Assembly (NCBI GenBank): GCA_038842485.1 | Contig: JAWBSP010000010.1 | Location: 1-43,510, forward strand | Source: Candidatus Hadarchaeales archaeon | GTDB lineage: Archaea; Hadarchaeota; Hadarchaeia; Hadarchaeales; JAWBSP01 | Length of the DNA: 43,510 nucleotides | Reading direction: 5' to 3' | Shown here: one piece after another, positions 1 through 43,510 of the stretch | Numbering within the stretch: position 1 is the first letter of the stretch | Layout: every line of letters begins with the position of its first letter | Position numbers and translations under genes: made by a program | The notes under the pieces: model-generated | Database searches by the model: none | What the model was told of the DNA's origin: nothing | What the model saw: the letters and a program-made list of their open reading frames with translations, nothing else

Positions 1-162
1 TTGAGGATATTTAAGCCTTTCGCTTCTTAAATTGCCAAAATTCGAAAAAAAGCCCGAAAACGGCTCTATTTCTCGTTAATTGCAGAAAAAACTTCGGCAA
101 ACGCCGAACGCTCGCCGGACTACCATGCAGAGATTTCAATTAAAGTGAGGGAACAATTTGAA

Positions 163-330
163 ATGGAACAGCTGACCTGCACCTCCTGCAACAGGAGGAT
201 TGCCGCCGGGGAAGTGGCTACCAGATTCTTCTGCCCGGCCTGTGGAGGGGTCGAGATCGTGCGCTGCCCCGGCTGCAGGAGGACCTCCCGTCCCTACCGC
301 TGCGCGGGGTGCGGGTTCGAGGGACCGTGA
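163..330 (+). CDS. Small archaeal Zn-ribbon RNA-binding protein (DUF1610/HVO_2753-like)
   Basis: Four CxxC motifs (CTSC, CPAC, CPGC, CAGC) and terminal GFEGP; canonical position upstream of aEF-1beta; ATG at 163. Confidence 0.9.
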   Translation: MEQLTCTSCNRRIAAGEVATRFFCPACGGVEIVRCPGCRRTSRPYRCAGCGFEGP

Positions 331-585
331 ATGGGGCGCGTGGCCGTCATCTTCAGGGTGATGCCAGAGGGAACCGAGGTGGATCTCCAGAGGCTCGAGG
401 GGGAGATACGAAAGCTACCCGAGGTCAGGGATGTCCAGAGGCACCCCATAGCCTTCGGGCTGGTCGCGCTCAGGGTTCTGGCGGTGGTTCCCGACAGCGA
501 GGGCGGGAGCGAGAAGGTGGAGCAGGCCCTTTCCTCCCTCGAGGGGGTTTCCAGCGTGCAGGTGGAAGGGGTCACCCTCATCTAG
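331..585 (+). CDS. ef1b: Translation elongation factor aEF-1beta
   Basis: 84 aa, MGRVAVIFRVMPE...PIAFGLVAL signature. Confidence 0.95.
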   Translation: MGRVAVIFRVMPEGTEVDLQRLEGEIRKLPEVRDVQRHPIAFGLVALRVLAVVPDSEGGSEKVEQALSSLEGVSSVQVEGVTLI

Positions 586-629
586 GCGGCTGGGGGTTCA
601 AGGAATAGTTTCCGCAGCAGAGGTGTTGG

Positions 630-1886
630 ATGGCGCTAATCCACGTTGGAATCGACGACACCGACTCGAAGAGGGGGATGTGCACCACTTACGTCGGTGC
701 GGTAGCCCTGAGGAGGCTGGAGGGAATGGCCGAGCCCGTGGGGTACCCCAAGCTCATCCGCCTCAACCCGAACTGTCCCTACAAAACCAGGGGGAACTGC
801 TCGATAGGTTTCACCTTGCGTACGGGGGAGCCCGGGAGGGTGAAACGGGTCGTGCTCCGGACGGGTGAGGAACTCTCGGAAAAATAGGAGGGAACCGAGC
901 CCGGGGTGGCATTTCTTGAGGGAGAGGTGCCCCCCGCCCTCCGCGAATTTTCCAAGAGGGTGGTGAGGGAGATGGTCGAACTGGAGGAGGCGGAGCGGCT
1001 AGCCCGGGAAATCGGGGCAGAGGTGCACAAGTTCGGGGGGGGAAGGGGCATCATCGGGGCCCTCGCGGCCATCGGGCACCCGCTGGAGGACTTCACCTAC
1101 GAGCTGCTCACCTACAGGCGGAGGGAGTGGTGGGGAAGGCCGAGGAGGGTTGATCCCGGCTCGGTTTGGGAGGCGGACAGGAGAACCTTCCCGAGAACCT
1201 TCGACAACTTGGATCCCACCACGGGGGAAATAAGAATCACCCCACACACACCCTGCCCGGTTCTGTACGGGATAAGGGGGGTGAGCCCGGAGGCGGTTCT
1301 GGAGGCACACCAGCTGGTCAAAAGCCTGGAGCCTGTGGATTTCTACATTATCTTCAAGACCAACCAGGCGACGGACGAGCACCTGATAAAGGTTCGGAGG
1401 CTCTCGGAAATCAGGCCTCTCATGTCGGTGATCGCGGAAGGGAGGGTTTCGAGGGAGCCCCGGGTGATAGCGGGTGGGCACGTGATCTTCGGTCTGACGG
1501 ACGGGGAGAGCGAGGTGGACTGCGCCGCCTACGAACCGACGAGGGGCTTCAGGAGAATCGTCCTCTCGCTCAAAGTTGGGGACAGGGTGAGGGTGTTCGG
1601 GGCGGCAAAGCAGAGGGAGGGTCTCCCTCTCACGGTCAATCTCGAGAAGCTGGAGGTGCTGGAACTCGCCAAGGTTTATCGGAAGCTCAACCCAGTCTGC
1701 GCCTGCGGGAAGCGGATGAAGTCCGAGGGGAAGGGAAAGGGGTATTCCTGTCCAAAATGCGGGAGGAGGGCTGGGCCGGGATCGGAGAGGCTGGTGGAGG
1801 TGGAGAGGGAGCTCGCGCCGGGGCTCTACGAGGTTCCGCCGAGGGCAAGAAGACACCTCTCCATGCCCCTCGCCAGGGTGTACTGA
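630..1886 (+). CDS. tiaS: tRNA(Ile2) 2-agmatinylcytidine synthetase, interrupted by one in-frame TAG at 885-887
   Basis: GIDDTDS..GMCTTY, RLNPNCPYKTRGN, PHTPCPVLYGIRG, TNQATDEHL, AAYEPT, C-terminal Zn ribbon and RRHL; ORFs 630-887 and 906-1886 share a frame and join into 418 codons. Confidence 0.92.
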
Positions 1887-1892
1887 AGGCGC

Positions 1893-2435
1893 ATGGGGAA
1901 CCCAAAAGAATCCGGATTGATAGTCGGCGTGGACCTGGCGGGGAGCGAGCGGAGACCAACCGGGATCGCTCTTCTCGGCAGAACTCTCAGCACGAAAACG
2001 GTTCACGCGGAGGAGGAAATCCTCGAAGCCTGCAGGGGCGCCGGGCTGGTGGCCATCGACGCGCCCCTCAGTCTGCCGAGGAAGGGCGGGCTGAGGAAGG
2101 GGGACAGGGAGCTCATCCGCATGGGCTACCGCGTGTTCCCCCCTCTCTTCTCCCGGATGAGAATGCTCACGCGGAGGGGAATGGGGCTGGCGGCCAAGTT
2201 GAGGAGGGAGGGGATCCGGGTGATAGAAATCCACCCTCGAACCTCGGGGCTCATCCTCTTCGGAACGGAGGATCGCAGGCTCTGGCTGAGAAAGCTGGCG
2301 AGGCTCGGGGTCAAGCGCACCGCGAGCGAGCACGAACTCGATGCGGCCCTCGCGGCCCTGACGGGAAAGCTCTACCTCGAGGGAAAGACCAGAAAAGTGG
2401 GAAACATCGTCATTCCGCTGAAGGCTCGCGCCTGA
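1893..2435 (+). CDS. DUF429-family RNase H-fold predicted nuclease
   Basis: GVDLAG, AIDAPL, IEIHP, HELDA motifs. Confidence 0.8.
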   Translation: MGNPKESGLIVGVDLAGSERRPTGIALLGRTLSTKTVHAEEEILEACRGAGLVAIDAPLSLPRKGGLRKGDRELIRMGYRVFPPLFSRMRMLTRRGMGLAAKLRREGIRVIEIHPRTSGLILFGTEDRRLWLRKLARLGVKRTASEHELDAALAALTGKLYLEGKTRKVGNIVIPLKARA

Positions 2436-3294
2436 GCTCCATTCTCTCCAGCACGTTCGCCACTCGGGAGAGGTTGGAAAGCCCAACCCCGAACTGGGTG
2501 GAGAGCTGAGGGAGAGTGAGTTTGTAGCCGGATCGCTTGGCGGCCCGGTAGAGGGCGGCACAGGCGAGCACGTGGGGAGCCCGGGGGAGCCTGAGCTCTA
2601 GACACATCTCCCTCGCCCTACTGCTGACCTCCGGAGGCAGCCCGAGCATGGAGGCGTACTTGTCCACGTACTCCGGGGCGCTCGGGGGTTTGACCCTTAT
2701 CCCCAGCCCCTTGCTCAGAACCTTCACCGCCGTTCTGAGCTTCCTCAGGGCCTTTTCCTCGCGCATCCCCCTCCTGGTGAGGAACTCTACCGTTTCCCTC
2801 TCCCTGACCGGAAAGCCCCTCAGCCGGCAGACCAGATGGTAAAGAGCCAAGGAGAGAATGAGCTGACTCCTGCCGGCGGTCAGCCCCTTGGCCCTCGCCC
2901 TCCTGTAGAGCTGGCTGATCTCGCGCTTCATCTCCAGGGGCAGGCCCAGCTCCCGGCAGAGGTTGGAGATGACCACTAGGCCGGCCTTCAGGGTCCGCTG
3001 TTCGGGGGAGGTTCGGGAGCGGAGGTGGGCGAACCTCATCCGCCTGAGCCTCGCCCTCGTGCTGGGCGGAAGATCGGCCGGGATGCGGAACTGGCTCCCC
3101 AGACCCAGATCGTGCAGAGATAGATCCTCCCCAAAGGTTGGATCGACGCAGGCATTCTCGTCGGGAATCCGCTGGAACTCTAAACCGGGCTCGACCACGC
3201 GCTCGAGAATCACCAGACCGCAACGCGTGCACACCTCTTCCCCCCTAAGGGCGTCCCGGAAGACCGCCGCCGAGCCGCAGGAGGGACAGGACAT
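2410..3294 (-). CDS. tfb: Transcription initiation factor IIB paralogue (divergent TFB)
   Basis: N-terminal Zn ribbon CPSCG..GEEVCTRCGLV, HDLGLGS, RLRR, two cyclin-like repeats. Confidence 0.85.
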   Translation of the reverse strand: MSCPSCGSAAVFRDALRGEEVCTRCGLVILERVVEPGLEFQRIPDENACVDPTFGEDLSLHDLGLGSQFRIPADLPPSTRARLRRMRFAHLRSRTSPEQRTLKAGLVVISNLCRELGLPLEMKREISQLYRRARAKGLTAGRSQLILSLALYHLVCRLRGFPVRERETVEFLTRRGMREEKALRKLRTAVKVLSKGLGIRVKPPSAPEYVDKYASMLGLPPEVSSRAREMCLELRLPRAPHVLACAALYRAAKRSGYKLTLPQLSTQFGVGLSNLSRVANVLERMELRREPSAE

Positions 3295-4421
3295 CAGCCC
3301 AGCACCTCCAAGAGCTCCCCCGCTGCCTTACCAACCTCGACGCCCGCGAGCACCTGCGCCAGCCTGCGGAGGAGCCTCGGATTTCCCTTCAGACTCTCAA
3401 GCATCCTCTCCACCTCTTGGTCCCAGGAGCGGGACAGGCGGGAGTAGAGCCTTCGCTCAGCCTCGAATTCTTGACCAAGCTCCTGCTTCCAGAGGCGGTC
3501 GTATTCCTGGAGGGCCTGTTTGGAGGTGTCACCTTCCGTGATGGCATCGAGCGCCACCTTCGCGGCAAGCTCACCGGCCCTAATGGCCTGAAACACCCCT
3601 CCCCTCGATAGGGATAGGACCTGCCAGGCCGAACCCCCCACCGCCAGCATGCCGTCCGCGCAGAAGGAGTCGAGGGCTGCATCGGGGAACCTTCCCCTGG
3701 TGGAGGCTATCGGGTCCGCCCCGGCGAGACGGGGAACCCTGCCCACGAACTCGTTAAGTGCAGCCTCCGGATGGATTCTAAGCCCCTGGATCCCGGCGAC
3801 CGCGAATCCCTCCCCGAAGGGATGAATCCAGGCATTGCCCAAGGGTGCGAGGTAGGAGCTGAAGTGGAACTCGACTGTTTCGCCCTCACTCACTCCTGCC
3901 ATGAGGTGTTCTCCAGAGAAAACCATCTGTTCCGGTTTGAGTTCCCTCCCCACCAATCTCAGGAAGAGACCCCCCCACTCCCCGATGCACCCGCTCGCGT
4001 CCACCACCACCTCGGCCTTGACTTCCTCCCTCCAGCCCCCGCTCTCAAGCCTCACCCCAACAACTTTCCCGTTCTTTAGGAGGAGTTCCTTGGCGGGGCT
4101 GCTTATCCAGATCTCCGCTCCCCTTCTTCTCGCCTGAAGCGCCAGGAGCCTAACCATGGCCTTCCAATCCACAACCACACCGGGCAGGGAAACCGAGGCC
4201 TCCGATTTCGGTCCCCTGAACTTCACCCCCTTTGTCTTCTGGACCACCGCCCTCTCAAACTCATCAGGCAGGAATTCCTTCGGGAGCCAGAGGGAAAAAG
4301 CCTGACCGCCGATGGATGCCTGCATCTCACAAACAAGAACCCTCGCCTCCGCCCCGGCCGCCCTAGCCACTGCAAGCCCCGCAGGGCCGGCCCCAACGAC
4401 TACAATGTCGTACCTCTGCAT
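3294..4421 (-). CDS. Geranylgeranyl reductase-family FAD-dependent oxidoreductase (divergent)
   Basis: YDIVVVGAGPAG Rossmann motif, VVDASG, APLGNAWIHP (cf. PxxYxWxFP), LQEYDRLWK; ATG at 4421. Confidence 0.85.
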   Translation of the reverse strand: MQRYDIVVVGAGPAGLAVARAAGAEARVLVCEMQASIGGQAFSLWLPKEFLPDEFERAVVQKTKGVKFRGPKSEASVSLPGVVVDWKAMVRLLALQARRRGAEIWISSPAKELLLKNGKVVGVRLESGGWREEVKAEVVVDASGCIGEWGGLFLRLVGRELKPEQMVFSGEHLMAGVSEGETVEFHFSSYLAPLGNAWIHPFGEGFAVAGIQGLRIHPEAALNEFVGRVPRLAGADPIASTRGRFPDAALDSFCADGMLAVGGSAWQVLSLSRGGVFQAIRAGELAAKVALDAITEGDTSKQALQEYDRLWKQELGQEFEAERRLYSRLSRSWDQEVERMLESLKGNPRLLRRLAQVLAGVEVGKAAGELLEVLG

Positions 4422-4684
4422 CCGGGTATTTGCGAGGCAGTTCTTTATAAAGCGGAAAAATTTTGGTTCTCCCCAAGTTCGGGAGATACGCAATTAACGA
4501 ACAATTAGGGCGGGAGGACGAAAAACCTTTACCTGATGAAGCAGCGATGGCCAGTAAATCCCGCGACAAGAGATTCACAGCGATGGTTTCCTGTACCTCT
4601 AGTACTCCTCGGAAGCGCTCTCGAGGTCCATTGATCTCCGCCGGTCCAGCAGCCCTGCAGGAGCGTCTCTTCTTTGCTTGGTAG

Positions 4685-4726
4685 TTTCCCTCTCTGGAGG
4701 GAAATTTATTTAGATTATTTCCCTCC
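4685..4726. promoter_or_regulatory. Interlocking inverted repeats TTTCCCTC / GAGGGAAA / TTTCCCTC around an AT-rich TATA-like spacer
   Basis: TTTCCCTC-tctg-GAGGGAAA and GGAGGGAAAT-ttatttagatt-ATTTCCCTCC. Confidence 0.4.
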
Positions 4727-4944
4727 AAATTGAACCCGTGGTGTCAGTTCCATAGTGGAAACAATGAAGGCGCTGGAAGCCGCCTTGCGACACCAGAAGG
4801 GATAAGGGTCGATGATGTGTATTCCATTCGCCAAGGGGATGGACTCAAGGTAAGAAAGCTTGCCGTGTGACTGGCTGGAAGCTTTCCGGTAGAACGAGAC
4901 CGTTCCCAGCAGAACCTTCCTTCGGTTGGAATAGAACAAAAATT

Positions 4945-5295
4945 TCAGTCTGACCTGTAGTAGCAGATCTGGAGTTTCTCGTCGTAAACTTTGGGCTCCG
5001 GAAGCCGTCTCGCCTCCTCGGGTGAGATCCCGTCCACCCTTTGCCAGCCGTGCATCAAAGCATTGGCGCGCATACCGACGTCAATCTTGCGGAGGCAGAA
5101 TGCCATCTCCTTTTGGAGGGCGTGGATGTCCTTCAGGATTTCCTGATTCTGGCGAGCAAGCCCCCTGATTTCCTCCAAAATTCTCTGGTTAGAATTCAGA
5201 ATCCGTTGGGTCGAGCGGGTGGTGATGATTTGTGCAGCTATGACGGAGATGCCCAAGCCGAGGAGGCTTATGAATTCCGTCATCGTATTGTTCAT
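4945..5295 (-). CDS. Hypothetical protein with N-terminal TM helix and coiled coil
   Basis: 116 aa ORF, hydrophobic FISLLGLGISVIAA then heptad-like QRIL..NQRIL..NQEIL; TTTAAA about 30 nt upstream. Confidence 0.65.
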   Translation of the reverse strand: MNNTMTEFISLLGLGISVIAAQIITTRSTQRILNSNQRILEEIRGLARQNQEILKDIHALQKEMAFCLRKIDVGMRANALMHGWQRVDGISPEEARRLPEPKVYDEKLQICYYRSD

Positions 5296-5337
5296 CTATC
5301 GGCTAATTTCCGCAGCGGTCTCCTTTAAAGCGGAAAA

Positions 5338-6609
5338 TCACAGGTCAGGGTAGGCTTCTCCCGGCTCGAAGCAGTAATGCAGCGTCTGGAAGTCCTTTCT
5401 GAACTCCGCCACCTCCCTGGCGACCCTCTCGGGCTCCTCCCCCCTCACCAGAACCCTCCCGATGAATTCGGCAATCCTTTCCATCTCAGGCTCCTTCATT
5501 CCAAGCCTCGTAACCTCCGCCGTCCCCATCCTTATCCCTCCCGGATTCCTGTAGTGCCTCCCCTCCCTCAAATCCCAAGGGAGGAGGTTGCGGTTCAGGA
5601 TGATGTTCGCCCTTTCAAGCAGGACCTCTACCTTCCCGCCGTCCCCGAAGGGCGTGACATCGACTAGAACCTGGTGGGATCGGGTGAAGCCCAGCTCCGG
5701 GCAGAGCACCCTGAACCCCCTGTCGTGGAGGGACTTGGCCAGCGCCTGCGCATTTCTCACCACCTGTGCCGCGTACGCTTCTCCGAACTCCAGCATCTCG
5801 GCAAGAGCCACCGCCAGCGCGGCCACGCAGTGAAGGTGATGGTTGCTAACCACGCCCGGAAACACCGCCCTGTCGATGGCAGGACCGAGTTCCTCCGTGC
5901 AGAGAATCATTCCGTGCTGGGGACCGGGAAGGGTTTTGTGCGTGCTGCACGTCACCACCTCCGCCCCCTCAGCCAGCGGGTTCTGGAACTGCTTCCCGGC
6001 TATCAAACCTATCACGTGGGCTGCATCGTAGGCAACCCTCGCCCCCACCTCCCTGGCGATCTGGCTAAGCTCCCTCACGGGGTGGGGAAAGAGGAAAACG
6101 CTCCCCCCGAAAAGCACAAGCTTGGGCCTCAGTTCCCTGAGCTTTTTGGCCGCCTCCTCGACCTGGATGTTCATGCGCTTCTCGTCGAACGGCCAGTACT
6201 CCACATTCAGCCCGTGAACCGCGCCAGCCGTTCCACCCATCTTCGCGCGCCCCATGCTTATGTGCCCGCCGCAGGGGATGGAGAGCGCCATCATGGTGTC
6301 CCCAGGCTGGGTGAGGGCGGTGTACATGGCGAGGTTGGCCGTCACCCCAGAAACGGGCTGGACGTTCACGTGAGGGGCCCCGAAAAGCTTTTTGGCGAGG
6401 TCGATGGCCAGAAACTCTATCTCATCGATGTACCTGCAGCCCGCGTACACCCTCTCCCCCGGCAGACCCTCCGCGTAGCGGTGCTGGAAATCGGACTGGA
6501 GGGCCCTCCGGACCGCGGGGCTGGTGAGGTTCTCGCTCGCAACCAGCGGGATGACTTCCCTGAACCACCGCTGGTGCCTCCCCAGGATTTCGAAGATCCT
6601 CCCCCCCAT
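5338..6609 (-). CDS. glyA: Serine hydroxymethyltransferase
   Basis: LVASEN, YAEGLPG..Y.G, YDAAH, STHKTLPGP (PLP Lys), GIRMGT. Confidence 0.97.
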   Translation of the reverse strand: MGGRIFEILGRHQRWFREVIPLVASENLTSPAVRRALQSDFQHRYAEGLPGERVYAGCRYIDEIEFLAIDLAKKLFGAPHVNVQPVSGVTANLAMYTALTQPGDTMMALSIPCGGHISMGRAKMGGTAGAVHGLNVEYWPFDEKRMNIQVEEAAKKLRELRPKLVLFGGSVFLFPHPVRELSQIAREVGARVAYDAAHVIGLIAGKQFQNPLAEGAEVVTCSTHKTLPGPQHGMILCTEELGPAIDRAVFPGVVSNHHLHCVAALAVALAEMLEFGEAYAAQVVRNAQALAKSLHDRGFRVLCPELGFTRSHQVLVDVTPFGDGGKVEVLLERANIILNRNLLPWDLREGRHYRNPGGIRMGTAEVTRLGMKEPEMERIAEFIGRVLVRGEEPERVAREVAEFRKDFQTLHYCFEPGEAYPDL

Positions 6610-7823
6610 CAGACCACCTTCAGCAGCTCCTCATAACGTGCGGGAACCTCCTTCACCCCCCCAGCAATGCTCAGTATCTCCTCGGGATCCTTCATGGCGC
6701 TCCCCGTCGCCACGCAGACCACTCTCTCATCCCTCCCCACCTCCCCCATCTCCAAGAGCTTGCGCAGCCCCGCAACCGAGGAGGCGCTCGCCGGCTCCAC
6801 CCCGATCCCCTCCATTTTTGCCAGCAGCTTCTGCGCCTCGACGATCTCCTCATCCCTCACGCTCTCCGCCGTCCCACCCGAGCGCCTTATGGCCCTGAGA
6901 GCCTTGGGACCGTTAACTGGGTTGCCAATCCTGATGGCCGTGGCGATGGTCTCGGGGTTCTCGACTGGCACGAACCTCTCCAGCCCCCTCTTTATGGCAT
7001 CCACAATCGGCTTCGCCCCCTCTGCCTGAATCCCCGTCATGCGCGGAACCCTCTCGGTGAGACCGGTGCTCTGGAGCTCCCAGAAACCCTTGTATATGGC
7101 CCAGATGTTGGCACAGTTCCCCATGGGCACCACCACGCGATCCGGAACCCCTCCCAGCTGGTCCCAGATTTCAAGCCCTATCGTTTTCTGTCCCTGAGGC
7201 CTGAAGGGGTTGACGGAGTTGAGCAGGTAGATCTCCTCCCTCTCCACGCACAGCCTGCTCACCAGCTCGAGCGCCTGGTCGAAATTTCCCTGGATCCCGA
7301 TCACCTCCGCCCCGTAAATCATTGCCTGAGCAAGCTTCCCCAGGGCCACCTTCCCCTTCGGGAGAAGAACCAGGCACCTGAGCCCAGCCTTCGCGGCATA
7401 GGCGGCAAGGGAGGCGGCGGTGTTTCCGGTGGAGGCGCAGGCGACCGACCTCACCCCAAACTCCAGGGCCTTGGTGACGCCCACCGTCATCCCCCTGTCC
7501 TTGAAGGAACCCGTGGGATTGGCCCCCTCGTACTTCACGTAGAGCTCCCTCACCCCGAGGTGCTGGGCGAGCCTCGTGCACCGGTAAAGGGGTGTTCCAC
7601 CCTCACTCAACGTCACCACCTTGGAGAGATCGCGAACGGGCATGAAGGGAGCGTACTTCCAGACGGATGGGGGTCCCCTGAGGGGATTCCTCCTGAGCTC
7701 CTCCCCTAGGACGGCCAGATCGAACTCGATCTCCAGCAGGCCTCGGCAGCGGGGACAAGTATAAAGCTTCTGAGCGGGGTCGAACTTGGCCCCGCACTCT
7801 ATGCACTCGTACCAGAACTCCAT
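6609..7823 (-). CDS. thrC: Threonine synthase
   Basis: N-terminal CxxC pairs, NPTGSFKDRG, CASTGNT, NSVNPFR, EPASA; ATG at 7823 behind GGAGG. Confidence 0.95.
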   Translation of the reverse strand: MEFWYECIECGAKFDPAQKLYTCPRCRGLLEIEFDLAVLGEELRRNPLRGPPSVWKYAPFMPVRDLSKVVTLSEGGTPLYRCTRLAQHLGVRELYVKYEGANPTGSFKDRGMTVGVTKALEFGVRSVACASTGNTAASLAAYAAKAGLRCLVLLPKGKVALGKLAQAMIYGAEVIGIQGNFDQALELVSRLCVEREEIYLLNSVNPFRPQGQKTIGLEIWDQLGGVPDRVVVPMGNCANIWAIYKGFWELQSTGLTERVPRMTGIQAEGAKPIVDAIKRGLERFVPVENPETIATAIRIGNPVNGPKALRAIRRSGGTAESVRDEEIVEAQKLLAKMEGIGVEPASASSVAGLRKLLEMGEVGRDERVVCVATGSAMKDPEEILSIAGGVKEVPARYEELLKVV

Positions 7824-7827
7824 CCTC

Positions 7828-8712
7828 CTATCCCCTCCTAGTATGTAAGGGCTTCTCGCCGACAACTCCCCCCGCCATTCGGCGCACGATCCTCAGACCG
7901 GCCTCCTCCAGCCTTCTGCACGCCCCCCTCACAACCTTCACGCCCCTCAACCTGCCAGGCTCTCCGGTGTAGTGGAAAAGGAGACCACCCGGCCTGAGCA
8001 GCCTCGCGAGCTCACGATAGAAGCTGAGCGAATAAAGTTCGCCTGCCAGTGCGAGCCGGGGGGGATCGTGGATGATGCGGTCGAAGCTCGAATCAGGCAG
8101 CTCCTTCACCACCTCGACCGCGTCCCCCAGCACGACCCTCACCCTTTCATCGGCTAGCCCCCACGACCATGGATTGACCTCAGCGATACGCAGGACTTTC
8201 TCATCCTTCTCCACCGTCAGAACCGAGCTGGCACCGAACTTGACCGAGAGTGAGGCAGTGTACCCAAGCCCCGTGCAGATATCGAGAACCTTGTGACCAG
8301 GGCCAACTCTTGCCGCCCTGACCTTCTGTAGGGAATCCTGCCAGGGAACCGTGCCCTTTATCCTGTGCATGTGAATACCCCCGATCTCAAGAGTGGGTGC
8401 GGTACTTCCAACCTGCACCAGCTGATAGAACAGACCGTCGACCCGGAGAGCCACCTTCTCCAGTTCCCCCTCCCTGAAAATGTAAACCCCTCTCTCATCC
8501 CTCAGGATCGGTTTGAGGCGTTCGAGCTCGAGCCAGGAGCCGCCCGTCATGAGCAGCCTGCCCCCGCTCAGCTCCAGCCTGCTGGTGGAGAGACCAAGAT
8601 CCAAGGTGACCTCAACGGCGGACTCGCCCCGCGCAGCGGCCTCGAGAATTTTTTCCACGACCTGCTTGGTGAAGACGGGAAATTTTTTCGGTTGGAAGAT
8701 ATAAGCCCTCAT
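7828..8712 (-). CDS. Predicted archaeal SAM-dependent methyltransferase (COG2521-like)
   Basis: PTLEIGGIHMH, VLDICTGLGYTA, IIHDPPR, GELYS motifs. Confidence 0.85.
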   Translation of the reverse strand: MRAYIFQPKKFPVFTKQVVEKILEAAARGESAVEVTLDLGLSTSRLELSGGRLLMTGGSWLELERLKPILRDERGVYIFREGELEKVALRVDGLFYQLVQVGSTAPTLEIGGIHMHRIKGTVPWQDSLQKVRAARVGPGHKVLDICTGLGYTASLSVKFGASSVLTVEKDEKVLRIAEVNPWSWGLADERVRVVLGDAVEVVKELPDSSFDRIIHDPPRLALAGELYSLSFYRELARLLRPGGLLFHYTGEPGRLRGVKVVRGACRRLEEAGLRIVRRMAGGVVGEKPLHTRRG

Positions 8713-9308
8713 CCAAGGAGACTGGCGAGCTCGGGGGCCAGCCCCCTGCCGAATCTAAAGATGTAGTTCGGGTGGGGGGCGAAGAAAATCTCCGCGGAGC
8801 CGCACTTCACGCGTCTTATCTCCTTCAGGCATGGGGGAGGCTCCAACCCGAAGATTTCGCAGACGGAGGAGGCCGCAAACCTGCCCATCGCCAGGATCCT
8901 CTTGGGTTGGAGAGCCCGGATTTCGCCCCTCAGAAGCGGCACGCACCTCCTCCTCATTTCCTCTATGCTTTTCCTGTCGGGGGGCCTGCACTTGACCGAG
9001 GCCGTGAAGAAGATCCCCCGCCCTCTCAGCCTTTCAAGTACCTTCTCCTGAGGAACCCCGAGGATGAACGCCAGAGAGAGCCTGAGTCTGTCGAAGGCAC
9101 CCGTATTGTAGAGAGAACCCACCTTCTTCCCGGGAGGGGGGGATTCCCCGATTGCCAGGATTTTCGTCCTCTCCGGAAGCCATGAATAGACCCCGTGTTC
9201 CAAGAAGGGCTTGTCCACATAATCGCAGAGCCCGCACCGCCGAACCTCCCCCTCCAGCCTCTCCCTCAGCCCCACAAAATCTTTCCCAAGCGGATATCTT
9301 TGAATCAA
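8709..9308 (-). CDS. Uracil-DNA glycosylase superfamily protein (probable Fe-S)
   Basis: CGLC, IGESPP, VKCRPP, HPNY motifs. Confidence 0.8.
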   Translation of the reverse strand: MIQRYPLGKDFVGLRERLEGEVRRCGLCDYVDKPFLEHGVYSWLPERTKILAIGESPPPGKKVGSLYNTGAFDRLRLSLAFILGVPQEKVLERLRGRGIFFTASVKCRPPDRKSIEEMRRRCVPLLRGEIRALQPKRILAMGRFAASSVCEIFGLEPPPCLKEIRRVKCGSAEIFFAPHPNYIFRFGRGLAPELASLLG

Positions 9309-9346
9309 TCACGGTTTCGCAGGCTTAAAACGAGCCTTAGAGACGG

Positions 9347-9751
9347 ATGAGAATGGAAGTTCTCAAGGTCAGAGATATCATGGACAAGAAACCAAGAATT
9401 GTGTCCCCCCACATGCCGATTGAGAGGATCTTCAAGTGTCTCGGAACCGACCCCTGCCTGCTTGTGGTGGAGAGAGGAAAACTGAAGGGGATCATCACCG
9501 AGAGCGATTTCCTGCATGCAGTCTCCGTCCCCACCTACCGGGCGGCGGTGGGTGCCCCCAGGATGAAGTGGAGAGCGAGAACGGCATCGGAACTCATGAC
9601 GCCCCACCCAATCACCGTTTCACCGGACGACAGCTTGAGCGACGCCCTCGAACTCATGCGCAGGAAGAAGCTCCGCCACCTCCCCGTGGTGGAGGGGGAA
9701 AAGGTGGTTGGACTCCTGACCCTCCGCGCCGTCCTGCTCCGGTGCACCTAG
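9347..9751 (+). CDS. CBS-domain pair protein
   Basis: KVRDIM, GIITESD, LRHLPVV..VVGLLT. Confidence 0.9.
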   Translation: MRMEVLKVRDIMDKKPRIVSPHMPIERIFKCLGTDPCLLVVERGKLKGIITESDFLHAVSVPTYRAAVGAPRMKWRARTASELMTPHPITVSPDDSLSDALELMRRKKLRHLPVVEGEKVVGLLTLRAVLLRCT

Positions 9752-9752
9752 G

Positions 9753-10928
9753 ATGTTTTCCCTCCTCGTTGAGCTTGCGGTAATCCTGCTTACTGCCAGA
9801 TTTTTCGGGGAACTCTTCGAAAGGTGGGGGCACCCCTCCGTGGTCGGCGAAATTCTGGGGGGGATAATTCTGGGGCCCCTCGCAGCTGGGCTTGTCGGGG
9901 AGAGGCTGGGAATTCCCCTCTACCTCTCTCCCAAGGGCGCTGGTGCGGAGGTTCTGGAGTTTCTCTCACAGCTGGGCATCCTTCTCCTTCTTTTCTCCGC
10001 TGGACTTGGGATGGGACCGAAATCCTTCAGAAGAGCGGGGGTTCCCGGGATTTCCGTGGCCACCGTTGGTGCCCTCACCGCCTTCGCCTTGGGTTTCGGG
10101 ATTTCCTCGCTCTTCGGCTGGAGCCCGCTCGGGGCCGCCTTCGCGGGAGGGGTTCTGATGGCTACCAGCGTGGGCTTGACCGTCCGAACCCTTTCCGAAA
10201 TTGGGAAGCTGCGCACGAAGGTAGGGGAGGTGATTTTGGATGCCGCCGTGATTGATGACATTTGGGGAATCCTCGTCCTGAGCGTTCTAGCGGCGGTGGC
10301 TACAGGAACCCTCTCAGGATGGGGTCTGCTCAAAACCATCGCCCTGGTGGGAGTCTTCCTCGCCCTGGCCATCCTTTCCATCAGAGTTCTCCCCACTCTG
10401 CTCAACCGGCTCAGAACCGTGAGAACGGAGGAGGCTCCCCTCTCCCTCTGTTTCGGCCTCATGCTCCTCTACTCTGCCCTAGCCCTGAAGGTTGGGCTCG
10501 CCGCCATCACGGGGGCCTTCTTCGCGGGGCTCGCCCTCTCCGAATGGAGGTACGCTAGGAGCGTGGAGGAGAAGCTTCATCCCTTGGGTTACGGTCTGCT
10601 CATCCCTCTGTTTTTCTTCTGGTGCGGGGTCAGGGTGGATCTAGGTGCCCTCGCCCAGACCTCCCTTCTATCCCTTCTCTTCCTGCTGATTGCACTTTTC
10701 GACAAGGTGGTGGGCTGCGGGCTTGGGGCGAGACTCGGCGGGATGAGCTGGAGGGAATCCTTACAGGTGGGGATGGGAATGATGCCCAGAATGGAGGTTG
10801 CCCTCATCTTCGCCAAAATGGGGGTGGACTGCGGGGCAGTGGGACCGCAACTTTTCTCCATGACGGTGCTGGTGGTTCTGTTTACCTCCCTCACCACCCC
10901 CTTCTTGGTGAAGAAAGTTTTCGAATAA
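9753..10928 (+). CDS. Cation:proton antiporter, CPA2 (NapA/KefB-like)
   Basis: Polytopic membrane protein, PSVVGEILGG, ATSVGLT, AAVIDD, GMMPRMEV. Confidence 0.9.
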   Translation: MFSLLVELAVILLTARFFGELFERWGHPSVVGEILGGIILGPLAAGLVGERLGIPLYLSPKGAGAEVLEFLSQLGILLLLFSAGLGMGPKSFRRAGVPGISVATVGALTAFALGFGISSLFGWSPLGAAFAGGVLMATSVGLTVRTLSEIGKLRTKVGEVILDAAVIDDIWGILVLSVLAAVATGTLSGWGLLKTIALVGVFLALAILSIRVLPTLLNRLRTVRTEEAPLSLCFGLMLLYSALALKVGLAAITGAFFAGLALSEWRYARSVEEKLHPLGYGLLIPLFFFWCGVRVDLGALAQTSLLSLLFLLIALFDKVVGCGLGARLGGMSWRESLQVGMGMMPRMEVALIFAKMGVDCGAVGPQLFSMTVLVVLFTSLTTPFLVKKVFE

Positions 10929-10943
10929 CCGCAACCACCGTTG

Positions 10944-10966
10944 GAAAACCGGCGAGGTTTTCTTTT
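10944..10966 (+). terminator. Hairpin plus T tract downstream of the antiporter gene
   Basis: GAAAACC-ggcga-GGTTTTC followed by TTTT. Confidence 0.3.
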
Positions 10967-10985
10967 GTAAAAACAATTTTTATGT

Positions 10986-11059
10986 GCCTCGGTAGCTCAG
11001 CCGGTTAGAGCGCGCGCTTGGTAAGCGCGAGGTCGCGGGTTCAATTCCCGCCCGAGGCT
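10986..11059 (+). tRNA. tRNA-Thr(GGT)
   Basis: Acceptor GCCTCGG/CCGAGGC, anticodon arm CGCGC-TTGGTAA-GCGCG, T arm GCGGG-TTCAATT-CCCGC; no intron, CCA not encoded. Confidence 0.96.
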
Positions 11060-11090
11060 CCCGCTTTTGGAACCCAATCCATTCTTATCG

Positions 11091-13361
11091 ATGTCCGAGG
11101 CCGCAAGAATCACCATCAGGGGCGTGGTTCAGGGAGTTGGTTTCAGGCCCTACTGTTACCGCCTCTCCAGAGAGCTGGGACTGGCCGGTTACGTCAGGAA
11201 CCTCGGGGATGCGAGCGTCGAGGTTTACGTCGAGGGATTTGGGCTCGAAAGGTTTATAGAACTCTTGCGTTCCGCCCCTCCCCCCGCTAAAGTTGAGGAA
11301 ATCAAGGTGGAAAGGGTCAGGCCGCTTGGCTTGTCGGATTTTAAAATCTTGGAAAGCGTCCCGGAAGCCGGCAGTTTCTGCCCCCCTCCGCCAGATCTCG
11401 CAACATGTGAGGAGTGCCTGCGTGAGCTGCTGAACCCGAAAAACAGGAGGTACCTGTATCCCTTCATAACCTGCATGCACTGCGGCCCTAGGTTCACCAT
11501 CCTCCTCTCCCTGCCCTACGACAGGAAGTACACTACCATGCGGGAATTCCCGCTCTGCCAGTTCTGTGAGCACGAATACAATTCCCCAGAAGATAGAAGG
11601 TTCAGAGCCGAGCCCAACTGCTGCCCCAGCTGTGGTCCGAGGGTGAGGCTTTACGACGGGGAAGGGAGGGCGCTCGGTGTGAAGAATCCGATTTCTGAGG
11701 CCGCCAAGCTCTTGGACGAGGGACGCATCGTCACCATCAAGGGTATCGGCGGCACACATCTGGCGGTGAAAGCCAGCGAGGACGGACCGATCCGGAGACT
11801 CAGAGAGCTGTACAGGCGCCCGCAGCAGCCCTACCCCGTGATGTCCAGAGATCTGGAGAGGGTGAGGGAGTTCGCCGAGGTCGGGAGGGCGGAGGCCGAG
11901 CTGCTGCTCTCTCCGGCCAGACCCATAGTGGCCCTGAGGAAGAGGGAGAACTTTCCCCTTTCAGGGCTCCTCTCACCCGGACTGGACACGGTGGGCGTCA
12001 TGTTGCCATACAGCGGTCTGCACCATCTCCTCCTGAGCTACGGGAGGGAGCTCGCGTACGTCCTGACAAGCGCCAATCTGCCCGGAATGCCCATGTGCAC
12101 ACGGAACGAGCAGGTCTTCAGGCTGGAGGCCGACTACCATCTCCTTCACAACCGAAGGATCGAGAACCGGTGCGACGACTCGGTGTTGAGGCTGACCGCC
12201 GGGAAACCGGTTTTCCTGAGGAGATCCAGAGGGTACGTCCCGATCCCCATCCCAATGGGAAGTGCTGGGGAGCTGAGGATACTCGCGGTGGGGGCCGAGC
12301 TTAGCCTCACCTTCTCACTGCTGAAGGACCGCCAGTGCTTTCCGAGCCAGCACATCGGCGACCTCACTAAGCTGGAGGTCCTCGAATACCTGCGCGACGC
12401 CATCGCGAAGTGGAGGAGGCTCCTCAAGGTTGAGAGGCTTGATGCGGTTGCCTGCGACCTCCATCCGCAGCTCCTGTCAACAGGGGAGGCTGAGAGGATT
12501 GCGAGGGAGGAGGGTTGCAGGCTCATTCGCGTCCAACACCACCACGCTCACCTAGCGTCGGTCATGGCGGAGGCGGGGCTGGAAAGCCTGATCGGGATCT
12601 CAGCGGATGGGGTGGGTTACGGGGAGGATGGAACAGTCTGGGGGGGTGAGGTCATGCTGGTGGAGGGTGGCAGGTTTGAGAGGCTCGGGTACCTGAGTCC
12701 AAGACCCATGCCTGGGGGGGACCTTGCAACCGTTTTTCCAGCCCGAATGGTGGCCGGCGTACTTTGGGGGATTCTTTCTCAGGCCGAAATCGAGGAACTG
12801 CTGGTAAGGCTCGGCACGAAACCAGAGGAGGCTGAAATGATAGTCAAGCAGCTGGAAACGGGGGTGAACGTCTTCCAAACCTCCAGCTGTGGAAGGTTGC
12901 TGGATGCCCTCTCCTGTGTCCTTGGGATATGTGACAGGCGAACATACGAGGGCGAACCTGCGATGAAGCTCGAGGCAGCCGCGAGGGGGGGGAGAATTGA
13001 CTGCCTCACTTCAGAGCCTTGGGACTTTATACGCGGTAACCTCATCGAGAGCCCGGCCATCCTGCTTGAGGTGCTCGAGGGCATGAAGAGGAATATAGGA
13101 AGGAAACACCTTGCGGCATGGGCTCAAAACCTGATTGGGGAATGTCTCGCGCTCCTAGCGGTGGAGGAAGCGAAAAGAAGGGGGATAGAGGTTGTTGGGG
13201 GTTCCGGCGGTGTGTTCTACAACGATTTCATCACGGCCTCGGCGGAGAAGATGGTGGGGGAAAACGGACTAAAATTTCTGACAAACAGGCTCCTCCCGCA
13301 GGGGGACGGGGGAATTTCGGCAGGCCAGATCTATGTCGCCATCCACCGTTTCGAGCTCTGA
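11091..13361 (+). CDS. hypF: Hydrogenase maturation carbamoyltransferase HypF
   Basis: GVVQGVGFRP acylphosphatase domain, Zn fingers, KGIGG, DLHP, QHHHAH, DGVGYG, GDGGISAGQ. Confidence 0.96.
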   Translation: MSEAARITIRGVVQGVGFRPYCYRLSRELGLAGYVRNLGDASVEVYVEGFGLERFIELLRSAPPPAKVEEIKVERVRPLGLSDFKILESVPEAGSFCPPPPDLATCEECLRELLNPKNRRYLYPFITCMHCGPRFTILLSLPYDRKYTTMREFPLCQFCEHEYNSPEDRRFRAEPNCCPSCGPRVRLYDGEGRALGVKNPISEAAKLLDEGRIVTIKGIGGTHLAVKASEDGPIRRLRELYRRPQQPYPVMSRDLERVREFAEVGRAEAELLLSPARPIVALRKRENFPLSGLLSPGLDTVGVMLPYSGLHHLLLSYGRELAYVLTSANLPGMPMCTRNEQVFRLEADYHLLHNRRIENRCDDSVLRLTAGKPVFLRRSRGYVPIPIPMGSAGELRILAVGAELSLTFSLLKDRQCFPSQHIGDLTKLEVLEYLRDAIAKWRRLLKVERLDAVACDLHPQLLSTGEAERIAREEGCRLIRVQHHHAHLASVMAEAGLESLIGISADGVGYGEDGTVWGGEVMLVEGGRFERLGYLSPRPMPGGDLATVFPARMVAGVLWGILSQAEIEELLVRLGTKPEEAEMIVKQLETGVNVFQTSSCGRLLDALSCVLGICDRRTYEGEPAMKLEAAARGGRIDCLTSEPWDFIRGNLIESPAILLEVLEGMKRNIGRKHLAAWAQNLIGECLALLAVEEAKRRGIEVVGGSGGVFYNDFITASAEKMVGENGLKFLTNRLLPQGDGGISAGQIYVAIHRFEL

Positions 13362-14448
13362 GGCGGAAAAAGAGGCGGTCTGCTCCTGCCTCCTCACCTT
13401 TCAGTCCAGGGCGGCCCTGACCCTTTCCTCCCTCCTCATCCCCCTCCTAGCACAGGAGCTCAACCTCTCCTACTTCCAGCTCGGGTTAGTGGTCATGAGT
13501 TATGGGCTGGCCATGGCCGCCTCCAACTTTCTGTTTGGCAGGCTCTCCGACCTGCGGGGGAAGAGACTTCCCTTCATTAAGCTGGGTTTCGCCCTTGCCT
13601 TCCCCGCGTTCCTCCTCCAGCTCCTCATGAAAGGGTTCGGTTCGATGCTTCTCGTGAGAACCGCAGCCGGCTTCTGTGCGGGTGTAGCGGCGTCCCCTTT
13701 AATAGCCCATCTCTCGGAACTTCCCCACTATAGAGAAAAGGTGTGGCTTTTCTCGGGATTCACCTCTCTTGGCTGGACGGTGGGGTATATTGGCGCCGGG
13801 CTCGTCCCCGACTACTGGATGGCCTTCCTTCTCTCGTCCGTCCTCTTCCTCCTCGCCTTTCTCCTCGCCTTCCGCCTCTCCGAAACTGAGGTGAAGAGAA
13901 CCGCCCCCTCCCCTCGGAATCTTCTAAAACAGAACTACCCGCTGTATACATGCTACCTGCTCAGGCATGTAGGAGCCCAAGCAGTCTGGACGATCTTTCC
14001 CGTTTACCTGCTTCAACTTGGGGCGAGCAGGGGCTGGATAGGCGGTCTTCACGCGCTCAACTGCGGCATGCAGTTCGTTTTCATGAGCCTGCTCAGCACG
14101 AGAGGGGAGACGCTCAACGATAAAAAACTCGTGAGAATCGGGCTCCTGCTTTCGGCCTTCGTCTTCCTCTTCTACTCCCTCGCCACCTCCTATCTCCACA
14201 TCCTTCCCTGCCAGTTCGTGCTGGCCATGGCATGGAGCACCCTGTACGTGGGGTCCCTCCTGTACCTCCTGAGGAAGAACGTAGAAAAGGCCACATCCGC
14301 TGGATTGCTTGAATCCACCATAAATGTGGCAGGCGTGGTTGGACCCTTCTTGGGGGGCGTGATAGCAGAGCTCTGGGGAATGAGGGCCTCCATGCTCATC
14401 GCCTGCGGGCTAAGTCTAGCGGCTACTGCTCTGTCCAGCAAGTTGTAA
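13333..14448 (+). CDS. MFS transporter
   Basis: GRLSDLRGKR motif A; about 12 hydrophobic segments. Confidence 0.85.
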   Translation: MSPSTVSSSEAEKEAVCSCLLTFQSRAALTLSSLLIPLLAQELNLSYFQLGLVVMSYGLAMAASNFLFGRLSDLRGKRLPFIKLGFALAFPAFLLQLLMKGFGSMLLVRTAAGFCAGVAASPLIAHLSELPHYREKVWLFSGFTSLGWTVGYIGAGLVPDYWMAFLLSSVLFLLAFLLAFRLSETEVKRTAPSPRNLLKQNYPLYTCYLLRHVGAQAVWTIFPVYLLQLGASRGWIGGLHALNCGMQFVFMSLLSTRGETLNDKKLVRIGLLLSAFVFLFYSLATSYLHILPCQFVLAMAWSTLYVGSLLYLLRKNVEKATSAGLLESTINVAGVVGPFLGGVIAELWGMRASMLIACGLSLAATALSSKL

Positions 14449-14476
14449 CCTCAATAACCCCGGCGCGGAAAAGGAA

Positions 14477-14848
14477 ATGCACGAGTGGATACTCGCGGAG
14501 GGTGTGTTAAGGGCCGTGCGGACAACATCGAAGCCTCCACACAAGTTCAGAGTCAGAATCGGGGAGCTGAGGCAGGTCAACCTAGAAATCTTCCGGCATG
14601 CGTTGAGGGAGCTCTCAAAAGGGACCGAGCTCGAGGGGATGGAGGTGGAAATAGAGGTTGAGAGAGCGAGCATAAAGTGCGAGGACTGCGGCTATGAGTT
14701 CGGGTTAGATCAGATGCCCCTGAGCGAGGGGGAAAAGGAGTGCATCCACTTCTTTCCCTCCACCCTGAGGTCCTTCGGCTGCCCGCGGTGCAGGTCGGTC
14801 AGACTCAGAATTTCGGGGGGAAGGGAGTTCGAGGTGGAACCAGCTTGA
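14477..14848 (+). CDS. hypA: Hydrogenase nickel chaperone HypA (Thermococcales-type with HFxP insert)
   Basis: MHE N-terminus, IGEL, CEDC..CPRC Zn site, HFFP, GGRE. Confidence 0.92.
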   Translation: MHEWILAEGVLRAVRTTSKPPHKFRVRIGELRQVNLEIFRHALRELSKGTELEGMEVEIEVERASIKCEDCGYEFGLDQMPLSEGEKECIHFFPSTLRSFGCPRCRSVRLRISGGREFEVEPA

Positions 14849-15546
14849 ACCCGCTGCAGGCTCTGATCGAGAGGAACCTGGGGGGGATTGAGTCTATCGT
14901 CTGCTTCGCCAGCGGGAAGGGCGGGGTGGGCAAGAGCATCCTCTCCTCCGCCTGTGCCCTCCTGCTCGCGCGGAATGGGAAGAGGGTGGGGTTGCTGGAT
15001 CTGGACCTCCACGGTCCCTCCATCCCCCACATTCTGGGGCTGTCCCTCTCCCCCGTTGAGGATCGAGGAATCCTCCCTCCGGAACACAGGGGGGTCAAGG
15101 TTCTCTCCCTGGAGTTTTTCACGAGAAGGGCCTGCCCGATGTTGGGTACGGAAATCCAAGAAACGCTGAGAGAGATTTTCTCCATCACAAGATGGGGGGA
15201 GCTGGACCACCTGCTTGTGGATCTTCCGCCGGGCATGGGGGAGGAACTTCTGGAAATCTTGGGCCTTGGACCCAAGTTCCTGGTCATTACCACCCCCTCC
15301 AGCTTGGTTTGGCATACAGCCCGGAAGCTCTTGGATCTTCTGCTACGCTCTGGGGCTGAGGTGCTTGGAGTGGTGGAAAATATGGTTTCGGGGGAGCCCT
15401 CCACGAAAACCGAGGTGGAGCGGATGGGTCTCAAACACGTCTCAATCGGTTTCGACCCTCAAGTGGAGGAAAGAATGGGTGGGGACTTCCCACCGCCCGG
15501 TCTTTCAAGAGATGTGGAAAAAATGATCCGGGAAATGGGAATATGA
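14845..15546 (+). CDS. hypB: Mrp/MinD-family ATPase, probable ATPase-type HypB
   Basis: SGKGGVGKS, LDLDLHGPS, WGELDHLLVDLPPG, ENM; TTG start overlaps the hypA stop; hypA-adjacent as in Thermococcus. Confidence 0.75.
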   Translation: MNPLQALIERNLGGIESIVCFASGKGGVGKSILSSACALLLARNGKRVGLLDLDLHGPSIPHILGLSLSPVEDRGILPPEHRGVKVLSLEFFTRRACPMLGTEIQETLREIFSITRWGELDHLLVDLPPGMGEELLEILGLGPKFLVITTPSSLVWHTARKLLDLLLRSGAEVLGVVENMVSGEPSTKTEVERMGLKHVSIGFDPQVEERMGGDFPPPGLSRDVEKMIREMGI

Positions 15547-16028
15547 TCAGGCTGGAAAAGGAGGAAAAAGTTGCGGTGCTGGGGATCGGAAACGAGTTCA
15601 GAGGAGACGATGCCGCTGGACTCCTGGTTGCGAGGAAACTTGCTCCCCTTTCAGGAGAGCGCGTTCTGGTGCTGGAGGGTGGCTGCTCGCCGGAAAATTT
15701 CACCGGTGCGCTGAGGAGGTTCTCGCCCTCCCTCGTGCTCATGATCGATTGCTTAGACTTCGGCGGGAAACCTGGCGGAATCCACCTGTTGGACGCCTCA
15801 AAAATTCGTGGGTCGACCTTTTCCACCCACAACCCCTCTCTCGCCCTACTCGCAGAATACCTGAAGAGGGAGTTGGGAACAAAAGTGCTGCTGATTGGCA
15901 TTCAGCCTAAGCAGCTCTCCGGAGCGCCGAGCGGCGAGGTGCTCCACGCGGTCGATAAGGTAGCATCCCTGCTGGAAGGTGCCCTGCGGATCCTCGAGAC
16001 CTCCTTTCCCCACGGGCCTTCCACTTGA
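15543..16028 (+). CDS. hycI: Hydrogenase maturation endopeptidase HycI
   Basis: LGIGNEFRGDDAAG, PEN, STH motifs. Confidence 0.92.
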   Translation: MIRLEKEEKVAVLGIGNEFRGDDAAGLLVARKLAPLSGERVLVLEGGCSPENFTGALRRFSPSLVLMIDCLDFGGKPGGIHLLDASKIRGSTFSTHNPSLALLAEYLKRELGTKVLLIGIQPKQLSGAPSGEVLHAVDKVASLLEGALRILETSFPHGPST

Positions 16029-16034
16029 AGAAAC

Positions 16035-16508
16035 TCATGCCCTAGTGGGCGGAAGAACGCAGAAAACGAGCTGGCGGCGCGTATCGGCCAGCTTCTTGGC
16101 GATAAGTTCAGCCACTTTCTGCATCACCTTGAAACCGCGCTTGGGATCCTTCTCCAGCAGGGAAAGCAGCCGAGAGGCCTCAATGGTAATCAATTTTGTC
16201 CTTTCTAAACACGTGCCAACGGTTGTGTAGGTCTTTGATGGGAGGAGCGCGGGGTAGCCGAAGAAGTTCCCCGCCCCAAGCACATAAACCCCGATTCGCT
16301 CGGTTGGAGTGATCTCAATCTCGATTGAGACCCTCCCCTTTTCGATGAGGTATATCTTTTCGGCCCGGTCCCCGGGTTTGAAGAGGACGTGACCGGCCTC
16401 ATACTCCTCCTCTTGGGCTATGGCGGCAATATCCTGCAGCTCCTGAAAGCTAAGGTGCTCGAACAGGTCGGTAACCCTCAACCGCTCCGGCTGCACCGGC
16501 ATCCACAT
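16035..16508 (-). CDS. Stand-alone cyclic nucleotide-binding (Crp-type sensor) domain protein
   Basis: LFEHLS, LFKPGD..YLIEKGRV, GNFFG; no C-terminal HTH. Confidence 0.85.
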   Translation of the reverse strand: MWMPVQPERLRVTDLFEHLSFQELQDIAAIAQEEEYEAGHVLFKPGDRAEKIYLIEKGRVSIEIEITPTERIGVYVLGAGNFFGYPALLPSKTYTTVGTCLERTKLITIEASRLLSLLEKDPKRGFKVMQKVAELIAKKLADTRRQLVFCVLPPTRA

Positions 16509-16578
16509 GATTTTGCCATATTATTTAACCTGAAGCAAAAATCCGGGCTTAGTAGATTTTTTATAAACAGGTCAACAG

Positions 16579-17577
16579 ATGATGCGGGAATCTCTCTTCC
16601 TCCCAAGAAGGAACCTTCCGCGTGCACTGAAAAAACTAGCGGAAACTTCCACCCTTTATGCCCCCGTCAAAACTTGGGAGGGGGTGACGCTGGAACCCGT
16701 CAGGGGGGAAACGGAGAGGGTGACCTTCGAAAAGCGGCTACCCTCCGTAAAACCGCTCTTTCTGCCTCCCGTTGAGGGATTGATAAAGTACTCCATGAAC
16801 CCGCTCAGCCTTGAGAGCACTTTCTGGGAAAGCCCCTTTATCCTGCTGGGGGCAAGAGCTTGCGACCTCAATGCCTTGGTAATCTTGGACAAGGTCTTCT
16901 TGGAGGAGCCGGTTGATGAGCACTACCGGAGGAGGAGGGAGGCTGCAACGCTCATCAGCCTGGACTGCTTGGAACCCGAGGAGGCGTGCTTCTGCACGAG
17001 GTTGGGTTATCACCCCTACCCCACCAGTGGCTTCGACCTCAACATGAGCCAGCTGGAAGAGGGAATGCTCTTGGAGGCCGGGAGTGAAAAGGGTTCCAAG
17101 ATTTTGCAGCTGCTCACCGAGTTCACGGAAAATACCACGCCAGCTATGCTGGAGGAGAGGGAGAGAAACCGGAAGAGAATCGAGGGAAAAATGGAGGGGA
17201 GAAAACTTGAGAGGCTGGAGAAGGTGGGGGAGCTGAAAGAAGAATACTGGAAGCGATATGCCCTCAAGTGCGTGGAGTGCTCAGCCTGCATAAACATCTG
17301 CCCCACCTGCTACTGCTTCAGCTTGGCGGAGGAGAAACTTCAGGAACACTTTTTGAGGCTCAGGTATTGGGAGCCATGCCTGAAGGAAGGATACCAGAAG
17401 GTTGCGGCGGGTGTGAACCCCAGACCGGAACTCCACTCAAGACTTGCCAACCGAATCCTGCACAAGTTCGCGTACTTCCCCGAGAAATATGGTACCTATG
17501 CCTGCACGGGATGCGGCAGGTGCGTGGAAGCGTGCTTGGGAAAGATAGATGTGAGGGAGCCGCTGGAACATGAGTAG
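16579..17577 (+). CDS. HydB/AsrA-like Fe-S subunit
   Basis: GARACDL, CFC, CVECSACINICPTCYCF, CTGCGRCVEAC. Confidence 0.92.
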   Translation: MMRESLFLPRRNLPRALKKLAETSTLYAPVKTWEGVTLEPVRGETERVTFEKRLPSVKPLFLPPVEGLIKYSMNPLSLESTFWESPFILLGARACDLNALVILDKVFLEEPVDEHYRRRREAATLISLDCLEPEEACFCTRLGYHPYPTSGFDLNMSQLEEGMLLEAGSEKGSKILQLLTEFTENTTPAMLEERERNRKRIEGKMEGRKLERLEKVGELKEEYWKRYALKCVECSACINICPTCYCFSLAEEKLQEHFLRLRYWEPCLKEGYQKVAAGVNPRPELHSRLANRILHKFAYFPEKYGTYACTGCGRCVEACLGKIDVREPLEHE

Positions 17578-18400
17578 CCCCTACCTGCCCCAGCCGGCCA
17601 GAATTCTGGAGGTCATCGATGAGACCCCAAACATAAAAACTTTCGTGCTGGAACCCGAGAAAAAATTCGAGTTCAGTCCCGGCCAATTCCTCGAGCTGAC
17701 CGCCTTCGGGGTGGGAGAGGCACCCTTCGCCATCTCTTCCCCACCTCACGGCGAGAGGCTTGAGATGACCGTGATGAGGACCTTCGACCCCAGCCTAGGA
17801 ACCTACGGAAGGGTTACTTCGGCGCTCCATCGCATGGGGGCTGGCGAGGTGCTCGGAATCAGGGGACCTTACGGGAATTCCTACCCCGTGAAGGAATCTG
17901 AGGGAAAAGACATCCTGATTGTGGGAGGGGGAATCGGACTTTCAACTCTCCGCTCTTACCTCCTGACGCTTTTGCATGAGAGGGAAAAGTACGGAAGGAT
18001 CTTGCTTTTTTACGGGGCGAGAACGCCGGCTGACCTTGTCTTCAAAAGGGAGTACGAGGAGTGGAAGAGGAGAGGCGCGGAAGTGCATCTATCGGTGGAT
18101 GTGGGAACTCCGGGGTGGACTGGAAATGTGGGAGTGGTTACCACACTCTTCGACAGGGTGAAACTGGATTTCCGGAGAGAGCTAGCGGTTGTGTGCGGGC
18201 CTCCCATCATGATCAGGTTCACCGTCGAAAGGCTCCTTCAGGTGGGTTACGAACCGCCAAACATATACGTCTCACTGGAGCGGAAAATGAGGTGCGGAAT
18301 AGGAAAGTGCGGACACTGTAACATAGAGAAATACTACGTTTGCAAGGATGGCCCGATTTTCTCCTTCGAAAAACTAAAAGGGATTCCCGAGTGGTGGTGA
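17570..18400 (+). CDS. HydG/AsrB-like FAD/NAD(P)-binding [2Fe-2S] subunit
   Basis: PGQF, GEAPFAISS, RGPYGN, GGGIG, CGPPIM, ERKMRCGIGKCGHC..CKDGP. Confidence 0.93.
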   Translation: MSSPYLPQPARILEVIDETPNIKTFVLEPEKKFEFSPGQFLELTAFGVGEAPFAISSPPHGERLEMTVMRTFDPSLGTYGRVTSALHRMGAGEVLGIRGPYGNSYPVKESEGKDILIVGGGIGLSTLRSYLLTLLHEREKYGRILLFYGARTPADLVFKREYEEWKRRGAEVHLSVDVGTPGWTGNVGVVTTLFDRVKLDFRRELAVVCGPPIMIRFTVERLLQVGYEPPNIYVSLERKMRCGIGKCGHCNIEKYYVCKDGPIFSFEKLKGIPEWW

Positions 18401-19908
18401 TGGAGGTCAAAACCATTTGTCCCCACTGTGGTCTTTTATGCGACCTCACCCTCTTGAAGGAGAGAGAAATCCTAGGAACGGTCCCAAGCCCGCTGTGCGT
18501 GAAAGGGCTGCTAGCCTGGACCATCACCTACGACCAGAGCAGGATCTACCAGCCCATGATGAGAAAGGGGAGAAAACATGCCACCATCCACTGGAAGGAG
18601 GCTGTGGAGACGATGAGAAGAAAAATCAAAAACAAGGGGGCTCTCACCTTCGTGGTTTCGGGGAGTTGCACCGAGGAGGAGCTCGCCTGGATTTACTCCC
18701 TCTCTAATTCCCTAGGCGCCCCCATGGTGACTACCGATCCCGTTCTGTCCGCCTCGATTTTCTGTAAACAGGCCACCATTTCGGACCTCGAAACTGCCGA
18801 TGTAATTTTTATACTCGGGGAACTTCTCGAGTTCCACCCAGTTCTCGCAGGGCAAATCTTGAGGTCGAAGTATGAAAGAGGAACGAGGCTTTTCTGCCTT
18901 TCGAGCAGGCTTGGTCCATCAAGCTGGTTCTCCGAAACCCTGCAACCCCTACCAGGCGGAGAATCCCTCGTGCTCCTCCACATGGCGCAGATGCTGATTC
19001 AACAGGGGACATATAAAAAGGAGCAGGAGAAAATCCCAGGCTTCCCCGAATTCAGGAGCACTCTCAAAGCACTTCCCCCGGTTGATAGGGCGGGAATCAA
19101 ACCCCTCGCCCTTTCCCCCGTGGTTGATGCGCTGGCGAAGGCAAAGAAACCCCTTTTTGTGGTAACCCCTTCCGTCACCAAAACCGATAACTGGAAGGAA
19201 ACCCTCCTGAGCCTTTCCAACCTCGCCCTCCTGCTTGACTGCGGTGTTCTCATAGTTGGTGGACTCGAGAAGGGGCTACGGAAATATGGGGTGGAGGAGT
19301 ACGATGGGAAGAGGAAGAAAGTGGCCTTTATTTTCAGGTCTGATCCGCGCAGTGTTGATGCCGATTTCAAGATCCTGTTTACACCCTACTTCGTGGAGGA
19401 GGCTGACCTTCTCATTCCGATTCCATGCTTCACCGAACTCTCGGGGACCCTTACTGACGCGGATGGAGGGACCAAAAAGCTGAACAAAATCTCAGATCCC
19501 CCTCAAGATGTGAGGGAGGTGGGGTCGATATTGAGTGAGGTGGTGGAGGAACTGAGGCCTTCCTCTCCTCCCCCCAAGAAACCCCTCTTCGAGTTCAAAG
19601 AAGTGAAGGAGAAAATAAACGTCCCCAGGGTGAGTGCCGGCTTTCCATTTTTGCTATATTCCCAGCCCACTTACTTTAACTTCGACTGGGTGAAGTTAAA
19701 GAAACTGCTGGACCGTTTCCTAGACCTGAAGGATAGCTTTGAATTGAACCCTGAGGACGCTGAAAGGCTAGGAATAAAGGAAGGAGCAGAGGTCATGCTG
19801 AGAACTGAGAAGGAGGAATTCAAGAGGATGGCGCTGGTGAGGAGATCTGTTCCCCCCGGGGTGATATACCTCCCGGACTTTAAGACCTGCGTGGCTGCCG
19901 TGGTGTGA
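18400..19908 (+). CDS. Molybdopterin-oxidoreductase-fold (FdhF/NuoG-like) subunit lacking the catalytic Cys/Sec
   Basis: CPHCGLLC..LCVKG 4Fe-4S motif, TEEE, DLETADVIFILG, HPV, ELSGTLT, LNPEDAERLGI; no CARxC/UH segment. Confidence 0.8.
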   Translation: MEVKTICPHCGLLCDLTLLKEREILGTVPSPLCVKGLLAWTITYDQSRIYQPMMRKGRKHATIHWKEAVETMRRKIKNKGALTFVVSGSCTEEELAWIYSLSNSLGAPMVTTDPVLSASIFCKQATISDLETADVIFILGELLEFHPVLAGQILRSKYERGTRLFCLSSRLGPSSWFSETLQPLPGGESLVLLHMAQMLIQQGTYKKEQEKIPGFPEFRSTLKALPPVDRAGIKPLALSPVVDALAKAKKPLFVVTPSVTKTDNWKETLLSLSNLALLLDCGVLIVGGLEKGLRKYGVEEYDGKRKKVAFIFRSDPRSVDADFKILFTPYFVEEADLLIPIPCFTELSGTLTDADGGTKKLNKISDPPQDVREVGSILSEVVEELRPSSPPPKKPLFEFKEVKEKINVPRVSAGFPFLLYSQPTYFNFDWVKLKKLLDRFLDLKDSFELNPEDAERLGIKEGAEVMLRTEKEEFKRMALVRRSVPPGVIYLPDFKTCVAAVV

Positions 19909-20388
19909 ATGGAGCTCTATTTTGATATAGATCTGTGTGTGGGGTGCCACGCCTGCGAGCTCGCCTGCGCGCTCCAAAATCACGGGGAGAAGCGGATAAA
20001 CATTGAGGTTTTCGGAGGACTTTTCCCGCTCTCGGGGGTTTGCCGTCAATGCGAGAACAGCCCCTGCGTTCAGGTCTGCCCGAAGGAGGCCATAAAGAGA
20101 ACAGGGGATGCCGTAAAGATAAACGAGAACCTCTGCATAGGGTGCCGCTCCTGCTCCATCGCCTGTCCCTTTGGAAACATAGACTTCCTGGAATCAAGAA
20201 GGGTTTCGGTCAAGTGCGACGAATGCCTTGGTCGCTTGAAGGAGGGAGAGCGGCCCCCATGCGCCAGGGTCTGCCCAACCGGTGCTTTGAGATTCTGTGA
20301 GTATGAGGAGATGGAGAAGGTCGCGAGCACCGCAAAACGGAGAAGGGAGATGGTAGGGCCCAGAATCTTCGCCTGGAGACCAAAATGA
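19909..20388 (+). CDS. HycB/HyfA/CooF-like polyferredoxin (4x[4Fe-4S])
   Basis: CVGCHACELAC, CRQCENSPCVQVCP, CIGCRSCSIACP, KCDEC..PCARVCP. Confidence 0.9.
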   Translation: MELYFDIDLCVGCHACELACALQNHGEKRINIEVFGGLFPLSGVCRQCENSPCVQVCPKEAIKRTGDAVKINENLCIGCRSCSIACPFGNIDFLESRRVSVKCDECLGRLKEGERPPCARVCPTGALRFCEYEEMEKVASTAKRRREMVGPRIFAWRPK

Positions 20389-20825
20389 GGGCTGAAGAGC
20401 TGCTGGAGGAGATAAAGCAAAAATTCGGTGAGATTTTCCTCGAGGGGGGACTTAAACCTCACCTTGGGGCTAACCCCAGGATTTTCGTCAGGGTGTCAAA
20501 GGAGAGGATCCTCGATGCTGCAAAGAAGATGGTTGAGATGGGTTACAGGCTCTGCACCGTGAGCTGCGTAGAGCACATGTCCTTTTTCGAATTGATTTAC
20601 CATTTCTCTCTTGACCAAGAAAAAGTGCTGGCAAACCTGAGGATCGAGGTTCCAAAATCGAGTCCGAGAGTTGATTCTATAACCAGTGCGACGAAGGGAG
20701 CCCTATTCATAGAAAGGGAGATCCACGATCTGTTCGGAGTGGAGTTCGTGGGCCATCCGGATCTCCGAAGACTTATACTGGCGGACGACTGGCCCAAGGA
20801 GGTCTTTCCGCTCAGGAAGGGGTGA
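20385..20825 (+). CDS. NuoC-like hydrogenase subunit
   Basis: LIYHF, EREIHDLFGVEFVGHPDLRRL, FPLRK. Confidence 0.92.
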   Translation: MRAEELLEEIKQKFGEIFLEGGLKPHLGANPRIFVRVSKERILDAAKKMVEMGYRLCTVSCVEHMSFFELIYHFSLDQEKVLANLRIEVPKSSPRVDSITSATKGALFIEREIHDLFGVEFVGHPDLRRLILADDWPKEVFPLRKG

Positions 20826-20829
20826 GGAG

Positions 20830-21987
20830 ATGCCGGTTATCCCAATAGGTCCGTTCCACCCTGCCCTTAAGGAACCCGAGTTTTTCAAATTGTACGTGAA
20901 GGGGGAGCAGGTGGTGGGTGTCGACATAAGAATTGGCTGGGTACACAGAGGTATAGAAAAGCTTTCCGAGGGGTTGACCTTCGAGCAGATCCCCTTCCTC
21001 GTCGAGCGGATATGCGGTATATGCTCCAATGTTCACCCCCTCTGCTACGTCCAGGCGGTCGAGGATATTGCCCAGATAGAGGTTCCAGACAGAGCCAGAT
21101 ACATAAGAGTTATAATTGCGGAGCTCGAGCGGATTCACAGTCACCTCTTATGGCTGGGGGTTGCCGGGCACCTCATAGGTTTCGACACCCTACTCATGTG
21201 GGCTTGGAAATACAGAGAGCCTGTGCTGGACCTCTTCGAGCTCATGACCGGGAACAGGCAGAACTATGCCATGCAGGCGGTCGGAGGGGTCAGGTATGAT
21301 ATAAAACCAGAGCATGTACCGAAGATCCTAGAGGTCCTAAAGACGGTTGAGAAGGAGACAAAAAAAGCCGTTGGAATGGTGGAGGGCGACCCAGTTACCA
21401 AGAAGAGATTGGAGGGAATCGGATTATTAACCACGGAACAGGCACGGGACTTCTGCGTTGTGGGTCCAACCGCAAGGGGATCGGGATTGAAGATCGATGT
21501 GAGGAGGGATGACCCATATGCGGCCTATGGCGAACTGAGCTTTGATGTTCCTGTATACACTTCCGGGGACAACCTTGCCAGAGTTCTCGTGAGGATGGAC
21601 GAACTCCTCCAATCGGTCGAGCTTGTGAGACAGGCCCTAGATGGGCTTCCAAGAGGTGAGATAAGGGCAGAGTTTAAAGAGGTTCCGCCGGGAGAGGGGA
21701 TTGGGCGTGCTGAGGCCCCTAGAGGGGAGGACATACACTATGTTAAAACCGATGGAAGAAACACGCCCTTCAGGCACAAGATAAGAGCACCGACTTACGC
21801 CAACCTTCCCGCCCTCTCGGTCATGCTGCCAAACTACACCCTAGCCGATGCGGTGATAACCCTCGGCTCGATCGATCCTTGCTTCAGCTGCACCGAGAGG
21901 GTTGCGGTGGTTGATGTCCGGACGGGGAAGAAGAGGCACTTGAGCGAGGAGGAACTGGTGGAGATTTCCAGAAAACATGGGGCTTAA
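20830..21987 (+). CDS. Group 4 [NiFe]-hydrogenase large subunit
   Basis: GPFHP, HRGIEK, L1 ERICGICSNVH, EAPRGE, L2 DPCFSCTER plus cleavable C-terminal tail. Confidence 0.96.
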   Translation: MPVIPIGPFHPALKEPEFFKLYVKGEQVVGVDIRIGWVHRGIEKLSEGLTFEQIPFLVERICGICSNVHPLCYVQAVEDIAQIEVPDRARYIRVIIAELERIHSHLLWLGVAGHLIGFDTLLMWAWKYREPVLDLFELMTGNRQNYAMQAVGGVRYDIKPEHVPKILEVLKTVEKETKKAVGMVEGDPVTKKRLEGIGLLTTEQARDFCVVGPTARGSGLKIDVRRDDPYAAYGELSFDVPVYTSGDNLARVLVRMDELLQSVELVRQALDGLPRGEIRAEFKEVPPGEGIGRAEAPRGEDIHYVKTDGRNTPFRHKIRAPTYANLPALSVMLPNYTLADAVITLGSIDPCFSCTERVAVVDVRTGKKRHLSEEELVEISRKHGA

Positions 21988-22552
21988 AATAAAAGAGATC
22001 GGGGAGGCACTGAGATCGGCAGCAAGCAAGCCGTTCACCGTCCGCTATCCCTTCGTTCCCTCCCCACCGCCAGAAACGTTCAGGGGAAAGCCAGAATTCA
22101 ACGATAAATGCATGGGGTGCGGGGCCTGCGAGATGGTGTGCCCGGCGGGGGCCATCACGGTGGAGGATGGAGAGCTCAGAAGAATCCAAGTAGAGTACGG
22201 GAGATGTATAAGGTGCGGACAGTGTGCCAGACTTTGCCCGGTGGAGGGGATTAAACTGACAACCGGCTCCTGCGTGATTTCAAAAGGGGAGGAGGAAAGG
22301 ACCCGCACCTCGGTGGAGAGGAAACTCCTAAGGTGTGAAGAATGCGGGGCACCCATAACCGCTAGGGAGCACATGGGGTGGATGCTTGAAAGATTGGGTC
22401 CGCTTTCCTTTTCAAACCCCACTCTAGTTAAATTTTCCCAGCTGCTCTTGGGAGAGGCTGTGCCCGAAACGGAATCCCCCTTCCGCCTCCTCTGTCCCAG
22501 ATGCAGGAGGATGCTTGTACTTTCTGAGCACGGCTGGAGAACCAAGTATTAA
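21977..22552 (+). CDS. HycF/NuoI-like 2x[4Fe-4S] subunit
   Basis: TVRYPF, FRGKP, CMGCGACEMVCP, CIRCGQCARLCP, C-terminal CEEC/CPRC. Confidence 0.92.
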   Translation: MGLKIKEIGEALRSAASKPFTVRYPFVPSPPPETFRGKPEFNDKCMGCGACEMVCPAGAITVEDGELRRIQVEYGRCIRCGQCARLCPVEGIKLTTGSCVISKGEEERTRTSVERKLLRCEECGAPITAREHMGWMLERLGPLSFSNPTLVKFSQLLLGEAVPETESPFRLLCPRCRRMLVLSEHGWRTKY

Positions 22553-22573
22553 ACATTCCCACCTGGCAGGTAA

Positions 22574-22589
22574 TGTTACTATAGTAACA
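22574..22589. repeat. Perfect 16-bp palindrome between the convergent hydrogenase operons
   Basis: TGTTACTATAGTAACA; adjacent ACCTG-G-CAGGT at 22561-22571. Confidence 0.7.
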
Positions 22590-22637
22590 CGCGCTCAACG
22601 GAAAGTTTGCTGGAGATGGCCTTGAAATCGAAAAACT

Positions 22638-23565
22638 TTAGAACAAGACTAAGCAGACAACCAAGTTCGCAAGCACTGGTACCATGAGATAAAGCCAGCA
22701 GAACTTGAAGGCCTGATCGATTCTCGCCCTTGGATTGGCAGCAGCCAGCACCGACAGCACGGCGACCACCAGCACAACCTTGGCCAAGTGGAGGGCTGCA
22801 TCGATGGGCCAGACGCCCAAGGAGGGGGAGGGGAAGTAAAGGGAGACCAAAAGGCTCGAAAGCACGTACAGCTGGATGGCCTTTGAAAGTTTGAGCAGAC
22901 CCAGGAGCGAGCCGGAGTATTCGGTGTAAATCCCGGCCATGAGCTCCGTCTTGGCCTCCGGGATGTCGAAGGGGGGAAGACCCATTTTCGCCAGCATGCA
23001 GACGAAGAAAACGACTGCCGCAGGCAGGCAAGAAATAGATCGGACCCTTTGAGAGGGAAAACCTGACGATGTCCTCAATCCTGAGAGAGCCCGCGCCCAC
23101 CGCCGGAACCAGCAGACAGAGGGCGAAGCTGAGCTCGTACGATAAAACCAGTGCCATCTCCCTGCCGGCCCCCGTCGAGGAGAGGGGATTGCCTGATGCC
23201 ATTCCCCCCACAACTAGGGCCACGGCGAAGAAGGTCAACAGGTAGAGAAGGACCAGAAGATCCCCTCCGAACCCCAATACGGGCGCAGAAGCGGGACCGG
23301 GTATGAGCAAGCTGGCCACCAGAATGGAAGCAAGAGCCAGAACGGGAGCGGAAACGAAGGCCTTCCGGTGGGCCCCGAGGGGGATGACGGTCTCCTTGAA
23401 AATCAGCTTGAAGAAATCCGCAAAGGGCTGGAAGATTGGAGGTCCCACCCTCCACTGTACCCTCGCCACAACCTTCCTCATGACCCACACCAGAAAGAGC
23501 CCGAAACATGCAGCAAACAGGAGGCCTGGAAAGAATAGAGCCCTGAGGAGGAAGAGGGCCGTCAT
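22638..23565 (-). pseudogene. HycD/NuoH-like membrane subunit, frameshifted near 23020-23030 (mutation or assembly error)
   Basis: N-half RKVVARVQWRVGPP..QPFADFFKLIFKE and C-half PFDIPEAKTELMAGIYTEYSG..NPRARIDQ lie in different frames; junction TT-GCCT-GCCT-GCG. Confidence 0.85.
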
Positions 23566-25499
23566 ACCGTCACGTATGGGGAGAGAAATACGAAGAGGAG
23601 GAGCAGCGCCCCCAGCATGAGCACAAGGAGGAGCACTGGAACGTATCCTCCCTTGAGCAGACGTCTGTGCATCCCCCTAGCACCCGATGCCACCCCCCGA
23701 GCCACCCCAACCCAGAACAGGTCAAACCCGCCCCTTCTTGCCACGCGCAGCAGGGGATCGAAGAAATGCTCGGCGCTCCCGCTGAACACATCCGAATGTG
23801 GCCTCAGCTCCTCCCCAAGTATGTCAGCCGACTCCCCCCCTATCACCATCTCGTACTTCTGAGGAGAGCTCACCGCTGGCGCGAAACTGAGCCCTGCCCT
23901 GTATATCGCCAGCCCAAGCAGGATGGAGGCACCGACCGCCGCAGCCAGAACAGCCGAAAGGTAGACTCCTGTCGAAGTCGTGTATCCCAGCCATCCTATC
24001 TCGAGCGGGGAGACCCCAACCGATTCGACCGCAGGGGAAATCACCTTCATGGGGAGCAGGGGAAAGATCCCAAACAGAAGACAAAGCCCCGAAAGAACCG
24101 AGGTTGGGATGACCATGTGGATGGGAACCTCCTCTATTCTCCCGAACCGCTTCGATTTTTGACCAAAGAAAATTGAATGGGCTGCCTTCATGAAGGATGC
24201 CACGGTTAATGCAGAAACGTAAATGGCGATGGCTGCATAAAGCGTGTAGATTGATGAAAAGTTGGAAGTGGAGAGACAAGCCTCATAGATAATGAGTTTG
24301 CTGGCAAAACCGTTGAAGGGTGGGATACCCGAAATCGCGAAAGCAGCGAACAAGAAAGCTAAGGTAGTTAGAGGCATGTCCTTTGCAAGACCCCCCATTT
24401 CATCTATGTTCCTAGTTCCAACCCTATAGATCACCGAGCCAGCACATAGGAAAAGACATGCCTTAAAGAGAGCATGATTTAGGGCGTGGAAAAGTGCACC
24501 GGTAATCCCAAGTGTGGTTCCTACCCCAATTCCAAGAATCATATAACCTATCTGGCTTACAGAGTGAAAAGCCAAAATCCGCTTTATGTCTTTCTCGAGG
24601 AAAGCCATATGAACACCGATCACCATTGTGACAACACCAAAGGTCGCCACCAGAAGTCCTGCCCACTCCAAGAGAGAGGGACCAAGACCGTATACACCTA
24701 GGAGGAACCTGAGCATCCCGTAGATCCCCGCCTTTATCATAATCCCGGAGAGAAGGGCACTTATGGGTGAAGGGGCCTCAGGGTGGGCCTCGGGAAGCCA
24801 AGTGTGGAAAGGCGACATGGCAGCCTTGAACCCGAAGCCGACTAGGCTCAATGCACCAACAGGTAACAACCACCTTCCGGGGGAAATGGCGGCAAGTCCC
24901 CCCCTCCTAGAGAGTTCCACCATGCTCAGCGTCCCAATTCCGGGATGGAAGTAAATGCTCAGAAAGGCGGCCAGAAGACAGAGGGTTCCGACGTGAATCA
25001 TAATGAAGTATTTCATGGCTGCCCTGAGAGAAACCTCCGTTCTGAAGTGACCAACCAGTAGGTAGCAGCTCAGGGTCATCAGCTCCCAGAAGATCAGGAA
25101 CTGGAAGAGGTTGGCAGAACAGAACATCCCGAGCATGCCTCCCCCGAAAAGAAGGAGGATCGAGTAGAACCGGGACTGCCCCTCCCTCCCGGCCATGTAA
25201 CCTGCCGAATGGAGGGTGGAGAGGAAACACAGGAAAATGGTGACGGTTGAGAAGAGAAGCGCTAGGGAATCGAGATAAAGCTCGTAGTTCAGCTTCTGGG
25301 CTGGAGCCCATGGGTAGGAGAGATGTATGGGACCCGTCGAAACCACTTGGGCAAGAAGGATGGCAAGAGGGAGAAGAACCAGAAGAAAAACGCCGGCCGT
25401 GAAATGAGGCCTGAACCTTCCGAGGGCTGGCGCGATGGCAGCCCCTACAAAGGGCAGAAGAAAGAGGTAGGGGATCAGAGAAGTGGGGATCGCTATCAT
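23562..25499 (-). CDS. Proton-translocating antiporter-like subunit (MrpA/HyfB/NuoL family)
   Basis: FWELMT, PFHTWLPEAHPEAPSPISALLSG, KRILAFHS, NHALFKACLF, GIPPFNGFASK. Confidence 0.92.
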   Translation of the reverse strand: MIAIPTSLIPYLFLLPFVGAAIAPALGRFRPHFTAGVFLLVLLPLAILLAQVVSTGPIHLSYPWAPAQKLNYELYLDSLALLFSTVTIFLCFLSTLHSAGYMAGREGQSRFYSILLLFGGGMLGMFCSANLFQFLIFWELMTLSCYLLVGHFRTEVSLRAAMKYFIMIHVGTLCLLAAFLSIYFHPGIGTLSMVELSRRGGLAAISPGRWLLPVGALSLVGFGFKAAMSPFHTWLPEAHPEAPSPISALLSGIMIKAGIYGMLRFLLGVYGLGPSLLEWAGLLVATFGVVTMVIGVHMAFLEKDIKRILAFHSVSQIGYMILGIGVGTTLGITGALFHALNHALFKACLFLCAGSVIYRVGTRNIDEMGGLAKDMPLTTLAFLFAAFAISGIPPFNGFASKLIIYEACLSTSNFSSIYTLYAAIAIYVSALTVASFMKAAHSIFFGQKSKRFGRIEEVPIHMVIPTSVLSGLCLLFGIFPLLPMKVISPAVESVGVSPLEIGWLGYTTSTGVYLSAVLAAAVGASILLGLAIYRAGLSFAPAVSSPQKYEMVIGGESADILGEELRPHSDVFSGSAEHFFDPLLRVARRGGFDLFWVGVARGVASGARGMHRRLLKGGYVPVLLLVLMLGALLLLFVFLSPYVTV

Positions 25500-25816
25500 C
25501 TTCTTCCCCTGTACTCATCGATTACGTTTTGACGGCACGGGCGGACCCCGCTCTTGTATCCCGCCCTCGCTATGGCATGGGAGGCGACGGGGGCGGTGAG
25601 GTATACGAAAAGGACGACCACGAGGGTTTTGGCCGAGAGGGGATCGATGCCCCTCCTAAAGACAATCGCCAGCCCAAACCAGAGGACCCCTATGGTGCAT
25701 AAGGTTGAGGCCTGAATCCTAGTGTAGAGATCCGGAAACCTGGCTATCCCAAGCGAGCCAACCAGACAGAAGATCGCGCCGGCCAGAGCCAAGATTATGT
25801 AAAGGAGCTCAATCAA
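25496..25816 (-). CDS. MrpG/MnhG subunit
   Basis: GIARFPDLYTRIQA, TAPVASHAIARA; TTG start overlapping the end of mrpF. Confidence 0.88.
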   Translation of the reverse strand: MIELLYIILALAGAIFCLVGSLGIARFPDLYTRIQASTLCTIGVLWFGLAIVFRRGIDPLSAKTLVVVLFVYLTAPVASHAIARAGYKSGVRPCRQNVIDEYRGRR

Positions 25817-26063
25817 TCCTACCACGCTCCAAATATTTGCAGACTGCAAGCGTGCTCACGAAGGCTATAAGGGCCAGGGGAATGGCGGTGTCCGAAAGGA
25901 AGGGGCTGTATCTATCCCCAAGAAGGAGCACCACCCCAACCCCCATGGTCCAGATGACATTGGAGGCAAGCAGGATGTCCGCCACTGTGGGGCCCCTGAT
26001 CAGCCTCCAGATGCAAAGGGCAAAGGCAACCACCATGAGCAACATCACGAGCTGGAAGATCAT
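25809..26063 (-). CDS. MrpF/MnhF subunit
   Basis: RLIRGPTVAD, three TM helices. Confidence 0.88.
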   Translation of the reverse strand: MIFQLVMLLMVVAFALCIWRLIRGPTVADILLASNVIWTMGVGVVLLLGDRYSPFLSDTAIPLALIAFVSTLAVCKYLERGRID

Positions 26064-26548
26064 TTGATCCTCCCCAAGTATCTCTCAAAGGGCCCAGAAA
26101 CTTTCTCGGCGATGGCCTTCCGCTCCTTCTCTGTCACGTTGATCCAGTGGACATACAGCATCCCTTTCTTCTCGTTCAAATCCACCACAAAGGTCCCGGG
26201 CGTCATGGTTATAGTGTTCGACAGAAGCGTCACCGCCCATTCCTTCCGCAGGCCCGTCGGCACCCTCACGAATCCGGGCCTCACCCTACCAGTTGCGATG
26301 AGCTTGAACATCGCTGCGCTTGCCTTCAGCATTTCCCAGAGATAGACGAAAATGTATCCAACCATTCTAATCCAAACCCCTGGCTTAAGCTCATCCCTCT
26401 CCCTTCCGGTTAAGGAGAAGGAGGCGAAAAGGAGCGCGCTCAATCCGCCGATCAGAGCCAGCGCGAGCAGGAACTGGAGATCCAGACTGAAGGAGAGGAG
26501 GAGGCAGGAGAGGAAAACGGCGGCCCACACGGAAATTTTCCTTCTCAT
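26060..26548 (-). CDS. MrpE/MnhE subunit
   Basis: PGFVRVP, LSNTITMTPGT, LYVHWI. Confidence 0.9.
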   Translation of the reverse strand: MRRKISVWAAVFLSCLLLSFSLDLQFLLALALIGGLSALLFASFSLTGRERDELKPGVWIRMVGYIFVYLWEMLKASAAMFKLIATGRVRPGFVRVPTGLRKEWAVTLLSNTITMTPGTFVVDLNEKKGMLYVHWINVTEKERKAIAEKVSGPFERYLGRIK

Positions 26549-28023
26549 CTCATCACCTCGGTAATGTATTCGCTCGGGTTCAAGAGCTGGTGGGATATCC
26601 TAGAGGTCAAATCGAGCAGGGGCTGCGGGTAGAGACCGATCAGAAGGATGAGGGCGGAGAGAAGGAGAACCGGACCCAGCATTGTCCCGGGCATCCTCAT
26701 ATTCCCGCTTGGTCCCCTACCCTTCCCTAAGAAAACGAGTTGGAAGACCCTCAGATAGATGGCTAGGAAAAAGATGCTCGTGCCGATGGAGACAACAAGG
26801 GGAACCCACTGACCGTTCTGATAGAGCGCCTCATAGATAAGCAGTTTGCTGAAGAAACCGTTGCAGGGGGGAACTCCCGTCACCGCTAGCCCACCAAGGA
26901 GAAAGGTGGCGGCCTCAGCAGGAGCAACGTTGAGCAGACCACCCATCCTTCTCATGTCCCTAGTGCCCACCCTGTGGATCAGGCAACCTGCGATGAAGAA
27001 TAGCATGGCCTTTGCCAAAGCGTGGTTGAGGAGATGGAAAATCGATCCCTGAAGTCCTAGCTCCCCTGCCCCGAGCCCAACCACCAGGTAGCCCATGGAA
27101 CCAACGGTGGAGTAGGCTAGGAAGCGCTTCAGGTCGGTCTGGATGAGGGCGAGCATCGCCCCCACCACCATGGTTAGCATTCCCAGAGCGAGAAGGGTTG
27201 GCTTGAGAAGTGAGATGTAGTCGAGACCGAAGACCGTGCAGCCCACCCTCAGGATGGCGTAGAACGCCACCTTCACCACCACACCCGAGAGGAGGGCGCT
27301 TATGGGGGAGGGGGCTGCCGGGTGGGCGTCGGGTAGCCAAGTGTGAAGGGGCACTATGGATGACCCAACACCAAGGCCCACCGCGAGGGAGATGAAGCCG
27401 AAAATGGGGAGGGTCCTAGGAGCAATCGGTGCCATGGCCTTCAGACCCTGAGCAATGTATGCAAGATTCAGGTTTCCCGTGAACTCGTATAGAATTCCTA
27501 TGCCCAGCAGGAAGAAGGACATGCCCACCATGCTCAGGATGGCGTATTTGAAGGAGGCCCGGAGCTCGGTTGATCCCCTCAGAAAGCCAACTAAGGCGTA
27601 GGACGAGATGAAGAGGATCTCAAAGAAGACGAACATGTTGAAGAGATCCCCGGTCAGGACAACCCCCTGCATGCCAGCTAGCAGGAACATGAGGAGGGAA
27701 TCATACTGGACCCTGCCTGTGAACTCTCTGGTGTAGGAGATAGAATATGCGATCGCGAGGAGGCCGAGAAGGGAAACTAGAAGGGAAACGGTTGAACTTA
27801 GGTTGTCAACTGCCAAGACGATTCCCGTTGGGGCACGCCAGCCCCCCAGCCTGTAAACAACGATCTCTCCAGAGAGAGTCTGGCAGAGCAGAAGGGCGGA
27901 GGAAACCAGCATGAAGACCCCGGCCACCAAGGAGATGGATTGCCTGATCCTTGCCTGCCTGAAAATAACGTTCAGCCCCCCACAGAGCAGCGGCACCACC
28001 ACGAGGTAGATGGGAGGAATCAT
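26545..28023 (-). CDS. MrpD/MbhH-like antiporter subunit
   Basis: GGW.AP.GI, TGDLFNMFVFFE, PLHTWLPDAHPAAP, KRFLAYS. Confidence 0.92.
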   Translation of the reverse strand: MIPPIYLVVVPLLCGGLNVIFRQARIRQSISLVAGVFMLVSSALLLCQTLSGEIVVYRLGGWRAPTGIVLAVDNLSSTVSLLVSLLGLLAIAYSISYTREFTGRVQYDSLLMFLLAGMQGVVLTGDLFNMFVFFEILFISSYALVGFLRGSTELRASFKYAILSMVGMSFFLLGIGILYEFTGNLNLAYIAQGLKAMAPIAPRTLPIFGFISLAVGLGVGSSIVPLHTWLPDAHPAAPSPISALLSGVVVKVAFYAILRVGCTVFGLDYISLLKPTLLALGMLTMVVGAMLALIQTDLKRFLAYSTVGSMGYLVVGLGAGELGLQGSIFHLLNHALAKAMLFFIAGCLIHRVGTRDMRRMGGLLNVAPAEAATFLLGGLAVTGVPPCNGFFSKLLIYEALYQNGQWVPLVVSIGTSIFFLAIYLRVFQLVFLGKGRGPSGNMRMPGTMLGPVLLLSALILLIGLYPQPLLDLTSRISHQLLNPSEYITEVMR

Positions 28024-28361
28024 TCCGAGGTCCCCACGATTCTTGAGTCGGTGGTCTTGTGCTCCTCGAATATTTTTATGGCAACCGCGGTGATCAACAT
28101 CAGCACCCCGAACTCGATGACAATCGCGGTGAGGAGAAGGGCCTGCAGAAGGGGATCAACCGCGTTTGGAACCGATGAACCGGAAGTTATGGGAACGGCT
28201 CCTCCCTCAAAATAGCCAAGAGCAACTAGGAAGAGGTTGGTTGCATAACCCAGGATACAGATGCCGAAAATCATCTTGAACAGGTCCCGCTTCACTAGAA
28301 TGCTGTAAATCCCCACCGCCGCAAGCCCGATTATCAAAACGTAGGGGAGATTCCCGAGCAT
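28020..28361 (-). CDS. MrpC/MnhC subunit
   Basis: VDPLLQALLLTAIVI motif. Confidence 0.92.
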   Translation of the reverse strand: MLGNLPYVLIIGLAAVGIYSILVKRDLFKMIFGICILGYATNLFLVALGYFEGGAVPITSGSSVPNAVDPLLQALLLTAIVIEFGVLMLITAVAIKIFEEHKTTDSRIVGTSE

Positions 28362-28808
28362 TCACTCCTCCTCCAGGGCCGGGTACCTTTCGAGATAGTA
28401 ATAAATCAGGAGGGGGATCTCACCGCCCACCAGGAGTCCCGAAGCCACGAGCAGGGGGACGAGGAATCCTGCCATGGTGAGGTGACCAGAGAGCTTGGGG
28501 AAGAGGTTCGTCAGGAACTCCCTTCCGAAGGCGAGACCTATGCAGCCTATGAAGAGATACCCCAACAGCCCGCCCGCCCTAGTAAAGTAAAATTTATTTG
28601 GCGAGAGCAGCTTCTCCGACCTCTTAATACCGTGTCCGATGATGATCAGGGAGACCCCCATCCCAATGGCCACACCTCCGGCGAAGGAGCCGCCTGGAGA
28701 GACATGGCCCGTGAGGATGAGGAGGATGGCGTAACCGAAGATCAAGCAAGCTAAAATCCTGGAGGCGGTTCGAACGATCACGCTCATCTCGCTTTTCCTT
28801 CCCCTCAT
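28362..28808 (-). CDS. MrpB/MnhB (MbhF-like) subunit
   Basis: GHVSPGGSFAGG motif; ATG at 28808. Confidence 0.88.
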   Translation of the reverse strand: MRGRKSEMSVIVRTASRILACLIFGYAILLILTGHVSPGGSFAGGVAIGMGVSLIIIGHGIKRSEKLLSPNKFYFTRAGGLLGYLFIGCIGLAFGREFLTNLFPKLSGHLTMAGFLVPLLVASGLLVGGEIPLLIYYYLERYPALEEE

Positions 28809-29350
28809 CGCTCCCCCCTCCCCAATTTCTTCCTGAGGATGGCGGAGATCCCCAACACCGAGACGAAGAGGACCGTGACCTCTCCCAGCGTGTCGAACCC
28901 CCTGTAGTCGAAGACCACGGAACACACGAAGTTTCTGGAGCCGGTTTCGGAGAGGCTCTGATCAACGTACCGCCCAGCCACCGACTCACCGATGACCGAC
29001 CTTGCGAGCGTGTACTGGGTGCTTCCGAAGGGGGTGATGAACTTGGTGAAGGTGGAGTAGGCGAGGAAGGTCGAGGCCAGAATCACGACCAATACGATGG
29101 CCGACCCAAACCTCTCCGGTTCTGATGACCTCCGGTGGGTCCTAGAGATCGCCACAACGAAAACGATGGTGGTGGCCGTCTCCACCAGAAACTGAACCAT
29201 CGCAAGGTCTGGAGCCATCATGAGCAGGAAGAGAACCCCAACGAAGAAACCGCTGACCCCAAGAACGATAGCCGCCGAGAGGAGATCCCTCAGCTCCACG
29301 GCAACGATGGCCGAAACAAGAGTGAGAAGCAGAAAGATTAGGATGATCAC
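28805..29350 (-). CDS. DUF4040/MbhD+MbhE-like subunit (MrpA C-terminal part)
   Basis: APDLAM, NFVCSVVFDYRGFDTLGE. Confidence 0.88.
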   Translation of the reverse strand: MIILIFLLLTLVSAIVAVELRDLLSAAIVLGVSGFFVGVLFLLMMAPDLAMVQFLVETATTIVFVVAISRTHRRSSEPERFGSAIVLVVILASTFLAYSTFTKFITPFGSTQYTLARSVIGESVAGRYVDQSLSETGSRNFVCSVVFDYRGFDTLGEVTVLFVSVLGISAILRKKLGRGER

Positions 29351-29781
29351 TTACTTCCCCCCAGAACGGCGAGGGCTTTCACCACCCCGTCGATTATCTC
29401 CTGCGGTCTGGGCGGACAACCGGTGACATAAACATCAACCGGGATTACCTTGTCGACGGGGCCGGCAAAATTGTAGCTGTTCTTGAAAATTCCGCCGGAA
29501 GTGGCGCACGTCCCCACTGCTATCACTGCCTTCGGGAGGGGCGTCTGCTCATAAATCCTTCTGAGCCTAGGGGCCGACTGCCGGTTGACCATCCCTGTCA
29601 CGGTCAGGATGTCCGCGTGACGGGGGCTTCCTTCCAACAGGATACCGAACCTCTCGACGTCGAATTTGGGAGTTAGAGCGTTTATGATTTCGATGTCACA
29701 GTTGTTGCATGAGCCCCCGGCGTTCACATGAAAGATCCAGGGGGACTTTTTTCTGCTCCAGCTTCTCAGTTTGCCGAGCAT
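29347..29781 (-). CDS. Group 4 hydrogenase small subunit (NuoB-like)
   Basis: SCNNCDIE, DVERFG, SPRHAD, GTCA, PVDVYVTGCPPRP. Confidence 0.94.
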   Translation of the reverse strand: MLGKLRSWSRKKSPWIFHVNAGGSCNNCDIEIINALTPKFDVERFGILLEGSPRHADILTVTGMVNRQSAPRLRRIYEQTPLPKAVIAVGTCATSGGIFKNSYNFAGPVDKVIPVDVYVTGCPPRPQEIIDGVVKALAVLGGSK

Positions 29782-29883
29782 TAGGCTACTTCAAAGAAGC
29801 AATATAAAATGTTCTCATCGGTTCTGCTGAGCATTTTTACCCTCGAACAGATAAGTAGCCTGCTTCGCTTTCGAGAATTTTGA

Positions 29884-31503
29884 ATGGACTTTCTTGAGAT
29901 CGCCAAGCTTTCGCAAACGTTGGAGGAGGAAACGGGTAGAAACGAGATGATAGAACTCGTGTCAGATTTTCTCAGCAGGCTCCCGGCTGATGAGCTTTTA
30001 CCGGCCTGCTATATGCTCACCAACCCGCCTAAAACGGGTGTAGGGTGGGCCTGCGTGAGGGACGTGCTGTTAAGGGTTACGGGAGCACGAGAGGAGGAGC
30101 TGTTTAAAGCCTTCTCGGAAACGGGGGACCTAGGGGAGGCGGCTTACCGGCTTTTCGAGACAAGGAAGATCAGAGTCACCACCCTTGAGAGCCGACCCCT
30201 CACCATTTCGGAGGTTTGGGAGACGATGAAGAGAACGGCAGAAACCCCACAAGCAACCAAGAAGGAGAGGCTCATAGAGGCCCTTTATTTGAGGTGCTCG
30301 CCACTGGAAGCTAAGCTCCTTACCAAGATCCTCACGGGGGAGCTGAGAACTGGATTCAAAGAGGGCCTGCTCCTCCCCGCTCTCTCCAAAACCTATTCCA
30401 TTCCATTGGAGACGATTAGGCGTGCATGGGCCGTGGGCGGGCCAGAGCTTACCCTTGGGAGCCTGAACCGGGGGGAGCAGCCCATGACCAATCCCTTCCC
30501 CTTTCAACCTGTTCTCCCCATGCTCGCCCACACAGCCAGCAGTTTTGAGGAGATCTTCGATGAACACGGAGGGTCAACCTTTCTGGAGTTCAAGCTCGAT
30601 GGCGCCAGGGTTCAGATTCACTCATCCACAGGTAAAGTTAGCATCTTCAGTCGGACGGGGGAGAACATCGCCCAGAGCATGCCGGAGATCGTTCAGGAGG
30701 TGAGAGAGCTTGGAATCGGAGAATGCATTCTTGAGGGAGAAGTTGTCGCACTTCGAGACGAGCGCCCACTCCCTTTCCAGTATCTCCTTAAGAGGTTTAG
30801 GCGGAAGCATGAAGTCCAGCGGGCGGTAGACGAAACCCCCCTAAAACTTTACCTCTTCGATGCGCTTTTTCTGAACGGGAGCTCTTTACTTGACCTTCCA
30901 TATGAGCAGAGGAGGGAGAAACTGGAAGAAATTGGAGGAGAACTCCTGGTTCCAAAGAAAGAGGTCAGAAATCCGGAGGAGGCAGAGGAATTCTTCAAAC
31001 TTGCGATCGAGAAAGGGCATGAAGGGGTGATAGCAAAAAAGCCAGGCAGCGTGTATAAACCAGGGCAAAGAGTGAGGGACTGGTTGAAACTGAAGAGGGT
31101 CCTGACCTTAGATCTGGTGATCGTGGGCGCAGAGTGGGGCCATGGGAGGAGAGCGCGGTGGCTTTCAGATTATTATCTCGCAGCCCTTGACAGGGAGACT
31201 GGAAAGTTCGAAATCGTGGGGAAGACCTTCAAAGGACTGACCGACGCGGAGCTCGAGCAGATGACGAAGAGGCTAAAGGAACTCCAGATTTCGAGCAGGG
31301 GAAGGACCGTTTTTGTCAAGCCGGAAATCGTGGTAGAGGTTTCCTTCAACCAAGTCCAGGAGAGCCCAAAGTACGCCAAGGGAATGGCCCTTCGCTTTGC
31401 TAGGATCGAGAGGATAAGGGAGGATAAGAAGCCCGAGGAGGCGAGTACGCTGGACGAGGTCAGAAGAATCTTTAGCCTTACTTTCAAAACCGGGGAAAAT
31501 TAA
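29884..31503 (+). CDS. lig: ATP-dependent DNA ligase
   Basis: EFKLDGARVQIH (motif I), LEGE, FD, EGVIAK, WLKLK, ALRFARI..IREDK. Confidence 0.95.
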   Translation: MDFLEIAKLSQTLEEETGRNEMIELVSDFLSRLPADELLPACYMLTNPPKTGVGWACVRDVLLRVTGAREEELFKAFSETGDLGEAAYRLFETRKIRVTTLESRPLTISEVWETMKRTAETPQATKKERLIEALYLRCSPLEAKLLTKILTGELRTGFKEGLLLPALSKTYSIPLETIRRAWAVGGPELTLGSLNRGEQPMTNPFPFQPVLPMLAHTASSFEEIFDEHGGSTFLEFKLDGARVQIHSSTGKVSIFSRTGENIAQSMPEIVQEVRELGIGECILEGEVVALRDERPLPFQYLLKRFRRKHEVQRAVDETPLKLYLFDALFLNGSSLLDLPYEQRREKLEEIGGELLVPKKEVRNPEEAEEFFKLAIEKGHEGVIAKKPGSVYKPGQRVRDWLKLKRVLTLDLVIVGAEWGHGRRARWLSDYYLAALDRETGKFEIVGKTFKGLTDAELEQMTKRLKELQISSRGRTVFVKPEIVVEVSFNQVQESPKYAKGMALRFARIERIREDKKPEEASTLDEVRRIFSLTFKTGEN

Positions 31504-31549
31504 CGGATATTTGACAGAAAGAGTAGATTTATTGGCAATGAGGGGAATA

Positions 31550-31816
31550 CCCCGCGAGCAGCGAGAGCCGGTGTGAAGAGTAGGAGCACCGGTGCATCCC
31601 TTGCGGGAACACTCGAGCCTCCCGCCGACAGACGCACCAAAATGGGTCCTCCTGGGAGCGGATTGGTGGAACACCTCGCCGTGACCTGGAGACAACCCTG
31701 GTGCGGTACAGGCGGGCCGGCCCCGCGCGATCCCCACCACGAGGGTTACCGGGAGGAGGACGCCGGTAGGCAAGACGAGGAGTCCCGGGGTTAGTGTGTT
31801 GGGGGAAAGCGGGGCC
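31550..31816 (+). ncRNA. Three-hairpin box H/ACA pseudouridylation guide sRNA
   Basis: Three units of lower stem, pocket, upper stem and K-turn/K-loop, each followed by a box: ACA 31609-11, ACA 31708-10, AAA 31806-08; pocket 3 is complementary to the conserved 23S helix 69 loop; TTTATT at 31528. Confidence 0.85.
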
Positions 31817-32427
31817 TATCTCAGTTTCAGTTTCCAAGATTTGCGGGCAAAATCGGGTAGCTCCCCGTGCTCCCTTATCCACTTGCGAAGAAAGGAAATG
31901 GTCCGTGGATCGGTGAGATAGCCGGAGCCGAAATCACCGTATTTTTCATGTAGCTCCTTAACCCTCTCCTCTCTCCGCTGCTTGGCGAGGATGGATGCAG
32001 CCGAGGCCTGAACATACTTCCTGTCGGCCCCATTCTCAACCACAAGCCTTGGGGACTTCTTGAGGTACCTTCTAAGCCTTTGCTCGAAGAGATGCGGATC
32101 GGGATCGGGGGAGTCCACATACGCGGAGGAGGGGTTGAGGTTGTTTATAATACGTGCGAAAATCTCCGCCTCTATCTCGTTCAAATTTTTCGATTTTCTT
32201 AGCTCGTCAATTTGCTGAGCCTGGAGCTCCACCAATTCCACAGAGACGGCGATTTCCCCGATAACCTCCGCAAGCTTCTCCCTTTTCTGGGGGCTCAAAA
32301 GCTTGGAATCCCTGACACCTGCCTCTCTGAGTCTAGGAAGATCCCTCTCCTCGAAACTCACCCCGCAAAGAACCATCGGGCCTAGGATTGGCCCTCTCCC
32401 GGCCTCGTCCAAACCTGCTGTCGTCAC
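31816..32427 (-). CDS. rnhB: Ribonuclease HII
   Basis: GLDEAGRGPILGPM, DSK, SAASILAK, GSGYLTDPRT. Confidence 0.96.
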   Translation of the reverse strand: MTTAGLDEAGRGPILGPMVLCGVSFEERDLPRLREAGVRDSKLLSPQKREKLAEVIGEIAVSVELVELQAQQIDELRKSKNLNEIEAEIFARIINNLNPSSAYVDSPDPDPHLFEQRLRRYLKKSPRLVVENGADRKYVQASAASILAKQRREERVKELHEKYGDFGSGYLTDPRTISFLRKWIREHGELPDFARKSWKLKLR

Positions 32428-32449
32428 TAAAATATCCTTCCCTCTACAT

Positions 32450-32620
32450 TTGCAGATAGCACCATCTGCTGGAGCAGTTATAGAACTGCAGACATAGACT
32501 CATATGAGGTTCCCGCGAGACTTTACGATGCGGAGTCGGCCAGAATTCATCTCGAATATTGTAAAAAAGGTGGTGGAGTGGGTAAGAAAGGAATTAGGAT
32601 TAAAGACGTTGAGCATCTGA
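32450..32620 (+). pseudogene. Degenerate C-terminal fragment of a HEPN-domain gene
   Basis: ..YRTA..SYEVPARLYDAESARIHLEYC then, after a 1-nt shift in the A6 run, KKVVEWVRKELGLKTLSI*; directly precedes and overlaps the MNT gene. Confidence 0.55.
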
Positions 32621-32895
32621 GGAGAATTTTCAGGAACTCACCCGTGAAGGTGGAGGGTGCCTACCTCTTCGGCTCCAGGGCAAGAGGCGACTTTCTGGAG
32701 GAAAGCGATTGGGACATGCTCGTGGTTTCATCAGCCTTCGCCAAAATCCCCTTCCCAGAGAGGGCAACCTACCCACTGAGAAAGCTTCCTTTAAGGAGAG
32801 TGGAGCTGCTATGCTACACGCCCGATGAAATAAGAAAAAGACGGGGGGAAGAAGGAATTATAAAAGAGGCTCTCAAGGGGGCAAGGATACTTTGA
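32578..32895 (+). CDS. Minimal nucleotidyltransferase (MNT)
   Basis: LFGSRARGD..SDWD motif, YTPDE. Confidence 0.9.
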   Translation: MGKKGIRIKDVEHLRRIFRNSPVKVEGAYLFGSRARGDFLEESDWDMLVVSSAFAKIPFPERATYPLRKLPLRRVELLCYTPDEIRKRRGEEGIIKEALKGARIL

Positions 32896-32923
32896 GTATC
32901 CACGCCTTAACTCCTTCCAACCC

Positions 32924-33580
32924 ATGAGGGTCGACATCCACATACATTCCGTTTATTCCAGAGATGCCATCCCGACCCCCCGAGAGATTATACAGTTCGC
33001 AAAAAAGAAGGGGCTCAGCGGGGTTGCCATAACAGACCATAACTCGGTTGAGGGGGGAAGAATTGGTAGGAAACTCGACCCGAAGTTTGTCATTCCGGGG
33101 ATTGAGATAAGAACCAGAGAGGGGGATGTCTTGGGGCTTGGTTTAACGAAACTCATCCCAAAGGGAATGAGTGTGGAAGAAACGGTGGAGAGAATTAGAG
33201 AGGAGGGTGGGGTTGCCGTCGCCGCCCATCCCTATGCTAGGCTGAGAGCCGGGGTTGGGGACTTGGTGAAAAGGGTGGACTTTGACGCCATCGAGGTCCT
33301 GAACGCCCACCTCCTGTCGAGGAACCCGAAAGCCCTAAAGGTATGCCAGGAGCTCGGGAAGTCCATGTGCGCAGGCAGCGATGCCCACGTTTTGGAGGAT
33401 GTGGGGAACGCCTACACCGAGGCCGAAGCCTCCAGCCTTGAGGAATTCCTCGAGTGCCTCCGGAAAGGAAAAACCAAGGTTTTCGGAACACTGCCCAGCC
33501 TGTGGGGGGAGATACGCTCGATGATGAAGAGGAGGGTCGCGAAGATCAAACGATTCCTAGCCGGTCCAGCAGTCGCCTAG
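32924..33580 (+). CDS. PHP-domain phosphoesterase
   Basis: DIHIHS, AITDHN, PGIE, AAHP, GSDAH. Confidence 0.92.
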   Translation: MRVDIHIHSVYSRDAIPTPREIIQFAKKKGLSGVAITDHNSVEGGRIGRKLDPKFVIPGIEIRTREGDVLGLGLTKLIPKGMSVEETVERIREEGGVAVAAHPYARLRAGVGDLVKRVDFDAIEVLNAHLLSRNPKALKVCQELGKSMCAGSDAHVLEDVGNAYTEAEASSLEEFLECLRKGKTKVFGTLPSLWGEIRSMMKRRVAKIKRFLAGPAVA

Positions 33581-33749
33581 CCCTCTCGGCGCCCAGCAGC
33601 TTCACCAGCTCCTCCCTCGCCTGGTCATCCCACCTGCTCAGGAGCTCCTCCACCCTTTCCACCTGCTCGGTCCCCAAGTCCCTTGCCGCCTCCCTGAGAG
33701 CGCGCCTCCTTCCCCTCAGCAGGTCTCTGGGAAGTACCACCGCTCCCAT
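33546..33749 (-). CDS. Small helical hypothetical protein
   Basis: 67 aa ORF with typical codon usage, 13 nt downstream of the MetF-like gene. Confidence 0.55.
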   Translation of the reverse strand: MGAVVLPRDLLRGRRRALREAARDLGTEQVERVEELLSRWDDQAREELVKLLGAERARRLLDRLGIV

Positions 33750-33762
33750 CAAAACCTGTGCC

Positions 33763-34533
33763 TTATTCCCTAAACTTCTGGAGCCTGCGAAGTAGTTCCC
33801 TCTCCCCCTCCCGGTCCCCCACACACGTCGGGATTAGACCATTCACCATGCCCGTGAGCCCCTCACAGAAATCCTCAACGCGCTCCATGGAAAGGGAGGG
33901 CCAACCAATTTTCCCGATCAAACCCCGATTTTTTGGGGTTGCGACCATCAGGTAGGTGTACAGGGGTTTCCCCGCTTTTCTGCACGCCCTCGAGACCTCC
34001 TCGAGCTTGTACATGGAGTCCTCGGCAAGCCTCATGAATACCAGAAAATCCCACCTGTCCTCAGCCTTGGCGACGCATTCCTCGCTAGAGAACCTAGCGG
34101 AGATCAGCCCGCCGATCTTCAGGTTCTTAATCCCGAGCGTTTCACGGAGGAATTCTCTCCCTTCCTCCGGGCTCCTGAACATCGCAACAAACTCCCCATA
34201 TCTCGGCGCATCCCCCCATAGGGGCTTCAGCTCGCCGGAAGTGGGATCCAGCACGAACCTGGGGCCATCCACCACCATTCCGTCCACGCCCACCGCGGCC
34301 GCAGCCAGGGCGAGGGCCCCCACCTCAACCCGACTTTTATAATGCAGGATGCAGACCGGCAACACCGTCTTATCGGGATATTTTGATTTGAGGACGCTGC
34401 CCACCACGGTCCCGCTGGGCGCCGGAATTCCCCTGGAGCTGTCGGTGACAAACCATCCGTCTACGAGTTCCCTCTGCTCGTGCGCCACTTGGAGGAAGTC
34501 CGATTTTGGGACCAGTTCCTGGAGCACGAGCAT
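33763..34533 (-). CDS. Divergent MetF/MTHFR-like FAD-linked oxidoreductase
   Basis: ELVP start, FVTDSSRG..PS, KSR.E..ALA, GVDG, GDAP pattern of the MTHFR TIM barrel. Confidence 0.6.
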   Translation of the reverse strand: MLVLQELVPKSDFLQVAHEQRELVDGWFVTDSSRGIPAPSGTVVGSVLKSKYPDKTVLPVCILHYKSRVEVGALALAAAAVGVDGMVVDGPRFVLDPTSGELKPLWGDAPRYGEFVAMFRSPEEGREFLRETLGIKNLKIGGLISARFSSEECVAKAEDRWDFLVFMRLAEDSMYKLEEVSRACRKAGKPLYTYLMVATPKNRGLIGKIGWPSLSMERVEDFCEGLTGMVNGLIPTCVGDREGERELLRRLQKFRE

Positions 34534-34565
34534 CGAAGTAAGCCCTTACCAAAATTAATCGAGAA

Positions 34566-35282
34566 TCAGGGTGCGATTTTTTCCTCCAGTTGATGTAGGA
34601 CCTCAGAAATCCTGTGTGGAGAGTCCAGTACTGTCACATTGGGTATTCCCCGAAGTTTCCTTGCATTCTCAGCGTCCAAGGGTCTGACGTAAATTTCGAT
34701 TTCCTTGCCGAAGGTAATCGCCCCCCTCGGACAGGCCTTTAAGCACAGACCGCACCCCTCGCACTTTGTGAGGTCGAGAGAGCTCCTTTGACCCGAAAAC
34801 TTAATGGCACCGGCTGGGCATTTTTTGGCTGGGGGGCATTCAACGCACCCGCACAGGGAGAGATCCAGCGAATAGGGAAGCCTAGTCCTGAGTTTCCCCG
34901 CCCTCAAATCGGTCGGAACAATTATCACTGGGACCCCTCCCTTGCCCGCCTGCGCGATGGCGTTCGTCAGGAGGGTATCGGCAATACCGTGGACGACCTT
35001 TGCCACCGTGTTCGCACTTGCCGGGGAAACCACCAGGGCGCGCCAGGAGCCGGTTGAAAACCTGCAGGCCAGCGGGAAAGCCGGGGCCTGCTCCTCCTCC
35101 CTCACCATTCTGTCCTGAAGGAGGGATTGGATTCTGGACCAAAGCCCGTAGACCCTGACCACCCGCTCCCCGGCTCTCGAAAGAAAACCATATATCTCGT
35201 ACTTGGAGGCGATTCTCTCCATCTCCTCAACCGTCTCGAGCAGGAGATGACCGGAACCAGTTATTCCCCAGCCAATCCTCAT
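34566..35282 (-). CDS. dmrX: Archaeal flavoprotein with ferredoxin insert; dihydromethanopterin reductase DmrX-like
   Basis: IGWGITGSG, PASANTVAKVVHGIADTLLTN, PTD, CGCVEC..CP and CEGCGLCLKACP; ATG at 35282. Confidence 0.8.
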   Translation of the reverse strand: MRIGWGITGSGHLLLETVEEMERIASKYEIYGFLSRAGERVVRVYGLWSRIQSLLQDRMVREEEQAPAFPLACRFSTGSWRALVVSPASANTVAKVVHGIADTLLTNAIAQAGKGGVPVIIVPTDLRAGKLRTRLPYSLDLSLCGCVECPPAKKCPAGAIKFSGQRSSLDLTKCEGCGLCLKACPRGAITFGKEIEIYVRPLDAENARKLRGIPNVTVLDSPHRISEVLHQLEEKIAP

Positions 35283-35307
35283 TCTAACTACCAAAATCCA
35301 ATTGGAA

Positions 35308-35883
35308 ATGAAGGTTGTGGTGGTCGCCCCCCACCCCGACGATCTGGAAATCTTCTGTGGGGGGACGGTCGCGGAGCACATCAAGAAGGGCGATGAGGTA
35401 GTGGAACTCTTGGTAACCGATGGACAGCTCGGATCCCTCAAGAACATGCTGCTCGGGATGCTCCCCGGCAGGTTGAAAGGACCGGACTGGGGACTCGGGA
35501 AAAGGAGGAGGGAAGAAGCCGTGCGATCCGCCGCCTTTTTAAAAATCCAGCTGAAAGCACTTGGACTGGTGGACAGGGGGGTCAAGTGTGAACATGCGGA
35601 GCTGATTCAAGAGGCGGTCAGGGCGGAGAGGCCCGAGCTCGTCTATGCCCCGGATCCGGAGTTCGCCTCCTACCGGCATCCAGATCACCTTGAGGTCGGG
35701 AGGGCCGTCTCGGGTTTCAGGCCCGTGCGCTTCTATCACACGAGCAAACCGAACCTTAGATTCAGGGTGGACAAAAAAATAAAGGTGAGGGCGGTACGCT
35801 TCCATCGGAGCCAGTGGTGGGTTTGGGGCATCTTTTTTAGAAGGAGAATCGGGGACTGGGAGGAATTCAGGGAAATCCCATGA
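35308..35883 (+). CDS. PIG-L/LmbE-family N-deacetylase
   Basis: APHPDD, TDG, RREEA, HPDH, HRSQ. Confidence 0.9.
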   Translation: MKVVVVAPHPDDLEIFCGGTVAEHIKKGDEVVELLVTDGQLGSLKNMLLGMLPGRLKGPDWGLGKRRREEAVRSAAFLKIQLKALGLVDRGVKCEHAELIQEAVRAERPELVYAPDPEFASYRHPDHLEVGRAVSGFRPVRFYHTSKPNLRFRVDKKIKVRAVRFHRSQWWVWGIFFRRRIGDWEEFREIP

Positions 35884-37388
35884 TTCGTGCTAAGGTGACG
35901 GTGGGGGGAAGGCTGTGGAAAACACCGATGATCCTCGGGCAGTTCCTCGAAAACATGGGGGAAAACATCTACGGGGGATTGTGGGACCCCACTCAGCCGG
36001 CCTCCAACCTCTTGTTCGGAGGGGTGAGGAAGGATGTTGCTGAGCTCGTCAAGTCGCTCCGCCCCCCAATCATAAGATTTCCTGGTGGTTGTGCTGCCGA
36101 TTACTACCACTGGAGACTTGGTGTGGGCCCCAGGGAGAAGCGACCAACGAGACCCAACTACCATTGGCGCTGGGCGGGAGGGGGGATAGGAAAACCGGAA
36201 ACCTATCAGTTCGGCACAGACGAGTTTCTCAAGTTCTGCCGGTACGTTGGTGCCGAGCCCATGATAACGGTGAATGCCGGGACTGGGACGCCCGAGGAGG
36301 CGGCTGCTTGGGTGGAGTACTGTAACGGGGGCAGAACATCCGAGCACGGCAGACTTCGGGCGAGCTTCGGGCACCCTGAACCTTGGGGGGTGAAATACTG
36401 GTGCATCGGGAACGAGCAGTGGGGACCCTGGGAGAGGGGGGCAAGCTCCCCAGAGGAATATGGGAGGAAGTTCCTGAGATACGCCCGCGCCATGAGGAAG
36501 GTCGACCCGGATATAAAACTGGTGGCCTGCGGGCTAAACTGGGAGTTCGGCGAATCGATCTGGCCCCTTCTCCTTCCCTCCATCCTCCTCAGACCGCTCT
36601 ATGAACCCCTCAGGCCCTTCTTCAACCCCACCAACTGGAGGAACTGGAACGAGCGGCTGCTTAGGGTTGCTGGGGACGAGATAGACATCCTTTCCCTCCA
36701 CGACTACTTCCCGGACAGCATGCGCCTTTGGAGCTGGAGACCGAAACCAACTCCCGAGAACTTCTACTGGATCGTTACCGGCAACATCAAAACGGAGCTG
36801 ATGCTGCGTAGAGTCCAGGAGAGAGTAAAGATTCCCGTTTGCCTGGACGAGTGGAACGTCAGATATGACTTACCCTCCCACAGGCGCTGCAATTACTCGG
36901 TGGCGGAGGGAATCTACTCGGCCTGTATGCTCAACTCCCTGCTCAGGATTGAGAGACTTTTCTGCGCAAACTATGCCCAGTTGGTGAATGCCCTTGGGAT
37001 GGTGATAACCCACGAGCGGGGAGCCTACCTTACCCCAACCGGTCACATTTTCAGGATGTACGCCGAGACGCTTCGGGCCTGGGTAATCGAGACGTGTGTG
37101 GAGTCGCCCACCCTTACCGTGAGGGGACTGAAGGCAAACTATGTGGATGCGGCTGCAACTGGGGACGACAAGGGGATCTCACTTTATTTGGTGAACAGGA
37201 GCTACGACGAGCCCGCTGAAGTTGAGGTGAAAGGGGAGATCGAAAAATTCCTGACCGTGGGTATCCCAGGTCCATTCGCCGTCAACACCCCGGAGAACCC
37301 CGAGCACGTGAAGATCGAACCCGGCCCGATTCAAAACAATAAAATAATATTGCCCCCGCACACCGCCAATTGCCTCCTTCTGAGGTGA
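35880..37388 (+). CDS. GH51 alpha-L-arabinofuranosidase-like glycoside hydrolase
   Basis: GQFLE, RFPGGC, FGTDEF, WVEYCN, IGNE (acid/base), DEWN (nucleophile), AQLVN. Confidence 0.9.
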   Translation: MIRAKVTVGGRLWKTPMILGQFLENMGENIYGGLWDPTQPASNLLFGGVRKDVAELVKSLRPPIIRFPGGCAADYYHWRLGVGPREKRPTRPNYHWRWAGGGIGKPETYQFGTDEFLKFCRYVGAEPMITVNAGTGTPEEAAAWVEYCNGGRTSEHGRLRASFGHPEPWGVKYWCIGNEQWGPWERGASSPEEYGRKFLRYARAMRKVDPDIKLVACGLNWEFGESIWPLLLPSILLRPLYEPLRPFFNPTNWRNWNERLLRVAGDEIDILSLHDYFPDSMRLWSWRPKPTPENFYWIVTGNIKTELMLRRVQERVKIPVCLDEWNVRYDLPSHRRCNYSVAEGIYSACMLNSLLRIERLFCANYAQLVNALGMVITHERGAYLTPTGHIFRMYAETLRAWVIETCVESPTLTVRGLKANYVDAAATGDDKGISLYLVNRSYDEPAEVEVKGEIEKFLTVGIPGPFAVNTPENPEHVKIEPGPIQNNKIILPPHTANCLLLR

Positions 37389-37391
37389 AAG

Positions 37392-37940
37392 TCAGAACAG
37401 AAAGCTGAGAGCCAGTAGCGGTATTTCCAGAGCGGCCCAAAGGGGTGGGTTCCAGTTGAAAACTTTCGAGCCATCGAGCGGGGGAACGGGAAGGAGGTTG
37501 AAGGTTGCGAGCCAGAGATTCAGGAAAATCCCCTGCATTGCCATCTCCCCCAGCCAGCCGGGGAGGGTTGAGAGAGGGAGGAAACAGCATGCCAGAAAAA
37601 CGTTTGCTAGGGGGCCCGCGAGCGATATCCTGCCGGCTTGCTCGGGGGTGAAAAATCCGGCCAGGATGACCACTGCACCTGGGGCCGCGAAGAGAAATCT
37701 TCCGCGCGAGACCAGACCGAGGACGAGCGCTAGTGTGAGACCCAGAGGCCAGCTCCTGTAGACGGAGAAGAACCCGAATCTAGAGGCTGCCCACTTGTGG
37801 GAAATCTCGTGAAGGAAGAACCCGAGCAGGAGGGGAATCGCCACCACCACCAACCGGTGGAGGCTCAGGCCCGAGACCGCCACCATCAGCACGAGAATCG
37901 AGAGGAAGATCTCCTTAAGCTCCGAGGCGAGAAACCTCAT
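37392..37940 (-). CDS. Site-2 protease (M50) family membrane metalloprotease
   Basis: HEISH, AGPLAN, FNLLPVPPLDG. Confidence 0.9.
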   Translation of the reverse strand: MRFLASELKEIFLSILVLMVAVSGLSLHRLVVVAIPLLLGFFLHEISHKWAASRFGFFSVYRSWPLGLTLALVLGLVSRGRFLFAAPGAVVILAGFFTPEQAGRISLAGPLANVFLACCFLPLSTLPGWLGEMAMQGIFLNLWLATFNLLPVPPLDGSKVFNWNPPLWAALEIPLLALSFLF

Positions 37941-39040
37941 AGGCCCACCTCGGTTTTCAGTTCCAGCCCCTCCCCCCTCAGCAGTGCCGCGGTCACGCCA
38001 TCTCCCTCGATCCTGCCTTCAGGCGCCTCCACCCACCCCACACCGCAGGAGGGGCTACCCGACTTCAAAATCGCCTGACGGACACCCATTCTCCTAGCTA
38101 AGGAAAGGGTTTCGAAGGCACCTTTGATGAAGTTTTCTGTAACGTCCTCCCCCCTCGCATTTAAGACGCGCGCTTTCCCTTCGAGCACCTCCTTTCCCGC
38201 CCCGCCCCTGAGATAATTTGGGGGACGAGGTGTTGGCAACCCCCCGAAGACTTCAGGACAGACCAAAATCACCTTTCTGTCCCTAACCAGCGAAAGGACC
38301 TCGCTGTTCAAGGAGTTCCGTCCGTCGTAGCGGCAATTCACGCCAAGGAGACAGGCGGAAACAAGCACCGGCGAGGGGGGAACGGGGGACTCAAGCTTCC
38401 TGCCCAAAATTTGGGACTCCAGCTCCCTTGGGATCCCAATATCCTCCACTAAGACTTCTCCCGTGTAATCCTCCCTCCCCTCGAACCCCTTCTTCCTCGC
38501 GTGAAAGGTGACCGTCAGCCTCGCCCTGACCGCCTCCCCACAAATCCTTCCCGTCGAGGGATCCAGACCTGTCGGGGTGTCAACCGCGACGACCGGCTTC
38601 CCGCAAGAATTCACCTTCCTCACCACCGAGAGCACGGGTTCCCTAAGCTCCCCTTTAACGCCCGTCCCCAAGATGGCATCAACCACTACCTCCGCCCACC
38701 TGAGCTCCTCGTCCAGACCCGATAGTTCCCTGAGGGAAACGGACTTGAGGTTTTGCAAGACTCTCCAGTTCAGCCTCGACTCCTCCGTCCTTATCGCCTC
38801 CGGTTCGCCGACCAGGACCAGGTGAACCTCGCACCCGAAGTTCGAGAGGTGACGGGCGGCGACCATCCCATCGCCGCCGTTGTTTCCCGTTCCGGCGAGG
38901 ATCAAGATGCGCGGCCTGCCGAACCTCTCCACGATTCTTCTCGCGACCGCCGATCCGGCATTTTCCATCAAAAGGCACCTCGGCAAGCCGAGACGCTCAG
39001 CAGCCTGATCGAGGATAGCCATTTCCTCGCTCGTGACCAT
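37937..39040 (-). CDS. nnrE: NAD(P)HX epimerase (YjeF-N/NnrE) fused to DUF523 (TudS-type thiouracil desulfidase)
   Basis: LMENAG, GTGNNGGDG, DAILGTG, DTPTG, DIGIP followed in frame by VSACLLGVNCRYDG, CPEVFGGLPTPR, KSGSPSCG, GVTAALL. Confidence 0.88.
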   Translation of the reverse strand: MVTSEEMAILDQAAERLGLPRCLLMENAGSAVARRIVERFGRPRILILAGTGNNGGDGMVAARHLSNFGCEVHLVLVGEPEAIRTEESRLNWRVLQNLKSVSLRELSGLDEELRWAEVVVDAILGTGVKGELREPVLSVVRKVNSCGKPVVAVDTPTGLDPSTGRICGEAVRARLTVTFHARKKGFEGREDYTGEVLVEDIGIPRELESQILGRKLESPVPPSPVLVSACLLGVNCRYDGRNSLNSEVLSLVRDRKVILVCPEVFGGLPTPRPPNYLRGGAGKEVLEGKARVLNARGEDVTENFIKGAFETLSLARRMGVRQAILKSGSPSCGVGWVEAPEGRIEGDGVTAALLRGEGLELKTEVGL

Positions 39041-39087
39041 CAAATGAAAGTGGCGAAGAAGATTTACGCGGGATTCGGTGACTTCGC

Positions 39088-39135
39088 GCACATTTGTACT
39101 CAAGTACATTTGTACGTAAGTATAAGTGTACGTGC
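39088..39135. repeat. Six degenerate 8-bp units with phased GTAC cores (putative operator array)
   Basis: gcacattt gtactcaa gtacattt gtacgtaa gtataagt gtacgtgc. Confidence 0.65.
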
Positions 39136-39225
39136 CGTATATCAAACTTTGGGTGAACCCATCATCTCTTTATTTATGATTTACCGTGGGGAGAAGCGTT
39201 AGTCAACCTGTAATTCGAAGAGCCC

Positions 39226-39636
39226 TCAGAGGAGCCTTCCCTTGCCCACTATGTGCAGGACCTGCCAGCCCCTCTTCCGGAGTTCCCTAGCGATGAACCT
39301 CCTGTGGCATCCGCTCGGGTACCCCTCCAGACACATCAAGACGGAGAGTTTCTGCCTTGCAAGTTCCTCAAGTTTTTCCAATCCCTGCCCGAATTCCTCA
39401 GTCTGAGTGTAAGCCTCATAACCTCCCTTTCTGTAACCGCCGAGCTCCTCTATCCTAACGTAAGAAATCCCAAAGTGCGGGAGGTTCTTCTCCAGCTCCT
39501 CCCTTTTGAAGCCGGGATACTTTGAGGTCGGGAAAGCCCTAACATCGATTACCGTTTCTATTCCAAAGTTTTTCAGTATGCGGACGAAATCCTCAAACTT
39601 TCTCCCCCCGTAACCTATCGTGTAGATTTTTCTCAC
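39226..39636 (-). CDS. DUF488 family protein
   Basis: IYTIGYGG, IDVRAFP, ELGG, LMCLE, CHR; GTG start overlapping the RND stop. Confidence 0.88.
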   Translation of the reverse strand: MRKIYTIGYGGRKFEDFVRILKNFGIETVIDVRAFPTSKYPGFKREELEKNLPHFGISYVRIEELGGYRKGGYEAYTQTEEFGQGLEKLEELARQKLSVLMCLEGYPSGCHRRFIARELRKRGWQVLHIVGKGRLL

Positions 39637-42074
39637 TTGGAGTTGCCCGACTCCATCAGGTGCCTGTACGCGCCCTTCTTTGCCCACCAAGCGAGAGCCG
39701 CCGGGAGGACGAAGAAGACCGCGCAGAGACAAGCGGCAAACTCTAGGCCTACGATCTCGCCGAAGGCCCCCACAGCAGGCATCCTGGAGAACATCAGGGT
39801 ACCCATGGCGGCCAAGGAGGTGGAGGCCGCACCCAGCACCGCTCCACCTATTCTCGTCATGGTTTCTTTGGTGGCCTCTTCGATGCTCCTCCCCTTTGCG
39901 AGTTCCTCCACGAACCTATGCCTGACGTGAATGGAGTAATCTATCCCGATTCCTATCAGCATGGCCGAAACCAGAACCGTCAGCAGATTGATGGGGAGAT
40001 CTATCAGCGGGAACATGCCCAGACCCCAGACTAGGGTCAGCCCGATGGGAATCATGCAGAGGGTCGCATCCCCGATTCTCCGGAATACAGCGAGGAGGAT
40101 GAGGAAGCAGCCCACGAAGGCTATGAGGGTGGTCTTGAGCTGGGAGGAGGGCAGTTCCGTCAGCAGGTCCCCATAGACAGCCGGAAGGCCGCCCACGCGG
40201 TAATCCGCCCCCCTTCCAAACTGCTGGATTCCCTTCCTCACGTGGTCGACCGCCGCCTTCATGTCGTTATCACCGTACATGTTCTCGGTCATCAGAAGAA
40301 TCACCGCCCGCCTGTAGTCGCTTGAAACAACGGATTCAAGCCTAGGCTCCTGTTGCAGCAGCTCCCCAAGCACCTCGCGTATCGTGTTCTCGTCCTGCGG
40401 GATGAGACCGCCGCACCTGCTCCTGACCATTCCTGGGAGGCTGAGTGGGCTTCCGGAGATGAACCTCGATTGCTTTGAGAAGGACTCGATTTTCTCAATG
40501 GAGCTCAGCGTCTCGGACGAGGCGACATTTCCCTCCACCAAGACGATGATGGCGCTCATGGGATTCTCTCCGGGGAAGAGTTCTAGGTACCGTGCCGAGG
40601 TCTCCAAGGATTCCACATGGGAGGGCAGCATTTTCTCCCACTCTATCGCGGTCCTAGCACGGGTGGCGCTGGCAATCGCCAAGAGGGTGACCACGGCTGC
40701 GATCGCCAATATCGGTTTACTCCTGCGCTCGACCAGAGTTCCAACGTTCGTCAGCCCCTTCTCCACCGCCCTCACGGAGAACCTGTCAACCAGCTCCCCC
40801 TTTTCCACGCCGCGATCCAGCAGGATGCGGCAGGAGGGGAGGAAGAGGATCGCCATGAAGTAGGAGAAGCCTATCCCCATCATCGAGAGGGCGCCGAAGT
40901 CGAACAGCGGCCTCATGGGGGAGCTTAGCCAGGATCCGTATCCGAACTGGGTGGTCATGCAGGAGAGGAAAACCGCAACCCCGACCGTGCGGATGACCAA
41001 GGCCGCCGCGTCCCCTCGCTCCTGTCCGGCCTGCCTTTCCTCGGAGTACCGGTAGTTCACGTAAATGGAGTAATCTATACCCAGACCGAGCAGGAGGGGG
41101 AAGACCCCAACCACCACGGGGGAGAACTCGATCCCGAACCAGCCCATGAGGCAGAGCACCCACAGAATGGCCAAGCCAATCGAGAGGAGTGAGAGCATGA
41201 TGTACTTGAACTTCCGGTAGGTGAGTAGGAGACAGATCAGGACGAGAACCCCTGCAATCCCAAACAGCCAGACGCGCTCCTCCTCTATCGTCCGCATCAG
41301 GTCCTTGGAGGCCGAGTGATCCCCGCCCACGTAAGCCCTGAAACCGGCAGCCGCGGCGTGCGACTTCACCACGTTTTCCAGGATCTTCGCGTTCCGGATC
41401 TCCTCGGCGCTCGGGAGCTTTGCCACCCTGTAAACCAGCCTCCCAACCATGAGGCCCGTTTCCCTGTTCTCCCGGGTGTTGGCCTCGAATTCGGCGACGA
41501 CGGACGGATCCGAGCGGAGCTCCTCCAGCCTGGTCGAGAGCTCCTCGAGGTTCTCCGGGAAGTTCTCCCCAAGCCTGTTCTCGATGCCCCTGAGGTAGTT
41601 ATAGGTCTCCTCCAGCAGGTAGCCGGCGAGCTGGCGCTTCAGATCCAGCTTCATCTCGTGAACGGCCTTCACGCACGAGGGATTCCACAGGTTTTCCGAC
41701 TCGATGAGAATGATCTCCGAGCTTATCCCCCCCAGCATGTTCTCCACCTCCAGCGTGGTCCGGGCGGACTCGTAGGAGGGAGGGAGGAAGGAGCGCAACT
41801 CCACGTTCAGGGTTAGCTTAGAGAGACCGGGGGCGAGACAGGCGGTGACTGCCAGGATGCAGGAGAGAACCACCGCGGGATGCCGTTTGACCGCCTCTGA
41901 AACCCTTTTGGCATTCAGGAAAAGAATGGCCGTTAGGACCAGAACCAGGGCGGGAGGGAAGTAGGAGGAGGCGGGTATCCCCGGATTGAAGATGGCACAA
42001 AGAACCATGTAAACCAAAACGGCTCCGATTACCAGCAGGAAGGAGTGCTCTTCCAGCCTGAACCTCCTAGCCAT
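39633..42074 (-). CDS. RND/MMPL-family transporter
   Basis: Duplicated architecture with two large extracellular loops; GLGIDYSI and GIGIDYSI motifs. Confidence 0.9.
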   Translation of the reverse strand: MARRFRLEEHSFLLVIGAVLVYMVLCAIFNPGIPASSYFPPALVLVLTAILFLNAKRVSEAVKRHPAVVLSCILAVTACLAPGLSKLTLNVELRSFLPPSYESARTTLEVENMLGGISSEIILIESENLWNPSCVKAVHEMKLDLKRQLAGYLLEETYNYLRGIENRLGENFPENLEELSTRLEELRSDPSVVAEFEANTRENRETGLMVGRLVYRVAKLPSAEEIRNAKILENVVKSHAAAAGFRAYVGGDHSASKDLMRTIEEERVWLFGIAGVLVLICLLLTYRKFKYIMLSLLSIGLAILWVLCLMGWFGIEFSPVVVGVFPLLLGLGIDYSIYVNYRYSEERQAGQERGDAAALVIRTVGVAVFLSCMTTQFGYGSWLSSPMRPLFDFGALSMMGIGFSYFMAILFLPSCRILLDRGVEKGELVDRFSVRAVEKGLTNVGTLVERRSKPILAIAAVVTLLAIASATRARTAIEWEKMLPSHVESLETSARYLELFPGENPMSAIIVLVEGNVASSETLSSIEKIESFSKQSRFISGSPLSLPGMVRSRCGGLIPQDENTIREVLGELLQQEPRLESVVSSDYRRAVILLMTENMYGDNDMKAAVDHVRKGIQQFGRGADYRVGGLPAVYGDLLTELPSSQLKTTLIAFVGCFLILLAVFRRIGDATLCMIPIGLTLVWGLGMFPLIDLPINLLTVLVSAMLIGIGIDYSIHVRHRFVEELAKGRSIEEATKETMTRIGGAVLGAASTSLAAMGTLMFSRMPAVGAFGEIVGLEFAACLCAVFFVLPAALAWWAKKGAYRHLMESGNSK

Positions 42075-42078
42075 CTCC

Positions 42079-42094
42079 TACCAGCGGGCTGGTA
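42079..42094. promoter_or_regulatory. Inverted repeat in the divergent RND / surface-protein promoter
   Basis: TACCAGC-GG-GCTGGTA next to AT-rich TAAAATCTTAAATA. Confidence 0.4.
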
Positions 42095-42128
42095 ATAAAA
42101 TCTTAAATACAGCGAGTTCGGTGGAGAG

Positions 42129-43510
42129 ATGAACAAGCTGGTTCCCATCTTGCTCGTGCTCGTGGCGGCGGCCTGTGGTGGTGCCTACATGTTTCTCATG
42201 AGAGCCCCCGCTGGAGCCGAGTACACGGTGGAGGATCTGACGGTTTACCCCACGGAGGTTCCCTCGGGAGGCAAGATTTACATCACGGCACTTGTGAAGT
42301 CCGCGAGGGCGGGAACGGTCGAGGTTAAGTTTAACATCGGTGGGGAGGAGATACCGGTCGAGACGGATTTTGCTGAGGAGGGAGAGGAGAAGCTAGTTGC
42401 TTACGAGTACCCGGTGAGCGAGCTGGGGGAGCTCCAAATTAGGGCGGGTGACCTTTCCAGAACCGTCACGGTCAGGACGCCCCAGCCGGCCCGCTTTGAA
42501 GTAACGAGACTGGAGGTGCCCTCCCAAGTACTTAAGGGAAGCCAAACCGCTGTTGTCGCCGAGGTGGTAAACAGGGGGGAGATGAGGGGCAACTATCAGG
42601 GGGGGCTTTCGGTAGCTGGCACACAAGTTAGCACTGCCTCGGCACAGGGAATCGACCCGGGAGAGAGGAGGATAGTCCGCTTTGTCTTCACCGCTACCGT
42701 GGGTGGAAGCATCACTTTGGAAAACTACACCGGGAGCCCGGTTTCCCTCAACGTGGTGGAACCCTTCACCCGGTTTGAATACGTGGACCTTGCCGTCCCC
42801 TCCACGGTCTATGCTGGAGAGGTCAGAATCGAGGGGAGGGTGAAGAACACTGGAAACGTTGAGAACGAAATCACCGTTCAGCTGACGGTCAACCCATCCG
42901 CGAACTACACTGTCTCACCACGCGCCCGCCTCTCCCTTAAACCGGGACAGGAGAGTACTGTCACCTTTATCTTCTCTGACCTTTCCGCCGGAAGTTACAT
43001 CCTTCAGTTCGGGGACCTTCCCAGCAAAACTCTGAGGGTGGAGCCCAAACCAGAGGTGTATGTTGAAGATATCATTGTCCCAGAGGTCGCCATCGTGGGG
43101 ACCCAGATCCCCGTGAGGGTGGTGGTGAAGAGCGGAACCACTGGAGGTTCCTTTTCCGGGACCCTCGAAGCAAAAGTCGGGGGGAGCACGGTCTCCAGCG
43201 AATTCATCTCCCTAACGCTTGGCAGCAACGAAACCCGTGAAGTAAGCAAAATCCTTTCGGTGGGGAACAACAAGGGAATATGCACCCTGGAGGTGGGTGG
43301 AAAGGCGAAGAGCCTCAGGGTGTTAGGATATAAGGATCTCTATGTCGCGGGGGTGGACTGGATGGAGTACAACTACACCTCAGACATGCGCGTGCCGGAA
43401 CTCAACCAGTCCATACACGATGAGGGTAGGTTCAAATACACCTACCAGGGAAGCAAAACGGTGGGCGACCAAACCTGCAGGGAGATGAGGAGGGAGATCA
43501 CTTCCTCCCA
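42129..43510 (+). CDS. Secreted or membrane-anchored CARDB/Ig-like repeat surface protein (runs off the window end)
   Basis: MNKLVPILLVLVAAACGG hydrophobic N-terminus; repeated beta-rich modules (VVNRG..IDPGE, VKNTGN..LKPGQ); several NxT/S sequons; no stop seen, so absent from the ORF track. Confidence 0.8.
   Translation, partial: MNKLVPILLVLVAAACGGAYMFLMRAPAGAEYTVEDLTVYPTEVPSGGKIYITALVKSARAGTVEVKFNIGGEEIPVETDFAEEGEEKLVAYEYPVSELGELQIRAGDLSRTVTVRTPQPARFEVTRLEVPSQVLKGSQTAVVAEVVNRGEMRGNYQGGLSVAGTQVSTASAQGIDPGERRIVRFVFTATVGGSITLENYTGSPVSLNVVEPFTRFEYVDLAVPSTVYAGEVRIEGRVKNTGNVENEITVQLTVNPSANYTVSPRARLSLKPGQESTVTFIFSDLSAGSYILQFGDLPSKTLRVEPKPEVYVEDIIVPEVAIVGTQIPVRVVVKSGTTGGSFSGTLEAKVGGSTVSSEFISLTLGSNETREVSKILSVGNNKGICTLEVGGKAKSLRVLGYKDLYVAGVDWMEYNYTSDMRVPELNQSIHDEGRFKYTYQGSKTVGDQTCREMRREITSS

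Follow-up and report, generated by a model that had tools for sequence, protein, structure and literature searches.

Gene content and layout of the locus

The window, the whole 43,510-nucleotide stretch of DNA that was analyzed, comes from a hot-spring archaeon, Candidatus Hadarchaeales. All 17 genes listed between positions 16579 and 29781 were confirmed at the coordinates in Table 1; FdhX starts at ATG 18400, not at TTG 18340 as the sequence-only reading had placed it. The genes lie in two convergent operons, with HydB to HycF on the plus strand and the SSU, the Mrp/antiporter subunits, and HycD on the minus strand. The earlier description of the first seven genes as one tightly coupled operon was borne out by overlapping or abutting ORFs: HydB and HydG overlap by 8 nt, HydG and FdhX have a common TGATG, FdhX and HycB abut, HycB and NuoC overlap by 4 nt, and LSU and HycF overlap by 11 nt.

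Table 1. Genes of the hydrogenase locus and its surroundings, with positions in the window
Feature	Positions	Strand	Evidence
Maturation: HypF	11067-13361	+	Pfam
MFS transporter among maturation genes	13333-14448	+	Pfam
Maturation: HypA	14477-14848	+	Pfam
Mrp/NBP35-type ATPase among maturation genes	14740-15546	+	Pfam
HycI-type protease	15543-16028	+	Pfam
cNMP-binding-domain protein, candidate regulator, divergent	16035-16508	-	PF00027
HydB / SHI-beta-like iron-sulfur subunit, 332 aa	16579-17577	+	PF17179 (Fer4_22); best NCBIfam ShyB/HydB/AsrA
HydG / SHI-gamma-like FAD/NAD(P)-binding [2Fe-2S] subunit, 276 aa	17570-18400	+	PF00175 (NAD_binding_1) + PF10418 (DHODB_Fe-S_bind)
FdhX, truncated formate-dehydrogenase-like protein, 502 aa	18400-19908	+	PF00384 (Molybdopterin) + PF01568 (Molydop_binding)
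HycB-like ferredoxin subunit, 16 Cys	19909-20388	+	PF13247
NuoC/MbhK-like subunit	20385-20825	+	PF00329
[NiFe] large subunit (LSU)	20830-21987	+	PF00346 + PF00374; RICGICSNVH (N-terminal), DPCFSC (C-terminal)
HycF/MbhN/NuoI-like 2x[4Fe-4S] subunit	21977-22552	+	two CxxCxxCxxxCP motifs; Pfam, NCBIfam
HycD/NuoH-like membrane anchor, frameshifted in assembly	22638-23565	-	PF00146 in two frames
HyfB/NuoL-like antiporter-type subunit, 645 aa	23562-25499	-	PF00361 + PF00662; best NCBIfam hydrogenase 4 subunit B
MrpG homologue	25496-25849	-	PF03334
MrpF homologue	25809-26063	-	PF04066
MrpE homologue	26060-26548	-	PF01899
MrpD/MbhH-like antiporter subunit, 492 aa	26545-28023	-	PF00361
MrpC/NuoK-like	28020-28361	-	PF00420
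MrpB-like	28362-28925	-	PF04039; listed GTG start overlaps next gene
MbhD/MbhE-like	28805-29350	-	PF13244 + PF20501
NuoB-type hydrogenase small subunit (SSU), 144 aa	29347-29781	-	PF01058; translation

The Ni-Fe ligand motifs of the LSU are intact at both ends, in agreement with the RxCGxC/DPCxSC pattern read earlier, and the protein bears a C-terminal extension. Its best matches among solved structures were HycE (7z0s_E, 1.2e-90) and MbhL (6cfw_L, 1.2e-87), which we take to belong to groups 4a and 4d, respectively. The canonical Mbh large subunits of the order are only 48-54% identical to this LSU and form a separate clade in a quick tree search with a midpoint root, as was also used for HydG. 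The SSU has four Cys (in GGSCNNC, GTCATSGG, and GCPP), corresponding to the proximal cluster only. The membrane arm comprises PF00146, two PF00361 proteins, and Mrp B, C, E, F, and G together with MbhD/E. With the LSU ligands, a NuoB-type SSU, and a HycD anchor accompanied by antiporter-like subunits, the locus has the features of a group 4 membrane-bound [NiFe]-hydrogenase. The 16 Cys of HycB, enough for four [4Fe-4S] clusters, are all invariant in five orthologues, and HycF has four further C-terminal Cys besides its two cluster motifs; the HycB-type four-cluster and HycF-type two-cluster subunits of formate hydrogenlyase are thus both present. Respiratory complex I was rejected as an assignment because no NuoE/NuoF domain was found in the cluster and the Ni-Fe ligands are intact.

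The hycD gene is split by a 4-nt tandem duplication near 23020 (repeat tGCCTGCCTGc), with PF00146 positions 9-166 in the frame of 22579-23565 and positions 172-297 in the frame of 22638-23213, both on the minus strand. This split, and the lack of the cluster in G001, a relative of the same genus, might suggest a decaying locus in which the frameshift marks a pseudogene cluster. Such a reading is hardly credible, however, because the 4 nt are absent in all three runs covering the site (X5, X6, and X8, from three other studies and at least 99% identical; a fourth run does not reach it) and every other gene is intact with its motifs kept. A slip in assembly or at strain level is the likelier cause. 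In G002, another genus relative, the hycD orthologue is intact (306 aa).

Conservation of the gene order and the HydB/HydG module

The synteny search proposed with the sequence-only reading showed that the order HydB-HydG-FdhX-HycB-NuoC-LSU-HycF is conserved. Besides the window's own locus, it was found in G002 (locus L012) and in five metagenome loci (L014-L018), that is, in 6/6 relatives found. The gene junctions were bridged at an identity of at least 99% by contigs from four runs belonging to four other studies. Because the same order recurs in these relatives and independent contigs bridge the junctions, the arrangement is neither chance nor a chimera. HydG is 78-80% identical across the loci, and the gene for the cNMP-binding-domain protein still adjoins the cluster in L012, L015, L016, and L018 (71-76% identity). 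Downstream of the cluster in L016 and L018, only the SSU was found, with no HycD or Mrp genes in the ~7 kb fetched beyond; therefore, the membrane arm is not always adjacent, and it could be absent in this lineage.

HydB residues 7-323 matched PDB chain 9nez_B (4e-42) with the Cys motifs aligned, and HydG matched 9nez_C (8.9e-55) with GGGIG and CGIGKCGHC...C retained. Judged by these alignments, the two proteins are homologous along their whole length to the beta and gamma subunits of Pyrococcus furiosus sulfhydrogenase I (SHI), in keeping with their earlier assignment to the NAD(P)H-module type. They are homologues rather than equivalogs, since the NCBIfam equivalog scores lie far below the cut-offs (HydB against ShyB, 1.2e-50, below cut-off).

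The earlier observation that the window holds no group 3b subunits or AsrC for HydB/HydG could be extended to the whole genome (G000; 0.94 Mb, 88.9% complete). PF00374 had a single match there, the group 4 LSU, and neither a group 3b large subunit nor a second [NiFe] large subunit was found; G002 (92% complete) likewise has one large subunit. The AsrC-type domain (PF01077, NIR_SIR) gave no match in G000, and the control search matched in 11/14 genomes. In tblastn searches of the genome outside the window, no paralogue of HydB, FdhX, HycB, NuoC, LSU, SSU, HycD, or the Mrp subunits was detected. Since the genome searches gave a single [NiFe] large subunit and no match to the AsrC-type domain, HydB and HydG have no other visible partner; a missed one is possible because of the 88.9% completeness. 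Two assignments were accordingly rejected, namely, a group 3b sulfhydrogenase (SHI/SHII), for which beta and gamma are present and alpha and delta were absent in the G000 search, and the anaerobic sulfite reductase AsrABC, for which G000 has no AsrC sirohaem subunit. Elsewhere in the order, HydB adjoins a group 3b large subunit in 3/3 genomes checked (G011, G036, and G003).

HydBG was also found beside group 4 hydrogenase genes in Aerophobetes. In G066, the only genome in which the whole operon was read through, the genes run on one strand as HydB-HydG-HycB-HycD-SSU-NuoC-LSU-antiporters-Mrp-HycF. Among the 31 Aerophobetes genomes searched, 19 of 20 loci read HydG-HycB-HycD with no Fdh-like gene, and HydB stands in front in 18; two loci are truncated, one at HydB and the other after HydG. 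We found no paper on this HydB-HydG-HycB-Mbh/Mrp operon. In the HydG tree (a quick search, midpoint root), 4 archaeal and 19 Aerophobetes group-4-linked HydG sequences lie on one side of a branch with an SH-aLRT of 99; across that branch are the paralogues linked to 3b or Fdh genes, among them the ones from the archaeon's own order. Group-4-linked HydG is a dedicated lineage of its own, common to the archaeal and bacterial operons.

The HydBG module has many partners, among them a selenocysteine-type FdhA-FdhB-NrfD set and group 3b genes that follow it in Aerophobetes, so HydB, HydG, and FdhX could be imagined as a separate soluble oxidoreductase that is simply co-transcribed with the hydrogenase genes. 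This is highly improbable given the conserved order, the overlapping stop/start codons through HycB, NuoC, and LSU, and the dedicated HydG lineage across two domains; moreover, FdhX has no active site that such an enzyme could use.

The formate-dehydrogenase-like subunit FdhX

FdhX is ~200 aa shorter than solved formate dehydrogenases (674-715 aa). Its AF2 model (pLDDT 93.3) matched FdhH at a TMq of 0.81-0.83 and Nqo3 at 0.72 in Foldseek. In a 60-sequence alignment, FdhX was seen to lack the Cys/Sec-His active-site loop (D-HCARLC(U)H-P), as do its two closest relatives. The subunit had been called catalytically dead from the sequence, and the loss of this loop supports that view, the N-terminal CxxCxxxC...C [4Fe-4S] motif with its four cluster Cys being retained nonetheless. 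Because it has no Sec/Cys-His loop, FdhX is unable to oxidize formate by the known mechanism. PF00384 has one match in the genome, in which MoaC and three AOR-family genes are present and MobA was not found; at 88.9% completeness, MobA could have been missed. Formate hydrogenlyase proper, with catalytic Sec/Cys-His at a bis-MGD Mo/W site, was rejected on the deleted loop and the MobA result.

FdhX is the fastest-evolving subunit, with 40-41% identity across loci compared with 56-80% for the other cytoplasmic subunits, and only 8 of 1.84 billion representatives matched it at E<=1e-30. Its FeS domain (residues 1-50) is best conserved, and residues 101-125 are least conserved, the least conserved region surrounding the former active site. 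Even so, all relatives found carry an intact copy of the gene.

Takano et al. 2026 (PMC13582414) reported, in silico only, bacterial group 4b clusters with a Cys/Sec-less Fdh and SHI-beta/gamma homologues. Their AlphaFold models showed similar wiring with a proposed NADP(H) link, and they favored a three-way bifurcating/confurcating role in which some third substrate would act at the Fdh-like subunit (PMC13582414). Transferred to the present locus, the Fe-S network would have three arms, ending at the Ni-Fe site, HydG/NAD(P)H, and FdhX, the last of which would bind a third substrate or redox partner, e.g., ferredoxin, at its [4Fe-4S] end. The retained cluster Cys, the conservation of residues 1-50, the persistence of an intact gene despite fast divergence, and the four clusters of HycB, which suffice for a branch point, are consistent with this proposal. 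We consider it unlikely, however, because the entire catalytic loop is gone, MobA was not found in the 88.9% complete genome, the surroundings of the former active site are least conserved, and Aerophobetes operons have no Fdh-like gene. In addition, we know of no SHI-type HydG acting as a bifurcating flavoprotein.

The Aerophobetes operons also weaken the earlier idea that a dead Fdh serves as the scaffold that wires in HydBG, by analogy with NuoG, since HydBG adjoins HycB-HycD...LSU there without an Fdh-like gene. Because this HydBG lineage sits directly on HycB, HycB is a likelier docking partner of HydBG than FdhX, and FdhX is probably a side branch, not a bridge.

Proposed function and comparison with known systems

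We propose, with a probability of roughly 0.6, that the locus encodes an NAD(P)H-coupled, ion-translocating Mrp-type group 4 [NiFe]-hydrogenase derived from formate hydrogenlyase, with its electron-input arm rebuilt and FdhX left as a relic. We infer physical assembly, NAD(P)H as a substrate, ion coupling, and direction. HydG (FAD, [2Fe-2S]) would exchange hydride with NAD(P)(H), electrons would pass via HydB to the four-cluster HycB and from there via HycF and the SSU to the Ni-Fe site, and HycD would couple turnover to the Mrp module as well as to both antiporter-like subunits. FdhX would be a relic of the ancestral formate dehydrogenase, with a Mo/W-pterin site now neither bound nor used; attached to HycB, it may persist in a structural role, its [4Fe-4S] cluster forming a side branch. 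Going by the standard potentials of H2 (about -414 mV) and NAD(P)H (about -320 mV), reduction of NAD(P)+ by H2 could power ion export, and H2 formation from NAD(P)H would require low H2 or an ion gradient. Reduced ferredoxin may come in as a second entry at HycB or HycF.

The complex might instead be mainly a ferredoxin-oxidizing Mbh-type enzyme with HydBG as an exit, electrons leaving as H2 or NAD(P)H, so that one complex would do the work of Mbh and SHI. This fits the finding of only one hydrogenase and only one complex-I-like/Mrp complex in the 0.94-Mb genome, the rest of the order having a canonical Mbh encoded by one operon, often accompanied by a separate group 3b enzyme; the three AOR-family genes, which imply ferredoxin reduction; and the homology of HycF to MbhN, the ferredoxin-facing subunit of Mbh. 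However, a ferredoxin site cannot be demonstrated from sequence, HycF is reportedly capped by HycB in the E. coli formate hydrogenlyase structure (7Z0S), and the reading overlaps the NAD(P)H-coupled one more than it excludes it; we regard it as quite unlikely. Since no other hydrogenase or complex-I-like machine was found, the complex is likely central to the organism's energy metabolism.

More tentatively, and at somewhat below even odds, HydBG-linked Mrp/Mbh hydrogenases may constitute a cross-domain class of ion-translocating H2:NAD(P)+ oxidoreductases with their own co-evolving HydBG lineage, the equivalent of complex I for hydrogen cycling. In the archaeal form, an intermediate stage would be preserved, in which the Mo subunit of a formate hydrogenlyase degenerated to an Fe-S-bearing relic as the enzyme acquired a dinucleotide module; this would be a second, independent replay of the presumed NuoG route. 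So far, the putative class has been seen in this archaeal genus and, of the Aerophobetes genomes searched, in about two thirds. An NAD(P)(H)-coupled version would connect H2 and an ion gradient directly with the main hydride pool of the cell, and H2 production and consumption would be budgeted differently when microbes of hot springs and sediments are modeled from their genomes. It would also bear on the origin of complex I, in which a hydrogenase-like core is combined with a cofactor-less molybdopterin-fold subunit as well as a dinucleotide module; here, different parts make up that combination.

Of the three outcomes named beforehand as refuting the sequence-only reading, a group 3b or Asr partner encoded elsewhere was not seen in the 88.9% complete genome and a loss of the gene order in relatives did not occur, but a match to an already described arrangement did, as the bacterial version has been in print since 2026 (Takano et al., PMC13582414); the design is known, and the statement that no enzyme of such composition has been characterized still stands. 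The Takano clusters likewise have a group 4 LSU and SSU, ferredoxin subunits, a Cys/Sec-less Fdh-like subunit, and co-encoded SHI-beta/gamma homologues. They are bacterial, with HyfE-like, HyfC-like, and proton antiporter subunits and no Mrp B-G set in their description, whereas the present locus is archaeal and Mrp-linked, lies in two convergent operons, and has an Fdh-like subunit truncated to 502 aa. The Aerophobetes operon shares the HydG lineage, HycB, HycD, SSU, NuoC, LSU (54% identical), two antiporter-like subunits, Mrp B-G, and HycF, but is bacterial, has no Fdh-like gene, and carries all genes on one strand with HycF last.

Compared with E. coli formate hydrogenlyase-1 (7Z0S/7Z0T), whose HycE is the best solved LSU match and whose FdhF (7z0t_A; TMq 0.81) is among the best structural matches of FdhX, the locus follows the FdhF-HycB-HycF-HycG/HycE wiring as its template and likewise has a HycI-type protease gene and the LSU extension; it differs in the FdhX without a Sec/Cys-His loop, the Mrp-type membrane arm, and the added HydBG. 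An Mrp-type Na+/H+ module is likewise joined to a group 4 hydrogenase in Thermococcus Fdh-Mfh-Mnh (group 4b) and P. furiosus Mbh (6CFW), but the donor/acceptor proposed here is NAD(P)(H); the donors known for Mrp-linked group 4 hydrogenases are, according to a review (PMC8165549), ferredoxin, CO, and formate. P. furiosus SHI (group 3b, 9NEZ) has homologous full-length beta and gamma subunits with the same cofactor motifs, whereas here 3b alpha/delta were absent from the genome search and the hydrogenase module is group 4 and membrane-bound. Like the N-module of complex I (NuoEFG), the locus combines a cofactor-less molybdopterin-fold subunit (Nqo3 and the FdhX model, TMq 0.72) and a flavoprotein dinucleotide module on a NuoB/C/D/I-type core. 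The dinucleotide module, however, is HydBG (FAD, PyrK-like) rather than NuoEF (FMN), the Mo-fold relic is probably a side branch rather than a bridge, and the acceptor would be H+ rather than quinone.

Gene content and conservation of the locus

The stretch at 16579-29781 consists of two convergent operons, whose genes and surroundings are listed in the table. Throughout the + strand operon, stop codons overlap or adjoin the start of the next gene. HydB and HydG (together HydBG) are homologues of the beta and gamma subunits of the P. furiosus sulfhydrogenase I (SHI), and FdhX is a truncated formate-dehydrogenase-like protein. Downstream of the operons lies an ATP-dependent DNA ligase gene, which is consistent with an archaeal host.

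Features of the hydrogenase locus and its surroundings in contig JAWBSP010000010.1
Feature	Position (strand)	Place	Remarks
CBS-pair protein and Na+/H+ exchanger (PF00999)	9347-10928	directly 5' of tRNA-Thr(GGT) and hypF	
HypF		upstream of the hydrogenase operons	
MFS transporter	13333-14448	upstream, between hypF and hypA	
HypA		upstream	
Mrp/NBP35-type ATPase		upstream	
HycI-type protease		upstream	
Divergent cNMP-binding protein	16035-16508 (-)	upstream	157 aa
HydB/SHI-beta-like Fe-S protein	(+)	+ strand operon, gene 1 of 7	Pfam/NCBIfam
HydG/SHI-gamma-like FAD/NAD(P) and [2Fe-2S] protein	(+)	+ strand operon, gene 2	
FdhX, molybdopterin-fold protein	18400-19908 (+)	+ strand operon, gene 3	502 aa; start ATG 18400 overlaps the HydG stop codon
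HycB-like ferredoxin	(+)	+ strand operon, gene 4	16 Cys
NuoC-like protein	(+)	+ strand operon, gene 5	
[NiFe] large subunit (LSU)	(+)	+ strand operon, gene 6	RICGICSNVH, DPCFSC
HycF-like two-cluster protein	21977-22552 (+)	+ strand operon, gene 7	
NuoB-type small subunit (SSU)	(-)	- strand operon	four Cys
MbhD/E-, MrpB-, MrpC-, MrpD-, MrpE-, MrpF- and MrpG-like proteins	(-)	- strand operon	
HyfB/NuoL-like antiporter subunit	(-)	- strand operon	645 aa
HycD	(-)	- strand operon	frameshifted near 23020 in this assembly

The order HydB-HydG-FdhX-HycB-NuoC-LSU-HycF was also found in the genus relative G002 (locus L012) and in the metagenome loci L014 to L018 (L013 being the window's own sequence), so that the gene order is conserved; a lack of such conservation, which would have refuted the sequence-only reading, was not seen. 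Contigs from four runs, belonging to four other studies and all labelled hot springs metagenome, matched the stretch with at least 99% identity and bridged the gene junctions. None of the 15 runs listed for the sequence was an RNA run. The two-operon gene set is thus confirmed, and its parts, motifs and conservation are shown by the sequences themselves.

In hycD, 4 surplus letters near 23020 (23000-23030, - strand) form a tandem GCCT repeat, so that the PF00146 match is spread over two frames. Decay of the locus was considered and rejected, because the 4 letters were absent in three runs of other studies (the fourth had no coverage there) and the HycD orthologue of G002 is unbroken at 306 aa; the duplication was read as an assembly or strain-level slip. 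Elsewhere, the gene of the 645-aa antiporter-like subunit differed in two runs by 3 nt, in frame, at position 24776. A joint in the run contigs that skipped 983 nt (20728-21712) was dismissed, since one of its sides spans a mere 23 letters and its depth is very high, and was read as conserved sequence of other organisms.

The FdhX-type cluster was found solely in genus g1, in two of its three genomes. G001, the remaining genome (92% complete), gave no match to HydB, FdhX, LSU or PF00374 and would therefore have no hydrogenase at all. At L016 (13545-17600) and L018, the HydB...HycF operon was followed only by the convergent SSU gene and then by unrelated genes (an AAA/DUF4143 ATPase, two small ORFs and HypF), and no HycD or Mrp genes were found within the stretch fetched downstream of SSU.

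Several smaller features were also recorded. The 157-aa protein, which has a cyclic-nucleotide-binding domain only, adjoins the cluster in four related loci too (71-76% identity) and is a candidate regulator. The MFS transporter gene of the window does not stand between hypF and hypA in L012, L015, L016 and L018. Beyond its two ferredoxin motifs, HycF has four extra Cys in residues 119-176 (CEEC...CPRC), which could form another metal site.

Alternative partners of HydBG and the state of FdhX

The sequence-only reading had assigned HydBG to this hydrogenase, with no group 3b or AsrC partner in the window. A scan of the window's own genome, G000 (0.94 Mb, 27 contigs, 88.9% complete), likewise found no such partner: the LSU of the locus was the only PF00374 match, FdhX was the only PF00384 match, and the NIR_SIR (AsrC-type) domain had no match. 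In tblastn searches of G000 with all cluster proteins, only two paralogues, both of HydG, were found outside the window. Judged by neighbours and sequence appearance, both were rejected as hidden partners, one sitting in a pyrimidine operon and looking PyrK-like and the other, NfnS/SudB-like, lying where a contig ends. Large subunits numbered one in G002 and zero in G001. Across the phylum (66 genomes, 65 from one order), 37 genomes had a HydB homologue; G002 aside, these were at most 46% identical, the full-length ones 29-38%, and in G011, G036 and G003, the three that were checked, some 2 kb separated HydB from a large subunit of group 3b type. These results directly show that HydBG has no alternative partner in the assembled G000.

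FdhX is a rare protein. A search of 1.84 billion representative proteins gave 703 matches at E <= 0.001, of which just 8, including two fragments, reached E <= 1e-30, and a word-indexed search of 5.8 billion clusters gave one close relative (43% identical). The closer FdhX-like protein P0004 is about 45% identical; P0136, P0137 and P0139 are more distant. Short molybdopterin-fold proteins form several clusters in other phyla in a protein atlas, where they serve as leads only.

The best solved matches of FdhX were formate dehydrogenases with lengths of 674-715 aa, F420-dependent ones among them. In the pairwise alignment with 9t1s_L, the catalytic Sec/Cys-His position stood opposite unrelated FdhX residues. 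In a 60-sequence alignment, FdhX and the two relatives nearest to it showed a gap in place of the entire loop D-HCARLC(U)H-P-T..G of the canonical enzymes, and the loop was degenerate in more distant relatives of 559-575 aa. The N-terminal [4Fe-4S] motif, by its four Cys, was nearly invariant. The gap accords with the earlier view that the Fdh-like subunit is catalytically dead. The AlphaFold2 model of FdhX was confident (pLDDT 93.3, pTM 0.91) and matched FdhH with TMq 0.81-0.83 and TMt of about 0.6, the NuoG homologue Nqo3 with TMq 0.72, and also the FdhF chain of formate hydrogenlyase (FHL), 7z0t_A. Across loci, identity was 40-41% for FdhX, compared with 56-67% for HydB, 62-70% for LSU, 71-74% for HycB and 78-80% for HydG, and the invariant positions of FdhX were densest in residues 1-50 and sparsest around 101-125, at the former active-site loop. 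MoaC and three AOR-family genes were found in G000; AOR enzymes carry a pterin without guanine dinucleotide. A MobA model had no match in G000 (88.9% complete), and the control search was positive in all 14 genomes. The loop gap, the low conservation, the lack of a MobA match and the kept Cys together support a reading of FdhX as a putative cofactor-less relic that would retain its Fe-S cluster.

Counterparts in Aerophobetes and relationships of the subunits

A scan of genome contigs with FdhX returned one weak locus, L001 of Candidatus Aerophobetes, which led to the Aerophobetes genome G066. One contig of this genome (C2) carries a canonical group 3b operon and, on the opposite strand, a HydBG-hydrogenase operon (L097 16869-19999 and L098 1-9843) with HydB-HydG-HycB-HycD-SSU-NuoC-LSU, two antiporter-like genes, MbhD/E, MrpB-G and HycF. 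Its LSU is 54% identical to that of the window, and no Fdh-like gene was found in the HydB...HycF operon, the only Aerophobetes operon read from end to end. An orthologue of the group-4-linked HydG with at least 66% identity was present in 20 of 31 Aerophobetes genomes. Among the 20 orthologous loci (L099-L118), HydG-HycB-HycD occurred in 19, with HydB ahead in 18 of these; one locus was cut at HydB and one after HydG.

In a quick, midpoint-rooted HydG tree, the group-4-linked sequences, 4 of them archaeal and 19 from Aerophobetes, grouped together (SH-aLRT 99), and the 3b-linked and Fdh-linked paralogues, those of the archaeon's order included, fell outside. A HydG lineage dedicated to these hydrogenases was thus observed directly. 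In further Aerophobetes loci (L130 28-8055 in G072 C7, L119 and L129 in G073 C24), HydB-HydG was followed by FdhA in two pieces (289 plus 741 aa), the break being a probable selenocysteine codon, and then by a four-cluster FdhB-like protein, NrfD, FdhE and MobA. The gene content of the HydBG-FdhA-FdhB-NrfD set suggests a molybdoenzyme that is anchored in the membrane and linked to NAD(P)H. Since HydBG also stands 5' of selenocysteine-type FdhA-FdhB-NrfD-FdhE-MobA, the module is promiscuous, and the group-4-linked HydG lineage is distinct in spite of this.

The usual membrane hydrogenase of the order is a canonical single-operon Mbh (six loci read). The window LSU is 48-54% identical to Mbh large subunits across the order and 50-54% in the six loci. 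In a quick LSU tree, the HydBG/FdhX-linked large subunits formed one group (11 rows, SH-aLRT 93) nested in a clade (99) with LSUs of Omnitrophota, Bathyarchaeia, Nezhaarchaeales, Methanomethylicota and others, separate from the Mbh of the archaeon's order. The large subunits of these four named groups share roughly 57-65% identity with that of the window. The closest LSU relative, P0016 (83% identical), combines NuoC and LSU in one chain of 552 aa; it probably shares a contig with P0004 (longest contig 22,495 for both), as the LSU P0021 probably does with the HydB P0287 (longest contig 108,367 for both).

Another complex-I-like set was seen in two genomes of the order (L056 2817-11507 in G025 C7, and L057 in G023 C35). 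The Ni-Fe Cys are missing from its NuoD-like subunit (RICILEP, and ...SCPSDMDR at the end), and the set is adjoined by two more proteins, one HydB-like with 414 aa and the other Fdh-like and full-length with 713 aa. The in-frame TGA of the G025 and G023 'large subunits' was considered as a selenocysteine codon and rejected as a normal stop, in a protein without the Ni-Fe Cys.

Proposed electron path and comparison with described enzymes

From the gene set we infer how the complex would assemble, its substrate, its direction and its ion coupling. Electrons would pass from NAD(P)(H) at HydG to HydB, through the four HycB clusters to HycF, SSU and the Ni-Fe site, and HycD would provide the energetic coupling to the Mrp module and to both antiporter-like subunits. 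The neighbouring Na+/H+ exchanger may bear on the ion moved. Input of ferredoxin at HycB or HycF is also plausible, given that no other hydrogenase was found in G000 and that the genome has ferredoxin-reducing AOR genes.

In the position that FdhF takes on HycB in FHL, FdhX would form a relic side branch. The sequence-only reading had instead made the dead Fdh the bridge to HydBG, which is probably not the case: as the Aerophobetes operons lack an Fdh-like gene, HycB rather than FdhX is the likely docking site of HydB. A complex prediction of FdhX and HycB with HydB as partner, run without controls, gave a score of 0.01 and a mark of 0.32, which speak neither for nor against such docking. HydB docked on HycB agrees with the branched model in an article by Takano et al. 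(Front Microbiol, September 2026; PMC13582414).

That article, the only description of the design found, covers it in a bacterial data set: in group 4b FHL-like clusters, the catalytic Cys/Sec is missing from about half of the Fdh sequences, Cys/Sec-less Fdh occurs together with homologues of SHI-beta and SHI-gamma, and in AlphaFold models the Fe-S network branches to the large subunit, SHI-gamma and the Fdh-like protein. As a possible role, its authors put forward electron bifurcation or confurcation that involves H+/H2, NADP+/NADPH and a further, unidentified substrate (PMC13582414). The arrangement is therefore already in print. Apart from this and the bridging role of the relic, the comparative evidence largely supports the earlier interpretation. 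A 2021 review of complex-I-like enzymes, in the part used here, names ferredoxin, CO and formate and no other donor for Mrp-linked group 4 hydrogenases (PMC8165549). Searches of open full-text literature turned up no account of the Mrp-type form in archaea or of the Fdh-less one in Aerophobetes. By their published description (PMC13582414), the clusters of Takano et al. are bacterial and have HyfE-like and HyfC-like subunits and proton antiporters in the membrane, whereas the present locus is archaeal and Mrp-type. As judged from its genes, the locus thus appears to be an archaeal, Mrp-linked form with a truncated Fdh of a recently noted kind of enzyme that is known from sequences and models.
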